Virus record (IMG/VR): IMGVR_UViG_2534682108_000010 | Coordinates: 1-18,141 of that record | Direction: 5' to 3' (one strand) | Source: a virus | Lineage: Duplodnaviria; Heunggongvirae; Uroviricota; Caudoviricetes | DNA length: 18,141 nucleotides | Shown: in pieces, positions 1-18,141 of the stretch | How the letters are laid out: the number at the start of each line of letters is the position of its first letter | How positions within the stretch are numbered: position 1 is the stretch's first letter | The notes under the pieces: generated by a model | Seen by the model: only the letters and a program-made list of their open reading frames with translations | Databases searched by the model: none | What the model was told of the DNA's origin: nothing | Made by a program: the position numbers and the translations under genes

Positions 1-321
1 CGGCTCAGGGCGGTCATAGGTTTCAGGTAACGGCAGCCCTTCGCCAAAAGCCATACCATTGGACTGACCGGCAAGCGCGATCACATAGTAATATTCTGGC
101 GCAACAGAAGGCGCTGAGGTCGTCGGACGGTTGCCTGACTCCTCTGGTGATGAGATGCTCCCCTCACTCACAACTGGCTGGATGAACTCCGCACCATAAC
201 CAGCTGTCGAAATCAGCGCACTACCATAAGGCTGCCACCCTTCCTTCAGTTTTTGAGTTATTCGTTTCGCAAGGTCTGACGGCGACGCCGCCCTGACCAC
301 GTCATAGTGTTTAAATGCCAT
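1..321 (-). CDS. NanS-p-like sialate O-acetylesterase, N-terminal part only (gene continues beyond the window start)
   Basis: Minus-strand ORF starting at ATG 319-321 with GGAGG RBS (rc of 326-330). Translation MAFKHYDVVRAASPSDLAKRITQKLKEGW... then YYYVIALAGQSNGMAFGEGLPLP, which matches the GQSN esterase motif of NanS/YjhS-type enzymes preceded by a DUF1737-like N-terminus, as in Stx-phage nanS-p. Confidence 0.7.
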   Translation of the reverse strand, partial: MAFKHYDVVRAASPSDLAKRITQKLKEGWQPYGSALISTAGYGAEFIQPVVSEGSISSPEESGNRPTTSAPSVAPEYYYVIALAGQSNGMAFGEGLPLPETYDRPEP

Positions 322-409
322 TATTCCTCCCCTTTCCGGGATTTTCCTCAACAGTTGCGGGCCACGGTCCGGCTACACGGAGAATCAAAAGAGGAGAACC
401 GCAGCCCGC

Positions 410-440
410 AAAACGAAAAAGGCCGCGCAGTTGCGCAGCC
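410..440 (-). terminator. Rho-independent terminator (minus strand)
   Basis: On the minus strand: 8-bp stem ggctgcgc/gcgcggcc with tetraloop aact, followed by TTTTTCGTTTT. Confidence 0.6.
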
Positions 441-540
441 TTATCACAGATGGTAAAAATCAGAACACGATAATAAAAATACCTGATGTATATTCATGCG
501 ACCCGCCCGCCACTCACTGAGGGCTTTTTTTTGCCCATAG

Positions 541-567
541 AAAAGCCCCTCCGGAGAGGGGCTTTTT
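541..567. terminator. Bidirectional intrinsic terminator hairpin
   Basis: gcccctc-cgga-gaggggc hairpin at 545-562 flanked by AAAA on one side and TTTTT on the other. Confidence 0.6.
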
Positions 568-1018
568 ACAGTGGTAGTGTAGACAATTTTGCATGGTGCC
601 GGATGCCTCCCGGTGAATTCTGCAATGACCAGACAGAATCCGCAACTTGCCTATACAATACGCAACCAAACATCTGTCATTATGCCCCGCCTCACAGGGG
701 GATTCACCATGCAAAATCATTTTTAACAAAACAGCATGTTATTCTCCAGTACCCGGCATAATGAAATGTGATGTTCTTAGCATTTTTAAAACCCCGAACT
801 TAGTGGTGATTATTTTTATTAGACACCCCTGTTTCACAGTAACTTTATTTTCTGTTTGGGCCACTCTGGCTCAATACTAAAATTATTAATTATCGACAAA
901 AATATAGTAAATAAATAAACAAGTTCCGAGAAAACCAATAACTATCATTGCTAATGCCAGCATAAATAGTTGTTGTGTGTTTATTTTTACGGTAGTGTAT
1001 TCAAAGTGTTGATTCCTG

Positions 1019-1387
1019 TTATCGCAGGTAATATTCCCGCTCAATAAATGTACCAATCACTTTGTCGTGCATTTCTGTGGATTTCGAATACCCCAGAGTT
1101 TTCCGGTTTAGTCGTTTCAGTCTGTTCCTGAGGTTCAGGTTTTCACGTTCGATGCGTTGCGTATAAAGCTTACCTGTGATGTGTTTTTCATTCGGCAATA
1201 TGTCGTAAGCCCGGAAGTTATCTGTACACCAGAAAGCAACATTAAATCCCGATAACCGCTTCAGTAACTGGCGAAATACCTTTTTACTTCGACGACCAAA
1301 AGCATGGGCAACAATACGTTTGAGACGAGGCTCCCATGCATACCACAGCCAGCGCTGTTGCTTTTTATTGCCGACAAATGACCACAT
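1019..1387 (-). CDS. insB: IS1-family transposase InsB-like ORF (normally expressed as an InsAB' frameshift fusion)
   Basis: Translation ...QRWLWYAWEPRLKRIVAHAFGRR...YTQRIERENLNLRNRLKRLNRKTLGYSKS...HDKVIG aligns by eye with IS1 InsB (QRWLFYAYD...[29 protein letters not shown]...HDKVIG), roughly half identical. Confidence 0.7.
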   Translation of the reverse strand: MWSFVGNKKQQRWLWYAWEPRLKRIVAHAFGRRSKKVFRQLLKRLSGFNVAFWCTDNFRAYDILPNEKHITGKLYTQRIERENLNLRNRLKRLNRKTLGYSKSTEMHDKVIGTFIEREYYLR

Positions 1388-1440
1388 CTCATCAACTTCA
1401 CAGATGAGCTGAATTTTCAGGTCATCCAGCGGCAGTGTGG

Positions 1441-1630
1441 TTACACATCGTGGTGCGAGTTTTTTAATGTGCGCACAACGGCATTAATGCTGATATGCAG
1501 CACCCGTGCGGTGTCACGGATGCCCGCATTGTTCATTGCAAGGTCAACAATTTGCTCTTTCATGCCGTGCTGGCAGGCACGATGATTCGGTTTGCCCACA
1601 AAACGGGCATTTTACGTCAACTTTAGCCAT
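1441..1630 (-). pseudogene. insA: insA-like gene of the IS1-family element, apparently frameshifted
   Basis: ATG at 1628-1630 (rc) gives MAKVDVKCPFCGQTE... which stops after 28 codons; the HTH part (...MKEQIVDLAMNNAGIRDTARVLHISINAVVRTLKNSHHDV, stop 1441-1443) is in a different frame. Confidence 0.5.
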
Positions 1631-1751
1631 TCGCAACACTCAGCAAAAGGAGTAATATTACAACATGATCAACACTTTGAATACTTGCCCATTTTTACCG
1701 ATGAAAGGTAACGCAGAAAAATACTCAACATACAGTCCCCATAATCCTCTA

Positions 1752-1827
1752 TGGAGCGGCCAGCTGGAATCGAACCCGCATCATCAGCCTGGAAGGCCGA
1801 GGTAATAGCCATTATACGATGACCTCA
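1752..1827 (-). tRNA. tRNA-Gly(UCC)-like sequence, probable pseudogene
   Basis: D-arm, anticodon arm (loop CTTCCAG, anticodon UCC) and T-loop closely resemble E. coli glyT, but the 5' acceptor strand (tgaggtc) cannot pair with the 3' strand (tggccgc) and the T-stem has a G-A mismatch. Confidence 0.5.
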
Positions 1828-1904
1828 TGGTGCGCCATACTGGATTCGAACCAGTGACCGATTGCTTAGAAGGCAATTGCTCTGTCAGGCCGAGCTAACA
1901 ACGC
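1828..1904 (-). tRNA. tRNA-Arg (anticodon UCU)
   Basis: Hand-folded cloverleaf: acceptor GCGTTGT/ATGGCGC (with G-U pairs), D-stem GCTC/GAGC, anticodon stem ATTGC/GCAAT with loop CTTCTAA, T-arm ACTGG-TTCGAAT-CCAGT, 3' CCA encoded. Confidence 0.85.
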
Positions 1905-1917
1905 TGAATACCGATAA

Positions 1918-1994
1918 TGGACCGCCATCGGGGACTTGAACCCCGCGCAGCCAGCTTCGAAGGCTGGCGCTCTGTCCCGATGAGCTAATGGCGG
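1918..1994 (-). tRNA. tRNA-Arg (anticodon UCG)
   Basis: Perfect acceptor stem CCGCCAT/ATGGCGG, D-stem GCTC/GAGC, anticodon stem CCAGC/GCTGG with loop CTTCGAA, T-arm CGGGG-TTCAAGT-CCCCG, CCA encoded. Confidence 0.85.
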
Positions 1995-2003
1995 TATCTG
2001 ATA

Positions 2004-2079
2004 TGGTGGCCCTTGCTGGATTTGAACCAGCGACCTGGCGATTATGAGTCGCTCGCTCTCACCACTGAGCTAAAGAGCC
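2004..2079 (-). tRNA. tRNA with CAU anticodon, ileX-like (tRNA-Ile2 / Met-type)
   Basis: Acceptor GGCTCTT/AAGGGCC, D-arm GCTC-AGTGGTGA-GAGC, anticodon loop CTCATAA, T-arm GCTGG-TTCAAAT-CCAGC; from the anticodon arm onward it is nearly identical to my recollection of E. coli ileX. Confidence 0.85.
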
Positions 2080-2241
2080 GGGCGCAGGATAATAACGGTA
2101 CGTAACTAATTCTGCAATATCATCCGTTCTGACTGACTAAATTCTGAACTTCCCTGACCGTCTGCTCAAAACGTTCAGTCTCCAGCTCAACACCAGTTGC
2201 ACGACGTCCCAGCGCCATTGCTGCTTTGACGCTACGGACAT

Positions 2242-2270
2242 AAAAAAGCCAGCCACTGGGGGAGGCTGGC
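2242..2270 (-). terminator. Rho-independent terminator (minus strand) between Q and the tRNA array
   Basis: 7-bp stem gccagcc/ggctggc (2248-2270) with a 9-nt loop, followed on the minus strand by TTTTTT (fwd A-run 2242-2247). Confidence 0.6.
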
Positions 2271-2450
2271 AAACTCGTAGAGCAAAATGCTGTTACGCAA
2301 ACTTCGTTACAGGGTTATCCTGTAATACAAAAAATACACAATATTTAGAAAACTAATAGTGCCATATGAGATTTTTAAGATTTTGTTATTAATTGCGGTC
2401 GTACCTTCCTTTCTGTGTACTTTCCGTATAGCTCACAGGATTCTGGGTAC

Positions 2451-2473
2451 AAAAAAACCCGCGCATCGGCGGG
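2451..2473 (-). terminator. Rho-independent terminator about 50 bp downstream of Q (candidate tR')
   Basis: Minus strand: cccgc-cgatgc-gcggg hairpin followed by TTTTTTT. Its position immediately after Q matches the short pR'-tR' transcript of lambdoid phages. Confidence 0.6.
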
Positions 2474-2520
2474 TTCTGCTGCGTGGCAATGTAACCACTC
2501 TTATCATGATATGCAGATTT

Positions 2521-2955
2521 TTACGATCGTAAACTATTTTTTCGCTGATAAAATACAGAGCTTCTCCCTCCCGGCAATTCACGCTCAACATACCGATCCA
2601 TCTCAAGCCTCACTCCCAGCATCATCAGCATGCCTTCAACAATCCCCTCCGCTTTGTGAAGGCGTTTACCTATACAGGTGTCAGAGCACCCATGTTTCCG
2701 TGCCAGCGCCATGAACGTCTCCCCCAACACGTAGTAATCAACCAGCAAGTCATGCAGATCGCGATTGTTCCGGTAAAGGCGGGCTACGCACCCGCATATC
2801 ACCATCGCATCATCGTCACAACATTGCGGGCGAGATTTTACTTTTGAAGGAATTAATCCCTTAAAACCGGCGGCAATGGACGACCAGGTCACATCTTCAT
2901 GATTATTAGCCGCCCACGCTCCCCAACGCTCAAGAACCATCTGAATATCACGCAT
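2521..2955 (-). CDS. Late-gene antiterminator Q
   Basis: Translation [38 protein letters not shown]... with a Cys-rich region, recognised as a lambdoid Q-family protein; GGAG RBS 8 nt upstream of ATG 2953-2955; the ORF-track start at 2970 is a TTG. Confidence 0.85.
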
Positions 2956-3040
2956 CAACTTACTCCACAAAACTCAGACCAGAACGCCAATTACAAGCAA
3001 AAATCAACAAAACAGTATTAGTTGATTGTTATCTCTGACT

Positions 3041-3181
3041 TCATACTCCTGCTCCTGTCAGTGTTTTGGCGTAATTCTTCAGTATTCGGTAATCGGTCAA
3101 AACAGAACCGGGGAAACGATATAAGCGCAGACGCCCCCAGCGGTGGCGAAGAAGTTCTGCCATATTAAACTCAAACATCAT
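3041..3181 (-). CDS. ylcG: Small nin-region protein, YlcG-like (46 aa)
   Basis: [49 protein letters not shown], with ATG overlapping the rusA stop (ATGA coupling); same position as DLP12 ylcG between rusA and Q. Confidence 0.6.
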
Positions 3182-3540
3182 TCATTCCCCATTTCGGTGA
3201 TGGTCAGTTCCAGCCTCCCACCTTTGGTAACAGGCATCTTCACAACGCGGTAATCAACGACCTGAGCATCATCCAGCCAGAAACCTGCTTTAGTGAGTGC
3301 GTCAAAAGCGGCTTTTTGCAGATTATCCAGGTCACGGCGACGGCGATCCGGCATGTGGCACTCAATGCGGATTTTCACAGGCATAGCCAGGCCGATATCC
3401 AGCATTGCGTTTTTAATGATTCGGGCGACGTTATCGCGGTATGCCTGCCCCTCTGCACTGACGTGCGTGCGCCCGCGATTATGGCGGTAATAGCGATTAT
3501 TGCTCGGAGGCCAGGGTAATGTGATACTGTAGGTATTCAC
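3178..3540 (-). CDS. rusA: Holliday-junction resolvase RusA
   Basis: Translation [42 protein letters not shown]... recognised as RusA; GTG start overlapping the upstream stop. Confidence 0.9.
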
Positions 3541-3827
3541 GCCTTAATAACCCCCTCTTTCAGCCAGATAACCTGTGTTCTCGCCATACCTTCCAGCGCG
3601 CATTCTTTTGCATATGCAGCATCGACAAAATGTGTGCGGCGGTCGATTTCGTCGTGGCAGGCAGAACATGCAATGGTGGCAATCAGGTCTGGCGGTTTGA
3701 TACCGGTACCGCACAATCCAGCCAGCCGGATATGTGCCAGTACAGACGTTTCAGAATTGCCATTACATACGCCAGGGATTCTTACCTGGCATTCCCGACC
3801 ACGCGCTGCTTTTCTCAAATCAGCCAT
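3537..3827 (-). CDS. ybcO: DUF1364-family nin-region protein (YbcO-like)
   Basis: Translation [47 protein letters not shown]...CSACHDEID... recognised as YbcO-like; ATG at 3825-3827 overlaps the ninE stop. Confidence 0.8.
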
Positions 3828-3990
3828 GATTCCTCCTTGCTGCCAGTCGCAACCATTTTTTATCAACCAGGCTAGCGGTATATCCGAGCAGTGTTGGTAT
3901 TTCGGATGGCTTCAGCTCAGGCTTACGCTTACGACGATTTGATACTCTGTAGATGTGTCCGTTCATGACACGAATAAGCGGTGTAGCCAT
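3820..3990 (-). CDS. ninE: NinE-like small protein (56 aa)
   Basis: [59 protein letters not shown]. The C-terminal ...YTASLVDKKWLRLAARR resembles lambda NinE (...YTAHLWDIRWLRRRAR); ATG overlaps the ybcN stop. Confidence 0.6.
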   Translation of the reverse strand: MATPLIRVMNGHIYRVSNRRKRKPELKPSEIPTLLGYTASLVDKKWLRLAARRNHG

Positions 3991-4445
3991 TACGCCTCCT
4001 GCTTGTCACGGAGCTGCTGGAACTCGCAGCTCTGCGGAATAGTCAGATGGCAACCAATATTCATCGCCCAGGCTTCAACCTTACACAGGAAGACATACAT
4101 CTCTCCGGTATCAAGATCGGAGGTATGGCGTAACGACTGGATAGTGGTGATATCACCGGTTACGACATCAACCAGGTCTTTGGTTTCATAACCGAGATAT
4201 GTGTGTTTGAGAGCATCTTTTACCCAAGCTGGAGTGGCGAACGTTTTACCCCTGCTGATGAGGTATTCACTGATTTCGCTGTACCACATGTGGCTGAGTG
4301 CATTCTGGGAAAGACTGCGTTTCTCACGCCACGGTTTAAGCACCATGCGAAAGCATTTGCCTTCCTCCAGATAAGGCTGGATCTGCTGGCCGATAGCGGT
4401 GAAGTTACCACGATGCAATTTGATGCCGTCTTGTGGGAGGTTCAC
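3990..4445 (-). CDS. ybcN: YbcN/NinB-family protein
   Basis: 151-aa ORF with GTG start preceded by GGAGG; the motif [20 protein letters not shown] resembles the NinB RNRSLDQNRKLW region; position and length match DLP12 ybcN. Confidence 0.65.
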
Positions 4446-4478
4446 GCTTCACCTCCGCAGAGGTCAAACGCTGGATGC

Positions 4479-4563
4479 AAAAAATCGCAGGTGCATCTCT
4501 GCATCTGTGAAGGGAGAAGAGAGTTTGGATTGTATGTGCGCATAAACGTCCCCGTTTAGCGCA
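4479..4563. repeat. 85-bp direct repeat, copy A
   Basis: 80 of 85 positions identical to 6413-6497; contains a palindromic hairpin tgcgcataaacg-tccc-cgtttagcgca (10-bp stem with 1-nt bulge, tetraloop). Confidence 0.85.
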
Positions 4564-4639
4564 GAAGTCACCGGAGTTGTTCAAGCTCCAATGGCATGAT
4601 TATGGCTGGTTGATTATTGGAAATCAAATGTGCTGAAAA

Positions 4640-5149
4640 TTAGTCTGCCAAGTCTTCCTCAGTCGCAACTGGGTAATTCCAAATATCAAAAAAAGCTATA
4701 GCCTCCTGCCATTTGCTCCATAAGTTATCAAGTACTTGTGTAGGTTCCGTACTTTTAAAAACAGAATCAGCCGCATCACCGTTATGAACTTCCTCGTACA
4801 GTTCCATTATTAGCAGATTAACAAAGTACTGTTTCAACATTAATGCCTGATTACCTTCTTTCTGCTGGCTATCCTGCTTGATGAGCTCCATCGCCCGTAC
4901 TAGGCACCTGATGATATCCGCTGCATCATTAACGCTCCATTCAGATCCGCGCTTATCTTTAGCTGATGAATTGGCTCTCTCAGCGCAAGCCTTTAAAGAC
5001 TCATAAAGGTAAACTCTATTTTGTAGCTGCAGCGCTTTTTTTGACGTGCACCAACTTGCAAGCGCCGACCCCGCTGCGGCTAATGTGCCAAACGCAGAAA
5101 TGCCTGCTGCTATTGCACTTAAGTCGGCACTGTCAAAGTTCCACATCAT
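4640..5149 (-). CDS. Hypothetical protein with hydrophobic N-terminal segment (putative membrane anchor)
   Basis: 169-aa ORF, ATG with AGGTG RBS; N-terminus LSAIAAGISAFGTLAAAGSALASW is hydrophobic; AT-rich; no family recognised. Confidence 0.5.
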   Translation of the reverse strand: MMWNFDSADLSAIAAGISAFGTLAAAGSALASWCTSKKALQLQNRVYLYESLKACAERANSSAKDKRGSEWSVNDAADIIRCLVRAMELIKQDSQQKEGNQALMLKQYFVNLLIMELYEEVHNGDAADSVFKSTEPTQVLDNLWSKWQEAIAFFDIWNYPVATEEDLAD

Positions 5150-5384
5150 CGTTACACCTTATATAAACACCCCTCAGTAATATCCAATAAGGTATGTGAA
5201 CAATCAATATAATTTATATCCGTATCGGCACATAGCGATTTTAATGCTACTGATAATGGTATCTTTTAGATTATATCGTCCAGTTCCAGTACCCGTATTT
5301 TATGAAATGGACTCGCACATTACCAAAAAAAATGCCAGCACTTCCGTCATCGCAGAATGCTGGCAGTATTTCTAACTAGTGACT

Positions 5385-5993
5385 TTATTGCAACAGATTC
5401 TGACGGAAATATGGTAACACACGACTCCACTTATCATCCTGCCACGGTTGGAATTTTACATGCGCCGTTTCTCTGGCAAGGATTTCTCGCGCCCTGTTGA
5501 GTATCCGAGGATATTCTTGTTCGATTGAAGTGAATCTACCTGCTTCGCGATGCTCTGCGACCTGAAGAAGGGGCGTAACGTTCTGGCAGGCGGTTAACAT
5601 CGTATCACTTGCTCGCCATAACCAGGCGAGTGTGCAAAGTTCGTTATCAGTGAATTGTTTTGTGATTGGGGATTGTTGAACTTCTCGATCGAGAATATCC
5701 AGAACCCAGCGGCGGAATTCTTTGGCCACAGGAGTACGAGCAAACATGGCGATCAAATGGGCTCCGCGAAGGCTAAATACTCGAGACTCCTGCATTCCAC
5801 GAGGGGTGGTCACTTTGACCACCCTTGTCATCATATCTGTGAATTCATCCGAGTGCCGAGAGTAAATGCGCTGAACTGCTTTATCGTCCGCATATTCCAG
5901 TGCTAAACCAACTTCAGTGGCAGTAAGCCAAATTCTGTTATTGTGGCAAATCGGGGTAAACGTCGTTTTGTGGAATGCTAATTGAGTAGTCAT
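5385..5993 (-). CDS. Bro-N domain protein (antirepressor / Roi-like)
   Basis: N-terminal region FHKTTFTPICHNNRIWLTATEVGLALEYADDKAV...RVFSLRGAHLIAMFARTPVAKEFRRWVLDIL matches the Bro-N pattern; ATG with GAGGTG RBS. Confidence 0.7.
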   Translation of the reverse strand: MTTQLAFHKTTFTPICHNNRIWLTATEVGLALEYADDKAVQRIYSRHSDEFTDMMTRVVKVTTPRGMQESRVFSLRGAHLIAMFARTPVAKEFRRWVLDILDREVQQSPITKQFTDNELCTLAWLWRASDTMLTACQNVTPLLQVAEHREAGRFTSIEQEYPRILNRAREILARETAHVKFQPWQDDKWSRVLPYFRQNLLQ

Positions 5994-6149
5994 AGTATCA
6001 CCTCATCAGGTTAACCATCACCACCAACGACGCCAATCGACTGGTGGTGAACTGTGTAAGGTTGGCGTAACCGGCTACTCAAACCCGGCGCTTCCGAAGA
6101 AGCCCTCACACAGCCCACCATAATTTGGGCATAGCCGTGCTTAGCGCAC

Positions 6150-6170
6150 AAAAAAACCGCTTAACGCGGT
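6150..6170 (-). terminator. Possible rho-independent terminator (minus strand)
   Basis: Minus strand: accgc-gttaa-gcggt hairpin followed by TTTTTTT. Confidence 0.45.
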
Positions 6171-6412
6171 ATGCGTTGAGTAGTATCCCGGGACGCCAAT
6201 CCCGTGTGCCGATTTTGCGGCAACGCACAGAATATAGCGCCGGATAAATCATGTCGTCAACCCCAGTAAATGGACACCATGATGATCACAGCCATAGCTG
6301 CTACAACAGTTACAACTACCTCAGGCCAAAACATAACGATTTCCATATCACCTTTAGCCGCCAGACGAATAGAGACTCCCAATTCTGGCTGTCGAAGTAA
6401 AACACCGAATGT

Positions 6413-6497
6413 AAAAAATCGTAGGTGCATTTCTGCATCTGTGAATGGAGATGAGAGTTTGGATTGTGTGTGCGCATAAACGTCCCCGTTTAGCGCA
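6413..6497. repeat. 85-bp direct repeat, copy B
   Basis: 80 of 85 positions identical to 4479-4563, with the same internal hairpin. Confidence 0.85.
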
Positions 6498-6805
6498 ACC
6501 CCACCACCGGGTGTTCAGGCCGACAGTAACTATATTATTCCCTACTGATTTTTGAAAATCAAAGGTCTTTATACGTCACACGAGAGCAAATATTTCCGAA
6601 GAAGAAACCTTTCGCCTTGAAAGGATAAAGAGTTCATTTCATAAATTGAAATATTCAATAAGAATATTGCAAAAAATGAAATTATTTACTAGCGAGTCTA
6701 TCTAACTGATAATTATGAAGATTGTAAGCGGTAGCAATCACCCGCATACACATTGAACAGGATTTAATACAAAACGTCTTAAATTGTCCGTAAGGAATAG
6801 CACGA

Positions 6806-8308
6806 ATGACTCAAACTCCTCTATTACTTGCAATCATATTTTTATTGGTTGTTCTTGTTCTTTATATAGCTGCAATCAAACGCATCAAAAAAATACAATT
6901 AGAATTAAGTGATAGCAATCAAAAAAATGAAGAATACAAATCTCGCTTTGCAGATTATTTTAATGTAGAAGAAGAATGTAAGAAGCTTATTGAGAAAACA
7001 GAGCAAGAATGCTCCATAATAAAAGAAGAATCCCTAAAAGTAAAAGAAAATGCCAATAATGAACTAACAAACACCATTGAAAAAATGGATGGTATCAATA
7101 AACAAATCCAAGAGCTAAGAAGAACTTATAAAGAGAAGAAAGAAATATATGATAAACTAGTAAGGCAAATTTCTATTTATTCAGAAGATGTTGAGCTAGC
7201 CGAACTAGGATTTTACGAACCTCATTTTAATTTTGAAGATTCAGAGCAATTTAAAAACAAAATAAAATCCATCAGGGATGAACAGAAATTAATGCTGCGG
7301 GATAAAACCCACTCTGGCGCAGTATATTGTACAACCCAATGGACTGTTGAAGGCTCTCGAGCAGAGGGTAAAAAAATGACAGACAGAAATATCAGGCTAA
7401 CTACTAGAGCATTTAATAATGAATGTGATGCTGCAATTAGCAATTGCACGTGGAAAAACATCACTAAAATGGAAGAACGCATCACAAAGGCATTTGAGGC
7501 CATAAATAAACTAAACGAGCAAAATCACATATATATAAACACTAAATACCTCAATAAAAAACTTGAGGAATTGTGGCTTACCCATGAATATCGTGAGCAA
7601 AAACAGAAAGAAAAAGAAGAACAGGCAGAAATAAGGGCACAAATGAGAGAGGAGGAGCGTGCACAACGAGAAATAGAAAAGGCCATGCAAGACGCAGAGG
7701 CAGAAGAGCGCCGTTATAAAAAAGCAATTGAAGCTGCAAGAAAGGAAATGGAAAAAGTTACTGGTGACATGAAGCAGCGCCTCGAAAATCGCATTGCCGA
7801 ACTAGAACAGAGTTTGTCGCAGGCTGAATCAAAGCATCAAAGAGCATTATCCATGGCACAACAAACCAAACAAGGTCATGTTTATATTATTTCGAACATA
7901 GGTTCTTTTGGGGAGAATGTTTATAAAATAGGCATGACACGACGTCTTGATCCGCAAGACCGTGTAAATGAGCTCGGTGATGCATCTGTTCCTTTTATTT
8001 TTGATGTACATGCCATGATTTATTCGGAGGACGCTCCATCATTAGAAAAAAAACTACATGATGTCTTCGATAAAAAGAGAGTCAATCTTGTAAATCGTAG
8101 AAAAGAGTTTTTCTATGTTACTCTGGATGAGATCAAAGAAGCTGTTAAAAAACACTCTGATTCAGAAATTGAATTTATTGAGACAGCAGTCGCAAAAGAC
8201 TTTAATGAGTCATTGGCTATTCGTAATCATGAAAATAAAAAAAGTGACAACAGCAACTCATCAATTATACCTGAGCGAAAAATCCCAGAGTTTGCAGATG
8301 CAATTTAA
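6806..8308 (+). CDS. Membrane-anchored coiled-coil protein with C-terminal T5orf172 (GIY-YIG-like) domain, DUF4041-type architecture; candidate accessory/defence gene
   Basis: 500-aa ORF, ATG with AAGGA RBS; N-terminal hydrophobic helix LLLAIIFLLVVLVLYIAAI; long K/E-rich predicted coiled-coil; C-terminal GHVYIISNIGSFGENVYKIGMTRRLDPQDRVNELGDASVPFIFDVHAMIYSEDAPSLEKKLHDVFDKKRVN...EFFYV, recalled as the T5orf172 pattern; visibly AT-rich; opposite strand to all neighbouring genes. Confidence 0.8.
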   Translation: MTQTPLLLAIIFLLVVLVLYIAAIKRIKKIQLELSDSNQKNEEYKSRFADYFNVEEECKKLIEKTEQECSIIKEESLKVKENANNELTNTIEKMDGINKQIQELRRTYKEKKEIYDKLVRQISIYSEDVELAELGFYEPHFNFEDSEQFKNKIKSIRDEQKLMLRDKTHSGAVYCTTQWTVEGSRAEGKKMTDRNIRLTTRAFNNECDAAISNCTWKNITKMEERITKAFEAINKLNEQNHIYINTKYLNKKLEELWLTHEYREQKQKEKEEQAEIRAQMREEERAQREIEKAMQDAEAEERRYKKAIEAARKEMEKVTGDMKQRLENRIAELEQSLSQAESKHQRALSMAQQTKQGHVYIISNIGSFGENVYKIGMTRRLDPQDRVNELGDASVPFIFDVHAMIYSEDAPSLEKKLHDVFDKKRVNLVNRRKEFFYVTLDEIKEAVKKHSDSEIEFIETAVAKDFNESLAIRNHENKKSDNSNSSIIPERKIPEFADAI

Positions 8309-8556
8309 TTAATTTGTAGTAGCAATAAAGCAGGCATCGTTGAGAATATTTTGTCAGCGATGCTTACTTCTCTAACAAAAACGGTGATTACCAACGAACT
8401 AACGGACTTCAGGTAATCATAAGACAAATGGAACGACTCTCCGGTGATTAGATCCCTGCAATAACAGTAATTTTCTACTAACTGAAAAATCTTTAACTGC
8501 CGCTCCTATTTCTAAGCTGACTGCTAGATTACATGGTGTGTTACCGATGAAAACCG

Positions 8557-8859
8557 TCACAGCAAGTTTAAGTTCATATCTCCATACACTGCCAACACTC
8601 GTTTCATCGCGGCACTCTGGCGACACTCCTTGAAAATCAGATTCGTGCTCACCTTTCCTTCCCGTTCTTCCCTGGTAGCGAAGCGGTAATACACCGTTCG
8701 CCAGACCTTACCATCAATGACTAAGATTCCTGCCCGTGCCATTTTAGCCGCAGCCTGATTTATACTGGTTACTGTTGCGCCTGTTACCGCAGCAACGTCC
8801 TGCGCACAGAAGCTCTTATGCGTCCCCAGGTAATGAATAATTGCCTCTTTGCCCGTCAT
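8557..8859 (-). CDS. ren: Ren-like protein
   Basis: Translation MTGKEAIIHYLGTHKSFCAQDVAAVTGATVTSINQAAAKMARAGILVIDGKVWRTVYYRFATREEREGK... recognised as lambda Ren; ATG overlaps the P stop. Confidence 0.8.
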   Translation of the reverse strand: MTGKEAIIHYLGTHKSFCAQDVAAVTGATVTSINQAAAKMARAGILVIDGKVWRTVYYRFATREEREGKVSTNLIFKECRQSAAMKRVLAVYGDMNLNLL

Positions 8860-9557
8860 ACAGTTGCTCCTTTCAGTCCGAACTTCGCTTTGATTTCTGC
8901 GATCTTCGCCAGAGCCTGTGCACGATTTAGAGGTCTACCGCCCATGACAGGAAGTTGTTTTACTGGTTCAGGTATAGCCTCACCACGGTTAATTCGTGCG
9001 GTCATACAGGACAGTTCATCGGCAGCCTTGCGCCGTAATTCCGCGTCAGTCAACGCATTGGTCCGCATGTTCTGGTACAGGTTGGTAACCAACCAGTAGT
9101 GCGCGTTTGATTTCCACGGATAAGACTCTGCGTCCGGATACAGGCCACGCTTCCGGCAATACTCGTAAACCATATCAACCAGCTCGCTGGCGTTTGGCAG
9201 CCCGGCGGTAACGGATGCTTCTTCCCGGCACCAGGCAACAAACTGCCCGGGTGATGGCAGGAATGGTCGATTCTGCCGACGGGCTACGCGCATTCCTGCG
9301 TTAACCTGTTCCATTGTGGTGATCCCGTTTTCCCGGAAAGCCAGAACCCACTGGCGGCGGATTTCGTTCAGTTCGTTCTGATCCCGGTTAGCCAGGCTCG
9401 CAGGGAAAGTTGCCAGTAACTGGCTGAACACACCGTTGATGATCTGCGCTACCTGCTGTACCTGCGGCTTTTCGTCGTACTGTTCCGGCATATTGTTGGC
9501 GATCCGGCGCATCTGCTCACGGTCAAAGTTAATCATCTGTGCGGCGATGTTTTTCAT
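8856..9557 (-). CDS. P: Replication protein P (DnaB helicase loader)
   Basis: 233-aa translation MKNIAAQMINFDREQMRRIANNMPEQYDEKPQVQQVAQIINGVFSQLLATF... essentially identical to lambda P as I recall it. Confidence 0.95.
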   Translation of the reverse strand: MKNIAAQMINFDREQMRRIANNMPEQYDEKPQVQQVAQIINGVFSQLLATFPASLANRDQNELNEIRRQWVLAFRENGITTMEQVNAGMRVARRQNRPFLPSPGQFVAWCREEASVTAGLPNASELVDMVYEYCRKRGLYPDAESYPWKSNAHYWLVTNLYQNMRTNALTDAELRRKAADELSCMTARINRGEAIPEPVKQLPVMGGRPLNRAQALAKIAEIKAKFGLKGATV

Positions 9558-10483
9558 AGATCCACCCCGTAAATCCAGTCTGTGTTTGTCAGGTCGAGTT
9601 TTGGTTTTCCGGCTGTCACGCCAGCCTGTTGTTTGTTACGGTTGATTTCGAGTTGGGTCCACTTGTCGCGAAGTTTGGCCGGGCTCAGCACGTTACCAGA
9701 CCAAAAGTTGTCCTGGCATGCCCAGCGGAACAGCATGCACATGTCGCGGTGGTTACGTCCGTCACGTTCACGCATCAGGCGGATATCGTTAGCCCACCCT
9801 GCAAAATTCGGTTTTCTGGCTGATGGCGCGATGGTCTTCACCATGTCAAACATCCACTCTGCGGCGGTCAGGTCTTCTGCTGTCCCCCACCTGCTGCCGC
9901 TCTGAATTGCAGCATCTGGTTTCTCCACAGGAAGATCGTTTTCTGGTTGGTCAGAGGATTCGCCAGAATTCTCGGACGAAAAAGGTTTTATATTGTCTTT
10001 TGTTAGTTTGTCTTTTGTGTTTACCTGATTCGGGTAAACGCCTTTACCTGATTTGGGTAAACTTTTCTTACCTGATTCAGGTAAATTTACCTCTTTCAGG
10101 TAAACTTTATTTTTCTTACCTGATTCGGGTAATGTTGACCATTCACTGACCAAATTATTAATGCCGATATTCCGCCCGCTCTGAATAAGAATCCCACGCT
10201 TTACCAGAACGCTTTTTGCAGCAGAACACTTGTGCGGCAATATCCCGGTCAATTCGGAAAGTTGCTCGTTGCTCACCCAATCCAGTTTTTTATTAAAGCC
10301 ATATGTTTTGCGCATGACAGCCAGGAAGACCAGAAGCTGGTGCTGTGTTAATCCGGCCAGCATCACAGCTTCCAGCAACTCATTTGCAATGCGCGTATAA
10401 CCATCATCGAGATCTGCCACGCGCGGCTCCTTTTGTGCCACATCCGGCACTGGAAAATTGAATATCTCAGCAGTGTTTGCCAT
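9554..10483 (-). CDS. O: Replication initiator O
   Basis: From ATG 10481-10483 (GGGAGG RBS): MANTAEIFNFPVPDVAQKEPRVADLDDGYTRIANELLEA... resembles the lambda O N-terminus; the iteron array lies inside the ORF; the in-frame extension to 10573 in the ORF track is probably not used. Confidence 0.85.
   Translation of the reverse strand: MANTAEIFNFPVPDVAQKEPRVADLDDGYTRIANELLEAVMLAGLTQHQLLVFLAVMRKTYGFNKKLDWVSNEQLSELTGILPHKCSAAKSVLVKRGILIQSGRNIGINNLVSEWSTLPESGKKNKVYLKEVNLPESGKKSLPKSGKGVYPNQVNTKDKLTKDNIKPFSSENSGESSDQPENDLPVEKPDAAIQSGSRWGTAEDLTAAEWMFDMVKTIAPSARKPNFAGWANDIRLMRERDGRNHRDMCMLFRWACQDNFWSGNVLSPAKLRDKWTQLEINRNKQQAGVTAGKPKLDLTNTDWIYGVDL
10021..10133. repeat. Replication origin: five 18-19-bp iterons plus adjacent AT-rich segment (9961-10020)
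   Basis: Repeats ttacctgattcgggtaaa / ttacctgatttgggtaaa / ttacctgattcaggtaaat / ttacctctttcaggtaaac / ttacctgattcgggtaat inside the O gene, followed in O-sense by an AT-rich stretch; this matches lambda-type ori organisation. Confidence 0.85.
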
Positions 10484-10569
10484 AATTCCTCCCGCAATGA
10501 GTGTGTTACGATTTGCACCTGAAAGTCGGTTCTGTTCGCGCAGACCGGCTTTCGCCATTTCTGAACCTG

Positions 10570-11115
10570 TCATATTGCCCCCAGCATGGTGGTGACCATC
10601 GCCATCAGTGGACCAGCCAAATCCGGGTCCACACGAAACATCGACACAATGCCTTCACTCATCTCCTTCAGTTTCTGGTGGCGTGGTGCGTTGAGAATGA
10701 CAGCCTGTTTTGCCTCACTGAGTTCCTTTTCCATTTCAGCCAGCCGAGCCATGAAGCTATCCTGCTCAACCAGGTGGCCGCGATATTTCAGCGGTAGTAC
10801 TGCCAGAATTGCTGGAGTCAGTTCACGCACGTTATTTCGGTATTTTTCAGAATCGAATTTGTTATCGAGAAAGCGGAACAGCTTCTGGCGTGCACGACTG
10901 ACATCATCAGAAAAATCGATAGTGCCGCCGCCCTGTGCTCGATACTCATTCACAATGAGTGCGGCAACGACATCCTGATTATCTACAGCCGACCAGGCGC
11001 GGATGGCATCACGGATTTTTTCGTGGCCTGGCACCTGTTTTATTTGAGAACGATTTATCACCGCAGTCGGGATAAATCCGCTAGTCTGTTGGTATGTAAG
11101 TGGTTGCATAGTCAT
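10570..11115 (-). CDS. YdaT / CII-like early regulatory protein (Phage_CP76-type)
   Basis: 181-aa ORF between the Cro-like gene and O (the cII position); assignment from position and size, with weak recollection of YdaT-type proteins. Confidence 0.55.
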   Translation of the reverse strand: MTMQPLTYQQTSGFIPTAVINRSQIKQVPGHEKIRDAIRAWSAVDNQDVVAALIVNEYRAQGGGTIDFSDDVSRARQKLFRFLDNKFDSEKYRNNVRELTPAILAVLPLKYRGHLVEQDSFMARLAEMEKELSEAKQAVILNAPRHQKLKEMSEGIVSMFRVDPDLAGPLMAMVTTMLGAI

Positions 11116-11139
11116 TGCCTTATCAGTTAACGCCGCAGT

Positions 11140-11367
11140 TTAGGCGGCAGAATTACTCGCGTTAAACAATGGTGCGAGGTCGGGACGAATATCTGCTGGT
11201 TTAATCTTTCCACCAGTGGCTGAGACAATTTTCATTACATAGCGGGCATCAATTCCGCCACCGTGTAGCCAACGCCAAACAGTGGGTTGGGCTACACCGC
11301 ATAGATCTGCCAGTCGTTTTTGACTACCTGTAATACTGATTGCGAGTTGAATGGTTTGATTTGTCAT
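11140..11367 (-). CDS. Cro-like HTH regulator (YdaS-type)
   Basis: Small ORF MTNQTIQLAISITGSQKRLADLCGVAQPTVWRWLHGG... with HTH; divergent from the CI-like repressor; ATG 11365-11367 with AGGA RBS. Confidence 0.7.
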   Translation of the reverse strand: MTNQTIQLAISITGSQKRLADLCGVAQPTVWRWLHGGGIDARYVMKIVSATGGKIKPADIRPDLAPLFNASNSAA

Positions 11368-11477
11368 TATCAATTCCTATTGGTATTGCAATGAATGAAT
11401 AATAGCAATGCGTATTAATCCAAGCAATAGCAAAACGTGTTTTGACCATCAATACGCAAGCGTATAAATTAAAACTT
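11368..11477. promoter_or_regulatory. Immunity control region (OR-like): divergent promoters and operator repeats
   Basis: Minus-strand promoter TTGCTT-17 bp-TATTAT (-10 at 11399-11404, rc) for the Cro-like gene; plus-strand TTGACC (11442-11447)-15 bp-TATAAA (11463-11468) just upstream of the repressor ATG (11478), so the leader is very short; repeated AATAGCAAT/TATTGC motifs and a 14-bp palindrome ATACGCAAGCGTAT. Confidence 0.6.
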
Positions 11478-12170
11478 ATGAAAAAAGAAACTCTTGCTGA
11501 TCGCTTAAACCTAGCGATGGAACAATCTGGAATGTCTCAAGGCGCTCTTGCAAAGGCGTCTGGCGTAGCTCAACCCACAATCTGGAGACTGACAAGCGGC
11601 AACGCGCGCGGCTCAACAAAAATTGTTGAAATAGCTAATGCATTGGGTGTTCGAACAGAATGGCTCTCATCAGGCATAGGCCCGATGAGAAATGACGGTC
11701 AACAATCAGGGAAGCCTGCTGTCAGCCATTCCAAATACTTCAAAATTGACGTTCTTGATATAGAAGTCAGTGCCGGGCCGGGTGTAATCAACCGTGAGTT
11801 TGTAGAAGTTCTACGCTCGGTTGAGTACTCGTTTGACGATGCTCGTCACATGTTCGATGGCAGGAAGGCGGAAAATATCCGCATCATTAACGTGCGTGGT
11901 GACAGCATGTCAGGAACGATCGAACCAGGTGATCTGCTGTTCGTTGATATCACGGTTAAATCTTTCGACGGTGATGGTATCTATGCGTTTCTGTACGACG
12001 ACACAGCCCATGTAAAGCGTCTGCAAATGATGAAGGATAAGCTGCTGGTTATCTCTGATAACAAGAGCTACTCACCGTGGGACCCGATCGAGAAAGACGA
12101 GATGAACCGGGTGTTCATCTTCGGTAAGGTTATTGGGAGCATGCCGCAGACGTATAGGAAGCATGGGTAG
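11478..12170 (+). CDS. CI-like repressor (HTH plus S24 LexA-like autopeptidase domain)
   Basis: From ATG 11478: MKKETLADRLNLAMEQSGMSQGALAKASGVAQPTIWRL... (HTH); C-terminal VRGDSMSGTIEPGD and HVKRL recalled as the S24 Ser/Lys pattern; the ORF-track start at 11442 is a TTG. Confidence 0.85.
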   Translation: MKKETLADRLNLAMEQSGMSQGALAKASGVAQPTIWRLTSGNARGSTKIVEIANALGVRTEWLSSGIGPMRNDGQQSGKPAVSHSKYFKIDVLDIEVSAGPGVINREFVEVLRSVEYSFDDARHMFDGRKAENIRIINVRGDSMSGTIEPGDLLFVDITVKSFDGDGIYAFLYDDTAHVKRLQMMKDKLLVISDNKSYSPWDPIEKDEMNRVFIFGKVIGSMPQTYRKHG

Positions 12171-12216
12171 CGGATTAGCTAATCATTATGATGTTGTTCA
12201 AATTTAAGAGGTCCGC

Positions 12217-13065
12217 ATGTCTTCGATTTGGGGAAAAAAGTTGATGACGAAAGAACAAGAGTCAAACACTGATGAAGTGAAACCAGAGCAAGGAAGTTTG
12301 TTTGAATTAGAATTTCATGAATATACACCTTCAAGCTTAGGCACAGCACACCTTTCTGGTTTCGCTATTGCCACTGATGAAATGGAATATGCAGTTAAAA
12401 GCATGCGCTCCACCCCACCTTTTCCTGTACAAAACCCAACTCAAGTACCGGCAGCGGAATGGTTTTGCACAAATTTAGCTGAAAAATGCGGCATCGCTAC
12501 ACCTGTGTGCAAAATTCTCAAGTGTATTGCTAATGGGGAGTATGTTTTTGGCTCTCGCATAGAGTTTTCAGCCTGGAAATCTGGTCTCAATAGTCCTCAA
12601 TGGATAAATTTGCTCTCAAATGCTTCTGAATCCTTAAAGAAGCAACTCTGGGCAATTTATGCATTTGATCAGTTTGTATATAACATTGACAGACACCTCA
12701 ACAACTACTTATACATGGAAAACACCCGAGGCAATGTTATAGTTAAAACATTCGATTTTAGTCTAAGCTCTTTTGTTATAGGCTGGCCACGAAATACCCC
12801 TCATATACTACCAACAGACTCCAGTACAACAACAAACTGGACGATTGCTAAACAATTCATTGGCGACACTGATGATCTGAGAAAGTGCGCATTATCTGTC
12901 CTTGACAAAATTGAAAAAATTGGAGTTGAGGCTATATCTGATATACTTAACTCTATGCCTGAAGCATGGATGCCACCAATGCATAAGGAGTATTTTTTGA
13001 AGTGGTGGGACAGCGAGGAGCGAATCGATAGGCTAAATGCCATAAGACTGGAGATAACATCTTGA
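12217..13065 (+). CDS. Hypothetical protein with kinase-like catalytic-loop motif (HipA / PI3-PI4-kinase-like); candidate defence gene A
   Basis: 282-aa ORF 46 bp downstream of the repressor, AAGAGG RBS; motif NIDRHLNN followed 21 residues later by FDFS resembles the N-x-D-x-H-x-x-N ... D catalytic pattern of HipA-type kinases; AT-rich. Confidence 0.75.
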   Translation: MSSIWGKKLMTKEQESNTDEVKPEQGSLFELEFHEYTPSSLGTAHLSGFAIATDEMEYAVKSMRSTPPFPVQNPTQVPAAEWFCTNLAEKCGIATPVCKILKCIANGEYVFGSRIEFSAWKSGLNSPQWINLLSNASESLKKQLWAIYAFDQFVYNIDRHLNNYLYMENTRGNVIVKTFDFSLSSFVIGWPRNTPHILPTDSSTTTNWTIAKQFIGDTDDLRKCALSVLDKIEKIGVEAISDILNSMPEAWMPPMHKEYFLKWWDSEERIDRLNAIRLEITS

Positions 13066-13868
13066 AAACTTTCAAATACAGCTTAATCAGAGTTACACCG
13101 AACTTAGAGAAAGGTGAAACGATTAACGTTGGTTTGATCGTTTACCATGACTCTGACATAGACGTACGTATGCTCAATTCAGTTTCAAAACTTAAAGCGA
13201 TTGACAAAGATCTTACCTTAGATTACTTAGAGGATCTTTCGACCTCGCTTTTTGATTTGTCACAAAAAATCAACAATGCTGAACTTCTTCCTTGTCTTTT
13301 TAAGGGAGCATTATCGTTATCGTCATTTGGCATGTTCACTCTTCAAGCCAACGAAGATTACGAAGCTAAAGTTACTGATCTAATGAATCGGTTAGTAAAC
13401 CCACAAAAACAGCCACATAAACAGTTGAAAAAAAAGGTTTTTTCTGAATTAAAATCCACCTTTATACAACATGGAATTTTCAGTAAGTATTTTGAAGATC
13501 TTTCCCAACATAAAATCGTAGCTAATTATCCAATTAGTAATGAAGAAGGGTTAGTTGCAGATTTTTTGTTAAAAAATGGCAAATACCATCTTACAGAAAC
13601 ATTAGATTTTCGTTCTGAAAATATAAAAAAACAAATGGGTGAAGCTGCGATAAGTGTTTTAACAATTACTAAAGCCTACGAATTATACAATTCAAATATT
13701 GATTCATTTGTAATTTTTGCCGCTGAAACGACAGCACAAGAAAAGTCAGCAAAACAGCAGCTAAATCTACTGGAAAAACACGCTGATAATCTTATCAACG
13801 CATATAGCAAAGAAGACATGCGTTCATATTACGAAAAGATGCTGAATGCTGCCTCTATGTTACAGTAG
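13062..13868 (+). CDS. Hypothetical protein, partner of the kinase-like gene; candidate defence gene B
   Basis: 268-aa ORF whose TTG start overlaps the upstream stop (TTGA), GGAG RBS 8 nt upstream; N-terminus MKTFKYSLIRVTPNLEKGETINVGLIVYHD; followed by terminator 13896-13922; AT-rich. Confidence 0.75.
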   Translation: MKTFKYSLIRVTPNLEKGETINVGLIVYHDSDIDVRMLNSVSKLKAIDKDLTLDYLEDLSTSLFDLSQKINNAELLPCLFKGALSLSSFGMFTLQANEDYEAKVTDLMNRLVNPQKQPHKQLKKKVFSELKSTFIQHGIFSKYFEDLSQHKIVANYPISNEEGLVADFLLKNGKYHLTETLDFRSENIKKQMGEAAISVLTITKAYELYNSNIDSFVIFAAETTAQEKSAKQQLNLLEKHADNLINAYSKEDMRSYYEKMLNAASMLQ

Positions 13869-13895
13869 AAAAAACTGACTAATTTAATTAATAAC

Positions 13896-13922
13896 CCGGC
13901 CACCGTGCCGGGTTTTCTTTTG
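13896..13922 (+). terminator. Rho-independent terminator ending the repressor operon
   Basis: cccggc-caccgt-gccggg hairpin followed by TTTTCTTTT. Confidence 0.7.
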
Positions 13923-14039
13923 TCCCCTCCCCTCATCACACACCGCTCAAAAAACCACCACATCCCTGCTTCAGTTATCGCTATGCGATGCAAGTCACAA
14001 AATTAATTCTTTTTGCTATCAAACATTTAATATCAAAAC

Positions 14040-14095
14040 ACATCAGTCAATAGCAATAAGTATTGATATCACCAATAGCAATAGCTATTATCACC
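14040..14095 (+). promoter_or_regulatory. pL-like early-left promoter with operator repeats (OL-like)
   Basis: TTGATA (14060-14065)-17 bp-TATTAT (14083-14088) on the plus strand; AATAGCAAT motifs (as in the OR region) overlap the spacer, and TATCACC occurs twice. Confidence 0.6.
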
Positions 14096-14368
14096 ATATC
14101 GCAACAACACAACGATACGGCAACCACCTGATTCACCGTTGCGATGACCGCTTAGATCCGCAGTTTGAATTTCAGCAGGCTTCGGGGAGTGCGAGGGGTG
14201 AAACGGACGCGTGAACGTCGGTGTGACCAGCTGAAATTAACTCAACATTTCATACCTCAGTCGCTTCAACGAGGCGGCTTAGTTATGACAACCGGCGGCC
14301 ATCCACCGCCTGAATACGCGCAGAAGTCTCTATATGTTCAGCAGCCCAGCTTACGGGCAGGAGTTTTT

Positions 14369-14575
14369 ATGGTTCATCAACATTACGGAACACAGACCGT
14401 TAATCGCGGCGCGGTCATGCCAGGAATGCTGGTCAAACACAAAGATGGTACCTGGACTGCATCAGCTAATTTACGCGGACGGCTTTATCTGCATCGCGGC
14501 ATCGAGCGCACTTATACCCGTGATTTGCTCGTAGAAGTTTTTCTCGACGGACGCGGTAACGGCCTGAATCACTAA
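14369..14575 (+). CDS. Hypothetical early-left protein in the kil position (start uncertain; alternative ATG at 14285)
   Basis: ATG 14369 preceded by AGGAG with 5-nt spacer; ends just upstream of gam; no family recognised. Confidence 0.45.
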   Translation: MVHQHYGTQTVNRGAVMPGMLVKHKDGTWTASANLRGRLYLHRGIERTYTRDLLVEVFLDGRGNGLNH

Positions 14576-14651
14576 CCCCCCTTTCCTGTTTTCCTAATCA
14601 GCCTGGCATTTCGCGGGCGATATTTTCACAGCCATTTTCAGGAGTTCAGCC

Positions 14652-14948
14652 ATGAACGCTTATTACATTCAGGATCGTCTTAAGGCTCAGAGCTGGGCGC
14701 GTCACTACCAGCAGATCGCCCGTGAAGAGAAAGAGGCAGAACTGGCAGACGACATGGAAAAAGGTCTGCCCCAGCACCTGTTTGAATCACTCTGCATCGA
14801 TCATTTGCAACGTCACGGGGCCAGCAAAAAAGCCATTACCCGTGCGTTTGATGACGATGTTGAGTTTCAGGAGCGCATGGCAGAACACATCCGGTACATG
14901 GTTGAAACCATTGCTCACCACCAGGTTGATATTGATTCAGAGGTATAA
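14652..14948 (+). CDS. gam: Gam, short form (host RecBCD inhibitor)
   Basis: 98-aa translation [60 protein letters not shown]... matches the C-terminal 98 aa of lambda Gam; AGGAG RBS. Confidence 0.9.
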
Positions 14949-14953
14949 AACGG

Positions 14954-15739
14954 ATGAGTACAGCACTCGCAACGCTGGCTGGGAAGCTGGCTGAACGTGT
15001 CGGCATGGATTCTGTCGACCCACAGGAACTGATCACCACTCTTCGCCAGACAGCATTTAAAGGCGATGCCAGCGATGCGCAGTTCATCGCATTGTTGATC
15101 GTTGCCAACCAGTACGGCCTTAATCCGTGGACGAAAGAAATTTACGCCTTCCCTGATAAGCAGAACGGCATCGTTCCGGTGGTGGGCGTTGATGGCTGGT
15201 CCCGCATTATCAATGAAAACCAGCAGTTTGATGGCATGGACTTTGAGCAGGACAATGAGTCCTGTACATGCCGGATTTACCGCAAAGATCGCAATCACCC
15301 GATCTGCGTTACCGAGTGGATGGATGAATGTCGCCGCGCACCATTCAAAACCCGCGAAGGCAGAGAAATCACCGGACCGTGGCAGTCGCATCCCAAACGG
15401 ATGTTACGGCACAAAGCCATGATTCAGTGTGCTCGCCTGGCCTTCGGATTTGCTGGCATCTATGACAAGGATGAAGCCGAGCGTATTGTCGAAAATACTG
15501 CATATACTACAGAACGTCAGCCGGAACGCGACATCACCCCGGTTAACGAAGAAACCATGTCGGAAATTAACGCCCTTCTTACTTCCATGGAAAAAACGTG
15601 GGATGACGACCTGTTGCCGCTCTGTTCCCAGATTTTTCGCCGCAACATTTACACATCTTCAGAACTAACACAGGCTGAAGCTGTGAAGGTTCTTGGATTC
15701 CTGAAACAGAAAGTCACAGAGCAGAAGGTAGCAGCATGA
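14954..15739 (+). CDS. bet: Bet (Red-beta) single-strand annealing recombinase
   Basis: 261-aa translation [66 protein letters not shown]... essentially identical to lambda Bet as recalled. Confidence 0.95.
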
Positions 15740-16416
15740 CACCGGACATTATCCTGCAACGTACAGGGATCGACGTGAGAGCTGTCGAACAGGGGGATGA
15801 TGCGTGGCACAAATTACGGCTCGGCGTCATCACCGCTTCAGAAGTTCACAACGTGATAGCAAAACCCCGCTCAGGAAAGAAATGGCCTGACATGAAAATG
15901 TCCTACTTCCACACCCTGCTTGCTGAGGTTTGCACCGGTGTGGCTCCGGAAGTTAATGCCAAAGCACTGGCCTGGGGAAAACAATACGAGAACGACGCCA
16001 GAGTCCTGTTTGAGTTCACCTCCGGCGTGAATGTTACTGAATCCCCGATTATCTATCGCGACGAAAGTATGCGTACAGCCTGCTCTCCCGATGGTTTATG
16101 CAGTGACGGCAACGGCCTTGAACTGAAATGCCCGTTTACCTCCCGGGATTTCATGAGGTTCCGGCTCGGTGGTTTCGAGGCCATAAAATCGGCTTACATG
16201 GCCCAGGTGCAGTACAGCATGTGGGTGACACGAAAAGATGCCTGGTACTTTGCCAACTATGACCCGCGTATGAAGCGTGAAGGCCTGCATTATGTCGTGA
16301 TTGAGCGGGATGAAAAATACATGGCTGGTTTTGACGAAATGGTGCCAGAGTTCATCGAAAAAATGGACGAGGCACTGGCTGAAATTGGTTTTGTATTTGG
16401 GGAGCAATGGCGATAG
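15736..16416 (+). CDS. exo: Exo (Red-alpha) 5'-3' exonuclease
   Basis: 226-aa translation [69 protein letters not shown]... matches lambda Exo; start overlaps the bet stop. Confidence 0.95.
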
Positions 16417-16464
16417 CCAGTAGCAACGAGGTGCAAATGATATGACAATTAAGGAATACTACCG

Positions 16465-16716
16465 GTGTTCGTTCTAATCCAGCGCGGGCAGTCTTTCGTC
16501 GATGCCAACAACTATCCGGTTGAAGTCTGCAAAATCACTCTGACGCAGGTAATCTTCCGCAGGCTGGATGGGAGAACCAGAGCCGCTTCAATTAGCGCAT
16601 TTAATGCAGAATTTGAGCGAATCGATCACAACGAACTACACATGATTAAAGCAGAAATTGAGAAGGAAAAGCATATTGCCAGCCTTCGAAAAATGCGCCG
16701 CATATCAATCAACTGA
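16465..16716 (+). CDS. Hypothetical protein (GTG start)
   Basis: 83-aa ORF between exo and xis with AAGGA about 9 nt upstream of GTG; no family recognised. Confidence 0.4.
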   Translation: MFVLIQRGQSFVDANNYPVEVCKITLTQVIFRRLDGRTRAASISAFNAEFERIDHNELHMIKAEIEKEKHIASLRKMRRISIN

Positions 16717-16750
16717 CAACCGCCTTCGGGCGGTTTTTAATGGCGAAAAT

Positions 16751-17122
16751 ATGGATTCACACAGTATCACCCTCAAAGAGGCCTGTAAGTTTCTCAAGAT
16801 ATCAAGGCCAACAGCTGTTAACTGGATACGAACGGGCCGACTACAGGCAACCCGAAAAAATTCTTCCGGTAAAAGATCACCTTATCTCACAACCCGGCAA
16901 GCCTGCATTGCAGCACTTCATTCACCGCTGCATACTGTCCAGGTGAGCGCGGGTGATGGCATAACAGAGGAAAGAAAATGTCACTCTTCCGCAGAGGTGA
17001 AATATGGTACGCCTCGTACTCGCTCCCGGGCGGGAAGCGAATTAAGGAGTCTCTTGGCACAAAGGACAAGCGGCAAGCTCAGGAGTTGCACGACAAGCGA
17101 AAAGCAGAACTCTGGCGAGTAG
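16751..17122 (+). CDS. xis: Excisionase (HTH_17 / AlpA-type), C-terminal extent uncertain
   Basis: From ATG 16751: [36 protein letters not shown]..., a typical excisionase HTH; directly upstream of int and overlapping it; the ORF-track start at 16658 is upstream of this ATG. Confidence 0.55.
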
Positions 17123-18141
17123 ACAGACTGGGGGATATGCCAGATGTCACTTTCGAAGAAGCCTGCCTGAGATGGCTTGAGGAAAAAGCCGACAAGAAAT
17201 CCATCGATTTCGATAAATCCAGAATCGCATTCTGGATTGAGCATTTCGAGGGAATAAGGATTAAGGATATATCGGAGGCAATGATCTACTCAGTTATCAG
17301 CAAAGCGTATAACCGAAAAACAAAGGAGAGATGGAAGTTGCAGGTGGAGGCTGCATTAAGAAAAGGGAAAGAACCACCAGCCTATATACCTAAATCGGTG
17401 AGCACGCAAACAAAAGCAACACACCTGGCAATGATCAAGGCTATTCTGCGCGCCGCAGAGCGAGACTGGAAATGGCTTGAAAAAGCACCTGTAATCAAAA
17501 TACCTGCCGTAAAAAACAAACGCGTGAGATGGCTGGAAAAAGAAGAAGCCAGGAGACTCATTGATGCATGTTCTGATCCCCTGAAATCTGTAGTTAAATT
17601 TGCACTGGCAACTGGCCTGAGGAGATCAAACATTATTAATCTGGAGTGGCAACAAATCGATATGCAGCGACGTGTTGCCTGGGTAAACCCTGAAGACAGT
17701 AAGTCAAACCGCGCTATTGGGGTCGCACTGAATGACACTGCCTGCAAGGTGTTGCGTGATCAAATAGGCAAACATCACCGCTGGGTGTTTGTTTATACCA
17801 CTGCTGCCAGAAGGCCTGACGGGACAATGACACCAAGCATCAGAAAGATGCGCCTGGACTATAACACATCGTGGTTAACAGCATGTCGTCGGGCAGGAAT
17901 TGAAAATTTCCGTTTTCATGACCTCCGCCATACCTGGGCCAGTTGGTTAATTCAGTCAGGTGTACCACTGTCAGTACTTCAGGAAATGGGCGGCTGGGAG
18001 TCTATCGAAATGGTGCGTAGGTACGCACACCTTGCACCTAATCATTTGACAGAGCACGCGAGGAAAATTGACGACATATTGGGTGACGATGTCCCAAATT
18101 TGTCCCACCCTGAGGTTTTTGAGGATGCAAAGAAAGCATAA
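16978..18141 (+). CDS. int: Tyrosine recombinase / phage integrase (Rac IntR-like)
   Basis: 387-aa translation [46 protein letters not shown]... with C-terminal HDLRHTWAS...RYAHL catalytic motifs, closely resembling Rac-prophage IntR as recalled; GAGG RBS; stop at the window end. Confidence 0.95.

Follow-up and report, generated by a model that had tools for sequence, protein, structure and literature searches.

A 933W-type late-gene control region without Shiga toxin genes, and with a chimeric tRNA-Arg gene at its cassette boundary, in an E. coli lambdoid prophage

Introduction

Does a late-gene region that is laid out like that of a Shiga toxin phage, and that carries no toxin gene, mark a place from which stx has been lost? 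The question is raised by one end of an 18,141-nucleotide Caudoviricetes sequence (IMG/VR record IMGVR_UViG_2534682108_000010; the whole analysed stretch is called the window here), in which an antiterminator gene, tRNA genes and a nanS-p esterase gene follow one another. A sequence-only reading had described this end as an Stx-phage-like late region whose cargo slot, between the tRNA genes and nanS-p, stood empty and interrupted by an insertion sequence (IS), its cargo lost or never acquired. Lambdoid prophages that are stx-negative and have a Q, tRNA and nanS-p layout are already documented, and such a layout matters little in itself; nanS-p occurs in non-Stx prophages, and IS elements occur in the interval between stx and nanS-p (PMC10462455). 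As we describe below, the locus is of an ordinary, known kind, the late-gene control region of a Shiga-toxin-free E. coli prophage, and its informative parts are the contents of the slot and the two genes that bound it.

Results

Late-region layout and regulatory signals

The whole locus lies on the minus strand and runs from Q through pR', qut and tR', a second terminator and the genes for tRNA-Ile2, Arg and Arg to the nanS-p gene (Table 1). This bears out the order and the common strand that had been proposed, although Q itself, at 2955..2521, lies beyond positions 1-2079, where the sequence-only reading had placed the layout. A near-identical sequence (99.99%) is already in RefSeq, in an O157:H16 genome (locus L001), from which the window parts inside nanS-p. 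After 107 codons nanS-p runs past the window edge. In L001 the gene annotated at the nanS-p position, with a later start, encodes a sialate O-acetylesterase and is followed by holin, lysozyme and lysis-protein genes; these lysis genes lie beyond the window.

Table 1. Features of the late-gene control region, in order of their positions in the window
Feature	Positions	Strand	Evidence
nanS-p 5' end (DUF1737, linker, SASA esterase start)	1..321	-	Pfam PF08410, E=3e-19
Intrinsic terminator in nanS-p leader	419..442	-	terminator scan: 10-bp stem, 7 GC pairs; conserved in relatives
STnc100/PasD-family sRNA gene, right cassette boundary	533..739	-	Rfam RF02076, 141.6 bits, E=1.5e-32
Terminator of STnc100	546..559	-	terminator scan
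AT-rich spacer of tRNA-Gly module	740..885	-	GC about 0.30-0.34; less conserved, indels among relatives
Small ORF, 3' part (transmembrane-like segment and stop codon)	886..982	-	alignment with uninterrupted relatives
Target-site duplication copies, 8 bp, ATTTTTAC on the + strand	983..990 and 1691..1698	.	direct sequence reading
Defective IS1-family element, 700 bp	991..1690	-	Pfam PF12759 (HTH_Tnp_IS1) and PF03400 (DDE_Tnp_IS1); inverted repeats
Small hydrophobic ORF (44-45 codons), 5' part, 13 codons	1691..1731	-	reconstruction, alignment with uninterrupted relatives
Degenerate tRNA-Gly (TCC)	1752..1826	-	ARAGORN; Rfam 38.2 bits, gathering score 29
tRNA-Arg (TCT; argO), chimeric, left cassette boundary	1828..1904	-	three-way alignment; Rfam
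tRNA-Arg (TCG; argN)	1918..1994	-	ARAGORN; Rfam 58.2 bits; 97.4% identity to 933W argN
tRNA-Ile2 (anticodon CAT; ileZ)	2004..2079	-	ARAGORN; Rfam tRNA 70.4 bits; PGAP tRNA-Ile; 98.7% identity to 933W ileZ
pT, putative promoter of tRNA genes	2089..2117	-	28/29 identical to 933W annotation
DNA methyltransferase gene remnant (C-terminal fragment)	2120..2233	-	PGAP pseudogene in L001
Second intrinsic terminator, upstream of tRNA genes	2242..2270	-	29/29 identical to 933W annotation
tR' intrinsic terminator	2451..2473	-	23/23 identical to 933W annotation
qut (Q-utilisation) site	2485..2492	-	8/8 identical to 933W annotation
Late promoter pR'	2506..2533	-	28/28 identical to 933W annotation
Antiterminator Q, Q933 type	2521..2955	-	Pfam PF06530, 174 bits, E=1e-51; annotated in L001

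The Stx2a phage 933W (AF125520) has the same order on the same strand, comprising Q933, pR', qut, tR', ileZ-argN-argO, stxAB, STnc100/AsxR and L0105 (nanS-p). Identity to 933W is 100% for pR', qut and both terminators, 97% for pT and 97-99% for ileZ and argN. The Q proteins are 95% identical in amino acids; PGAP gives Q 144 residues, and the mechanical ORF reaches a TTG at 2970. In a promoter scan pR' was the sole minus-strand sigma-70 match at its place. The nanS-p identity, which had been proposed from the letters, is supported both by the DUF1737 domain and by 100 of 107 N-terminal residues (93%) shared with 933W L0105, the GQSN motif included. Unlike 933W, the window lacks stxAB and a pre-stx terminator and does not match AsxR, and from int to nin its early part resembles Lambdavirus, 71% of the window aligning with phage PhiR26_1 at 95% identity. 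The likeness to Stx phages is restricted to the late module. The description of a toxin-free locus with the late architecture of 933W holds, with near-identical regulatory signals and stx absent.

The elements of lambdoid late control are all present in the window: Q and, ahead of the cargo site, pR', qut and tR'. By analogy with other lambdoid phages, Q would load onto RNA polymerase at pR'/qut after induction, and the modified polymerase would then pass the terminators, the tRNA genes, the cassette site (probably including the IS) and the terminators of STnc100 and of the nanS-p leader, so that read-through transcription would reach nanS-p and the lysis genes.

Search for stx

StxA2 and StxB2 of 933W, the protein queries used, gave in tblastn against the window a best match of E=0.35, inside the IS and on the wrong strand. 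A sensitive blastn search of the window with 1.4 kb of 933W cassette DNA returned only chance matches of 12-31 bp. A distant-mode comparison of the slot with 50,697 phage records, several hundred of them from Stx1 and Stx2 phages, matched only the tRNA-Gly, this DNA-level search being the one that covers Stx1 phages. Neither an stx remnant nor a deletion scar was found in the slot. As a separate matter of classification, assignment to the Stx-converting phages requires stxA and stxB between Q/tRNA and nanS-p/lysis, and it was rejected for the window, which carries neither. Within the literature collection searched, no papers were found on ileZ, argN and argO together with stx.

Contents of the slot

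The slot is not empty, as had been supposed. It holds a module of ∼390 bp, made up of a tRNA-Gly, a small ORF and an AT-rich spacer, and beyond it a gene for an STnc100 sRNA, which the sequence-only reading had missed. Several of the features listed there were confirmed, namely the terminator hairpins (in a scan), AT-rich DNA at ∼700-1000 with a GC of 0.30-0.34, the IS1-family insertion with both transposase domains, inverted repeats and target duplication, and a tRNA-Gly-like pseudogene, which is real but weak.

The STnc100 match is full length (model positions 1-206, threshold 47 bits), and the gene is found in the corresponding place in 933W and in five other loci. In 933W it lies 75 nt after stxB, as has been reported for its distance downstream of stx2 (PMC12370729), and its context here, a lambdoid prophage region running from Q, tRNA genes and cargo to an esterase gene, agrees with published descriptions (bioRxiv 10.64898/2026.05.13.724894; PMC12370729). 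The anti-sRNAs AgvB and AsxR abut STnc100 in locus L013 and in 933W; a search for them in the window found none at E<=1.

The tRNA-Gly scores lower in Rfam than its relatives do (46.6-62.7 bits), carries the mismatches A2.G71 in the acceptor stem and G51.A63 in the T stem, and has a minimum free energy (MFE) fold that is not a cloverleaf (z=-0.02); PGAP annotates the gene in relatives and omits it in L001. The neighboring argO is a chimera. In a three-way alignment its 5' acceptor arm is of the 933W type and its 3' arm of the type found in A8, which indicates a recombination junction at this place. Its Rfam score is 57.3 bits compared with 65.8-69.3 bits in relatives, and its MFE fold forms the acceptor stem only in part. 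The stem and core mutations of tRNA-Gly and argO would fit decay of these genes while the prophage was resident.

The IS has 23-bp terminal inverted repeats, read directly from the sequence, and retains the A6C programmed-frameshift motif. Its repeats and its 8-bp duplication agree with the IS1 family, in which they measure about 23 bp and 8-9 bp, respectively. The same element, with the same inverted repeats and motif, is found at 99.3% identity on E. coli plasmids p12A2 (NZ_CP128591) and NZ_AP042479. Relative to the p12A2 copy the window element lacks 1 bp of the leader and 86 bp of insA, which causes a frameshift, and we consider it defective because it measures 700 bp rather than the 787 bp of the p12A2 copy and lacks this part of insA. 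An autonomous element has an intact insA and an InsAB' fusion, and the element in the window has neither.

The element splits a frame that is uninterrupted in relatives, so that the statement that the slot holds no credible ORF is questionable. The frame has 44-45 codons, begins 20-23 nt after tRNA-Gly and would start at TTG 1728..1726 or ATG 1731..1729. A word-index search matched its product to seven E. coli proteins (P0001-P0007), which are unnamed, 'hypothetical' or 'putative membrane'; one of them, P0005, deposited from E. coli 3006, is a product of the IS-ORF fusion.

Relatives of the locus

Homology to 933W extends over window positions 2957..1827 (Q to the end of argO) at 94%. A gap follows, in which the sequences diverge between mid-argO and the 5' end of STnc100; there homology resumes, at positions 730..2 and 78%, corresponding to a point 87 bp after the stxB stop. 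On the Q side of this gap the closest relative, at 96.8-97%, is the stx-negative O157:H7 prophage type represented, for example, by strains 7.1_Anguil (NZ_CP076232, 4263708-4273818) and Al Ain. It shares with the window the nin genes ybcN, ninE, DUF1364 (ybcO), rusA and ylcG, and like the window it has tRNA-Ile, Arg and Arg, STnc100 and nanS-p, and no stx. Unlike the window it has no tRNA-Gly, small ORF or IS. Its stretch from argO to STnc100 is essentially empty, consisting of a terminator and about 40 bp, with 511 bp from argO to nanS-p, and it carries AgvB convergent to STnc100. In stx-negative O157:H7 prophages the flanks of the 933W stx cassette lie ∼40 bp apart.

Within the gap the relatives are a different set of prophages, with Arg(TCT) followed by Gly(TCC), in A8, 2012C-4221, CFIAFB20140388 and STEC299 and as the second prophage of O157:H16 Res13-Lact-PEA12-26. 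In these, tRNA-Gly, small ORF, spacer and STnc100 follow one another as in the window, at 83-99.5% identity, and all inspected copies are stx-negative. Over the IS-free 388-bp slot core identity reaches 98-99.5% in A8, CFIAFB20140388 and 2012C-4221, and at least 80% of this core is covered in 22 of 5,426 genomes. These prophages differ from the window in having other Q types, no ileZ or argN, an uninterrupted small ORF and a better-scoring tRNA-Gly (46.6-62.7 bits); upstream they have a full-length DNA methyltransferase gene, where the window keeps only the remnant at 2120..2233. A second switch of closest relative falls inside STnc100. Further occupants of the site are a TolA-like CDS in strain M3 and iraM in STEC299.

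Discussion

The region described here is very probably the late-operon leader of an stx-negative mosaic lambdoid prophage. The stx-negative matches to the slot core and the ∼40-bp spacing of the flanks in O157:H7 prophages together argue strongly that the interval from argO to STnc100 is an exchangeable cassette (moron) site, which may be empty (∼100 bp, in stx-negative O157:H7 prophages), hold stxAB (in 933W) or hold the ∼390-bp tRNA-Gly and ORF module (here). We propose that homologous recombination inside argO brought this module together with a Q933-type regulatory module and so produced the chimeric tRNA gene. Later an IS1-family element would have transposed in the ordinary way into the small ORF, giving rise to the 8-bp duplication, and would then have lost 86 bp of insA and become immobile.

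Against its own account of the locus the sequence-only reading had set two observations, an end-to-end alignment of the interval with stx-negative prophages and a NanS-p identity left unsupported by alignment; the first was made here and the second was not. Its suggestion that cargo had been lost is not supported, given a module 98-99.5% identical in stx-negative prophages, an IS that is a simple insertion and nearest Q-tRNA relatives that are stx-negative, and no Shiga toxin gene can be shown to have once been part of the window copy. Loss could have come about by replacement, if an ancestral Stx2-type Q933 phage had exchanged the segment from mid-argO to nanS-p, stxAB with it, for that of a resident stx-negative prophage. 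The chimeric argO does point to replacement of the downstream segment by recombination, and the Q module, which shares identical regulatory signals with the Stx2a phage 933W, may have had an stx-bearing ancestor. Moreover, between the 3' part of STnc100 and the nanS-p start the window is, in the alignment, near-identical to the second prophage of the O157:H16 genome (L005), a pattern that suggests exchange among prophages of a single cell. We nevertheless regard such a loss as unlikely, as no trace of stx appeared in the protein, DNA or phage-record searches and the Q-tRNA module has its nearest relatives, at 97%, in stx-negative O157:H7 prophages that share the nin region of the window, 933W reaching 94%, so that the module needs no Stx-phage ancestor. 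Far less probable still is removal of cargo by the IS, through an adjacent deletion or through recombination between two IS copies. IS1 elements cause adjacent deletions and this one sits within the slot, yet it is flanked by an intact 8-bp direct target duplication, the rejoined flanks reproduce the uninterrupted sequence of other strains at 99.5% identity, and the near-identical genome has a single copy of the element. The intact duplication and the contiguity of the flanks in relatives show that the element is not a deletion scar.

Whether the exchanged module encodes a protein is a more evenly balanced matter. There is only slightly less than an even chance that the slot is purely non-coding, the small ORF being a chance frame in conserved tRNA-trailer or AT-rich DNA and the IS having hit nothing functional. 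The variable sites of the frame fall 7/5/8 over the three codon positions with no third-position excess (p=0.70), PGAP leaves it unannotated in every inspected locus, Pfam, NCBIfam and PHROGs hold no significant family match, and a profile search of 1.84 billion protein representatives found only five cluster representatives. Its pN/pS ranges from 0.09 to 0.81, calculated on very few sites. On the other hand, the frame is open without indels in eight of eight aligned copies and is 88-91% identical across lineages, while the adjoining 160 bp are only 73-76% identical and gapped. Its start is TTG, GTG or ATG according to lineage, 7 nt after a GGGA/GGGGA motif, and the position of its stop is kept as TAA or TGA. 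The frame also encodes a 19-residue segment with a mean Kyte-Doolittle hydropathy of 2.6. It is thus possible that the small ORF is a gene for a 44-aa membrane peptide. The joint reading, in which argO and STnc100 serve as homologous anchors for cassette swaps and the small ORF is a lysogenic-conversion gene, is offered tentatively and is open to considerable doubt.

For risk assessment, the locus combines a high-expression control module of the Q933 type with the absence of toxin genes. The small ORF, unannotated and narrowly distributed, is of value as a candidate moron; if it is a gene, it would be transcribed with the tRNA genes from pT and freed by tRNA 3' processing. Exchangeable as the site between argO and STnc100 very probably is, the prophages compared here give a clean three-state view of the stx insertion site, bounded by these two genes. 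The chimeric argO is valuable as a recombination footprint and, if the joint reading is true, would be the direct footprint of an exchange by which cassettes, stxAB among them, pass between lambdoid prophages.

Late regulatory module and tRNA array

The late operon runs from high to low coordinates, since every feature named in the sequence-only reading is on the minus strand. The layout that it described, Q followed by terminators, a tRNA array and nanS-p, is real: Q matches PF06530, pR', qut, tR' and the second terminator are identical to those of Stx2a phage 933W (AF125520), ARAGORN and Rfam both call the tRNA genes (n = 4), and the nanS-p product is identical to the 933W NanS-p homologue L0105 at 100/107 positions, including the GQSN motif at the esterase domain start (only 107 codons of nanS-p fall within the window). 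The range of 1-2079 assigned to this layout contains the tRNAs and the nanS-p start but not Q. Window 2957..1827 aligns without gaps to 933W, from Q to the argO end, at 94% identity, and features annotated in 933W were carried onto the window through this alignment. The pR' site was also recovered by an independent promoter scan. The second terminator and pT are separated by a 114-bp DNA methyltransferase gene remnant (2120-2233, minus strand), in a place where the gene is full-length in A8-type prophages, which have an Arg-Gly tRNA pair (A8, 2012C-4221, CFIAFB20140388).

Features of the late region and the interval downstream of argO
Feature	Position	Strand	Evidence
Q	2955..2521	-	PF06530, 174 bits; 95% protein identity to 933W Q
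pR'	2533..2506	-	100% identical to 933W annotation
qut	2492..2485	-	100% identical to 933W annotation
tR'	2473..2451	-	100% identical to 933W annotation
Second terminator	2270..2242	-	100% identical to 933W annotation
pT, putative tRNA promoter	2117..2089	-	28/29 identical to 933W
tRNA-Ile2 (CAT)	2079..2004	-	ARAGORN, Rfam
tRNA-Arg (TCG)	1994..1918	-	ARAGORN, Rfam
tRNA-Arg (TCT), argO	1904..1828	-	ARAGORN, Rfam
tRNA-Gly (TCC)	1826..1752	-	ARAGORN, Rfam
IS1-family element	991-1690		InsA-HTH and IS1 DDE domains; 23-bp terminal inverted repeats
AT-rich DNA	about 700-1000		
STnc100-family sRNA gene	739..533	-	full length; 141.6 bits, E=1.5e-32
STnc100 own terminator	559..546	-	
nanS-p leader terminator	442..419	-	conserved
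nanS-p start	ORF from 321	-	DUF1737, E=3e-19

From the integrase gene, the remaining window continues through recombination genes, a cI-like repressor, O, P, ren and nin genes. This non-late part is Lambdavirus-like, with 95% identity to phage PhiR26_1 across 71% of the window, and by sequence comparison Stx-phage likeness is limited to the late regulatory module. E. coli O157:H16 strain Res13-Lact-PEA12-26 (NZ_CP062876) carries a prophage that is 99.99% identical to window 9000..268, and the two diverge within nanS-p between 268 and 99. Relative to that genome, where the PGAP start of the esterase gene is a later one, window positions 99-268 form a mosaic breakpoint in nanS-p around the DUF1737-SASA linker and the SASA domain start.

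Occupants of the argO-to-STnc100 interval

Homology to 933W ends at the argO 3' end and returns at the STnc100 5' end (window 730), 87 bp past the stxB stop. We found no stx-like sequence between argO and STnc100 at the protein or DNA level, and the earlier description of a toxin-free relative is right. The further proposal that the cargo slot is empty is not supported, as it holds a tRNA-Gly and small ORF module that is 98-99.5% identical in stx-negative prophages (A8, CFIAFB20140388 and 2012C-4221, over a 388-bp core without the IS). This core is covered to at least 80% in 22 genomes, and the copies inspected are all stx-negative, carry the Arg-Gly tRNA pair before nanS-p and have Q types different from that of the window. 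Against 50,697 phage records searched in distant mode, tRNA-Gly was the sole match of the slot.

The nearest relative of the Q-tRNA module is likewise not an Stx phage but a prophage without stx that many O157:H7 strains carry (96.8-97% identity) and that shares the ybcN, ninE, ybcO, rusA, ylcG and Q genes. With nearest relatives of both module and slot core stx-negative, loss of cargo is also unsupported. In the O157:H7 prophage, ~40 bp separate argO and the terminator found ahead of stx in 933W from the STnc100 promoter region, and on alignment this arrangement is what the site of the 933W stx cassette looks like when truly empty. Comparison of the empty, stxAB and tRNA-Gly/small-ORF occupants therefore gives at least three allelic states of the interval. 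Other cargo is found nearby, as a TolA-like CDS in strain M3 and as iraM after STnc100 in STEC299. In the E. coli M3 locus (L012 4856-5319), STnc100 is present as two tandem copies and the TolA-like CDS sits downstream of the small ORF and ahead of nanS-p, which makes it a further cargo variant of the same site.

Hairpins, AT-rich DNA, a tRNA-Gly-like gene and an IS had been correctly listed for the interval, with the full-length STnc100 gene overlooked. STnc100 follows stxB at a distance of 75 nt in 933W and precedes nanS-p in all related loci examined, in agreement with its reported position downstream of stx (PMC12370729) and with the link of STnc100/PasD sRNAs to prophage esterase genes (2026 preprint, 10.64898/2026.05.13.724894). 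The anti-sRNA genes AsxR, in 933W (L002 4243-4295), and AgvB, in the stx-negative O157:H7 prophage (L013 5946-6007), adjoin STnc100 in convergent orientation. At the corresponding place (~470-532, plus strand) the window differs in sequence and has no AgvB/AsxR match even at E<=1.

The argO gene is chimeric: its 5' acceptor arm (GCGTTGT) and the spacer upstream of it are of 933W type, its 3' acceptor arm (ATGGCGC) and anticodon-loop base of A8 type. Its acceptor stem has three G.U pairs, and it scores 57.3 bits vs 65.8-69.3 in relatives. Inside STnc100 the closest relative changes from A8 type to the type of a second prophage in the same O157:H16 genome (L005). These two junctions show that the downstream segment was acquired via homologous exchange; hence a remote stx-bearing ancestor, though improbable, may have existed. 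However, such an ancestor is not required, given that the Q module has its closest relatives among stx-negative prophages.

tRNA-Gly, small ORF and IS element

The putative tRNA-Gly-like pseudogene was fairly labeled as such. At 38.2 bits it exceeds the Rfam gathering score of 29 and is the lowest-scoring copy in its lineage (46.6-62.7 bits in relatives), with an A2.G71 acceptor-stem mismatch (C2 in relatives), a G51.A63 T-stem mismatch and a minimum-energy fold that is not a cloverleaf. PGAP annotates it in relatives and not in the near-identical genome.

Joining the IS flanks restores a 44-45-codon ORF (1731..1691 + 982..886) encoding MLSIFLRYLSSVKINTQQLFMLALAMIVIGFLGTCLFIYYIFVDN. In favour of coding, in 8 aligned copies the frame is open and without indels, at 88-91% identity between lineages, while the following 160 bp are gapped at 73-76% identity. 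The start position is TTG, GTG or ATG, 7 nt 3' of a GGGA/GGGGA motif, the stop is retained as TAA or TGA, and the product includes a 19-residue segment of strong hydrophobicity. Against coding, variable sites of the ORF showed no third-position bias, a search for family matches found none, and this tiny family was found in E. coli records only. We consider the case for coding about evenly balanced.

The IS is flanked by the 8-bp direct duplication ATTTTTAC (983-990 and 1691-1698) and is 99.3% identical to a 787-bp copy on plasmid p12A2, with 86 bp missing within insA. This gap shifts the frame upstream of the A6C frameshift motif, which is retained, and the IS is therefore a fossil, defective and present as a single copy. 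It is a rare element, occurring in 4 of 5,426 complete E. coli genomes. The insertion is present in at least one further sequenced strain, since database protein P0005 of E. coli 3006 (56 aa) is identical to the product of the window's IS-ORF fusion frame (886-1056, minus strand). If the small ORF is a gene, the IS has inactivated it.

Genes outside the late region

On the plus strand, opposite to the late operon, the nin region downstream of ren encodes a 500-aa protein (6806-8308) that carries DUF4041 and T5orf172/MUG113 domains and matches the PD-Lambda-1 anti-phage defence model (658 bits). Also within the nin region, an 89-bp direct repeat (93% identical, 4475-4563 and 6409-6497) brackets a P22AR-C-terminal-domain gene and a 169-aa ORF without family match. 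At 12217-13868 (plus strand), immediately after the gene for the cI-like repressor (11442-12170), two proteins are encoded, a HipA-like kinase of 282 aa and a DUF3037 protein of 268 aa. Their position is equivalent to that of lambda rexAB, so the two are likely a defence or toxin pair.

Late transcription and placement of the locus

The promoter, the qut site and the terminators are present and conserved, as are the genes for the tRNAs, the sRNA and the esterase. From lambdoid biology, pR' transcripts would halt at tR' in a lysogen, and after induction Q-modified polymerase would pass all terminators and the 700-bp IS to reach nanS-p and the lysis genes. The IS is unlikely to be a block to late transcription. 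In the lysogen, pT could also express the tRNAs and anything directly downstream.

Overall, the sequence-only observation was largely correct. Non-Stx lambdoid prophages with nanS-p are a well-known class (PMC10462455, PMC8065619), and the locus is an ordinary member of it with a near-identical copy already in RefSeq. What is mildly new is limited to the chimeric argO and to the cassette allele with tRNA-Gly and the small ORF.

Follow-up and report, generated by a model that had tools for sequence, protein, structure and literature searches.

IS1, which is represented in E. coli and Shigella by IS1A and its iso-forms, encodes a protein, InsA, that represses the element promoter and binds the element ends, together with a DDE transposase, InsAB', that is produced by frameshifting at an A6C motif; its target duplications are 8 or 9 bp long (PMC12903888). 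According to the passage of that source which cites Ohta et al. 2004, end binding depends on both zinc finger and HTH. Here we describe a 700-bp element of the IS1 family, with the gene order insA to insB' on the minus strand, in an 18,141-nucleotide stretch of DNA (IMG/VR record IMGVR_UViG_2534682108_000010, positions 1 to 18,141; hereafter the window). The coordinates of its parts are collected in Table 1. We consider it very probable that an IS1-family element transposed into a lambdoid prophage, that insA subsequently decayed in place, and that the copy is now inert. The copy is already publicly annotated, its RefSeq entry being a pseudogene, 'IS1 family transposase, frameshifted'.

Table 1. 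Features of the IS1-family element in the window and location of an intact parent copy.
Feature	Position	Strand	Remarks
Left target-site duplication copy	983..990	.	8-bp ATTTTTAC; repeat finder D2
Right target-site duplication copy	1691..1698	.	8-bp ATTTTTAC; repeat finder D2
IS1-family element, deletion derivative of the 786/787-bp parent	991..1690	-	700 bp
IRR, insB'-distal terminal inverted repeat	991..1013	.	19/23 positions pair with the other end
IRL, insA-proximal terminal inverted repeat	1668..1690	.	12/23 positions identical to IS1A IRL
insA 5' remnant, 28 codons and stop	1544..1630	-	C8 and C11 kept; out of frame past codon 16
Junction of the 86-bp internal deletion	1583..1584	-	break between 1584 and 1583
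insA 3' remnant, HTH-coding	1441..1599	-	GTG start; frame differs from the ATG frame
A6C programmed -1 frameshift motif, AAAAAAC	1459..1465	-	intact
insB' reading frame, DDE catalytic domain	1019..1483	-	open, 154 codons
787-bp parent copy	NZ_CP128591.1 165042-165828		

The element is bounded by 23-bp imperfect terminal inverted repeats, GGGCAAGTATTCAAAGTGTTGAT and GGTAGTGTATTCAAAGTGTTGAT, which enclose a perfect 17-bp core, GTATTCAAAGTGTTGAT (repeat finder I2), and the octamer ATTTTTAC directly abuts both of its ends. When the two flanks were joined and queried against complete E. coli genomes, related prophages of E. coli A8 and 2012C-4221 were found to have an empty site (...GTGTGTTTATTTTTACCGATGAAAGG...) with a single ATTTTTAC. 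The duplication is therefore a real footprint of transposition rather than a chance repeat.

The host region is a lambdoid prophage, with annotated integrase, exo/bet/gam, repressor region, replication genes, nin region, rusA and Q. Over all overlapping bases the window is identical to contig JH953788.1 of E. coli 3006, and three SNPs and a single mosaic patch (76-267) set it apart from the chromosomal sequence of E. coli O157:H16 Res13-Lact-PEA12-26. This patch lies in the 5' portion of the sialate O-acetylesterase gene, includes a 9-bp indel and is identical in E. coli 3006, but both Res13-Lact-PEA12-26 and the contig that bears the full-length allele described below have a different sequence there; it points to recombination among prophages sharing the insertion. 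After Q come four tRNA genes, the element, the sialate O-acetylesterase gene and the lysis genes; the element thus lies in the late operon, about 60 bp downstream of tRNA-Gly, and is oriented as late transcription. The tRNA-Gly gene (tcc; 1752-1826, minus strand), which was predicted by ARAGORN and adjoins two tRNA-Arg genes and a tRNA with a CAT anticodon, is annotated in A8 and 2012C-4221 and missing from the RefSeq annotation of NZ_CP062876.1. On the other side of the element there is a strongly hydrophobic ORF of 25 codons (886-963, minus strand; MLALAMIVIGFLGTCLFIYYIFVDN) whose ATG is 20 nt from the duplication; with respect to late transcription the element lies immediately upstream of this ORF, and some related records have a 'hypothetical protein' annotated around this position. 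Between Q and the tRNA genes, 2120-2233 (minus strand) is a RefSeq pseudogene, the remnant of a site-specific DNA methyltransferase gene that is full length at the matching position in the empty-site relatives. Among the early and accessory genes there are a DUF4041 gene (6806-8308) and a DUF3037 gene that forms a pair with a hypothetical gene (12244-13065 and 13062-13868), which are possibly accessory or defence cargo. The insertion site corresponds to the position of stx in Stx phages. The idea that stx was lost from the site through the IS was dropped: nothing links the two, and the empty-site relatives are likewise without annotated toxin genes there.

The lesion of the window copy is an 86-bp internal deletion in insA, the size of which was obtained by alignment to the plasmid copy of the parent and by reconstruction from the full-length allele found at the same site; when 86 bp are removed from the latter, the window element is recovered except for one mismatch. 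The segment that is absent, GGTTAAAAAG...GATTACGCTT, corresponds to about codons 17-45 and includes C32 and C35, the second Cys pair, and the junction reads GGGCAAACCGAATCATCGTGCCTGCC. Microhomology was considered, as ATCG occurs near both breakpoints, yet the junction (GAATC followed by ATCGTG) keeps both copies and is blunt. Since 86 is not divisible by three, translation from the ATG at 1630 reaches a stop after 28 codons, giving the product MAKVDVKCPFCGQTESSCLPARHERANC. With half of the ribbon deleted, this 5' remnant scores 18.2 bits against the Pfam profile Zn_ribbon_InsA, below the cut-off of 26.1. The HTH is encoded in another frame than the zinc-ribbon part and is recognized there by HTH_Tnp_IS1 (E = 4.7e-18, 65 bits); no recognizable Shine-Dalgarno-like sequence is present upstream of the GTG with which that frame could begin. 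Further downstream, InsB' matches positions 2-130 of the 131 of DDE_Tnp_IS1 (PF03400; E = 2e-49) and differs from the plasmid copy by a single residue, L instead of F, and L is also what the Pantoea and Klebsiella relatives have. In the 5' untranslated part, a T-run is T4 in the window copy and T5 in the plasmid copy.

The parent is known from 787-bp copies (99.3% identical) on the E. coli plasmids p12A2, CP057892 and AP042479 and on one food-metagenome contig, all of which occupy one identical plasmid site. Its InsA is a protein of 91 aa, MAKVDVKCPFCGQTESVKKHGQGKAKHQRYRCQMCSRTFQLDYAYRACQHGMKEQIVDLAMNNAGIRDTARALHISINAVVRTLKNSHHDV, with Cys residues at 8, 11, 32 and 35. The frameshift site TTAAAAAAC is in phase with insA, a -1 shift leads to a 232-aa InsAB', and PGAP labels the intact copy 'programmed frameshift'. 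InsAB' of the parent scores 256 bits against the NCBIfam profile for IS1 family transposases, NF033558 (cut-off 100), and the parent also passes the Pfam cut-offs for PF03811 Zn_ribbon_InsA (41.2 bits), PF12759 HTH_Tnp_IS1 (60.2 bits) and PF03400 DDE_Tnp_IS1. The window copy is thus a member of the IS1 family: it has imperfect inverted repeats and an 8-bp duplication, a DDE domain that is detected in its own InsB' by PF03400 and in the parent by NF033558, and an intact A6C motif at which, from the phase in the parent and the PGAP label, frameshifting is predicted. An element-level name was not found in the sources checked, which go no further than 'IS1 family transposase' or 'IS1-like element transposase'. 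A lead to IS1661 of Yersinia pestis as a relative was abandoned, as PMC1940323 places IS1661 under IS3 (in one table row, IS21) and never under IS1. These results bear out every qualitative claim of a sequence-only reading of the same DNA, in which an IS1-family element had been recognized from its IS1-like inverted repeats and a duplication attributed to genuine transposition, insB' and the A6C motif had been taken as intact, and insA as disrupted, through loss of an internal segment not divisible by three, at a point between its first Cys pair and its HTH. The length of about 700 bp given there was also right, but the deficit of about 68 bp, counted against the 768 bp of IS1, has to be replaced by 86 bp, counted against the 786/787-bp parent.

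The order of events can be read from the alleles at the insertion site. In a survey of contigs encoding exactly the InsB ORF of the window, 18 contigs were read and at least 10 loci listed. The identical 700-bp element occupies the insertion site in four of the listed loci, namely E. coli 3006, GCA_015673845.1 and two ENA metagenome assemblies; in one of the four, the surrounding prophage differs in its early region. Another five (GCA_900479555.1 and four Logan assemblies) have a full-length element of 786 bp at this site, with the same flanks and the same duplication, which also shares with the window copy the T4 run and the other differences from the plasmid element. As full-length and deleted alleles are found at one site with the same duplication, there was one insertion, and the deletion took place afterwards, in situ. 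All five full-length alleles (contig L009, 2612-3397, and contigs L015-L018) carry a CAG to TAG change at insA codon 33 (Q33*), a codon that falls inside the segment removed by the 86-bp deletion. Judging from its reading frames, the insertion is therefore defective in both lineages, through either Q33* or the 86-bp deletion; had Q33* been present already at the time of insertion, transposase would have been needed in trans. The tenth listed locus, on Logan contig L014 (1-2446), consists of an Rhs C-terminal toxin context joined to a right half of the window type with prophage flank, and the left end of the element is a variant about 10 nt shorter, GGTCAAGTATTCAA-CGTTG. It may be an assembly chimera formed through the repeat or a product of recombination between two copies, and it was kept out of the evidence.

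That the 787-bp lineage has transposed repeatedly, with 8-bp duplications, follows from the presence of intact copies encoding the 91-aa InsA at no fewer than four unrelated sites, namely the plasmid insJ/IS66 site, a site between type II secretion genes, one beside an IS3-family element and tibC, and one beside a TPP-dependent enzyme gene. The second of these is an intact copy between the pilotin gene and gspC (contig L100, 1111-1897), flanked by the 8-bp duplication CGAAAAAT. This octamer resembles the duplication of the window when the latter is written in the orientation of the element, GTAAAAAT, a similarity that may reflect a preference for target sequences rich in A. The history of the window copy began with the transposition of a 786-bp element into an AT-rich intergenic site of the late region, flanked on one side by the tRNA cluster that follows the antiterminator gene Q and on the other by the sialate O-acetylesterase and lysis genes, with duplication of the 8 bp ATTTTTAC. 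By analogy with IS1, InsA, with its zinc ribbon and HTH, would have repressed the element and bound its ends, and a -1 ribosomal frameshift at the A6C motif would have fused it to the DDE domain of InsB' to form the 232-aa transposase. The lineage of the window then lost 86 bp of insA, and with them half of the zinc ribbon and the reading frame, so that neither InsA nor InsAB' can any longer be made from this copy; the sister lineage has remained full length and bears the stop at codon 33. From this, from the lack of a further copy in the one complete genome that carries the allele, and from the confinement of the deleted form to this site among the copies recovered, we infer that the window copy has lost the ability to transpose and is an inert fossil. 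Since its ends are intact, it could in principle be moved in trans, for which a transposase of the IS1A type would be an unlikely helper given the divergent ends.

Three other explanations were weighed against decay in place, beginning with the possibility that insA only seems broken, through an error of sequencing or assembly, and that the real element is intact. The sequence-only reading had raised this by proposing a homopolymer or read error near 1585-1600, and the one-nucleotide difference in the T-run would fit such an error. However, the T4 run lies outside the coding sequence and is common to the full-length allele at the same site, and the lesion in insA is not a homopolymer slip at all but a deletion of 86 bp. 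The identical 700-bp sequence moreover recurs in no fewer than five assemblies that are independent of one another, one of them a complete genome (Res13-Lact-PEA12-26, in addition to the four loci of the survey), and is thus not a sequencing error; we regard the chance that the real element is intact as practically nil. It is also very improbable that the element was already 700 bp long when it inserted, as a MITE-like, non-autonomous derivative mobilized in trans by an intact copy. Such a derivative would have both inverted repeats and a clean duplication, as observed, and the intact copies on E. coli plasmids could have provided the transposase, but this would not account for a 786-bp allele that has the same site, the same duplication and the same copy-specific differences from the plasmid element. 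A MITE-like form should in addition be found at several sites with different duplications, whereas every 700-bp copy recovered, from complete genomes and the loci listed, is at this one site. Counted in complete E. coli genomes, the element occupies a single place in each, and this holds for the one complete genome that carries the 700-bp allele. Scans with an exact 24-mer from beside the deletion gave no match in genome contigs and viral contigs, and in metagenome contigs only one intact copy of the plasmid type.

A copy that is still functional could be imagined if translation started at the GTG at 1599 and, after a -1 frameshift, yielded an N-terminally truncated transposase composed of the HTH and InsB'. 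The frame from 1599 to 1441 is indeed open, covers the HTH and extends into the A6C motif, and the insB' frame is open throughout. The lack of a Shine-Dalgarno-like sequence before the GTG speaks against such a protein, as do the requirement for both zinc finger and HTH in the binding of the IS1 ends, in the statement cited above from PMC12903888, and the fact that no second insertion of the 700-bp form was found among the copies recovered. We therefore hold it to be very unlikely that the window copy makes a working transposase, and retain decay in place followed by inactivity as the explanation of the locus.

One may go further and suppose that the two lesions in insA do not reflect neutral decay but selection to silence InsA and InsAB' in a Q-antiterminated late operon and, separately, that the 786/787-bp lineage is an E. 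coli member of the IS1 family, uncatalogued and recently active, whose insertions duplicate 8 bp at (G/C)nAAAAAT-like targets; we would put these forward as unlikely speculations. What the locus offers is a clean and fully resolved case of IS decay, in which the empty site and both the full-length and the deleted allele of one insertion event are at hand, and a record in E. coli of a rarely seen IS1-family lineage. The insertion could also be used to mark the lineage of O157:H16-type strains that have this prophage. Its significance is otherwise small, and it bears on no open question.

Compared with IS1, the parent has the same organization: its imperfect ends measure about 23 bp, starting with GG and ending with TGAT, InsA (91 aa) combines a Cys4 zinc ribbon with an HTH, the frameshift site is TTAAAAAAC, and InsAB' (232 aa) contains a DDE domain; the 8-bp duplication is one of the two sizes known for IS1. 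It is nevertheless not an iso-IS1, for which close identity and interchangeable ends would be expected. Its InsB' part shares only 45% amino-acid identity with that of the IS1A copy carried by the same plasmid, in agreement with the earlier estimate, made by eye, of a diverged relative about half identical to IS1; the ends agree at 12 of 23 positions; blastn of the parent element against IS1A gives no significant nucleotide similarity; and the parent measures 786/787 bp instead of 768 bp. PGAP, too, gives the neighbouring IS1A an element-level name, whereas the parent is named at the family level only. Much closer are unnamed IS1-family elements on IncF plasmids of Klebsiella pneumoniae (e.g. 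pKP007) and on pPant2 of Pantoea vagans, with about 82% nucleotide identity over the element, the same ends (GGnCAAGTATTCAA...TTGAATACnnnACC), the same A6C site and a similar length, and further relatives occur in Serratia, Xenorhabdus and other Enterobacterales, with protein identities of up to 89% (Serratia microhaemolytica). In all close relatives, which come from plasmids of E. coli and from Klebsiella and Pantoea, insA is a normal gene of 91 codons, in which the 86 bp missing from the window copy are present, so that the broken arrangement is not, as it might have been, that of a close relative. The known elements that the window copy itself resembles most are the decayed IS copies, or IS pseudogenes, of prophages. 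Like these, it is confined to a single site and has intact ends around an internally broken transposase gene, with a sister allele at the same site that bears a different lesion; no feature of it is unusual among them, and it is a case of ordinary IS decay.

Follow-up and report, generated by a model that had tools for sequence, protein, structure and literature searches.

The Shiga-toxin phages 933W and VT2-Sakai carry three tRNA genes at the same place on the phage map, downstream of the antiterminator gene Q, and in 933W the order Q-pR'-pT-ileZ-argN-argO is followed by a terminator and the stx2AB genes. A second kind of array, Ile-Lys-Thr-Gly, is represented by Escherichia phages PhiR47_1 and vB_EcoM-606R7 and by a prophage of E. 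coli 1428_w1, where four packed tRNA genes lie downstream of Q, with tRNA-Lys(UUU) and tRNA-Thr(UGU) at positions 2 and 3, and with an annotated tRNA-Gly(UCC) gene of host glyT sequence in the last position. A third arrangement, found in lambdoid prophages such as those of E. coli 2012C-4221 (NZ_CP027437.1, here locus L126) and ST866 (L130) and in the IMG/VR contigs L024 and L080, is a two-gene cassette in which tRNA-Arg(UCU) and tRNA-Gly(UCC) are separated by a single nucleotide, in the interval that runs from Q to STnc100 and nanS-p. The chromosomal counterpart of the glycine gene, glyT of E. coli K-12, is part of the thrU-tyrU-glyT-thrT-tufB operon.

The locus described here lies in a stretch of 18,141 nucleotides, hereafter the window, that is 100% identical to the corresponding region of E. 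coli O157:H16 strain Res13-Lact-PEA12-26 (NZ_CP062876.1), where it belongs to a lambdoid prophage integrated in ynfG. From the integrase gene (16978-18141), the prophage runs through exo/bet/gam, the repressor region, the replication genes and ybcN-ninE-ybcO-rusA-ylcG to antiterminator Q, which is followed by a truncated methyltransferase gene, the tRNA genes, an IS1-family element, STnc100, the nanS-p esterase gene, and the holin, lysozyme and Rz genes. Despite a Q-tRNA-nanS-p-lysis region that resembles that of Shiga-toxin phages, no stx genes are found in the prophage (window ~1-2960; L134 19557-29282), and no head or tail morphogenesis genes are found after the lysis genes and before the IS3 element and Qin-like prophage DNA that follow (L134 19557-29282). 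Because of the IS1-family insertion, the truncated methyltransferase gene and the lack of morphogenesis genes, the prophage looks defective, judging from its gene content.

ARAGORN locates four tRNA genes head to tail on the minus strand downstream of Q, in the order Ile2-Arg(UCG)-Arg(UCU)-Gly. They are an ileZ-type tRNA-Ile2 gene with anticodon CAU (2004-2079; ARAGORN assignment Met/Ile2(CAU), 70.4 bits with the Rfam tRNA model RF00005), an argN-type tRNA-Arg(UCG) gene (1918-1994, 58.2 bits), a hybrid argO-type tRNA-Arg(UCU) gene (1828-1904, 57.3 bits) and a tRNA-Gly(UCC)-derived gene (1752-1826, 38.2 bits). As in the late-region arrays of lambdoid and Shiga-toxin phages, the genes share one strand, are closely spaced, and lie between Q/pR' and the lysis module, and the membership of the Gly sequence in the array is borne out by orthologous intact Gly genes that hold the same slot in related prophages. 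The resemblance to 933W is extensive, as window positions 2957-1827 are collinear with Q-pR'-pT-ileZ-argN-argO at 94% identity over 1,131 bp, but homology ends exactly at position 1827, and where 933W has a terminator and stx2AB, the window has tRNA-Gly. The counterpart of the putative tRNA promoter pT of 933W (2089-2117, minus strand), assigned by homology only from the 933W annotation and an alignment, differs from pT by one base; a promoter and terminator consensus scan of the window did not call it, and returned no more sites than were found in shuffled sequence. A weak 'terminator' at 1756-1737 was discarded, as it overlaps the CCA end and is without a T-run.

The Arg(UCU) gene is of mixed type. 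It resembles 933W in its 5' part and the Arg-Gly cassette in the acceptor strand and discriminator of its 3' end, where the last 10 nucleotides read AUGGCGCA compared to ACAACGCG in argO of 933W. Because the gene is 933W-like at one end and cassette-like at the other, the four-gene array is, on these alignments, a recombinant whose junction lies inside Arg(UCU), an illustration of how prophage tRNA arrays are reshuffled by recombination within tRNA genes. Within the complete E. coli collection searched, this four-gene array was found only in the window genome. The window differs from the cassette loci in the Ile and Arg(UCG) genes that precede the pair and in the IS1-family element that follows it, but shares with them the gene order, the 1-nt spacer, the U5·G68 pair of tRNA-Gly, the 3' flank and the position between Q and STnc100/nanS-p. 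Unlike the Ile-Lys-Thr-Gly arrays, to which it is ~81% identical over the whole array, and with which it shares four packed genes downstream of Q and a final Gly(UCC), it has Arg(UCG) and Arg(UCU) at positions 2 and 3.

Two descriptions in an earlier note on this DNA, that the Gly sequence begins with no spacer after tRNA-Arg(UCU) and that it abuts a functional array, need correction. One nucleotide, base 1827 (minus strand), separates the Arg(UCU) CCA from G1 of the Gly gene in the alignments, and because every copy of the cassette, intact ones included, has kept this 1-nt spacer, the abutment of the two genes is original and not a product of decay. Nor is the neighbouring array pristine. With its changed 3' end, Arg(UCU) has an acceptor stem that includes three G·U pairs, it has private A14G (1891) and G18U (1887) changes at universally conserved tertiary positions, and its score of 57.3 bits compares with 61.5-70.9 bits for the matching gene in six other loci; tRNA-Arg(UCU) may be impaired too, although PGAP annotates it. 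The Ile gene has a private C4U change (2076) that creates a U4·G69 pair. With 933W, strain G6/7 and the cassette alleles as references, the private changes of the window array are Ile C4U, Arg(UCU) A14G and G18U, and Gly C2A, all of which affect structure or invariant bases, and selection looks relaxed across the whole tRNA array on the pattern of these substitutions.

The Arg(UCG) gene of the window (1918-1994) is identical at 62 of 77 positions to a tRNA-Lys(UUU) gene in L002 (2596-2672). tRNA-Lys(UUU) holds the slot of Arg(UCG) in the Ile-Lys-Thr-Gly arrays. Both strands of the anticodon stem have changed, and as far as can be read from the alignment, it would seem that the anticodon of a single ancestral phage gene was remoulded to give two tRNA identities.

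The Gly sequence itself is a full-length gene of 75 nucleotides with an encoded CCA end (GAGGUCAUCGUAUAAUGGCUAUUACCUCGGCCUUCCAGGCUGAUGAUGCGGGUUCGAUUCCAGCUGGCCGCUCCA in the RNA sense), on the minus strand, a point left unstated in the earlier note, which had otherwise correctly recognized a tRNA-Gly(UCC)-like sequence with a body nearly identical to that of E. coli glyT. ARAGORN reports tRNA-Gly with anticodon tcc at 1752-1826(-), the anticodon lying at 1793-1791, and the RF00005 match (38.2 bits, E=5e-5 with the whole window searched) spans model positions 1-71, full length, above the 29-bit gathering score that defines membership in the tRNA family. No Rfam family besides tRNA matches the Gly region; 'Plastid-ycf2' matches on the opposite strand are reverse complements of the tRNAs with scores far under threshold, and were set aside. 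The gene has 69 of 75 bases (92%) in common with K-12 glyT (taken from NC_000913.3), with the D-arm, the UCC anticodon, the variable loop, the T-loop, U73 and the CCA end unchanged, and the bases that organize the loops and tertiary structure, U8, A14, G18G19, U54-U55-C56, A58 and CCA, are those of K-12 glyT. The six substitutions, in standard numbering, are C2A, G5U, A29G, A38G, C63A and C68G.

With these substitutions the cloverleaf is broken at A2·G71 and G51·A63, and has wobble pairs at U5·G68 and G29·U41, so that the four stems do not consist of standard pairs throughout. The T-stem mismatch reported previously is therefore real (G51·A63, window base 1765). The accompanying claim, that the 5' acceptor strand does not pair with the 3' strand, is too strong as stated, because six of the seven acceptor pairs form (five Watson-Crick pairs and the U5·G68 wobble), but it holds in that A2·G71 is broken and that the free-energy minimum is not the cloverleaf. 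A covariance-model score typical of a functional tRNA with a valid acceptor stem had been named as the result that would overturn the pseudogene assignment, and the outcome is divided. The sequence exceeds the threshold and most of its acceptor stem is valid, but it falls ~25 bits short of intact alleles (62.7-64.9 bits), and a synthetase identity pair is broken.

Three of the substitutions can be placed on known functional interfaces. C2A (1825, minus strand), assigned from the allele alignments and the pair table, gives the A2·G71 mismatch. The structure of E. coli glycyl-tRNA synthetase with tRNA reveals base-specific contacts to G1, C2, C69, C70 and G71; altering either of the first two acceptor pairs strongly lowers charging, and C2-G71 is an identity element of the enzyme (PMC9908026, PMC9976931). 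The window Gly gene retains U73, G1-C72, G3-C70, C35 and C36 of the identity set (U73, G1-C72, C2-G71, G3-C70, C35 and C36; PMC9976931, PMC9908026), which is incomplete because C2-G71 has become A2·G71. C63A (1765, minus strand), placed by alignments and the pair table, gives the G51·A63 mismatch. The affinity of tRNA bodies for EF-Tu is set by the T-stem pairs 49-65, 50-64 and 51-63, and because glycine adds little to EF-Tu binding, the body of tRNA-Gly depends on tight pairs, G51-C63 among them (PMC7826273). A38G (1789, minus strand) lies in the anticodon loop, where it permits a possible Watson-Crick C32-G38 pair, and the 32-38 interaction is known to pre-organise the loop and to tune ribosomal A-site binding (PMC10853795); the same change creates a CCAGG (Dcm) site. 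A29G (1798, minus strand) converts the A29-U41 pair of the anticodon stem to a G29·U41 wobble. The lesions thus fall on three functional interfaces, those with glycyl-tRNA synthetase and EF-Tu and that of the anticodon loop.

Folding calculations point in the same direction. The window cloverleaf has a computed energy of -12.2 kcal/mol, 10.1 kcal/mol above the minimum-energy fold of -22.3 kcal/mol, and is far from near-optimal, whereas the gap for glyT and the intact cassette allele is 0.9 kcal/mol. About 12-15 kcal/mol of cloverleaf stability has been lost in the window allele, although the computed energies overstate the instability, because modifications and proteins assist tRNA folding. 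The rival minimum-energy fold pairs GAGGU (1-5) with ACCUC (24-28). This fold, and a 7-bp helix (1-7:29-35) that the allele of locus L127 can form, were rejected as selected alternative structures, as the window Gly sequence folds no better than shuffled sequences (z-score -0.02) and the minimum-energy fold of any mutated sequence will make use of its new bases. Given the lesions and the computed fold, the RNA would most likely be poorly folded, poorly charged, or both.

The history of these lesions can be followed in related prophages. The suggestion that the sequence is a decayed fourth phage tRNA is strengthened by alignment with related arrays, in which a structurally intact tRNA-Gly(UCC) is found at the same position, 1 nt after the same Arg(UCU) and with the same 3' flank, in IMG/VR contigs L024 and L080, in the metagenome contigs L135 and L136, and in E. 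coli L130 and L132. L024 and L080 share the window's Arg(UCU) 3' end, spacer, U5·G68 pair and 3' flank, and have an otherwise perfect tRNA-Gly. Among 5,426 complete E. coli genomes, 22 have the Arg(UCU)-1 nt-Gly(UCC) unit with its flank, and 595 have an array that is composed differently but has tRNA-Gly as its last gene, for instance Ile-Lys-Thr-Gly. Exact-match scans of IMG/VR for the anticodon-arm variant of the window found no match. A degenerate pattern for the glyT-like body recovered at least 120 phage contigs, and most of the copies listed are glyT-identical genes or acceptor variants compensated on both strands, namely GCGGGUA/UACCCGC (more than 30 contigs) and GCGGUCA/UGACCGC (~20) among the matches listed. 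Such compensation on both strands indicates that the structure is normally under selection in phage copies. No match to the junction pattern was found among the GTDB species representatives, and a looser pattern with G38 found one real match there, a prophage copy in E. albertii, along with three chance matches in unrelated MAGs. The metagenome scan returned three copies of the cassette, and no A2 copy was present in either the metagenome or the species-representative scans.

Counted relative to the intact cassette allele with its U5·G68 pair, the alleles form a graded series. The glyT-identical allele (K-12 and L002), with G5-C68 instead of U5·G68, scores 64.9 bits with a cloverleaf energy of -27.5 kcal/mol and is annotated by PGAP, and the intact cassette allele (L130, L132, L024, L080, L135 and L136), with C2, A29, A38 and C63, scores 62.7 bits and -24.8 kcal/mol and is annotated by PGAP wherever annotation exists (L130 and L132). 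The L128/L131 allele has A38G, C63A, U6·G67 and U5-A68 (51.6 bits, -17.0 kcal/mol, annotated), and the L126 type, present in three genomes and a metagenome contig, has A38G, C63A and A29G (46.6 bits, -17.9 kcal/mol, annotated). The window allele is the L126 type plus C2A, its only difference from that nearest relative, and at 38.2 bits and -12.2 kcal/mol it is not annotated. PGAP annotates tRNA-Gly in L126, L128, L130 and L132 but not in the window or in L127, both of which have A2; in NZ_CP062876.1 it lists tRNA-Ile, tRNA-Arg and tRNA-Arg and leaves the Gly position empty. The window sequence is thus rejected by a pipeline that accepts related alleles, as is characteristic of a tRNA pseudogene in the operational sense of tRNAscan-SE and PGAP. 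Outside of the series leading to the window, the L127-type allele has C2A, A29U, C31A and A38G and scores 39.3 bits, and was assigned to five genomes on the basis of identical coverage and identity, L127 being the one copy inspected; in the L129 and L133 alleles stem pairs as well as the CCA end are lost.

The distribution of the individual changes shows the order in which they arose. C63A is common to all alleles with the same 3' flank haplotype as the window (haplotype A, 1699-1751, minus strand in the alignment), which is identical in L126, L128 and L131, and A29G is common to the window and the L126 type. C2A is private to the window genome within the series leading to it, and because the window flank is identical to those of L126 and L128, it is a recent and final step. 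Decay in the window lineage began with A38G and C63A, continued with A29G, and ended with C2A, and the window copy is, on this ordering of alleles, the most damaged end of the graded series that leads to it. Substitutions in the tRNA and its flank number, for example, 4 and 1 for L127/L135 (P~0.05), and 6 and 0 for L126/L128 (P~0.14), counts that are too small to tell neutral from accelerated change or to prove neutral drift.

A38G has a peculiar distribution, because it is present in every damaged glyT-like phage allele and in no structurally intact one. Seven distinct G38 alleles (window, L126, L127, L128, L129, L133 and L141 5632-5706) each have at least one broken stem pair, and G38 alleles occur on at least three acceptor-stem backgrounds, including that of the E. 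albertii prophage copy. Almost every A38 allele is intact, the exceptions being a handful of single IMG/VR variants. It may be that A38G is the usual first knockout, that it has been spread by recombination, or that it is a harmful allele for which inactivation is selected. The last possibility can be extended to a speculative and rather improbable proposal, that a recurrent type of phage tRNA-Gly(UCC) allele begins with A38G, that its C32-G38 anticodon loop yields a tRNA that miscodes or does harm in some other way, and that second-site inactivation is positively selected as a result. The presence of C2A on two different flank haplotypes, in the window and in the separately decayed L127-type allele, fits with such driven decay, and if the proposal were true, decay of the Gly gene would be driven and not neutral.

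Taken together, these observations make it very likely that the Gly sequence is a degenerating phage-borne tRNA-Gly(UCC), the fourth member of its array, and now a pseudogene or at best a severe hypomorph. Its source is the Arg(UCU)-1 nt-Gly(UCC) cassette that circulates in the late-regulatory region of E. coli lambdoid prophages, between antiterminator Q and the nanS-p and lysis genes. Recombination inside Arg(UCU) joined this cassette to an ileZ-argN-argO array of Shiga-toxin-phage type, creating a four-gene array where 933W carries stx2AB. Intact copies of the Gly gene would be co-transcribed with the array from pR'/pT, released by RNase P cleavage and 3' trimming, and would add decoding of GGA and GGG to that of AUA, AGA/AGG and CGA/CGG by the other tRNAs. 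The window copy would be drifting in a defective prophage, and its loss should cost the lysogen nothing, because the host has its own glyT.

In the genes of the prophage, frequencies per 1000 codons are 10.7 for AUA, 10.4 for AGA, 6.2 for AGG and 12.3 for GGA, and E. coli averages are several-fold lower for AUA, AGA and AGG, and modestly lower for GGA. Against this host baseline the prophage is rich in AUA, AGA and AGG, and only modestly so in GGA, which fits with an array that supplies tRNAs for rare codons, and of which Gly(UCC) is the least needed member.

Against decay, the window sequence passes both ARAGORN and Rfam, and a single substitution separates it from an allele that is present in at least three complete genomes and that PGAP annotates as tRNA-Gly. 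It is therefore conceivable, but unlikely, that the window gene still works in a weakened form, and that its transcript is processed, charged, and able to decode GGA and GGG. Most identity elements, all tertiary invariants and the encoded CCA are kept, and several genomes retain alleles with A38G and G51·A63, one of which, L128, has acceptor changes that preserve structure. However, the pair that has been lost is one contacted base-specifically by the synthetase, the T-stem mismatch removes a high-affinity EF-Tu pair that tRNA-Gly especially needs, the cloverleaf lies 10 kcal/mol above the minimum, and PGAP rejects this sequence. Furthermore, each G38 allele has at least one broken stem pair.

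A more remote alternative, which we regard as very unlikely, is that a tRNA-like fold has been kept for a role other than decoding, either as a processing signal for RNase P or RNase E by which Arg(UCU) is released at its 3' end, or as the source of a small regulatory RNA. Given the way that tightly packed tRNA transcripts are separated in E. coli, cleavage at the 5' end of a Gly sequence only 1 nt away would be expected to generate the Arg 3' end, and full length is retained in all decayed alleles. Yet the lesions lie in the acceptor and T stems, the minihelix recognised by RNase P, the fold is no more stable than that of shuffled sequences, and the Arg(UCU) gene that would be served is itself damaged. 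In other decayed alleles the CCA end and further pairs are gone, and tRNA is the only Rfam family with a match here.

Least probable of all, to the point of being almost negligible, is that the sequence is an integration or recombination remnant of host glyT, an att duplicate or a captured chromosomal fragment, for although it is 92% identical to the host gene, in a demonstrably recombinant array with an IS element nearby, it is full length where att duplicates cover the 3' part of a tRNA only, it lies within the prophage, ~15 kb away from the integrase gene, 22 genomes as well as viral and metagenome contigs contain the Arg-1 nt-Gly unit with U5·G68 and its flank, the junction lies inside Arg(UCU) and not at Gly, and the IS insertion is a simple one, with an 8-bp duplication, 61 nt away. 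For the Gly gene itself, the suggestion of a recombination relic involving a tRNA-Gly gene likewise finds no support, given its full length, its cassette-type U5·G68 pair in place of that of host glyT, and the position of the junction.

The decay of the window copy as a phage-borne tRNA-Gly is, then, the ordinary decay of a dispensable phage gene, and leaves the current understanding of tRNA and phage biology unchanged. Its value is mostly one of housekeeping, in that an unannotated tRNA pseudogene is added to a RefSeq genome, the slot of stx2AB in 933W is seen to hold a tRNA-Gly gene instead, and the mobile Arg-Gly cassette is documented by an allelic series from intact to decayed. The series can be read as a natural experiment, if a small one, as to which positions of a phage tRNA are the first to give way under relaxed selection; those affected lie at the synthetase, EF-Tu and anticodon-loop interfaces.

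The IS1-family element, identified from the PGAP annotation and from alignment with related loci, occupies positions 991-1690, at a distance of 61 nt from the Gly gene on its downstream side. Target duplications of 8 bp (ATTTTTAC, 983-990 and 1691-1698) lie on either side of the element, its terminal repeats read GGTAGTGTATTCAAAGTGTTGAT and GGGCAAGTATTCAAAGTGTTGAT, and related prophage loci carry an empty site at this position. At 700 bp the element is shorter than canonical IS1 (768 bp), and PGAP calls its transposase frameshifted.

A number of other RNA genes were noted in the window and in related loci. Between the tRNA array and nanS-p is a strong match to the STnc100 sRNA family (141.6 bits, 533-739(-)), which follows the Arg-Gly cassette in all related loci examined, and part of which also aligns just downstream of stxB in 933W; matches resembling AsxR/AgvB adjoin STnc100 in some related loci. 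The early region of the prophage has a match to the C4 antisense RNA family (74.8 bits, 6040-6125(-)), beside which lies a match to the Hfq-binding RNA family isrK (58.7 bits, 6150-6222(-)). Finally, a tRNA-like sequence of 28.3 bits, just under the Rfam threshold, is found directly upstream of the Arg-Gly cassette in L130 (1425-1497), where L128 has an annotated tRNA-Thr gene (49.3 bits), and by its score and position it is apparently another decaying array member in a related prophage.

Follow-up and report, generated by a model that had tools for sequence, protein, structure and literature searches.

The window, that is the whole stretch of 18,141 nt that was analysed, contains a pair of direct repeats that enclose a cassette of protein genes and small RNAs, directly upstream of the nin-Q block. 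The functional strand of the repeats is the minus strand and all relevant genes lie on it, which the initial sequence-only reading had missed. The features of the locus are as follows.

3990-4445, minus strand: ybcN/orf151, NinB family, first gene of the nin-Q block
4442-4543, minus strand: leader ORF ylcH/orf33, 33 codons, its stop TGA overlapping the ybcN GTG start (4445)
4460-4563, minus strand: repeat copy A, high-identity part, from the repeat search
4537-4563, minus strand: copy A hairpin 2, UGCGCUAAACG-GGGA-CGUUUAUGCGCA, with a GNRA loop that is also Shine-Dalgarno (SD)-like and the ylcH AUG (4543-4541) in its 3' arm
4569-4593, minus strand: copy A hairpin 1, CAUUGGAG / CUCCGGUG, with loop CUUGAACAA containing YUNR, from folding and covariation
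4599-4627, minus strand: copy A promoter-like site by sequence pattern, -35 TTGATT (4627-4622), 17-nt spacer, -10 CATAAT (4604-4599)
4640-5149, minus strand: variable cargo gene, 169 aa, phrog_1779 (function unknown), in a slot that differs between two-copy loci
5325-5364, minus strand: intrinsic terminator 3' of the antirepressor gene, from folding
5385-5993, minus strand: antirepressor, Bro-N and P22_AR_C, from Pfam/PHROG domain searches
6040-6125, minus strand: C4 antisense RNA (RF01695), Rfam 74.8 bits against a gathering threshold of 45
6150-6222, minus strand: isrK RNA (RF01394) with its own terminator, Rfam 58.7 bits against a gathering threshold of 50
6231-6260, minus strand: isrK promoter-like site, TTGACG-N18-TATATT, 10/12
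6257-6346, minus strand: 29-aa hydrophobic ORF, MEIVMFWPEVVV..., phrog_4612, between copy B and isrK
6394-6497, minus strand: repeat copy B, high-identity part, holding hairpin 2 (6471-6497) and a ylcH-like ORF
6501-6529, minus strand: copy B hairpin 1, UUACUGUCGG / CCGGUGGUGG, loop CCUGAACAC
6534-6562, minus strand: copy B promoter-like site by sequence pattern, TTGATT-N17-AATAAT

The longest direct repeat in the window was formed by 4460-4563 and 6394-6497 (104 nt, ungapped, 89% identity) with a spacing of 1934 nt between the copies, while the second-longest pair reached only 49 nt at 73%. Alignment reproduced the 85-nt core with 5 mismatches (4479-4563 and 6413-6497) that the sequence-only reading had reported, and both copies contained the palindromic hairpin (11-bp stem, 1-nt bulge, tetraloop) and the A/T run that it had described. 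More diverged homology, which this reading had missed, extends about 70 nt further in the 5' direction of the sense strand and takes in a second hairpin and the promoter (4564-4627 and 6498-6562). The full module measures about 190 nt and comprises a promoter, two hairpins, a third helix, and a leader ORF. Covariance model R1 matched copy A at 4533-4602 with 88.8 bits and copy B at 6467-6537 with 65.9 bits; these were its only matches in the window, and none was found in the ren-ninB region of lambda.

Copy A is ylcH (b4588) of E. coli K-12, known as orf33 in phage 82, together with the leader, and is immediately followed by ybcN. The same element occupies the same position in DLP12 and phage 82 (X92588, Mahdi et al. 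1996), with the same overlap into ybcN/orf151 and 96-97% identity: copy A is 97.1% identical to X92588 114-217, which carries orf33, and 96.2% identical to K-12-type copies, in which ylcH also overlaps the ybcN start. Just upstream, at 50-110, the phage 82 record annotates the site corresponding to the copy A promoter as putative -35/-10 and labels hairpin 1 a “possible regulator-binding site”. These records hold only a hypothetical ORF and putative signals, while the covarying structure, the coupling design, the spread across genera, and the second copy are not described in them. Copy B differs from the DLP12/phage 82 element in breaking off within the ORF and in standing before another gene. 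Each repeat is a copy of a widespread prophage control region (promoter, RNA hairpins, and ylcH) that normally occurs once, before ninB/ybcN. Literature searches for ylcH together with ybcN, or for the sequence strings of the unit, returned no paper, and ylcH itself appeared in one codon-usage paper and one expression table.

The promoter was conserved in 105 of 114 distinct units, with TTGATT in 99, a 17-nt spacer in 103, and CATAAT or AATAAT in 83 and 18, respectively; by eye, the units outside these 105 have other promoter-like sequences at the same place. With -35 and -10 hexamers conserved among homologues at a spacing within 16-18 nt, the site is a predicted sigma70 promoter. The copy A spacer contains AATCAA, which forms a palindrome, TTGAT-N8-ATCAA, over the promoter, and the predicted transcription start lies at about 4592. 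FNR, Fur, LexA, IHF, and CRP were considered as binders of this palindrome, and no convincing match was seen to their consensus sites. In DLP12, rusA is reportedly poorly expressed (Mahdi et al. 1996), so the promoter may be weak, repressed, or attenuated.

Downstream of the predicted start, the two-hairpin region of copy A folded with a z-score of -5.07 relative to shuffles. Both hairpins were recovered by RNAalifold on a plain MAFFT alignment, with compensatory changes in 8 of 17 pairs. Paired alignment cells amounted to 94.8%, compared with 82% in shuffles (0 of 500 reached the observed value) and 32-49% with slid partners, and 67 double-change cells were observed against 23 in shuffles. 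The core sequence and hairpin 2 served as search patterns, so that part of their conservation in these sets is by construction, and the 12 stem variants of hairpin 2 found across genera were every one paired. G.U pairs far outnumbered A.C combinations (49:1 in hairpin 1 and 9:0 in hairpin 2), so the folding molecule appears to be the sense-strand RNA. In copy B, the stem sequence of hairpin 1 is unlike that of copy A and the pairing is retained, while this hairpin alone is thermodynamically marginal (z-score of -0.62, no more stable than shuffles). A third helix forms inside ylcH between GAUGCAG (4505-4499) and UUGCAUC (4480-4474), with 7 of 7 pairs in 105 of 114 units as opposed to 16 of 114 for a shuffled arm. 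At two loci (L063 and L021) a C>U and G>A double change preserves this helix yet introduces a stop codon into the leader ORF. An anti-SD/SD hairpin is located within the leader ORF as well, at about 4444-4471. Base pairs on one strand are thus kept by compensatory change across diverged Enterobacteriaceae genera, which, together with K-12 RNA 3' ends that map to the element, bears out the earlier suggestion of a structured RNA or duplicated regulatory element. No described Rfam family matched the unit, whether the whole window was scanned at E<=1 or the 231-nt region at E<=10.

These data bear on an alternative in which the repeat is a neutral homology patch left by recent duplication or recombination and has no function of its own. 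Such a patch would account for copies that are 89-94% identical between unrelated flanks, for a copy B ORF that decays in several loci, and for a repeat length that varies by locus. It also predicts no covariation, a prediction that already fails, as the two hairpins and the third helix are maintained by compensatory and wobble changes in at least seven genera. The promoter geometry is likewise retained across the units, the length of the ORF and its stop/start overlap survive in-frame indels, and the design recurs in Gifsy-1 with a different sequence. A neutral patch is therefore considered very unlikely.

Candidate partners of the RNA were also searched. The hairpin-1 loop had 7 matches to TTGTTCAGG in the window with at most one mismatch, compared with 5.0 expected, and two of these are the loops themselves. 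RNAduplex energies for the unit as a target of the C4 or IsrK RNA were no better than those of shuffles (0.18-0.88 of shuffles were at least as good), and complementarity between isrK and the leader was not found in the window by the same comparison.

Evidence from K-12 raises the question of whether the unit is mainly a transcription stop, a counterpart of lambda tR2 with hairpin 1 as terminator or attenuator and an incidental “promoter”. Term-seq 3' ends of MG1655 at 572349 and 572350 map 5-6 nt past hairpin 1 (data of PMC7815308), with low counts of about 1.6-1.9 thousand. As RNA ends right after hairpin 1, many transcripts may never reach ylcH; the 3' end could also belong to the upstream ybcM mRNA. 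The Term-seq filter keeps such ends only if a start site is mapped 21-200 nt upstream (PMC7815308), which places a K-12 start somewhere within 21-200 nt upstream of 572349. The supplement of start sites from ROSE contained nothing for the genes of this locus. A stop is also suggested by the intrinsic terminator tR2, which lies at exactly the same position before ninB in lambda, and by a weak hairpin with a U-run inside the unit (4486-4503). However, tR2 has a U-tract while hairpins 1 and 2 have none: hairpin 1 is followed by GACUUCUGCGC, and by AACCUGACAA in Gifsy-1. The internal hairpin has a stem of 4-5 bp and its U-run is variable among loci. The conserved -35/-10 elements lie directly upstream, divergent units carry alternative promoters there, and in Gifsy-1 the position of the counterpart fits a start site that has been reported. 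A terminator would have no use for a conserved loop, a hairpin with a start codon, or a leader ORF, and this explanation is unlikely.

The leader ORF is 31-33 codons long in 101 of 114 units, in 106 of 114 its stop codon overlaps or directly adjoins the start of the following gene, and its indels across genera are in-frame. The genes that follow it belong to the NinB family and represent at least three deeply divergent subfamilies. Copy A has the stop/start overlap with its NinB-family gene (GTGA at 4445) and copy B does not. The ylcH-like ORF of copy B (6316-6477, minus strand) is not conserved. It has 53 codons and reads into unrelated sequence, and at several other loci it has lost its start or is interrupted by a stop or a frameshift. 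Coupling of this kind is therefore not open to copy B.

It is conceivable that the function of the unit resides in the 33-aa YlcH protein itself, as a small regulatory or toxic peptide with a paralogue in copy B. The K-12 and phage 82 records both annotate the ORF, it is open in 116 of 136 copies in the phage and viral-contig set, and a core, QMQKCTCDFLH, recurs across genera. The pattern of substitution, however, is not that of a protein under purifying selection: 46 distinct nucleotide sequences encode 44 distinct proteins, variable sites are spread over the codon positions without third-position excess (18/18/15), and the mismatches between copies A and B are non-synonymous in 5 of 5 cases. 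The core is conserved at the nucleotide level, third positions included, while the N- and C-termini are unrelated from genus to genus. Together with the disrupted ORFs of copy B and the lack of any Pfam or PHROG family for YlcH, this renders a protein function improbable, more so than a terminator.

The same design was found with a different sequence in Gifsy-1, where the loop CCUGAACAA is the same and the AUG of STM2620 lies within hairpin 2. This head has no leader ORF; in contrast to the unit in the window, its hairpin 2 holds the AUG of the first gene. The predicted start of the counterpart is 1606 nt upstream of antQ, and the start site of the antQ operon was reported “1,600 bases upstream” (PMC4825925), so that the counterpart of the operon head fits the reported start of a Q-containing operon. 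RNA of this operon increases on expression of the antirepressor AnrP (PMC4825925).

The cassette between the repeats resembles another part of the same prophage, the isrK-orf45-anrP region of Gifsy-1 (Hershko-Shalev et al. 2016, PMC4825925), in combining isrK, a C4-type RNA, and a Bro-N antirepressor. In Gifsy-1 the module is located downstream of Q, whereas in the window it precedes the nin-Q block and is enclosed by two operon heads. The sequence-only reading had described the cassette as a Bro-N protein and a membrane protein. Both genes were confirmed, the first as Bro-N with P22_AR_C and the second as a phrog_1779 member whose hydrophobic N-terminus is visible in the translation, but the description was incomplete because isrK, the C4 RNA, and the 29-aa membrane ORF are present as well. 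The probable terminator after the Bro-N gene was also recovered (dG -18.6, z-score of -3.65, followed by U8). Copy B heads the small membrane ORF, isrK, the C4 RNA, and the antirepressor, followed by the variable cargo. The 29-aa ORF is present in most two-copy loci and disrupted in one of them (L059), and the isrK terminator consists of ACCGCGUUAAGCGGU and a U-run. A c4-a1b1 match at 6185-6237 overlaps isrK and, with 39.6 bits, stays below its gathering threshold of 46.7.

This a1b1-like stretch upstream of the C4 RNA and the antirepressor downstream of it are shared with P1 immI (c4 RNA - icd - ant) and the antisense control of P4 seqA/CI/seqC. A C4 RNA above threshold is followed by a Bro-N/P22_AR_C protein, while icd is absent and the repeat unit is part of no described immI system. 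PADLOC gave no match for the 169-aa cargo or the antirepressor.

The unit was present in 2885 of 5426 complete E. coli genomes, usually as a single copy, and also occurred in Enterobacter, Citrobacter, Lelliottia, Trabulsiella, Huaxiibacter, and Scandinavium. Among 126 related loci, ybcN came next at a nearly fixed offset in 117 of 134 unit copies, as compared with 36 different upstream contexts, and homology among the loci begins at the -35 element. The earlier proposal of module exchange at a conserved linker is borne out by this difference between the two sides. With the module highly conserved and both of its flanks variable, the unit serves as a homology patch for module swapping. The search for single-copy genomes without the cassette, which had been suggested alongside this proposal, yielded seven loci (L024, L088, L019, L067, L081, L037, and L068) in which both flanks of the window recur at 95-98.6% identity around a single unit, with the cassette missing. 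In L024 this unit is an exact chimera of the 5' part of copy B and the 3' part of copy A. In all six two-copy loci scanned with Rfam, isrK and C4 follow the upstream copy, after which the cargo differs. A role of the unit in recombination is well supported by these sequence comparisons.

Clean presence and absence of the cassette, and an imperfect palindrome with an extrahelical base at both of its ends, might equally be expected of sites for a site-specific recombinase, folded as single strands like integron attC and mobilising the cassette; the G.T strand asymmetry would also suit a folded DNA strand. The duplicated stretch, however, ranges from 104 to 165 nt depending on the locus, which is expected of homologous and not of site-specific exchange, and the annotation of the near-identical phage PhiR26_1 shows no recombinase gene in the corresponding region. 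The hairpin has an SD-like loop and a start codon within a promoter-leader-ORF arrangement, and in most genomes it is a single copy fixed before ninB. Recombinase sites of this kind are regarded as extremely unlikely.

The repeat pair is probably a duplicated operon-head module of DLP12/phage-82-like lambdoid prophages, serving both as a regulatory leader and as a homology patch for the gain and loss of cassettes. We infer that regulation acts at the RNA level. The sigma70 promoter, overlapped by the TTGAT-N8-ATCAA palindrome, would supply the nin-Q operon with a promoter of its own, and hairpin 1 with its conserved YUGARCA loop would stand at, or a few nt from, the 5' end of the transcript. 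The GNRA-capped hairpin 2 contains the start codon of the short leader ORF ylcH, with the third helix inside the ORF. The SD of the next gene is predicted to be paired in a hairpin, the start of that gene overlaps the stop codon of the leader, and translation of this first gene (NinB/YbcN) may be gated by that of the leader ORF. In the window, a second copy truncated inside ylcH heads the unit of membrane ORF, isrK, C4, and antirepressor, and then the cargo gene. Homologous recombination between copies A and B would delete the 1.93-kb segment, and the reverse event could insert it into any prophage that carries the unit.

Leader-ORF coupling with a sequestered SD is known from mok/hok, and stabiliser hairpins at the 5' terminus from transcripts of the ompA type. 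As in mok/hok and orf45/anrP, a short upstream ORF here ends on the next start and the SD is paired, while, unlike in mok/hok-type systems, no antisense partner was found. With the ompA type, the unit shares a stem-loop at the very beginning of the predicted transcript; in contrast to a simple stabiliser, the loop sequences (YUGARCA and GNRA) are conserved, which stabilising alone would not need.

A further and rather doubtful reading, somewhat more plausible than the terminator, treats the unit as an undescribed switch common to lambdoid prophages of many Enterobacteriaceae. It would be a lysogen-active promoter whose RNA opens with a recognition hairpin (YUNR loop), followed by a GNRA hairpin locking the first start codon, and would be read by a protein at the palindrome or by an RNA or protein at the loops. 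With the same head before isrK-C4-antirepressor and before nin-Q, one signal might release the antirepressor and Q together, as a repressor-independent route to the late genes like IsrK > AnrP > AntQ in Gifsy-1 but hard-wired by duplication.

More than half of the complete E. coli genomes, including K-12, carry the element, which is annotated there only as “uncharacterized protein YlcH”. If the operon-head model is true, it explains how lambdoid prophages, both cryptic and active, express or silence nin-Q without depending on pR and N, the “conserved” state of ylcH without constraint at the protein level, and the shuffling of antirepressor/small-RNA modules and defence or moron cargo into one slot between the replication genes and ninB. 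Through its connection with the antQ operon of Gifsy-1, the element may also matter for prophage induction and for toxicity mediated by Q, and in lambdoid phages it offers a defined docking sequence with which cassette insertion could be predicted or engineered.

The nin regions of lambdoid phages have mosaic module boundaries (“linker” sequences) and slots for morons or defence genes (Susskind & Botstein; Juhala et al. 2000; Clark et al. 2001). The boundary in the window is likewise a short conserved sequence between variable modules, with alleles with and without the insert. Unlike those linkers, it is a structured, covarying promoter-leader that stands twice in direct orientation around the insert. 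Cargo at related loci included PD-Lambda-1, an esterase, ybcK/L/M, and a candidate two-gene cargo pair of 138 and 133 aa.

The strongest repeat recovered by a repeat search of the window pairs positions 4460-4563 (copy A, ahead of ybcN) with 6394-6497 (copy B, heading the cassette) over 104 ungapped nt at 89% identity and a spacing of 1934 nt. Alignment of the copies confirmed the 85-nt core with 5 mismatches described in the sequence-only reading, and in each the same tetraloop hairpin, bulged by 1 nt, is present. The bracketed minus-strand genes and the terminator proposed there also stood: 5385-5993 encodes a Bro-N and P22_AR_C protein, 4640-5149 a 169-aa protein of unknown function, and the terminator is intrinsic, lying at 5325-5364 (minus strand) after the antirepressor gene (dG -18.6, z -3.65, U8). 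That reading had missed isrK, the C4 antisense RNA, an a1b1-like stretch and a 29-aa hydrophobic ORF on the minus strand of this segment.

The window is a lambdoid prophage read from right to left, with a minus-strand order of cII-O-P-ren, PD-Lambda-1 (plus strand), copy B, cassette, copy A and ybcN-ybcO-rusA-ylcG-Q. Escherichia phage PhiR26_1 was 99.6% identical to the window over a 3-kb query spanning both repeats. The PD-Lambda-1 defence gene (6806-8308, plus strand; PADLOC 658 bits; DUF4041 and T5orf172/MUG113) adjoins copy B upstream and opposes early-right transcription in orientation, and a terminator-like hairpin lies nearby at 6608-6624 (minus strand). Four to five iterons of 20-22 nt (TTTACCTGATTCGGGTAAAC) occupy 10016-10134 within the O-like replication gene (9554-10573, minus strand) and are presumably the origin. 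Between Q and the downstream region, 1752-2079 (minus strand) holds four tRNA genes, Met(cat), Arg(tcg), Arg(tct) and Gly(tcc), in whose place PhiR26_1 carries an OmpD porin moron. Past this cluster, downstream of Q in the reading direction, the sRNA STnc100 was matched at full length (533-739, minus strand; 141.6 bits against a gathering threshold of 47), and it is also found in PhiR5_1.

Copy A is 97% identical to positions 114-217 of the phage 82 record X92588, which annotates orf33 overlapping the start of orf151 and, directly upstream, putative -35/-10 elements together with a "possible regulator-binding site"; these annotations date from 1996. The K-12 equivalent of orf33 is ylcH (b4588, 572368-572469), which overlaps the ybcN start. 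Of 5426 complete E. coli genomes, 2885 were hit by a 131-nt query (unit plus hairpin 1), and the median copy number was one. Among 126 fetched loci, ybcN followed 117 of 134 copies at a nearly fixed offset, while the 400 nt upstream fell into 36 unrelated clusters, including DLP12-type ybcK/L/M-emrE, esterase, Rha-type genes and PD-Lambda-1. In the alignment of units, homology begins exactly at the TTTGATT motif. The conserved downstream side, the 36 upstream clusters and this sharp onset together mark the unit as the 5' limit of the conserved nin block, preceded by a hypervariable slot. Where the unit sits in these prophages, lambda itself has terminator tR2 and an ordinary SD.

Read on the minus strand as sense, the two copies comprise the following features:

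4627-4599, minus strand: copy A promoter-like site, -35 TTGATT (4627-4622), 17-nt spacer, -10 CATAAT (4604-4599)
4593-4569, minus strand: copy A hairpin 1, onset about 5 nt past the -10
Between hairpins 1 and 2, minus strand: copy A linker CUUC
4563-4537, minus strand: copy A hairpin 2, loop GGGA, ylcH AUG (4543) in the 3' arm
Copy A leader ORF, minus strand: 33 codons, with helix 3 inside (4505-4499 with 4480-4474)
About 4471-4444, minus strand: copy A SD hairpin, ACCUC paired with the ybcN SD GAGGU
4445, minus strand: copy A leader stop TGA overlapping the ybcN GTG start
6562-6534, minus strand: copy B promoter-like site, TTGATT-N17-AATAAT
6529-6501, minus strand: copy B hairpin 1, its stem unlike that of copy A yet pairing
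6497-6471, minus strand: copy B hairpin 2, identical to that of copy A

The likeness of copy B to copy A stops within the ORF.

Two independent samples of the unit were assembled, one by an exact hairpin-2 pattern in viral contigs and one by an exact core pattern with one genome per species, the latter adding Enterobacter, Citrobacter, Lelliottia, Trabulsiella, Huaxiibacter, Scandinavium and Pseudescherichia. Hairpin 2 occurred in 12 versions with at least 7 unrelated stems (e.g., GCGCUAAACG/CGUUUAUGCGC, GCAUUUAAG/CUUAAAUGC, GCGCUUUGAG/CUCAAAGUGC and GCAUAUGAUU/AAUUAUAUGC), all of 9-12 pairs, and each version examined had an AUG or GUG in the 3' arm. Its loop was GGGA in 10 of 12 versions, the others being GGAA, GUGA and the six-nt CGGGAA; all three tetraloops fit GNRA. 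Hairpin 1 combined many stems with one conserved loop, YUGARCA. RNAalifold, run on 35 diverse sequences that MAFFT had aligned unguided, recovered both hairpins, with double changes at 8 of 17 pairs. Paired cells made up 94.8%, compared to 82.3% after shuffling (0/500) and 32-49% once the partners were slid, and double-change cells in the hairpins numbered 67, compared to 23 in shuffles (0/500). Hairpin 1 had a G.U to A.C ratio of 49:1 and hairpin 2 one of 9:0, an excess which indicates that selection acts on the fold of the sense-strand RNA. This covariation of the two hairpins contradicts an explanation of the repeat as a neutral scar. Pairing is also maintained in helix 3, formed by GAUGCAG and, at a constant offset of +27, YUGCAUY. 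All its pairs were present in 105 of 114 distinct units; when one arm was shuffled, this fell to 16 of 114. Two B-type copies carry both a C>U and a G>A change, which together preserve this helix yet introduce a TAG into the ORF.

Promoter geometry was preserved in 105 of the 114 distinct units, with TTGATT in 99, the 17-nt spacer in 103, CATAAT in 83 and AATAAT in 18. Units without it had different promoter-like sequences at the equivalent position, e.g., TGTTATAAT. An inverted repeat with a variable centre, TTGAT-N8-ATCAA (also scored as TTGAT-N8-ATCA), crosses the promoter spacer in 97 of 114 distinct units and lies at 4599-4627 and 6534-6562 (minus strand) in the window. This palindrome looks like a putative operator for a dimeric DNA-binding protein.

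An untethered leader ORF ending on the next start is maintained: it had 31-33 codons in 101 and a stop overlapping or abutting the next start codon in 106 of 114 distinct units, and both properties persist despite in-frame indels and unrelated N- and C-termini. The 46 distinct ORF sequences of E. coli encode 44 distinct peptides with 18, 18 and 15 variable sites by codon position, and all five A/B mismatches alter the amino acid. B-type ylcH-like ORFs are often broken (stop, frameshift or lost start), while their hairpins remain. This substitution pattern and the broken B copies contradict YlcH being a functional protein; judging from the sequences, translation of the region and its ending on the next start are maintained, and not the peptide itself. 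The gene after the unit was of the NinB family (PF05772) in at least three very different subfamilies, and NinG once. The pairing of the next gene's SD inside the ORF end and the stop on the next start form a standard translational-coupling design, in which hairpin 2 would gate translation and the leader would be coupled to NinB/YbcN.

Experiments by others bear on the RNA. A two-hairpin covariance model searched against the whole Gifsy-1 genome (NC_010392) gave one match, at 36603-36642 (minus strand, 18.6 bits). The counterpart (36575-36665, minus strand) consists of TTGACT-N17-CATAAT, hairpin 1 with an identical loop CCUGAACAA and a compensated stem, and a next hairpin whose loop contains GGAG and whose 3' arm holds the STM2620 AUG (z -3.6). 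Its predicted start, about 36632, lies 1606 nt upstream of the antQ start codon. The start site of the antQ operon (SL2582-SL2579), whose RNA increases on AnrP or IsrK expression, was reported 1,600 bases upstream of antQ, where this counterpart sits (PMC4825925), which supports the unit promoter as a real operon start by homology of design. Gifsy-2 has the same operon-head counterpart sequence. In MG1655, Term-seq 3' ends were mapped at 572349 and 572350 (plus strand), in the context ...GTCACCGGAGCCTGAACAACTCCGGTGACTTCTG followed by CGC, and classed as "upstream ORF -19 ylcH", a kind of end retained only with a mapped start site 21-200 nt upstream (Adams et al. 2021, PMC7815308). The ends fall 5-6 nt past hairpin 1, at the first bases of hairpin 2, with low counts; the predicted start of the unit, about 31 nt upstream, is within the filter range, which does not pinpoint the exact start. 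Together, the Gifsy-1 start and this filter point to promoter activity of the unit. The ends show that sense RNA exists and that hairpin 1 defines an end, which may reflect attenuation, linker cleavage or the end of the ybcM mRNA; hairpin 1 would act as a stabiliser or attenuator. A pure terminator analogous to tR2 fits in part, as it agrees with the position of the unit and the RNA 3' ends, but the U-tract is missing, the promoter is conserved and the leader design is left over.

The cassette contains, besides the antirepressor and cargo genes:

6257-6346, minus strand: 29-aa hydrophobic ORF
6150-6222, minus strand: isrK, 58.7 bits against a gathering threshold of 50
6040-6125, minus strand: C4 antisense RNA, 74.8 against 45
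Within the bracketed segment, minus strand: a1b1-like stretch, below threshold

The small hydrophobic ORF has an alternative 57-aa reading (6257-6430, minus strand) from an ATG in the conserved core of copy B, and PHROG 4612 models this form. About 8% of loci were two-copy, with spacings of about 1.93-2.46 kb, and the B-type junction occurred in 299 of 5426 complete E. coli genomes. isrK and C4 followed the upstream copy in all six two-copy loci scanned with Rfam. By ORF content, the small hydrophobic ORF (interrupted in locus L059) and then a 202-aa antirepressor come after the upstream copy. The cargo behind them varies, being 169 aa, 118 aa, 138 + 133 aa (a pair) or 66 + 81 + 195 aa, until the loci re-converge at the promoter of the downstream unit, 68 nt ahead of that unit. 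In L021/L063 and L059/L103, the stretch from the antirepressor gene to the downstream unit holds overlapping 138-aa and 133-aa genes. Of these, the 138-aa product weakly matched the PADLOC candidate PDC-M28A (E 1e-5), and the two may constitute a toxin-antitoxin or defence pair that occupies this slot.

Single-copy genomes without the cassette, which the sequence-only reading had suggested searching for, were found. Seven loci (L024, L088, L019, L067, L081, L037 and L068) have one unit and no cassette, matching the left flank of the window (PD-Lambda-1 side) at 97-98.6% up into the unit and the right flank (unit A and ybcN) at 95-97.6% from the unit onward. The unit of L024 is chimeric, joining hairpin 1 of copy B to the 3' part of copy A, including a rare GAGATG variant, with the switch point inside the A/B-identical stretch centred on hairpin 2. 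By its sequence, it is the predicted product of homologous recombination between the window's repeats, or a substrate for the reverse insertion. The duplicated stretch measured 104, 108, 130, 138, 158-159 or 165 nt in different two-copy loci, which fits homologous and not site-specific exchange. These variable extents and the absence of an annotated recombinase from the equivalent PhiR26_1 region contradict an attC-like recombination site; homologous recombination would be the actual route of cassette movement. In two-copy locus L066 (474-638 and 2937-3107), the duplication reaches further upstream and both copies fall in one upstream context cluster, suggesting a duplication separate from, or more recent than, that of the window. 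In PhiR5_1 and four other loci, a single unit is preceded by the 169-aa cargo and a partial antirepressor gene; an Rfam scan of PhiR5_1, the sole one of the five scanned, gave neither isrK nor C4.

Precedents exist for mosaic boundaries, moron slots, antirepressor modules of the immI type and uORF coupling. The apparent novelty lies in a "linker" that is itself a covarying promoter-leader RNA module common to Enterobacteriaceae, absent from the literature searched and from Rfam, where no family matches the unit. The duplicated unit bracketing an isrK-C4-antirepressor cassette, with clean empty alleles, also appears new. It is rather unlikely that the unit serves as a common switch coupling antirepressor and Q expression. 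In Enterobacter sp. BIGb0383 (NZ_RJKQ01000002.1), a type I-E-like CRISPR array was recognised by eye at about 5480-5560 from its flanking repeats GGTTTATCCCCGCTGRCGCGGGGARCAC. A 32-nt spacer in it, TTGTCACAGATGCAGAAATGCACCTGCGATTT, is identical to the Enterobacter-type unit core, indicating that the conserved leader has been sampled as a protospacer.

What the first reader, a model, noticed from the sequence alone, without database searches (positions are those of the whole stretch)
4640..5993. Accessory pair inside the repeat-bracketed cassette: Bro-N domain protein and AT-rich membrane-anchored unknown
Bro-N domain proteins are frequent variable cargo in phages (antirepressor-like or regulatory roles). 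The downstream 169-aa protein has a strong RBS, a hydrophobic N-terminal segment and no recognisable family, and sits in an AT-rich stretch with a 235-bp AT-rich spacer upstream that could hold its own promoter. Together they may form a small accessory module, though nothing demonstrates functional linkage.
Basis: partly seen in the sequence, partly recalled or inferred. Interest (0 to 1): 0.45.

Follow-up and report, generated by a model that had tools for sequence, protein, structure and literature searches.

The report
Antirepressor module beside an unrelated membrane gene

Summary
The window is a DLP12-like lambdoid prophage of E. coli. It is identical in this region to the infectious phage PhiR26_1.

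**What was confirmed**
- Both ORFs are real.
- The bracketing 104-nt repeat is real (93/104 identical).

**The 202-aa gene**
- It carries Bro-N and P22AR_C domains.
- This matches Gifsy-1 isrK-orf45-anrP and P1 c4-icd-ant, so it is a known kind.

**The 169-aa gene**
- It is a true coding gene (dN/dS about 0.1) from a tiny prophage-only family, phrog_1779.
- It has no Pfam, NCBIfam, PADLOC or PDB match and no significant fold match.
- All 30 aligned members have an Ala/Gly/Ser-rich N-terminal hydrophobic segment, followed by an all-helical domain predicted to be cytoplasmic. Most also have an acidic C-terminal tail.
- A promoter-like block, TTGMTW-17-GATATTA, is conserved upstream.
- In other genera the gene sits directly before ninB-position genes with no antirepressor upstream. 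The pairing with ant is therefore recent E. coli linkage, not a module.

Its function is unknown. My best guess is a superinfection-exclusion-like protein acting at the inner membrane, held with low confidence.

The parts
6231..6260 (-). Promoter-like site (TTGACG-18-TATATT, 10 of 12) directly upstream of isrK; the presumed promoter of the antirepressor unit, equivalent to PisrK
   Evidence: Position relative to the isrK match. Function inferred by analogy with Gifsy-1 PisrK (PMC4825925).
6150..6222 (-). isrK-type RNA (RF01394). It carries the a1/b1 target hairpins of C4 (b1 UUGGCG at 6199-6194) and ends in a Rho-independent terminator (6170-6156 plus a U-tract).
   Evidence: Rfam 58.7 bits against a gathering score of 50. 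An overlapping c4-a1b1 match scores 39.6 bits, below its gathering score of 46.7. Terminator.
6040..6125 (-). C4 antisense RNA (RF01695). Its CGCCAA at 6067-6062 is complementary to UUGGCG in b1 and b2.
   Evidence: Rfam 74.8 bits against a gathering score of 45, full-length match to model positions 1-87. Complementarity read from the sequence.
6011..6121 (-). Short ORF (36 aa from the ATG; 46 aa from an upstream TTG at 6151) that overlaps the C4 RNA; positional equivalent of Gifsy-1 orf45. Its stop codon lies 17 nt before the ant start codon.
   Evidence: The same MVGCV... ORF is fused to the downstream gene in Salmonella phage SW-37. Role inferred from PMC4825925.
6019..6049 (-). Hairpin CACCACCA...UGGUGGUG that presents GAUUGGCG (b2-like C4 target, 6036-6031) in its loop, just upstream of the ant Shine-Dalgarno sequence (GAGGTGA, 6004-5998)
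   Evidence: Fold of 5985-6050: -26.8 kcal/mol, z -3.4. Coordinates.
5385..5993 (-). Antirepressor-like gene, 202 aa, with Bro-N and P22AR_C domains
   Evidence: Pfam. phrog_245 'anti-repressor Ant', E 2.8e-56. RefSeq names it 'P22AR C-terminal domain-containing protein'.
5325..5365 (-). Intrinsic terminator of the antirepressor unit: GCCAGCA...UGCUGGC stem followed by U8
   Evidence: -18.9 kcal/mol, z -3.06, 0 of 200 shuffles fold as well. The stem is intact in all three E. coli context classes.
5179..5207 (-). Conserved promoter-like block of the 169-aa gene: -35 TTGATT (5207-5202), 17-nt spacer, -10 GATATT (5184-5179)
   Evidence: Conserved with fixed spacing in 10 of 11 diverse loci. Found once per locus in 55 of 72 loci, always just upstream of the gene and nowhere else. 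Coordinates. Promoter activity is inferred, not shown.
4640..5149 (-). 169-aa gene (phrog_1779): N-terminal hydrophobic segment, all-helical domain, acidic C-terminal tail TEEDLAD. The true start is probably the second ATG at 5146.
   Evidence: The first ATG is ATA in several alleles.
4460..4563 (-). Repeat copy 1: a conserved junction sequence that contains most of a ylcH-like 33-aa ORF (4442-4543) running into ybcN
   Evidence: The sequence downstream of the 169-aa gene is conserved at 70-80% nucleotide identity even in distant loci.
6394..6497 (-). Repeat copy 2 (93/104 identical to copy 1). It forms the 5' part of a 53-aa ORF (6316-6477) and marks the upstream edge of the cassette.

Best explanation
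The interval holds two independent transcription units of a lambdoid prophage. They are neighbours through recent recombination, not through shared function.

**Unit 1 (6260 to 5325, minus strand): an immI-type antirepressor module.**
- Shown: its parts and their order. A sigma-70-like promoter precedes an isrK-type RNA. That RNA carries the a1/b1 decoy targets and ends in a terminator. Next come a C4 antisense RNA overlapped by a short ORF, a hairpin that displays a second C4 target just before the ribosome-binding site, and the Bro-N/P22AR_C gene. A strong terminator closes the unit.
- Inferred from P1 c4-icd-ant and Gifsy-1 isrK-orf45-anrP: the terminator in isrK is probably leaky, as it is in Gifsy-1. 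The RNAs keep translation of the antirepressor off in the lysogen. When this control is lifted, the protein binds and inactivates a CI-type repressor. That could be the prophage's own HTH + S24 repressor at 11442-12170 or that of a co-resident prophage. The result favours lytic development.

**Unit 2 (about 5207 to 4640): a single-gene unit.**
- Shown: a conserved promoter-like block (TTGATT-17-GATATT) and a good Shine-Dalgarno sequence precede a 168/169-aa protein. The protein has an N-terminal hydrophobic helix. Flanking charges predict a short N-terminus outside and an all-helical, acidic domain in the cytoplasm. There is no conserved catalytic motif.
- Inferred, with low confidence: the protein is tethered to the inner membrane and acts by protein-protein contact rather than catalysis. 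The most likely role is a prophage-expressed superinfection-exclusion or abortive-infection factor.
For: **Prophage identity and map**
-.

**Unit 1**
- Rfam C4 scores 74.8 bits (gathering score 45) and isrK 58.7 bits (gathering score 50), immediately upstream of the gene.
- A promoter-like site and the isrK terminator are present.
- UUGGCG in b1 and b2 is complementary to CGCCAA in C4.
- The target hairpin is stable, z -3.4.
- The protein has Bro-N and P22AR_C domains and matches PHROG antirepressor families.
- The terminator after the gene is strong, z -3.1.
- Experimental precedent exists for the Gifsy-1 isrK-orf45-anrP locus (PMC4825925) and for P1 c4 (PMC12197685).
- A CI-like repressor is present in the window.

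**Unit 2**
- dN/dS is about 0.1.
- The family is small: 14 clusters at 90% identity and 34 representatives at 50% identity among 1.8 billion proteins.
- All 30 aligned members have a hydrophobic N-terminal segment. The N-side is net negative (0 in four members). The C-side is net positive in 27 of the 30.
- The AlphaFold2 model has pLDDT 81.7 and is all-helical.
- The promoter-like block is conserved in sequence and spacing.

**Independence of the two units**
-.
Against: **Unit 1**
- No transcript, protein or phenotype data exist for this locus. Promoter and terminator activities are predictions.
- The short ORF ends 17 nt before the ant start codon rather than overlapping it as in Gifsy-1. 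No isrJ RNA follows the gene. No a2 target was found.
- Bro-N is a DNA-binding fold, so a Roi/Rha-like regulator is not excluded.

**Unit 2**
- The hydrophobic segment of this particular copy is borderline for a transmembrane helix (Kyte-Doolittle 1.59).
- The gene is co-oriented with the early operon everywhere. In distant relatives it overlaps the upstream early gene and has no promoter of its own. This fits an early lytic function as well as a lysogen-expressed one.
- The hairpin downstream of the gene is not a convincing terminator.
- No PADLOC model matches it, and no fold match supports any function.
Confidence: 0.6

Rival explanations
1. The 169-aa protein is an early lytic-cycle accessory protein. 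It would be transcribed with the delayed-early operon through N/Q-type antitermination and would help replication, recombination or host takeover at the membrane. It would not be a lysogen-expressed protective gene.
For: - The gene is co-oriented with the early operon in every locus examined.
- In Pantoea prophages its start overlaps the stop of a HolE/theta-like early gene. A second distant context also has a theta-like gene just upstream.
- The close clade always sits at the junction between the replication module and ninB.
- GC content is not deviant, 44.5%.
Against: - A promoter-like block with fixed spacing is conserved for the close clade, which a purely read-through gene would not need.
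- Non-coding gaps lie on both sides of the gene in an otherwise tightly packed region.
- The gene is retained intact in decayed prophages such as ML35, which have lost replication and lysis functions.
Confidence: 0.3
2. One reading: the Bro-N protein and the 169-aa protein form a two-gene accessory module that functions together.
For: - In E. coli, 46 of the 47 loci whose 169-aa gene is at least 95% identical also carry at least the P22AR_C-coding 3' half of the upstream gene plus the spacer.
- The 1.9-kb block is nearly identical in 112 complete genomes.
Against: - The linkage is at 94-100% nucleotide identity, which means recent common descent.
- In 17 loci the upstream gene is only a fragment lacking Bro-N, leader and promoter, yet the 169-aa gene is intact.
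- All 14 loci with 50-79% identical homologues lack any Bro-N or P22AR_C gene.
- A strong terminator and a separate promoter-like block lie between the genes.
- In the three other phages examined, the isrK-C4 leader is not followed by this gene.
Confidence: 0.07
3. The 202-aa Bro-N/P22AR_C protein is not an antirepressor. It would be a DNA-binding regulator of the Roi/Rha type that affects lytic growth directly.
For: - Bro-N is described as a DNA-binding domain (my background knowledge of the BRO family).
- PhiR26_1 and PhiR5_1 annotate the gene as 'Rha protein'.
- Phage 2851 carries roi next to its ant genes.
Against: - The gene sits behind a complete C4/isrK leader. In the characterised cases, P1 and Gifsy-1, this leader controls antirepressors.
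- P22AR_C is the C-terminal domain of the P22 antirepressor.
- The best annotated PHROG matches are antirepressor families.
- There is no Phage_pRha Pfam hit.
Confidence: 0.15
4. The 169-aa protein is a membrane-active toxin, holin-like or SAR-type protein, or a HEPN-type RNase tethered to the membrane.
For: - The hydrophobic segment is rich in Ala/Gly/Ser/Thr (47-74% across the family), as in SAR domains and oligomerising helices.
Against: - The fold hits are not significant: no match with E <= 0.001, and TM-scores of 0.2-0.3.
- There is no Rx4-6H motif and no conserved histidine. The conserved positions are mostly hydrophobic.
- The gene is far from the lysis cassette.
- It is carried uninterrupted in 180 complete genomes.
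Confidence: 0.05

Closest known systems
Gifsy-1 isrK-orf45-anrP-isrJ locus of Salmonella (Hershko-Shalev et al. 2016, PMC4825925)
   Same: - An isrK-family RNA with its own promoter and a terminator lies upstream.
- A short ORF follows whose nucleotide sequence, not its peptide, is what is conserved. Here it overlaps the C4 RNA.
- An antirepressor-like gene comes next.
   Different: - The locus here lies in the nin region upstream of Q, not downstream of antQ.
- The short ORF stops 17 nt before the ant start codon instead of overlapping it.
- No isrJ RNA follows.
- Identity of the protein to AnrP was not measured.
Phage P1/P7 immI operon (c4 RNA - icd - ant)
   Same: - There is a full-length C4 RNA match (74.8 bits).
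- An a1/b1-like element lies upstream and a b2-like target lies just before the ribosome-binding site.
- The sequences are complementary: CGCCAA in C4 against UUGGCG in the targets.
   Different: - There is no icd homologue and no a2 target was found.
- The c4-a1b1 model scores below its gathering threshold (39.6 against 46.7).
- The controlled protein is a Bro-N/P22AR_C protein, and the host element is a lambdoid prophage.
Phage P22 antirepressor Ant (immI region)
   Same: - It shares the P22AR_C C-terminal domain (E 1.7e-17).
- It acts as a second immunity-region function in a lambdoid phage whose main repressor is of the S24 type.
   Different: - The N-terminal half is Bro-N, not P22_AR_N.
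- Regulation is by C4/isrK-type RNAs, not by Mnt/Arc/sar.
Lambdoid 'morons' and membrane superinfection-exclusion proteins (lambda SieB, HK97 gp15, P22 SieA)
   Same: - It is a small membrane-anchored protein encoded in a variable spot of a temperate phage.
- It has its own promoter-like element and flanking non-coding gaps.
- It lies next to a proven defence gene (PD-lambda-1/SNIPE).
   Different: - It shows no sequence or fold similarity to any of them in the libraries searched.
- Expression in lysogens and any exclusion phenotype are untested.
- The downstream terminator is doubtful.

Membership tests
C4 antisense RNA (Rfam RF01695) / P1 immI-type control | RNA matching the C4 covariance model above the gathering score | tested here: met
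   74.8 bits against a gathering score of 45; model positions 1-87 of 87; window 6040-6125 minus strand.
C4 antisense RNA (Rfam RF01695) / P1 immI-type control | Target sequences complementary to C4, both upstream (a1/b1) and at the ribosome-binding site of the controlled gene (a2/b2) | tested here: inconclusive
   - b1 (6199-6194) and b2 (6036-6031) UUGGCG are complementary to C4 CGCCAA (6067-6062).
- The c4-a1b1 model scores 39.6 bits, below its gathering score of 46.7.
- No clear a2 target was found by eye.
C4 antisense RNA (Rfam RF01695) / P1 immI-type control | icd gene between c4 and ant, with translational coupling | tested here: not met
   Only a 36/46-aa ORF that overlaps C4 is present, and it ends 17 nt before the ant start codon. 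No similarity test against Icd was possible.
Gifsy-1 isrK-orf45-anrP-isrJ locus | isrK RNA above the Rfam gathering score, with a Rho-independent terminator | tested here: met
   58.7 bits against a gathering score of 50, window 6150-6222. Terminator-like site at 6170-6156 followed by a T-run.
Gifsy-1 isrK-orf45-anrP-isrJ locus | isrJ RNA downstream of the antirepressor gene | tested here: not met
   No isrJ match at E <= 1 in 4400-6850. In related loci isrJ is found after the Q gene instead.
Gifsy-1 isrK-orf45-anrP-isrJ locus | [quoted passage not shown] | not testable with these tools
   This needs reporter fusions and northern blots as in PMC4825925.
Phage antirepressor (Ant) proteins | Antirepressor domain architecture | tested here: met
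   Bro-N, E 4.4e-10, plus P22AR_C, E 1.7e-17, both above their Pfam cut-offs. phrog_245 'anti-repressor Ant', E 2.8e-56.
Phage antirepressor (Ant) proteins | Binds and inactivates a CI-type repressor | not testable with these tools
   A candidate target is present: the HTH_3 + Peptidase_S24 protein at 11442-12170. No binding data exist.
HEPN-domain toxins (considered for the 169-aa protein) | Rx4-6H catalytic motif in a four-helix bundle | tested here: not met
   - No conserved His is present. R58 is conserved only in the close clade and is not followed by His.
Known anti-phage defence proteins (PADLOC-DB v2) | Match to a defence-system model | tested here: not met
   No family matched either protein at E <= 1. 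The neighbouring gene 6806-8308 matches PD-Lambda-1 at E 1.9e-198.
Phage 'moron' (autonomous accessory transcription unit) | Own promoter upstream of the gene | tested here: inconclusive
   A TTGMTW-17-GATATTA block is conserved in sequence and spacing, occurs once per locus and only there. Promoter activity was not measured, and the block matches only 8 of 12 consensus positions.
Phage 'moron' (autonomous accessory transcription unit) | Terminator downstream, and base composition unlike the neighbouring genes | tested here: inconclusive
   - The downstream hairpin at 4505-4474 gives -12.8 kcal/mol and z -2.5, but it uses the U-tract within its stem.
- Gene GC is 44.5% against a window mean of 45.7%. 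The flanking ybcN is 50% and ant is 47.5%.
Single-pass inner-membrane protein | Hydrophobic helix of about 19 or more residues with the positive-inside charge pattern | tested here: inconclusive
   - A hydrophobic segment is present in all 30 family members, with a mean Kyte-Doolittle value of 1.89.
- The N-side is net negative (0 in four members). The C-side is net positive in 27 of the 30.
- This particular copy scores 1.59, which is borderline. No dedicated transmembrane predictor was available.

The most novel reading that the evidence does not exclude
The 169-aa family (phrog_1779) is a previously unrecognised single-gene protective function of enterobacterial temperate phages. It would be expressed in lysogens from its own conserved promoter, which may be operator-controlled. 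Tethered to the inner membrane, it would use its non-enzymatic helical domain and acidic tail to bind a host or phage protein, blocking genome entry or early development of superinfecting phages. It would then be a second defence gene in the same variable slot that carries PD-lambda-1/SNIPE.
Probability: 0.2. Interest if true: 0.5.

Novelty: new member of a known kind. Interest (0 to 1): 0.3.

Why it matters
- **Annotation.** The 'P22AR C-terminal domain-containing protein', also annotated as 'Rha protein', is found in well over a hundred complete E. coli genomes and in the infectious phage PhiR26_1. It can now be annotated as the output of an RNA-controlled (isrK + C4) antirepressor switch. 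The same type of leader is found in 209 phage records, including many Stx-converting phages, so it bears on how such prophages are induced.
- **A defined target for experiments.** The 169-aa protein is a small, phage-restricted, membrane-anchored family with no known function. It sits next to a proven defence gene in the variable slot between the replication and nin modules. Its own conserved regulatory block makes it a cheap candidate for a plating or toxicity screen.
- **Scope.** Neither point changes current understanding of phage biology.

Tried and rejected
**Family and structure searches for the 169-aa protein, all negative**
- Pfam, NCBIfam and PADLOC gave nothing. Pfam on all 30 family members gave only scattered chance hits.
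- A PDB profile search returned only a 33-residue designed transmembrane peptide at E 5.8.
- Foldseek against BFVD and the PDB gave nothing at E <= 0.001.
- The afdb50 fold library was unavailable.

**Searches for more homologues**
- The GTDB species-representative scan gave only one locus, in Scandinavium.
- A scan of viral contigs with a distant member found nothing.

**Other checks**
- An isrJ-like RNA in the spacer, as in Gifsy-1: no hit.
- HEPN idea: rejected, no Rx4-6H motif.
- Functional link to PD-lambda-1: rejected. Only 13 of the 61 loci that carry a 169-aa homologue (L001-L061) also carry PD-lambda-1.
- Functional link to NinB: judged positional. The downstream gene is NinB, YbcN-like or DUF1367 in different loci.
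- Inverted repeat around the -10 block: only weak support, 72% of cells paired against 63% in shuffles. Left unexplained.
- Literature: no paper mentions WP_000990010, WP_000990013, PhiR26_1 or phrog_1779. The Brenes and Laub 2025 prophage-defence paper is not in the searchable library.
Full report
**1. Where we are**

The 1.9 kb around the finding is 99.9% identical to a chromosomal prophage in 112 complete E. coli genomes. RefSeq annotation of one of them gives this order: ren, P and O replication genes; a DUF4041 gene; a 'P22AR C-terminal domain-containing protein'; a hypothetical protein; a 33-aa hypothetical; then ybcN, ninE, ybcO, rusA, ylcG and quuD. This is a DLP12-like lambdoid prophage.

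The same block is 100% identical in Escherichia phage PhiR26_1, whose listed host is MG1655. The element is therefore part of a live phage. In phage orientation both genes of the finding point the same way as the cro-cII-O-P-ren...Q early-right operon. The DUF4041 gene points the other way.

**2. The observation**

Both ORFs are at the stated coordinates on the minus strand.
- The 202-aa protein has Bro-N (residues 17-100) and also P22AR_C (residues 110-180). It matches PHROG antirepressor families.
- The 169-aa protein has no Pfam, NCBIfam or PADLOC family. It is a full-length member of phrog_1779, function unknown.
- The bracketing repeat is real: 4460-4563 and 6394-6497, 93/104 identical. 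Each copy contains the start of a ylcH-like small ORF.
- 'AT-rich' holds for the spacer (36.6% GC) but not for the gene (44.5% against 45.7% for the window).

**3.

An Rfam scan at gathering thresholds finds two RNAs immediately upstream of the gene and on its strand:
- a C4 antisense RNA at 6040-6125 (74.8 bits, gathering score 45, full length);
- an isrK RNA at 6150-6222 (58.7 bits, gathering score 50).

The isrK stretch also matches the 'a1,b1 targets of C4' model, at 39.6 bits, which is below that model's threshold.

Other features of the leader:
- A 10-of-12 sigma-70-like site (TTGACG-18-TATATT, 6260-6231) sits just upstream of isrK, and isrK ends in a terminator-like hairpin with a T-run.
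- C4 contains CGCCAA (6067-6062). This is complementary to UUGGCG in the isrK hairpin (6199-6194). It is also complementary to UUGGCG in the loop of a very stable hairpin (6049-6019) that lies just before the Shine-Dalgarno sequence of the Bro-N gene.
- A short ORF (6121-6011; 36 aa from its ATG) overlaps C4 and stops 17 nt before the Bro-N start codon.
- Directly after the Bro-N stop codon comes a strong intrinsic terminator: GCCAGCA...UGCUGGC plus U8, at 5365-5325, -18.9 kcal/mol, z -3.1, with 0 of 200 shuffles folding as well.

This is the anatomy of the P1/P7 immI operon, in which c4 RNA blocks ant expression (PMC12197685). It is even closer to the Gifsy-1 isrK-orf45-anrP locus. There, the isrK promoter drives a read-through mRNA that is translationally silent until short IsrK acts on it. 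Translation of the antirepressor-like AnrP then depends on the short upstream ORF. AnrP induces the prophage (PMC4825925).

The leader is widespread. It occurs in 209 phage records, including many Stx1- and Stx2-converting phages. It precedes antA in the nin region of phage 2851, a 194-aa protein in a phiV10-like phage, and a fused ORF in Salmonella phage SW-37. None of these proteins is detectably similar to the Bro-N protein of the window. The leader is therefore a portable control cassette placed in front of different antirepressor-type genes.

The window also encodes a plausible target, an HTH_3 + Peptidase_S24 repressor at 11442-12170.

Shown: the RNA family matches, the complementarity, the domain architecture and the terminator. 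Inferred: promoter activity, RNA control of translation and antirepressor activity.

**4. The 169-aa gene is a real gene from a very small family**

*Family size.* A search of 5.8 billion clusters found 14 relatives. A profile search of 1.84 billion representatives found 34, nearly all 150-180 aa long.

*Selection.* Against homologues of 74% and 69% identity, dN/dS is 0.10 and 0.09, with synonymous sites near saturation. This indicates strong purifying selection. Recent E. coli alleles differ mostly by non-synonymous changes, for example 7-8 non-synonymous against 1-2 synonymous. The counts are small, and I leave this unexplained. Several alleles have ATA in place of the first ATG, so the second ATG (5146) is the likely start.

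*Shared features.*
- All 30 aligned members have an N-terminal hydrophobic segment. The mean Kyte-Doolittle value is 1.89, and this copy scores 1.59. The segment is 47-74% Ala/Gly/Ser/Thr.
- The N-side is net negative (0 in four members). The C-side is net positive in 27 of the 30 members. This predicts an N-out/C-in single-pass anchor.
- The rest is an acidic helical domain, net charge -9 over residues 40-169 of this copy.
- Most members end in a conserved tail, T-D/E-E-D-L-x-D.

*Structure.* AlphaFold2 with the 30-sequence alignment gives pLDDT 81.7 and an all-helical bundle. No fold search gave a significant match. The weak HEPN-toxin hits are not backed by an Rx4-6H motif or by any conserved histidine. 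The conserved columns are mostly hydrophobic, plus Q43, N60, W71 and W147. I read this as a non-enzymatic, membrane-tethered interaction domain. That is inference.

**5. Are the two genes a module? No**

I compared 61 loci that carry a homologue of the 169-aa gene.

Among the 47 loci with a gene at least 95% identical (E. coli):
- 25 have the full isrK-C4-ant unit, and 13 of these also have PD-lambda-1;
- 17 have only a 99-107-aa P22AR_C fragment, placed behind emrE-ybcK, with no Bro-N domain, leader or promoter;
- 4 have a different, 249-aa Bro-N protein whose N-terminal half is only 49% identical, and in the one such locus scanned (PhiR5_1) no C4 or isrK reached the Rfam gathering thresholds;
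- 1 has a truncated 169-aa gene.

The spacer and the 3' half of ant travel with the 169-aa gene at 94-100% nucleotide identity. That is the signature of recent descent with recombination breakpoints inside ant.

All 14 loci whose homologue is 50-79% identical lack any Bro-N or P22AR_C gene. In the loci whose upstream gene I examined, it is a DUF551 protein (five loci) or an unknown protein. Wherever the downstream DNA is held, the gene always lies directly before a gene in the ninB position (NinB, YbcN-like or DUF1367). It has an upstream gap of about 80-110 nt and a downstream gap of at least about 120 nt (about 120-200 nt in most loci).

More distant members (18-29% identity) lie in early-left or early-right prophage operons. 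In two of the four contexts examined they follow a HolE/theta-like gene, and in one of these they overlap it.

**6. A conserved regulatory block in front of the 169-aa gene**

I aligned the roughly 120 nt upstream of the start codon from 11 diverse loci. Two conserved islands appear at a fixed distance: TTG(C/A)TT, then 17 nt, then GATATT. In the window these are at 5207-5202 and 5184-5179.

The pattern TTGMTW-N17-GATATTA occurs exactly once in each of 55 of the 72 loci held, always 30-58 nt before the start codon and nowhere else. It was not listed by the consensus scanner. By my count it matches 8 of 12 positions, below the scanner's threshold of 9, but it keeps the critical TTG, A-11 and T-7.

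The -10 island (TGGATATTAC) is more invariant than a plain promoter needs. It is flanked by a partly conserved inverted repeat: 72% of cells are paired, against 63% in shuffles and 35-53% in slid controls. This could be an operator or an RNA hairpin.

With the terminator at 5365-5325, this makes the 169-aa gene its own unit. The hairpin downstream of the gene is not a convincing terminator.

**7. Most likely mechanism, and rivals**

*Unit 1.* It is an immI-type, RNA-controlled antirepressor switch. I am confident about its anatomy and moderately confident about its function.

*Unit 2.* I commit, with low confidence, to a prophage-expressed protein tethered to the inner membrane that acts by protein contact. 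The most plausible role is superinfection exclusion or abortive infection. The reasons are:
- it has its own conserved promoter-like block;
- it has a membrane anchor;
- it lacks catalytic residues;
- it survives intact in decayed prophages such as ML35;
- it occupies a variable slot that also carries the proven defence gene PD-lambda-1/SNIPE.

The main rival is an early lytic accessory function. This is supported by universal co-orientation with the early operons and by the promoter-less, overlapping arrangement in distant relatives. A two-gene module, a Roi/Rha-type role for the Bro-N protein, and a toxin, holin or HEPN role are less likely, for the reasons given under the rival explanations.

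**8. Novelty and verdict**

The Bro-N half is a new member of a known kind. The useful correction is the RNA leader.

The 169-aa half is an uncharacterised family. Nothing in the evidence shows an unusual mechanism, but it is a well-defined and cheap experimental target.

Interest is 0.3. The finding is mostly ordinary.

Noticed in passing
window 6806-8308 (+): The 500-aa DUF4041 gene is transcribed divergently from the antirepressor unit. It matches PADLOC PD-Lambda-1 at E 1.9e-198. PD-lambda-1 was renamed SNIPE in 2026: a membrane-bound nuclease that cuts phage DNA during injection (PMC13190303). It is very AT-rich (35% GC) and is present in only 13 of the 25 loci that carry the full antirepressor unit.
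   Followed up: partly
window 6257-6346 (-): A 29-aa, very hydrophobic ORF (MEIVMFWPEVVVTVVAAMAVIIMVSIYWG) with a Shine-Dalgarno-like AAAGGTGAT ends at the -35 of the isrK promoter. It is conserved (96-100%) in the 24 loci that carry this version of the antirepressor unit and is absent from all the other loci held, including the Stx-phage version. It resembles small membrane toxins of type I toxin-antitoxin systems, but nothing was tested.
   Followed up: partly
window 4442-4543 (-) and 6316-6477 (-): The 104-nt repeat is a duplicated 5' part of a ylcH-like small ORF. The downstream copy runs into ybcN. The upstream copy is fused to unrelated sequence, giving a 53-aa ORF that PhiR26_1 annotates as a gene. 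The junction sequence is conserved at 70-80% nucleotide identity even in loci whose 169-aa protein is only 63-74% identical. It is probably the recombination joint that moves cassettes in and out of this slot.
   Followed up: partly
window 5170-5215 (-): The -10 block TGGATATTAC upstream of the 169-aa gene is almost invariant across diverged loci. It is flanked by a partly conserved inverted repeat (AATACCCTG...CAGGGTATT in some loci). In the E. coli version the left arm can instead pair with the Shine-Dalgarno region. It could be an operator or an RNA switch, and this is unresolved.
   Followed up: partly
window 1752-2079 (-) and 533-739 (-): Four tRNA genes (Met-CAT, Arg-TCG, Arg-TCT, Gly-TCC) lie downstream of the Q antiterminator gene, as in Stx-type phages. 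A full-length STnc100 sRNA match (141.6 bits) lies further on. Here the window differs from the best-matching RefSeq prophage, which has a porin gene at this place.
   Followed up: no
window 12217-13868 (+): Two genes lie directly downstream of the CI-like repressor, in the position of lambda rexAB. One is a HipA-like kinase (HipA_2, E 1e-6) and the other a DUF3037 protein. They could be another lysogen-expressed accessory or defence pair.
   Followed up: no
window 1019-1387 (-): An IS1 transposase fragment (DDE_Tnp_IS1, E 2.6e-45) lies in the late-region side of the window, which indicates an IS insertion in this prophage copy.
   Followed up: no
loci L004, L005, L057 (after the Q gene): In related prophages, isrJ RNA (RF01393) matches lie immediately downstream of the Q antiterminator gene, not next to an antirepressor. 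The isrJ family may therefore correspond to the leader of the late transcript.
   Followed up: no

Follow-up and report, generated by a model that had tools for sequence, protein, structure and literature searches.

The gene at positions 6,806 to 8,308 on the plus strand of the window, the 18,141-nucleotide stretch of viral DNA analyzed here, is very probably SNIPE/PD-λ-1, a cargo gene with its own transcription that occupies the ren-nin slot of a lambdoid prophage. The allele is almost identical to a gene whose mechanism has been published in detail, and is in this sense already known. PD-λ-1 was recovered from ECOR26 by Vassallo et al. 2022 (PMC9519451) and was renamed SNIPE by Saxton et al. 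(bioRxiv 2025; Nature 2026;653:861, PMC13190303), such that both its discovery (2022) and its explanation (Nature 2026) were made with essentially the same gene as that of the window. The original prediction, of a single-gene, prophage-borne factor which excludes other phages, was right; since the encoded protein matches the experimentally demonstrated SNIPE/PD-λ-1 at 499 of 500 residues, the observation is correct but not new. The accompanying statement, that this architecture had no characterized function, is out of date in view of the description of PD-λ-1 (PMC9519451) and of its mechanism as SNIPE (PMC13190303).

The assignment is based on profile matches, on published residues and primers, and on a sequenced phage. 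The window protein matches the PADLOC PD-Lambda-1 model PDLC03976 with an E-value of 1.9e-198, covering positions 1-485 of the 491 in the model, as well as model PDLC03977 (E 7.5e-195), and it matches PHROG 1847 over its full length. All nine published SNIPE residues that were compared (E414, E223, W257, L253, E264, K305, I308, T319 and N250) are found at identical positions. Exact matches to the window are given by 28 published SNIPE primers, which together cover 538 nt, 500 of them inside the open reading frame, and the primer mismatches comprise engineered changes and one natural difference, at window position 8283, with no others. The ECOR26 gene resides on contig QOXL01000020 (49060-50562; protein RCP76574.1) and measures 1,503 bp (PMC9519451), precisely the length of the window gene. 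Its reported HHpred domains, DUF4041 at 197-252, T5orf172 at 357-448 and MUG113 at 373-449 (PMC9519451), have essentially the same coordinates as those found by Pfam for the window protein. The identity to the cloned RCP76574.1 gene is inferred from the primers, which cover about one third of the open reading frame, together with the gene of the temperate phage ΦR26.1.

This phage (PV340555.1), an isolate of Brenes & Laub, was also employed in the SNIPE paper (PMC13190303); its name and its isolation by these authors suggest that it originates from ECOR26. Its gene, annotated as "PD-lambda-1", codes for a protein that shares 499 of 500 residues (99.8%) with the window protein, and over window positions 6300-8900 the two sequences differ at four nucleotides, one of them in the open reading frame. 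The latter is the T at position 8283, which is C both in primer oDS31 and in ΦR26.1; it is the only coding difference found, and places Ile493 in the window protein against Thr493 in that of ΦR26.1. The window gene further shares with ΦR26.1/ECOR26 PD-λ-1 the flanks on both sides and the context P-ren / SNIPE / Rha-ybcN-…-Q. The two prophages diverge beyond this region: a HipA-like and DUF3037 pair follows the repressor in the window prophage, whereas a lipoprotein gene does so in ΦR26.1, and downstream of Q the former carries tRNAs and a sialate O-acetylesterase gene, the latter a porin gene.

The exact window protein is public as WP_000195115.1 and occurs on at least 39 contigs according to an exact-sequence cluster look-up, yet its record bears only the name "DUF4041 domain-containing protein". 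Recent RefSeq naming of IS-split copies reads "SNIPE associated domain-containing protein". In many database records the SNIPE protein is labelled merely by its DUF4041 domain or, wrongly, as a "chromosome segregation ATPase"; the useful outcome for a genome scan is thus the correct label for the gene.

The open reading frame begins with ATG, codes for 500 amino acids and is preceded by a Shine-Dalgarno sequence, AAGGA, at 6792-6796, 9 nt ahead of the start codon. From its own base composition, the probability of 500 codons free of stops is 2.6e-18, and in 500 shuffles of the island 6498-8592 the longest stop-free stretch averaged 90 codons, with a maximum of 169, versus the 504 observed. The gene has a GC content of 0.351 (GC3 0.28), and the island as measured over 6520-8420 has a GC content of 0.348, compared to 0.470 in the rest of the window. 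In the annotation of a 100%-identical chromosome of E. coli O157:H16, the gene is bordered on the right by ren, P, O, a YdaT-domain gene and a cro-like gene, and on the left by a Bro-N/P22AR_C gene, a hypothetical gene, ybcN, ninE, ybcO, rusA, ylcG and Q, all of these neighbors being minus-strand genes. The SNIPE gene hence sits within the early-right operon of a lambdoid prophage, in antisense orientation. The open-reading-frame call and this annotation confirm the earlier description of a 500-residue plus-strand frame within a minus-strand O-P-ren…nin…Q operon, and the difference in GC content (0.35 against 0.47) bears out that of an AT-rich, opposite-strand insert between ren and the nin genes. 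The features of the region are collected in Table 1.

Table 1. Coordinates of the SNIPE gene, its predicted protein segments and its surroundings in the window
Feature	Positions	Strand	Remarks
Left junction	6394-6497		Second copy of window 4460-4563, 89% identical; common to SNIPE-less prophages
SNIPE cassette, low-GC island in the ren-nin slot	6498-8592		Breakpoints relative to six SNIPE-less prophages; about 2.1 kb
AT-rich upstream region	6498-6805	+	Presumed native promoter and ribosome-binding site
SNIPE/PD-λ-1 coding sequence	6806-8308	+	500 aa and stop; assigned by PADLOC, PHROG, residues, primers and ΦR26.1
Single transmembrane helix (predicted)	6821-6877	+	Residues ~6-24; N-terminus short and external, KRIKK facing the cytoplasm
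N-terminal long helix, "adapter" region	6878-7204	+	Residues 25-133; poorly conserved
Globular DUF4041 domain	7238-7585	+	Residues ~145-260; Pfam match 198-252 = nt 7397-7561
Helical linker	7586-7870	+	Residues 261-355; E/K/R/Q/A-rich
GIY-YIG (T5orf172/MUG113) nuclease domain	7874-8248	+	Residues 357-481; codon of catalytic Glu414 at 8045-8047
Codon 493	8282-8284	+	ATC (Ile) here; ACC (Thr) in the characterized clone and ΦR26.1
Stable stem-loop directly after the stop codon	8309-8385	+	RNA MFE -22.9 kcal/mol
ren, right-hand neighbor	8557-8859	-	"Protein ren" in the identical record; cassette boundary 36 nt inside its 3' end

The predicted anatomy of the protein agrees with that of SNIPE. Its sole strongly hydrophobic segment, MTQTPLLLAIIFLLVVLVLYIAAIKRIKK, reaches a Kyte-Doolittle mean of 3.37 over 19 residues and is followed by KRIKK; a hydrophobic N-terminal segment is likewise present in 46 of the 47 aligned homologs. 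Judged by its sequence, the window protein would possess the N-terminal membrane-targeting element of the SNIPE family. In an AlphaFold2 model based on 47 homologs (50-58% identity; mean pLDDT 78), a helix extends from the membrane segment as far as residue 133, and a globular domain, a helical linker and an α/β C-terminal domain follow. The helices of the N-terminal part span residues 6-47 and 54-133, and consensus in the homolog alignment is low over residues 25-133. The DUF4041 block (~145-260) is modeled as a confident globular domain, with pLDDT values of 93-98, and includes the Pfam match to PF13250 (E 1.2e-19; 70.4 bits against a 27-bit cut-off). The linker, modeled as helices 246-317 and 321-355, is composed of 22% E, 12% K, 12% R, 13% Q and 14% A, and the long helices 6-133 and 246-355 have combined E, K, R and Q fractions of 45-59%.

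The C-terminal part is matched by T5orf172 (357-449, E 6.9e-17) and by MUG113 (373-449, E 7e-19) in Pfam. The motif residues of the GIY-YIG superfamily can be recognized as HVY360I, Y373-K-I-G376, R379/R380, E414 and N427/N430, and are invariant across 47 sequences except for Y373, which is Y or F; the protein is accordingly a member of this superfamily by its motifs, and its C-terminal domain as modeled is similar in three-dimensional fold to solved GIY-YIG nucleases. A fold search with the whole model returned long-helix proteins only. No solved relative turned up in the PDB by sequence or profile search, the matches being weak coiled-coil noise, and a search of NCBIfam with the window protein found no meaningful family. 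The hydropathy profile, the model and Pfam together uphold the membrane anchor, the E/K-rich helical region and the DUF4041 plus T5orf172 arrangement which had been recognized from the sequence.

The names "chromosome segregation ATPase" and "ParA" are found on homolog records, and by these the protein would be an ATPase of the SMC/ParA type. Weak similarity to SMC-related, LmuB and JetC coiled coils is indeed seen in NCBIfam and PADLOC, yet these matches are confined to the E/K-rich helices, scoring 18.6 bits against a cut-off of 300 bits and PADLOC E-values of 0.04-0.3, and no ATPase domain is found by Pfam. The probability of this reading is regarded as close to nil. The candidate was rejected, with neither Walker motifs nor an ATPase domain detected in the window protein.

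The mechanism of SNIPE has been published for an allele which differs from that of the window at one residue (Thr493). For the Thr493 allele, protection against λ and other siphoviruses has been shown (PMC9519451, PMC13190303), and SNIPE is described as a nuclease of the inner membrane that, with ManYZ and the tape measure protein as its guides, cuts the DNA of siphoviruses while it is being injected (PMC13190303). Adsorption is unaffected by SNIPE, and the appearance of the λ genome in the cell is about 30-fold lower in its presence; 32P-labelled λ DNA is taken up equally and is degraded to a smear in cells with SNIPE, an effect reversed by E414A, and an induced λ prophage is unaffected (PMC13190303). 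According to PhoA and LacZα fusions, the N-terminus is periplasmic and the remainder cytoplasmic; by proximity labelling the protein is linked to ManYZ before infection and, while infection proceeds, to the tape measure protein (PMC13190303). The N-terminal region (25-133) is proposed to associate with ManYZ, and DUF4041 is required for defence and binds DNA or promotes DNA binding; E223K and W257R in this domain retune the specificity towards Bas14-18, and phage escapers of SNIPE map to the tape measure protein (PMC13190303).

By analogy, membrane tethering would keep the GIY-YIG nuclease of the window protein away from the chromosome, and its N-terminal region would associate with the mannose permease ManYZ, the DNA entry route of λ-like phages. 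During infection the DUF4041 domain would contact the phage tape measure protein and DNA, whereupon the nuclease would cut the phage genome in the course of its injection. DNA present in the cell beforehand, for instance that of an induced prophage, would be spared. A copy of SNIPE carried by a prophage would shield both the host and the resident prophage against superinfection by siphoviruses and leave the prophage's own induction unharmed. SNIPE is of biological importance in that it tells self from non-self by location, with cleavage confined to DNA crossing the membrane, rather than by sequence or modification. The SNIPE of the window may be taken as a nucleolytic form of superinfection exclusion. 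The earlier suggestion of superinfection exclusion was close in spirit, because the block occurs at genome entry and the gene is carried by a prophage, and departs from the published data in that the mechanism is nucleolytic.

The same cannot be said of the other role originally suggested, an abortive-infection toxin whose nuclease is unleashed on host DNA after infection, such that the cell dies to protect its kin. Abortive infection is the mode of many single-gene prophage nucleases, and SNIPE deprived of its transmembrane helix shows high toxicity and introduces double-strand breaks into the host chromosome (PMC13190303). Host DNA tethered to the membrane is nevertheless left uncut, and labelled λ DNA is degraded at equal uptake; the SNIPE paper describes PD-λ-1 as a direct defence system and not as abortive infection, since infected cells survive (PMC13190303). 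The published data on survival and on degradation of the incoming DNA contradict the suggestion, which is thereby largely refuted already for the Thr493 allele and is considered very improbable for the gene of the window.

Several known systems resemble SNIPE in part. HK97 gp15 is also a prophage "moron" and an inner-membrane protein that blocks incoming siphovirus genomes, and its block, like that of SNIPE, is linked to the tape measure protein and to inner-membrane host factors, yet it lacks a nuclease domain, whereas SNIPE destroys the DNA via its GIY-YIG nuclease. Zorya and Kiwa are likewise active at the membrane, where the phage genome is injected or close by, but they are multi-protein systems which sense envelope perturbation, in contrast to SNIPE, whose single polypeptide takes its guidance from ManYZ and the tape measure protein.

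In six out of six SNIPE-less lambdoid prophages compared, homology to the window breaks on the left at 6497; on the right it restarts at 8593 in the comparators which bear ren, and at 8792-8846 where ren is missing. These breakpoints delimit the cassette to 6498-8592. Terminal direct or inverted repeats around the cassette were not found beyond short matches at chance level, and a transposon- or integron-like signature is hence absent. Of 5,426 complete E. coli genomes, 131 carry the cassette, compared to 3,366-3,659 genomes in which the flanks are matched. In the six comparators, the ren-nin slot is occupied by cargo other than SNIPE that shares its left breakpoint. The cargo found in the slot elsewhere comprises a HEPN protein with a partner, a plus-strand VCH_CASS14-type protein, a PRTase-CE and NADAR pair, a GNAT gene with Arc-family genes, small hypothetical genes, and emrE with ybcK, which is the arrangement of DLP12 in K-12. 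The cassette itself is found on different prophage backbones: the prophage in the identical genome adjoins a truncated ynfG, and strain LR-45 has the cassette within a degraded element resembling DLP12, next to tRNA-Arg and fimZ, and SNIPE there abuts a truncated integrase.

By its presence and absence, its GC content and its own orientation, the gene is a horizontally exchanged prophage cargo, or "moron", at a variable slot. The earlier reading of a horizontally acquired accessory gene of variable presence stands on the comparison of ren-nin junctions in the six comparators and on the count of 131 among 5,426 genomes, since the gene is not uniformly present with matching GC content. The window adds to the published record a second prophage backbone and integration site with the same 2.1-kb cassette, as well as the natural Ile493 allele, and clearly marks out the ren-nin slot as a site at which cargo of the defence type is exchanged among lambdoid prophages.

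The sharp and recurrent left breakpoint, together with the presence/absence polymorphism of the cassette, might also be expected of a selfish element resembling a homing endonuclease, whereby the T5orf172 nuclease would spread by cutting ren-nin junctions free of the cassette. One report describes T5orf172 domains in phage homing endonucleases at boundaries of genetic exchange (PMC10448857). Many unrelated, non-nuclease cargos in the slot share the same left breakpoint, however, and the boundary therefore belongs to the slot and not to the SNIPE gene. The membrane anchor and DUF4041 are foreign to homing endonucleases; phage T5orf172/GIY-YIG homing endonucleases (e.g., of ICP1) and Slx1-type nucleases possess neither, and serve selfish mobility or DNA repair, unlike SNIPE, for which an anti-phage function dependent on membrane tethering has been demonstrated in the literature. 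There is thus very little probability that the gene is a selfish homing element, and the reading as defence cargo is retained.

As cargo, SNIPE is expected to be expressed in the lysogen, because it is oriented against the repressed PR operon and possesses its own AT-rich upstream region; such expression would be specific to the lysogen. A candidate sigma-70-like promoter, TTTACT-17-GATAAT, lies at 6685-6713 as a match to the consensus only, and the scans for promoters and terminators gave consensus-level matches in numbers close to shuffle expectation. PD-λ-1 was functional once cloned with its native promoter, on a fragment that reached 62 and 282 bp beyond the gene (PMC9519451). The stem-loop behind the stop codon possibly marks the end of the transcript, a role that can only be inferred since no T-run lies 3' of the stem-loop and the terminator scan missed it. 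The head-on orientation relative to the PR operon could allow transcriptional interference to switch SNIPE off once the carrier prophage is induced.

The last part of the protein, behind a variable linker of low model confidence, contains a conserved tail motif, K-x-P-x-F-A-[DE]-x-[IL], in which Phe496 is invariant in the 47 homologs (50-58% identity). Ile493, the sole difference from the characterized allele, falls within this motif. Residue 493 is variable among the 47 homologs (Q, L, I, E, V, A), and from its sequence the Ile493 allele would be expected to behave like the Thr493 allele. A functionally altered SNIPE, weaker or having a different phage range, is improbable: single substitutions elsewhere in the protein strongly shift specificity, and position 493 does lie inside a conserved motif, yet it is a variable "x" of that motif, occupied by Ile in 7 of the 47 homologs. 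Moreover, the very protein of the window is carried on at least 39 contigs, robust defence is kept by C-terminal GFP fusions, and the known specificity mutations are located in DUF4041 and the linker, with none in the tail.

No discussion of the tail motif was found in the SNIPE paper (PMC13190303). The proposal that the motif is an undescribed functional element and that, separately, the head-on orientation could switch SNIPE off after induction, is offered as a rather unlikely one. Membrane-bound SNIPE has been reported to be in an "auto-inhibited" state (PMC13190303); the tail motif could be a determinant of this state, or a docking peptide for a partner.

The slot between ren and the nin genes, which in the window holds the cassette of the membrane-anchored nuclease SNIPE, is filled at two loci in other prophages (L002 and L003, one O157:H7 strain among them) by a different opposite-strand gene, whose 115-aa product belongs to VCH_CASS14, an integron-cassette family. 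Self-contained opposite-strand cargo therefore recurs in the ren-nin slot. Adjoining the SNIPE cassette, and outside it, is an RNA-controlled antirepressor module, in which the C4 antisense RNA and isrK (6040-6222) lie immediately upstream of a Bro-N/P22AR_C gene. Copies of a direct repeat flank this antirepressor-like module (4640-6390) on both sides; the repeat, which overlaps a small annotated ORF and is present in one or two copies in prophages lacking SNIPE, appears to be a junction at which cargo modules recombine. The AT-rich upstream region of the SNIPE cassette also contains a terminator-like hairpin on the strand of the PR operon. To reach the nin genes, read-through from PR has to traverse 1.5 kb of antisense SNIPE and, after it, the hairpin.

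Features located in the window or, where a locus is named, in other prophages
Feature	Position	Strand	Evidence or remark
STnc100 sRNA match	533-739	-	141.6 bits
IS1 transposase	~1019-1630	-	frameshifted
Four tRNA matches	1755-2079	-	
Direct repeat, ~104 bp	4460-4563 and 6394-6497		copies 89% identical
Bro-N/P22AR_C (Rha/antirepressor-like) gene	5385-5993	-	
C4 antisense RNA	6040-6125	-	Rfam, 74.8 bits
isrK	6150-6222	-	Rfam, 58.7 bits
Terminator-like hairpin	6608-6624	-	T-rich tail
SNIPE tail, residues 482-500	8249-8305	+	alignment of 47 homologs
cI-like repressor	11442-12170		
VCH_CASS14 gene in ren-nin slot	L002 2934-3281; L003 1628-1975	+	Pfam E 5.8e-20

A candidate defence pair lies directly 3' of the cI-like repressor, in the position occupied by rexAB in λ, where two overlapping genes of low GC content (12217-13868, plus strand; GC 0.31-0.39) code for a protein of 282 aa with weak HipA_2/HipA_C kinase matches and one of 268 aa with DUF3037 at its N-terminus. 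The pair resembles DS-6/'HipAD', a HipA-kinase and DUF3037 system recently validated in defence (PMC13092281), and in PADLOC the pair has only weak matches, to PDC-M66A/B and PDC-M03A. In the temperate phage ΦR26.1, a lipoprotein gene fills this slot instead.

An insertion sequence splits the SNIPE gene in some E. coli genomes, ISEc48 in NZ_OY754364.1 and IS5 in NZ_CM144251.1 and NZ_OZ392478.1, and these copies are presumably inactivated. Strain LR-45 (NZ_AP027532.1, 5001-8958) carries, next to tRNA-Arg/fimZ, a degraded DLP12-like prophage from which the immunity region and the genes ren, P and O are gone; its SNIPE gene (WP_000195116.1) is intact beside a truncated integrase, which suggests that the defence gene has been kept while its prophage decays.

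At the protein level, SNIPE ends in a conserved nine-residue motif, K-x-P-x-F-A-[DE]-x-[IL], preceded by a variable, low-confidence stretch. F496 is invariant among the 47 homologs aligned, A497 is shared by 43 and P494 by 42. The alignment with more distant phage homologs ends at about residue 472. We found no mention of this tail in the paper describing SNIPE (PMC13190303), and fusions carrying GFP at the C-terminus are still active.

The STnc100 and tRNA matches and the IS1 transposase (533-2079, minus strand) all lie downstream of Q, in a layout resembling the Q-to-lysis region of Stx-type lambdoid prophages; three of the four tRNA matches are annotated, as Arg, Arg and Ile, in the identical E. 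coli O157:H16 chromosome.

Follow-up and report, generated by a model that had tools for sequence, protein, structure and literature searches.

A lambdoid immunity switch of the ST104/BTP1/4A7 type with candidate 16-bp operators common to CI and Cro

Introduction

Does a single repressor act at both the OR-like and the OL-like sites of the region between positions 11,368 and 14,095 of an 18,141-bp viral sequence (the whole of which is called the window below), does a second specificity operate at OL, and where does the repressor message begin? The analysis presented here points, with a probability of about 0.85, to an immunity (lysis-lysogeny) switch of a lambdoid E. coli prophage of the ST104/BTP1/4A7 type, in which CI and Cro would share 16-bp sites and the lambda-like TATCACC words at OL would be spacer sequence. 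The features on which this reading is built are collected in Table 1.

Table 1. Features of the immunity region, with positions in the window.
Feature	Position	Strand	Sequence	Remarks
cro-like gene	11140..11367	-		75 aa; YdaS/Cro-type HTH; recognition helix GVAQPTVWR
Candidate fourth OR site	11372..11387		AATTCCTATTGGTATT	29 bp from OR1; in cro leader, over cro Shine-Dalgarno
pR-like promoter	11399..11427	-	TTGCTT-17-TATTAT	-35 at 11427-11422, -10 at 11404-11399
OR1	11401..11416		AATAGCAATGCGTATT	overlaps pR -10 and spacer; 2 mismatches to AATAGCnnnnGCTATT palindrome
OR2	11426..11441		AATAGCAAAACGTGTT	overlaps pR -35, abuts pRM -35
pRM-like promoter	11442..11470	+	TTGACC-17-TAAATT	9/12 matches in consensus scan; invariant in relatives
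OR3	11451..11466		AATACGCAAGCGTATA	within pRM spacer and -10
cI-like repressor gene	11478..12170	+		230 aa; 434-type HTH N-terminal domain, S24 self-cleaving C-terminal domain
Cargo pair, rexAB-equivalent slot	12217..13868	+		HipA-like kinase 12217-13065, DUF3037 protein 13062-13868
Intrinsic terminator	13893..13914	+		ends cI operon; 8-bp stem with 6 GC pairs, then T-run
Distal element	14001..14022		AAAT(T/A)AATTCnTTTnGCTATCAA	conserved; left edge of immunity-specific OL cassette
Degenerate OL3 position	14029..14044		AATATCAAAACACATC	20 bp from OL2
OL2	14049..14064		AATAGCAATAAGTATT	overlaps pL -35; 2 mismatches to AATAGCnnnnGCTATT palindrome
pL-like promoter	14063..14091	+	TTGATA-17-TATTAT	predicted start near 14098
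First TATCACC	14067..14073	+	TATCACC	OL2-OL1 spacer, from end of pL -35
OL1	14074..14089		AATAGCAATAGCTATT	perfect 6+6 palindrome, 0 mismatches; in pL spacer and -10
Second TATCACC	14089..14095	+	TATCACC	covers end of pL -10 and discriminator

Genes, promoters and terminator

The cro-like and cI-like genes are transcribed divergently from either side of a 110-bp gap that contains divergent promoters. The cro product is assigned by Pfam to YdaS_toxin (9.6e-15), with a weak match to P22_Cro, and its nearest solved structures are Cro-family proteins. The repressor combines an HTH (Pfam HTH_3) with a LexA-like S24 domain (Peptidase_S24, 1.3e-18) in which the Ala-Gly cleavage site lies in AGPG from residue 99 and the Ser/Lys dyad in GDSM at 141 and VKRL at 179, the nearest solved structures being the 434 repressor and UmuD'. 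The recognition helices of the two proteins are near-identical, GVAQPTVWR in Cro against GVAQPTIWR in CI (helix 3, QPTIWR), and a QPT(I/V)WR helix is common to CI and Cro across the E. coli, Salmonella, Klebsiella and Yersinia relatives. Downstream of cI, the slot equivalent to rexAB holds different genes among relatives and is here occupied by a pair presumably co-transcribed with cI (Pfam HipA_2 and DUF3037); a HipA-family kinase with a DUF3037 partner constitutes the validated HipAD/DS-6 defence system (PMC13092281).

pL is the best promoter match of the region in the consensus scan (10/12), while pR was missed by the scan because its -35 matches the consensus at only three of six bases. 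The TTG of the pR -35, within OR2, and the whole -10, within OR1, are invariant in 46 relatives, the last three -35 bases being variable, and the start predicted from the sequence near 11392 would give cro a 25-nt leader. Whether pRM depends on activation by CI is uncertain, because its -35 (TTGACC) is already strong. The terminator of the cI operon is conserved in relatives, and an Rfam scan of the whole window found no RNA family between 11368 and 14095. A put-like antiterminator RNA in the 187-nt pL leader was considered and dropped, as the folding of this leader does not stand out from that of shuffled sequence (z = -0.86) and its matches are confined to close relatives, with none to HK022.

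Operators at OR and OL

The motif which the original prediction proposed to be common to the OR-like and OL-like sites was recovered as a 16-bp imperfect palindrome, AATAGCnnnnGCTATT, present at both clusters. The word AATAGCAA occurs in exactly four copies in the window, all on the plus strand (11401, 11426, 14049 and 14074), and these form two pairs, each with a 25-bp spacing, one between cro and cI and one upstream of pL. The AATAGCAA/TATTGC repeats catalogued earlier are hence present, but the earlier reading had overlooked OR3 and the fact that the sites are palindromes. Multiple related palindromic operators, set in the OR array at an exact 25/25-bp spacing, overlap both divergent promoters, and the second cluster overlaps pL, an arrangement much like that of the lambda operators. 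The consensus operator duplex of the 16-mers may be written as AATAGCAATTGCTATT.

A weight matrix derived from the sites of other, related phages only was scored over the window, and its top six matches were, in order, OR1 (21.2), OL1 (21.1), OL2 (18.5), OR3 (15.4), the site at 11372-87 (14.4) and OR2 (13.7), to be compared with a best score that averages 11.1 +/- 2.1 in simulated sequence. OR2 is in itself a weak match. A window-wide search for the palindrome alone, allowing three mismatches, was not significant (16 matches against 9.2 expected), and the significance of the operators therefore derives from matrix ranking, spacing and conservation rather than from a simple palindrome search. 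Comparison across homologous immunity regions, one of the checks suggested at the outset, was made on 46 unique OR and 54 unique OL regions of related phages: hardly any variation is seen in the 16-mers or in the promoter bases within them, in contrast to the spacers, and OL1 has a mean column variability of 0.003 among E. coli-type relatives. All relatives carry the same sites at both the OR and the OL cluster. A search of the literature with operator words and for ST64T, ST104 and BTP1 operators returned no description of these sites, and no binding, footprint or 5'-end data for the ST104/BTP1/4A7 immunity type were found in the searchable literature.

Which protein reads the 16-mers is indicated by a natural exchange. 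The phages PhiR5_1 and PhiR47_2 have the CI C-terminal domain and both OL flanks in common with the phage studied here, but swap CI helices 2-3, cro, OR and an OL cassette of about 95 bp for an AACAAC/GTTGTT set, so that operator specificity co-varies with the DNA-binding determinants of CI and Cro. Against this background it is hardly credible that the 16-mers, instead of being CI operators, serve chiefly as sites for Cro or some other factor, or as repeats for replication or packaging. A Cro with the same recognition helix must indeed bind somewhere in OR, and a YdaT-type inverted repeat overlaps the start of cro (11356-73). However, the 16-mers recur at pL, 2.6 kb away, over both -35 and -10, and in the heteroimmune relatives a changed CI N-terminal domain comes with changed sites. 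Phages that have these sites do not all possess one set of replication genes, which are O/P in the present phage and primase/helicase in SE1 and Fraca. The YdaT protein encoded here is too diverged for any solved-structure match by sequence; as it shows no sequence match to the solved CP-933P protein, the TTGATT-N6-AATCAA matches are not assignable to it. That one repressor specificity serves the OR-like and OL-like clusters, as in lambda, is the claim originally made, and the identical sites in all relatives and their co-variation with the recognition helices make it the most likely reading of the sequence.

Additional and degenerate sites

Besides these five operators, two conserved AATTC-type sites, at 11372-87 and 14005-20, are without counterpart in the lambda model. 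A TATTGC noted originally at 11384-89 belongs to the first of these operator-like 16-mers, the fifth-best matrix match of the window. Its half-sites, (A/T)ATTCC...GTAT(T/A), are conserved in relatives from E. coli, Klebsiella, Salmonella and Yersinia, whereas its central bases vary. The second is a weak operator-like 16-mer inside the distal element, which is itself nearly invariant in the 54 OL regions even though their upstream flanks are unrelated; its assignment as an operator is tentative because the matrix score is only 7.7. It is conceivable, although we consider it rather doubtful, that CI or Cro binds both sites, adding a fourth OR operator and a distal OL anchor. If so, the site at 11372-87 would work beyond the pR start, either as a roadblock or through occlusion of cro translation, and that at 14005-20 could serve OL-OR looping, which would represent two layers of control with no lambda equivalent. 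The OL3 position, finally, aligns with a full operator (e.g. AATAGCAATTGCTATC) in Klebsiella-type relatives and is absent from the top 20 matrix matches of the window.

The TATCACC heptamers

The two TATCACC heptamers reported at the OL-like site do exist, but the hybrid or second repressor specificity that they were taken to hint at finds no support. A reading in which they are half-sites for lambda CI, or for the lambda-like CI of a co-resident prophage, giving a hybrid control of pL, draws on their position 22 bp apart on either side of OL1, on the identity of TATCACC with the consensus half of lambda operators, and on the low likelihood, under a simple random model, of two copies within 30 bp. 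Such a reading is nevertheless highly improbable. Neither heptamer forms part of a 17-bp TATCACCGC-type operator with two inverted half-sites, the two being direct repeats and having no counterpart at OR. Scored with a matrix of lambda's six annotated operators, which themselves reach 13.9-22.6, the first and second heptamer sites obtain 2.9 and -9.2, below the chance maximum of 11.4 +/- 1.8.

Nor are the heptamers conserved among phages with the same control region. The columns occupied by the first are the most variable ones of the region, and it is retained in 10 of 27 close relatives among 12 spacer variants (the spacer reads GATATCACC here and GATACAGCC in 4A7). The second is present in 21 of the 27, and other lineages have ATCATC, ATCAAT or GTTTAG in its place. 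Neither heptamer occurs in the pL regions of SE1/BTP1 and of the Klebsiella relatives, which possess the same operators. TATCACC does occur nine times in the window against 1.55 in dinucleotide shuffles, an excess that was rejected as a signal and is compositional: related phage DNA is likewise rich in the word, at 3.8-4.7 copies per 18 kb, and there are 218 other 7-mers in the window that attain a count of nine. The TATCACC words thus appear to be spacer and discriminator sequence, and an operator role is not supported.

The repressor transcript and its start codon

The proposal of a near-leaderless repressor transcript gains support from the layout of pRM, TTGACC-17-TAAATT, the -10 of which is separated by 7 nt from the cI ATG at 11478. 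No purine-rich Shine-Dalgarno precedes this ATG in TAAATTAAAACTTATG, and in about 30 distinct relatives the gap from -10 to ATG is fixed at 7 nt while its sequence varies (AAAACTT, GAATATT, TGAAATT, TAAACTC and similar), again with no Shine-Dalgarno. For the related prophage BTP1, dRNA-seq shows one start site for the transcription of cI together with the gene that follows it (PMC7067206). The cI mRNA of the present phage is, by inference, leaderless or nearly so.

The opposing view is that cI starts at the upstream TTG at 11442, yielding a 242-aa product from a leadered transcript of another promoter, in which case the mRNA would not be leaderless. The frame is open from 11406 with this TTG in frame, no relative has a stop codon in the 36-nt extension, the GenBank records of PhiR30_1 and BTP1 use this start, and a pRE-like establishment transcript from the cro/ydaT side would have a long leader. 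The TTG is, however, the -35 hexamer of the only good plus-strand promoter here, and the 12 additional codons fall on OR3 and pRM, so that a function of the DNA explains their conservation. Furthermore, homology to the 434 repressor begins at residues 6-8 of the ATG-initiated CI, PGAP chooses the ATG at 11478, and the constant 7-nt distance in spite of a varying sequence speaks for the ATG; neither start has a Shine-Dalgarno. The TTG start is consequently considered unlikely, and a short or missing leader before the ATG is retained as the preferred reading.

Comparison with known switches

The region resembles lambda in gene order (cro <- OR -> cI - cargo - terminator - OL/pL), in the tripartite OR with operator centres 19.5 (OR3), 44.5 (OR2) and 69.5 (OR1) bp upstream of the cI ATG (19, 42 and 66 bp from the cI start in lambda), in an OR-OL separation of 2.4-2.7 kb (OR1 to OL1, 2,673 bp here and 2,407 bp in lambda), in the S24 self-cleaving CI, and in a -10 just upstream of an ATG with no Shine-Dalgarno. 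It differs from lambda in the operator itself (16 bp, AATAGCnnnnGCTATT, versus 17 bp, TATCACCGCCAGTGGTA), in operator spacing (25/25 versus 24/23 bp), in the strong -35 of pRM, in the YdaS-type Cro and the YdaT-type protein in the cII slot, in having no N gene after pL, and in the degenerate OL3 and the two additional conserved sites of AATTC type. For the CI N-terminal domain the closest similarity is to the DNA-binding domain of the 434 repressor (E about 2e-5), and in phage 434, too, repressor and Cro have near-identical recognition helices and one operator set, but helix 3 is QQSIEQ in 434 and QPTIWR here. The 434 operator is a 14-bp site with an ACAA half-site, as compared with the AATAGC half-site of the 16-bp site in the present phage.

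The closest systems are those of the Salmonella P22-like phages ST104, SE1 and BTP1, Klebsiella ST11-VIM1phi8.2 and the E. coli 4A7, Perceval and PhiR30_1 group. They have the same operators, spacing and promoter overlap at both OR and OL, a CI N-terminal domain that is 87-100% identical, the same Cro recognition helix and the same pRM-ATG layout, while their spacers and TATCACC words differ from those of this phage. Variation extends to the cargo between cI and OL (BstA in BTP1, ParA-like in SE1, HipA-like/DUF3037 here) and to what follows pL, namely an N-like gene and nutL in the Salmonella phages and kil directly in the present one. The ST104 repressor has been listed as a specificity type of its own in the epsilon34 genome paper (PMC2629481). 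Systems of the CP-933P/Rac type (PaaR2 or RacR, YdaS, YdaT) likewise have a YdaS-family Cro analogue, a YdaT-family protein in the cII slot, a leaderless repressor gene and OL-like operators at a pL-like promoter (PMC8630535, PMC9986795). They are set apart by the PaaR2 repressor, compared with the classical S24 CI here, and, in CP-933P, by unrelated operators of the GTTTAGTAA type.

The proposed switch

Sites, geometry, conservation and co-variation with the proteins were computed, and we infer binding, order of occupancy, activation, looping and the transcript 5' end. Homology and layout suggest that dimers of the 230-aa CI, through its 434-like HTH and with its LexA/S24-type domain, would bind the 16-bp AATAGCnnnnGCTATT sites. 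With the pR -10 under OR1, and with OR2 lying over the pR -35 and directly beside that of pRM, CI bound to these two sites would shut off cro and could stimulate pRM, whereas on OR3, inside pRM, it would hold its own production in check. Some 2.67 kb from OR, OL1 and OL2 cover pL in the same register. Since its recognition helix is almost identical to that of CI, Cro would read the same sites and may run the opposite programme, and SOS-induced self-cleavage at the Ala-Gly site would inactivate CI. pRM would yield a cI mRNA that is leaderless or has a 1-nt leader, together with the HipA-like/DUF3037 defence pair.

Distribution and implications

Of 5,426 complete E. coli genomes, 723 (about 13%) carry the immunity module, and at the operator level it is common to Salmonella BTP1/ST104, Klebsiella and Yersinia prophages. 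It is an ordinary lambdoid prophage immunity switch of a known type, and the understanding of how such switches work is unchanged by it. Knowledge of its operators and promoters allows repressor genes now annotated from a start codon within the -35 hexamer to be corrected, and accounts for the expression of defence cargo (HipA/DUF3037, BstA) from the repressor promoter in lysogens. The module also offers a defined repressor/operator pair, unrelated in sequence to that of lambda, which is usable in synthetic circuits, and its operator sequence and layout predict which prophages are homoimmune.

Putative operator sites and promoter geometry

The window contains exactly four copies of the octamer AATAGCAA, at positions 11401, 11426, 14049 and 14074, always on the plus strand and as two pairs, each with 25-bp spacing. 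One pair lies between cro and cI (OR) and the other at pL, the predicted promoter of the kil operon, which confirms the element that the original prediction had proposed to be shared by two operator-like clusters. The putative operator is an imperfect palindrome of 16 bp, AATAGCnnnnGCTATT, and a third site, OR3, absent from the earlier list, lies exactly 25 bp beyond OR2. A loose palindrome search alone returned 16 matches across the window against 9.2 expected, which is not significant, and a weight matrix was therefore built from sites of other phages (SE1, BTP1, a Klebsiella phage, Fraca and a Yersinia phage), leaving out the window's own. The six highest scores in the window belong to OR1 (21.2), OL1 (21.1), OL2 (18.5), OR3 (15.4), the element at 11372-87 (14.4) and OR2 (13.7); in simulated sequence the top score was 11.1 +/- 2.1 on average.

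Features of the immunity region and of the flanking prophage DNA
Feature	Position	Direction or strand	Remarks
STnc100	533-739	minus	Rfam
Four tRNA genes	1755-2079	minus	Rfam
C4 antisense RNA	6040-6222	minus	Rfam; beside isrK
Lambda-type O and P replication genes			left of cro
YdaT-family gene	11115-10570		in cII slot, left of cro
cro-like gene	11367-11140	leftward	75 aa; YdaS/Cro-type HTH
Element AATTCCTATTGGTATT	11372-87		cro leader, over cro Shine-Dalgarno
OR1	11401-16		two mismatches to palindrome
OR2	11426-41		three mismatches to palindrome
OR3, AATACGCAAGCGTATA	11451-66
cI-like gene	11478-12170	rightward	230 aa; HTH_3 and Peptidase_S24
HipA-like kinase gene	12217-13065		cargo; rexAB-equivalent slot, between cI and terminator
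DUF3037 protein gene	13062-13868		cargo; 4-bp overlap with HipA-like kinase gene
Strong intrinsic terminator	13893-13914		3' of cargo genes
Element AAAT(T/A)AATTCnTTTnGCTATCAA	14001-22		nearly invariant in every lineage despite unrelated upstream flanks
OL2	14049-64		two mismatches to palindrome
pL	14063-14091	rightward	TTGATA-17-TATTAT; into kil-gam-bet-exo operon
First TATCACC	14067-73		OL2-OL1 spacer
OL1	14074-89		perfect palindrome
Second TATCACC	14089-95		end of pL -10 and discriminator

The gene order is that of the lambda immunity region on the opposite strand, and the sites overlap the predicted promoters. OR1 contains the -10 of pR, the minus-strand promoter of cro (TTGCTT-17-TATTAT), and the edge of OR2 provides the TTG of its -35. 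The same register is seen at pL, the top sigma-70 match of the region in the promoter scan, where the edge of OL2 supplies the TTG and the -10 falls within OL1. The cI promoter pRM (TTGACC-17-TAAATT, 11442-70) adjoins OR2 and encloses OR3. Compared to the annotated operators of lambda (NC_001416), the distances from the centres of OR3, OR2 and OR1 to the cI ATG are 19.5, 44.5 and 69.5 bp in the window versus 19, 42 and 66 bp in lambda, and OR1 and OL1 are 2,673 versus 2,407 bp apart.

Two further sequences, at 11372-87 and 14001-22, are conserved operator-like elements outside the lambda model and may be bound by CI or Cro. In the former, the half-sites are kept in all lineages aligned while the central bases vary. 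A position 20 bp left of OL2 is degenerate in the window and a full operator in Klebsiella-type phages.

Beyond pL, an N-like antiterminator gene is absent before kil (14098-14368). Heteroimmune phages share the pL leader (about 190 nt) at 95-99% identity, and its predicted fold is no better than that of shuffled sequence. A mosaic junction (...ATA|TCGCAACAAC) falls at most a few bases from the predicted pL start.

Predicted start of the repressor transcript

The repressor promoter had also been predicted to lie close to the start codon, and this holds: the pRM -10 ends at 11470, seven nucleotides before the ATG at 11478, with no Shine-Dalgarno sequence between them. The 7-nt gap is fixed in all of about 30 distinct relatives while its sequence varies (variants include AAAACTT, GAATATT, TGAAATT, TAAACTC and TAATGTC). 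The gap is 6 nt in lambda, and in the Yersinia relative the lambda sequence TAGATT is separated from the ATG by 7 nt. Design logic and conservation give good support to the prediction of a leaderless cI mRNA. The PGAP chromosome annotation begins cI at this ATG, and the GenBank/RefSeq coding sequences of PhiR30_1 cI (2843-3571 of locus L003) and BTP1 c1 (3965-4690 of locus L007) begin at a TTG 36 nt upstream, which is the pRM -35 hexamer and adds 12 codons overlying OR3. In BTP1, dRNA-seq assigned cI and the downstream bstA to a single start site (PMC7067206).

The TATCACC heptamers

The two copies at pL of TATCACC, the consensus half of lambda operators, had been read as a hint of hybrid or second repressor specificity, a reading that the comparisons do not support. 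Of 27 E. coli-type pL regions, 10 carry the first copy and 21 the second, and neither occurs in the SE1/BTP1 and Klebsiella pL regions, which share the same operators. The OL2-OL1 spacer is the most variable stretch (12 variants in these 27 regions; mean variability 0.12 versus 0.003-0.02 in the operators). Under a matrix of the six lambda operators, the two 17-mers score 2.9 and -9.2, against 13.9-22.6 for lambda's own sites and a chance maximum of 11.4. The copies are direct repeats and have no counterpart at OR. The apparent excess of the heptamer in the window (nine against 1.55 expected) is compositional; in related phage DNA its frequency is 3.8-4.7 per 18 kb. Inside the YdaT-like gene (11056-11064), the complete lambda consensus half-site of 9 bp, TATCACCGC, scores only 8.2 with the lambda-operator matrix, below the chance maximum, and is taken as a coincidence.

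Other features of the prophage

A HipA-family kinase with a DUF3037 partner, like the cargo pair of the window, makes up the anti-phage system HipAD (DS-6), which was validated recently (PMC13092281). A 500-aa open reading frame at 6806-8308 matches the PD-Lambda-1 defence protein (DUF4041; E ~1e-198), a second defence gene of this prophage. The C4/isrK pair is of the type found in P1/P7-like antirepressor control regions. Near-perfect copies (0 or 1 mismatch) of TTGATT-N6-AATCAA lie at 4610-4627, 6545-6562 and 11356-11373, the last spanning the cro start codon; 0.12 are expected by chance, and none of 200 shuffles reached three. This inverted repeat is bound by YdaT of CP-933P. The YdaT-family protein of the window has no sequence match to any solved structure, being too diverged, and its link to the repeats is therefore only a lead.

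Conservation and natural exchange of the module

The module of cro, OR, the N-terminal part of cI and OL is found at 96-100% identity in the E. coli phages PhiR30_1, 4A7, Lambda_4C10 and Perceval. The CI N-terminal domain is 87-88% identical in Salmonella SE1, ST104, ST160 and BTP1 and in Klebsiella ST11-VIM1phi8.2, and more distant carriers are Fraca (75%) and Yersinia vB_YenM_21.09 (64%). All have the same three OR sites and at least two OL sites with 24-25-bp spacing. With further examples from a degenerate pattern scan of IMG/VR, 46 unique OR and 54 unique OL regions of this immunity family were aligned. The motif comparison across homologous immunity regions that had been proposed found the 16-mers and overlapping promoter bases nearly invariant at OR and OL, the variable columns being the OR1-OR2 and OL2-OL1 spacers and the 7-nt gap that separates the pRM -10 from the cI ATG. 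The module is very common: of the 5,426 complete genomes of E. coli, 723 carry it. The cargo slot holds BstA in BTP1, GevTA in PhiR47_2 and a ParA-like gene in SE1, and OL2 lies 884 to 3,015 bp from the cI ATG, depending on the relative.

A natural swap is seen in PhiR5_1 and PhiR47_2, which are 90-99% identical to the window in the CI C-terminal domain, the terminator and both OL flanks (left of OL to ...CAAGTCACAAAAT, and the pL leader from TCGCAACAACAC on). The segment between these borders is a different one, a cassette of about 95 bp whose AACAAC/GTTGTT sites match those of their own OR. CI helix 3 reads SQAAIQK in these phages versus AQPTIWR in the window phage, and the Cro helix SQQAVYK versus AQPTVWR. 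As helices and sites differ jointly, recognition helices, OR and OL move as one unit, consistent with the 16-mers serving as operators for the window CI and Cro. Similarity to the PhiR5_1/PhiR47_2 CI begins directly after helix 3 (TKIVEIANALGV... shared; about 11610-11620, codons 45-47). This boundary points to an exchangeable unit of cro, OR and the first ~45 cI codons, paired with the OL cassette. The swap, together with the same sites in relatives, makes it most likely that one repressor specificity serves both operator clusters.

GVAQPT(I/V)WR is common to the window CI and Cro, and among solved structures the 434 repressor is closest to the CI N-terminal domain. In phage 434, the textbook example, a repressor and a Cro with similar helices act on one operator set. 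The ST104 repressor was given as a separate specificity type in the epsilon34 genome paper (PMC2629481); the present operator set was not found in the literature searched, and the BTP1 papers hold no operator description. Every lambdoid switch feature that can be addressed in sequence was found here, and the switch would work like those of lambda and 434.

What the first reader, a model, noticed from the sequence alone, without database searches (positions are those of the whole stretch)
12217..13868. Two-gene AT-rich operon in the rexAB slot downstream of the CI-like repressor: kinase-like protein plus unknown partner
Seen directly: two translationally coupled ORFs (TTGA overlap, both with SD sequences) lie 46 bp downstream of the CI-like repressor on the same strand and end at a clean intrinsic terminator just before the pL-like promoter. 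This is the position lambda uses for rexA-rexB, a slot that lambdoid prophages commonly fill with phage-exclusion cargo expressed in the lysogen. The segment is visibly AT-rich relative to the flanking repressor and Red genes. ORF1 carries NIDRHLNN followed 21 residues later by FDFS, which fits the N-x-D-x-H-x-x-N ... D catalytic arrangement of HipA-type (PI3/PI4-kinase-fold) Ser/Thr kinases, though at 282 aa it is much shorter than HipA. I do not recognise ORF2; its N-terminus (KYSLIRVTPNLEKGETINVGLIVY) loosely recalls DUF3037-type proteins, with low certainty. I cannot match the pair to a named defence or toxin-antitoxin system.
Basis: partly seen in the sequence, partly recalled or inferred. 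Interest (0 to 1): 0.85.

Follow-up and report, generated by a model that had tools for sequence, protein, structure and literature searches.

The report
Divergent HipA-kinase/DUF3037 prophage defence pair
Just after its repressor gene, this E. coli prophage carries a two-gene cassette (a small HipA-type protein kinase and a DUF3037 partner) that is a distant, untested relative of the recently described HipAD/DS-6 anti-phage system, which occupies the very same slot in sister phages, so the finding is real but of a known kind.

Summary
There are two coupled ORFs, 12217-13065 and 13062-13868, with a TTGA overlap and a Shine-Dalgarno (SD) sequence before each. They start 46 nt after a CI-like repressor and end at a terminator (13893-13914) upstream of a pL-like promoter. 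GC is 0.37 against about 0.5 in the flanks.

ORF1 matches Pfam HipA_2, its AlphaFold model matches CtkA/HipA/HipT kinases, and the catalytic residues are invariant. ORF2 has a DUF3037 N-terminal domain.

The pair type is already named: PADLOC candidate PDC-M66, validated as DS-6 and renamed HipAD. Canonical HipAD sits in the same slot in phage PhiR5_1, and in E. coli genomes behind an identical cI protein. That slot is a sharp-edged cassette site that also holds SIR2, ImmA/IrrE+DUF4411, GevT/GevA, or nothing.

The window pair is a deep-branching lineage. The kinase is about 21% identical to DS-6A. The partner shares only the DUF3037 domain with HipD. Its C-terminal half shows no detectable sequence similarity to HipD's and models as a restriction-endonuclease-like fold.

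The most likely function is a kinase toxin held in check by its partner, expressed in the lysogen, aborting phage infection. This allele has not been tested.

The parts
11478..12170 (+). CI-like repressor (XRE HTH plus S24 peptidase; RefSeq WP_001295669.1). It is the gene immediately upstream and the likely source of transcription (PRM-type) for the pair.
   Evidence: RefSeq annotation of the identical locus. The same cro-cI module is present in 718 of 5426 E. coli genomes.
12171..13886 (+). Exchangeable cargo cassette. Homology to sister prophages stops at the cI stop codon on the left and resumes at 13887-13895 on the right.
   Evidence: blastn of the window against L002, L003, L005 and L012-L015 gives flanks of 90-99% identity and an unrelated centre.
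12206..12211 (+). Shine-Dalgarno AAGAGG for ORF1.
   Evidence: Read from the sequence.
12217..13065 (+). ORF1: a 282-aa HipA_2-type Ser/Thr kinase, the predicted toxin/effector. Invariant residues are K61, E81, D151, N156, D158, R159, H160, N163 and D180.
   Evidence: Pfam HipA_2. hhalign against DS-6A gives probability 96.5%. AF2 pLDDT is 87 and pTM 0.84. Foldseek returns CtkA, HipA and HipT. Invariant columns come from the alignment.
13050..13053 (+). Shine-Dalgarno GGAG for ORF2, lying inside the 3' end of ORF1.
   Evidence: The GGAG is conserved in five of the six relatives examined, canonical HipAD included; the sixth, L010, has no exact GGAG.
13062..13868 (+). ORF2: a 268-aa partner, the predicted antitoxin/regulator. 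Residues ~1-120 form the DUF3037 domain. Residues ~125-268 form an alpha/beta domain with a restriction-endonuclease-like fold, with conserved H150, D/E167, K171, H176, E179 and D182.
13893..13923 (+). Intrinsic terminator (hairpin 13893-13914 plus a T-rich tail). It belongs to the conserved phage backbone rather than to the cassette.
   Evidence: Terminator scan. It falls within the right-hand flank shared with phages carrying other cargo.
14063..14091 (+). pL-like promoter (TTGATA-17-TATTAT) driving kil-gam-bet-exo.
   Evidence: Promoter scan, 10 of 12 matches. Gene order comes from the RefSeq annotation.

Best explanation
The two genes form a HipAD-type (PDC-M66 / DS-6 class) kinase-partner module carried as lysogen-expressed cargo in the slot that lambda uses for rexAB. 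ORF1 is an active HipA_2-family Ser/Thr kinase whose activity is harmful to the cell. ORF2 is made by translational coupling in step with ORF1. It binds the kinase through, or together with, its DUF3037 domain and keeps it inactive. Both are probably read through from the cI (PRM-type) transcript, so they are present in the lysogen. When another phage infects, inhibition is relieved. The kinase then phosphorylates an essential host (or phage) target, by analogy with HipA and HipT probably part of the translation machinery. Growth of the infected cell and of the phage stops. Shown here: the gene layout, family and fold assignments, conservation of the catalytic residues, conservation of the pair and its start/stop overlap, and the cassette nature of the slot. 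Taken from published work on relatives: anti-phage protection, its dependence on the kinase catalytic Asp, and toxicity when the DUF3037 gene is deleted. Inferred: co-transcription with cI, the trigger, the target, and whether this divergent allele protects at all.
For: Kinase: Pfam HipA_2 is above its cut-off. hhalign of the ORF1 family against DS-6A gives probability 96.5%, E 7.8e-10. The AF2 model is confident, with pLDDT 87.2 and pTM 0.84. Its best PDB matches are CtkA 3akk, HipA 3dnt/3tpv, HipT(Lp) 8ezr and PI4K-II. K61, D158, H160, N163 and D180 are invariant in 34 homologues down to 32% identity. D158 aligns with DS-6A D139, and the D139A mutation abolishes defence in DS-6 (PMC13092281).

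Partner: all 31 family members match DUF3037. ORF2 matches PDC-M66B at 2.6e-8. hhalign against the HipD family gives 95.8% over the N-terminal 139 residues.

Operon logic: the order kinase then DUF3037 is kept in all six relatives examined, including canonical HipAD. The start/stop overlap is NTGA (4 nt) in four of them and 8 or 17 nt in the other two. A GGAG SD is kept in five of the six.

Slot: phage PhiR5_1 and E. coli WP5-W18-ESBL-11 carry canonical HipAD between cI and the same terminator/pL DNA. In WP5-W18-ESBL-11 the cI protein has the same accession. Other occupants are SIR2, ImmA/IrrE+DUF4411, GevT/GevA, or nothing.

Published function of relatives: DS-6 protects against Bas1. The Retron-Sda1 HipA/DUF3037 pair protects against Bas51 on its own, and deleting its DUF3037 gene is toxic.

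Relatives at 87% and 73% identity in Klebsiella and in an Enterobacteriaceae MAG also sit directly after a CI-like repressor in Rac-like prophages.
Against: This allele has not been tested, and it is far from the validated ones. BLASTP identity to DS-6A is 21% over 117 residues, E 0.015. The HipA_2 score is only 28.7 bits against 258 for DS-6A. PDC-M66A scores only 15.7 bits, and the kinase scores slightly better on PDC-M03A. The C-terminal half of ORF2 shows no detectable similarity to that of HipD (hhalign probability 0.6%), so the regulatory or sensing part may work differently. No ORF1-ORF2 complex could be modelled here. No promoter or transcript data were available, so expression in the lysogen is inferred from position alone. 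The primary HipAD paper (Brenes & Laub 2025) is not in the library and could not be read.
Confidence: 0.7

Rival explanations
1. The pair is a conventional toxin-antitoxin addiction or persistence module, like hipBA. Its main role would be to stabilise the prophage or to induce dormancy, not to exclude other phages.
For: The kinase has the HipA-family fold. Deleting the DUF3037 gene of a relative is toxic. The 44%-identical relative in L009 lies beside recBCD-like helicase genes, with no phage genes in the 6-kb flanks. The 36%-identical relative in L010 lies next to an IS element.
Against: The slot is filled interchangeably with defence genes (SIR2, canonical HipAD, and GevT/GevA, annotated as a toxin-antitoxin pair) in otherwise near-identical prophages. 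Two relatives of the same architecture gave measurable, kinase-dependent phage protection. There is no HipB-like HTH autorepressor. The two roles are not mutually exclusive.
Confidence: 0.12
2. The pair is a two-activity system. The C-terminal restriction-endonuclease-fold domain of ORF2 would be an active nuclease or a DNA sensor, and the kinase would regulate it or be regulated by it. On this reading ORF2 is not merely an antitoxin.
Confidence: 0.13
3. The pair is inert or decaying cargo: a pseudokinase pair with no present function.
For: The match to HipA_2 is marginal. RefSeq labels ORF1 'hypothetical protein'.
Against: Both ORFs are intact. The catalytic residues are invariant. The pair is identical in 24 E. 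coli genomes and conserved across Enterobacterales, Vibrio and beyond. The ORF2 architecture has 208 representative clusters at E of 1e-30 or better.
Confidence: 0.05

Closest known systems
HipAD = DS-6 (E. coli WP_000389051.1 kinase plus WP_000210934.1 DUF3037 protein; 'HipA toxin / HipD antitoxin' of phage PhiR5_1, PV340545.1). Sources: DeWeirdt et al. 2026 (PMC13092281); Brenes & Laub 2025 (pmid 40409266, not readable here).
   Same: Both have a HipA_2-family kinase followed by a ~270-aa protein with an N-terminal DUF3037 domain, and an NTGA start/stop overlap with a GGAG SD. Both occupy the same slot between cI and the same terminator/pL DNA of lambdoid prophages, in one case behind the identical cI protein. 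The catalytic Asp aligns (D158 with D139).
   Different: The kinases are only about 21% identical. The motif here is N-I-D-R-H-L-N-N, against N-A-D-R-T-L-T-D in DS-6A. HipA_2 scores 28.7 bits here against 258. The partners share only the DUF3037 domain, and their C-terminal halves show no detectable similarity (hhalign 0.6%). The DNA is found in 24 of 5426 E. coli genomes, against 284 for canonical HipAD. This allele is untested.
PADLOC phage defence candidate PDC-M66 (Payne et al. 2024, bioRxiv 10.1101/2024.01.29.577857) and the HipA/DUF3037 pair next to Retron-Sda1 (PMC12548924).
   Same: Both proteins hit the M66A and M66B models. The two-gene architecture is the same. The Sda1 pair works as a stand-alone defence, and deleting its DUF3037 gene is toxic.
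   Different: The hits are weak: A at 15.7 bits and B at 31.7 bits over residues 1-190, against 53 and 57 bits for DS-6. The kinase scores slightly better on PDC-M03A. There is no retron nearby.
HipBA and HipBST type II toxin-antitoxin kinases (E. coli HipA, HipT; Legionella HipT).
   Same: The kinase fold and the catalytic D-x-H-x-x-N ... D arrangement are shared. So is the logic of a toxic kinase neutralised by a protein partner.
   Different: There is no HipB HTH antitoxin and no HipA N-terminal subdomains or HipS. The partner is encoded downstream, not upstream. The target is unknown.
Lambda rexA-rexB.
   Same: The position (directly downstream of cI, before the terminator and pL) and the presumed expression in the lysogen as exclusion cargo.
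   Different: There is no sequence or fold relationship. RexAB is a sensor plus membrane ion channel pair, not a kinase system.

Membership tests
HipAD / DS-6 / PDC-M66 (HipA-like kinase + DUF3037 defence pair) | First gene encodes a short HipA_2-family (PF20613) kinase. | tested here: met
   PF20613 scores 28.7 bits against a cut-off of 27. hhalign against DS-6A gives probability 96.5%. The fold matches CtkA, HipA and HipT. The match is marginal at the single-sequence level.
HipAD / DS-6 / PDC-M66 (HipA-like kinase + DUF3037 defence pair) | The catalytic Asp required for defence (D139 in DS-6A) is present. | tested here: met
   D158 aligns with D139 and is invariant in 34 homologues, together with K61, H160, N163 and D180.
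HipAD / DS-6 / PDC-M66 (HipA-like kinase + DUF3037 defence pair) | Second gene encodes a protein with an N-terminal DUF3037 (PF11236) domain. | tested here: met
   PF11236 scores 38.5 bits against a cut-off of 22.6, and all 31 family members match. hhalign against the HipD family gives 95.8% over residues 2-139.
HipAD / DS-6 / PDC-M66 (HipA-like kinase + DUF3037 defence pair) | The C-terminal half of the partner is homologous to that of HipD (called DUF1829-like by its authors, HHpred probability 78%). | tested here: not met
   hhalign of the two C-terminal sub-alignments gives probability 0.6%. No DUF1829 hit appears in either family with hmmscan.
HipAD / DS-6 / PDC-M66 (HipA-like kinase + DUF3037 defence pair) | Gene order kinase then DUF3037, with overlapping stop and start codons. 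| tested here: met
   TTGA overlap here. ATGA in canonical HipAD (L005, L012). Overlaps of 4 to 17 nt in L006, L007, L009, L010 and L011.
HipAD / DS-6 / PDC-M66 (HipA-like kinase + DUF3037 defence pair) | Both proteins are recognised by the PADLOC PDC-M66A and PDC-M66B models. | tested here: inconclusive
   M66B: E 2.6e-8, 31.7 bits. M66A: E 1.6e-3, 15.7 bits, below the PDC-M03A hit at 26.5 bits. DS-6 scores 53 and 57 bits. PADLOC's own score thresholds are not given by the tool.
HipAD / DS-6 / PDC-M66 (HipA-like kinase + DUF3037 defence pair) | Kinase-dependent protection against phage, and toxicity of the kinase without its partner. | not testable with these tools
   Known only for relatives (PMC13092281, PMC12548924). 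An experiment is required.
HipBA type II toxin-antitoxin | An upstream HipB HTH antitoxin/autorepressor, and a full-length HipA (~440 aa) with N-terminal subdomains. | tested here: not met
   ORF1 is 282 aa with no match to an N-terminal HipA domain. ORF2 lies downstream and has no HTH family match.
Lambda RexAB | Homology to RexA and RexB. | tested here: not met
   No Rex family match in Pfam, NCBIfam or PADLOC. Only the position is shared.

The most novel reading that the evidence does not exclude
The pair may be a distinct subtype of the HipA/DUF3037 systems. In it, the partner's C-terminal restriction-endonuclease-fold domain, with conserved D/E167, K171, H176, E179 and D182, would be a working nuclease or a DNA or nucleotide sensor. 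Phage recognition or killing would then involve a kinase-nuclease partnership rather than simple toxin-antitoxin release. Alternating HipAD-type alleles behind the same cI would then reflect diversification of what is sensed.
Probability: 0.15. Interest if true: 0.6.

Novelty: new member of a known kind. Interest (0 to 1): 0.4.

Why it matters
It adds a deep-branching, naturally occurring second lineage of the HipA-kinase/DUF3037 defence architecture, found at exactly the locus where the validated HipAD sits. That gives a ready-made comparison of two alleles behind the same repressor. The comparison could show which parts of the system are essential (the kinase core and the DUF3037 domain) and which are interchangeable (the partner's C-terminal domain, possibly the sensing part). 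It also documents the cI-to-terminator interval of these ydaS/ydaT-type lambdoid prophages as a sharp-edged hotspot for defence cassettes. The kinase target, the trigger and the role of DUF3037 are not reported in the papers I could read for any member. The primary HipAD paper (Brenes & Laub 2025) could not be read.

Tried and rejected
1. Sequence search of the ORF1 and ORF2 family profiles against PDB sequences gave only marginal hits: HipT(Lp) at E 0.6 for ORF1 and nothing meaningful for ORF2. Fold comparison was needed instead.

2. NCBIfam gave no usable hit for either protein.

3. No phage genome record holds the pair, by megablast or by tblastn with ORF1.

4. I tried to read Brenes & Laub 2025 by PubMed id and by DOI. 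It is not held, so what that paper shows about HipAD's trigger or target is unknown to me.

5. I looked for kinase-DUF3037 fusion proteins as independent evidence of a functional link. The two candidates, P0311 and P0022, have garbled middle or terminal segments and look like frameshift or gene-calling artefacts, so I set them aside.

6. I looked for DUF1829 or any PD-(D/E)xK Pfam family in the C-terminal halves of both partner families and found none.

7. The window's RefSeq protein accessions are absent from the held DefensePredictor supplements. Some of those files are truncated, so this is weak evidence that the allele is untested.

8. A promoter-like site inside ORF1 (12716-12743, 9 of 12 matches) was not pursued. 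The scan found fewer sites than the shuffled expectation.

Full report
**1. The observation**

The window is a lambdoid prophage integrated in ynfG of E. coli. It is 100% identical over the tested stretch to strain Res13-Lact-PEA12-26 and to other genomes. On the + strand the order is:
- a CI-like repressor (11478-12170);
- ORF1 (12217-13065, 282 aa);
- ORF2 (13062-13868, 268 aa);
- a hairpin terminator (13893-13914, followed by a T-rich tail);
- a pL-like promoter (14063-14091);
- kil, gam, bet, exo and int.

ORF2's TTG start overlaps ORF1's TGA stop, giving TTGA. Each ORF has an SD sequence at a sensible distance: AAGAGG 5 nt before ORF1 and GGAG 8 nt before ORF2. The pair has GC 0.37, against 0.48 for cI and 0.51 for the Red genes.

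**2. What the proteins are**

*ORF1.* It passes the Pfam HipA_2 ('HipA-like kinase') cut-off narrowly, at 28.7 bits against 27. An alignment of 34 homologues, down to 32% identity, has invariant K61, E81, D151, N156, D158, R159, H160, N163 and D180. This is the ATP-binding lysine plus the D-x-H-x-x-N catalytic loop and the metal-binding Asp expected of HipA-type kinases. The AlphaFold2 model built from that alignment is confident, with pLDDT 87.2 and pTM 0.84. Its best PDB matches are all at probability 1.0:
- H. pylori CtkA;
- E. coli and Shewanella HipA;
- Legionella HipT;
- type II PI4-kinases.

The kinase reading is therefore supported by sequence, motif and fold. The short length is a property of the HipA_2 family.

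**3. The pair type is already known**

- *PADLOC.* ORF2 matches PDC-M66B at E 2.6e-8. ORF1 matches PDC-M66A weakly at E 1.6e-3, and PDC-M03A slightly better. PDC systems are untested candidates from Payne et al. 2024.
- *The Retron-Sda1 study.* It reports that DUF3037 is strongly associated with HipA-like kinases. Such a pair protects E. coli against Bas51 without the retron, deleting the kinase abolishes defence, and deleting the DUF3037 gene is toxic (PMC12548924).
- *DefensePredictor.* It validated DS-6, made of WP_000389051.1 and WP_000210934.1. It showed that the D139A kinase mutant loses defence. It states that the same laboratory found the system independently in prophages and renamed it HipAD (Brenes & Laub 2025) (PMC13092281). 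I could not read the Brenes & Laub paper.

**4. Same slot, different lineage**

A tblastn search with DS-6A finds phage PhiR5_1 at 100% identity, annotated 'HipA toxin' and 'HipD antitoxin'. Its layout is cI, HipA, HipD, Kil, Gam, Bet, Exo. The DNA just after HipD is 92.5% identical to window 13887-14800. In E. coli WP5-W18-ESBL-11, canonical HipAD follows a cI protein with the same RefSeq accession as the one in the window's genome (WP_001295669.1).

The window's proteins are nevertheless very far from the canonical pair:

| Comparison | Window pair | DS-6 / HipAD |
|---|---|---|
| Kinase against DS-6A (BLASTP) | 21% identity over 117 aa, E 0.015 | reference |
| Partner against DS-6B (BLASTP) | only the first 22 aa align | reference |
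| HipA_2 score | 28.7 bits | 258 bits |
| DUF3037 score | 38.5 bits | 84.6 bits |
| Catalytic loop | NIDRHLNN | NADRTLTD |

Profile comparisons recover homology for the kinase (96.5%) and for the DUF3037 domain plus linker (95.8% over residues 2-139). They do not recover it for the C-terminal halves of the partners (0.6%). So the shared parts are the kinase core, the DUF3037 domain, the gene order and the overlapping-stop/start coupling. In canonical HipAD that overlap is ATGA with an upstream GGAG. The partner's C-terminal domain is either replaced or has diverged beyond recognition.

**5. The slot is a cassette site**

The same cro-cI module occurs in 718 of 5426 complete E. coli genomes. 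The window's pair occurs in 24 and canonical HipAD DNA in 284. Pairwise blastn puts the left boundary exactly at the cI stop codon (12170) and the right boundary at 13887-13895, the foot of the terminator hairpin.

Between these boundaries, sister elements carry:
- canonical HipAD (L005, L012);
- ImmA/IrrE plus DUF4411 (L013);
- a 353-aa protein plus an ASCH protein, annotated GevT/GevA in PhiR47_2 (L002, L004, L014);
- a SIR2 protein, in O157:H7, where the right-hand homology resumes only at 14132 (L015);
- about 120 bp of nothing (PhiR34_1, L003).

The terminator therefore belongs to the backbone, and the 'variable cargo in the rexAB slot' reading is correct.

**6. Distribution of this lineage**

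Homologues of both proteins occur as adjacent pairs across Enterobacterales, Vibrio, Gallaecimonas and metagenomes.
- The Klebsiella copy (87% identical) and an Enterobacteriaceae MAG copy (73%) again sit directly after a CI-like repressor, in Rac-like prophages.
- A Vibrio copy lies elsewhere in a prophage.
- Two distant copies show no phage genes in their 6-kb flanks. One lies beside recBCD-like helicase genes and one beside an IS element.
- A profile of full-length ORF2 finds 208 representative clusters at E of 1e-30 or better and 764 at E of 1e-3 or better. Nearly all of the 150 listed are ~270-300 aa full-length matches.

This two-domain partner is therefore a sizeable family of its own.

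**7. Mechanism**

The best-supported model is a kinase toxin restrained by its DUF3037 partner. Both would be expressed in the lysogen, plausibly by read-through from cI: the gap is 46 nt and contains no terminator or promoter-like site. The kinase would be released on infection to arrest the cell. Steps taken from relatives or from inference are marked as such in the explanation section.

The main open alternative is that the nuclease-fold domain of ORF2 is catalytically active or acts as a sensor. The target, the trigger and the function of DUF3037 are not reported in the papers I could read.

**8. Verdict**

The finding is real and was read correctly. It belongs to a kind that was named and validated in 2025-2026, and it sits in the same slot as the validated system. 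It is a new, divergent and untested member, arguably a subtype because of the partner's different C-terminal domain. Interest is moderate.

Noticed in passing
window 6806-8308 (+): An AT-rich (GC 0.35) 500-aa ORF, on the strand opposite to ren/P/O, is a full-length PD-Lambda-1 defence protein. PADLOC gives 658 bits. Pfam gives DUF4041 plus T5orf172/MUG113. The prophage therefore carries a second, already known defence gene.
   Followed up: partly
window 12171-13886, compared with L002-L005 and L012-L015: The interval from the cI stop to the terminator is a sharp-edged exchange site. Behind the same cro-cI module, different genomes carry canonical HipAD, ImmA/IrrE+DUF4411, GevT/GevA (a 353-aa protein plus an ASCH protein), SIR2, or nothing. 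The ImmA/IrrE+DUF4411 and SIR2 occupants were not examined further.
   Followed up: partly
window 6040-6222 (-) and 5385-5993 (-): Rfam finds a C4 antisense RNA (74.8 bits) and isrK (58.7 bits) directly upstream of a Bro-N/P22AR_C antirepressor-like ORF. This resembles a P1/P7-style antisense-controlled antirepressor module inside a lambdoid prophage.
   Followed up: no
window 1752-2079 (-): ARAGORN and Rfam both find four tRNA genes: Gly-tcc, Arg-tct, Arg-tcg and a cat anticodon that RefSeq calls Ile. RefSeq annotates only three in the identical locus. The Gly-tcc call at 1752-1826 is the weakest, at 38 bits.
   Followed up: partly
window 533-739 (-): A full-length match to the sRNA family STnc100 (141.6 bits) lies in the late-region end of the window.
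   Followed up: no
window 14092-14368: RefSeq annotates no N-like antiterminator gene between the pL-like promoter and kil. There is a ~280-nt leader, and the kil start differs between records (207, 291 or 387 nt). How early-left transcription passes terminators in this phage type was not examined.
   Followed up: no
window 12217 vs 12244: RefSeq starts ORF1 at the second ATG (273 aa). The upstream ATG has a strong AAGAGG SD, and the extra residues (MSS.WG..) are conserved in close relatives. DNA similarity to the Klebsiella copy also extends 33 nt upstream of 12217.
   Followed up: partly
P0311 (541 aa) and P0022 (326 aa), database proteins: These look like fusions of the kinase and the DUF3037 partner. 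Their middle or terminal segments look out of frame, so they are probably frameshift or gene-calling artefacts rather than true fusions.
   Followed up: partly
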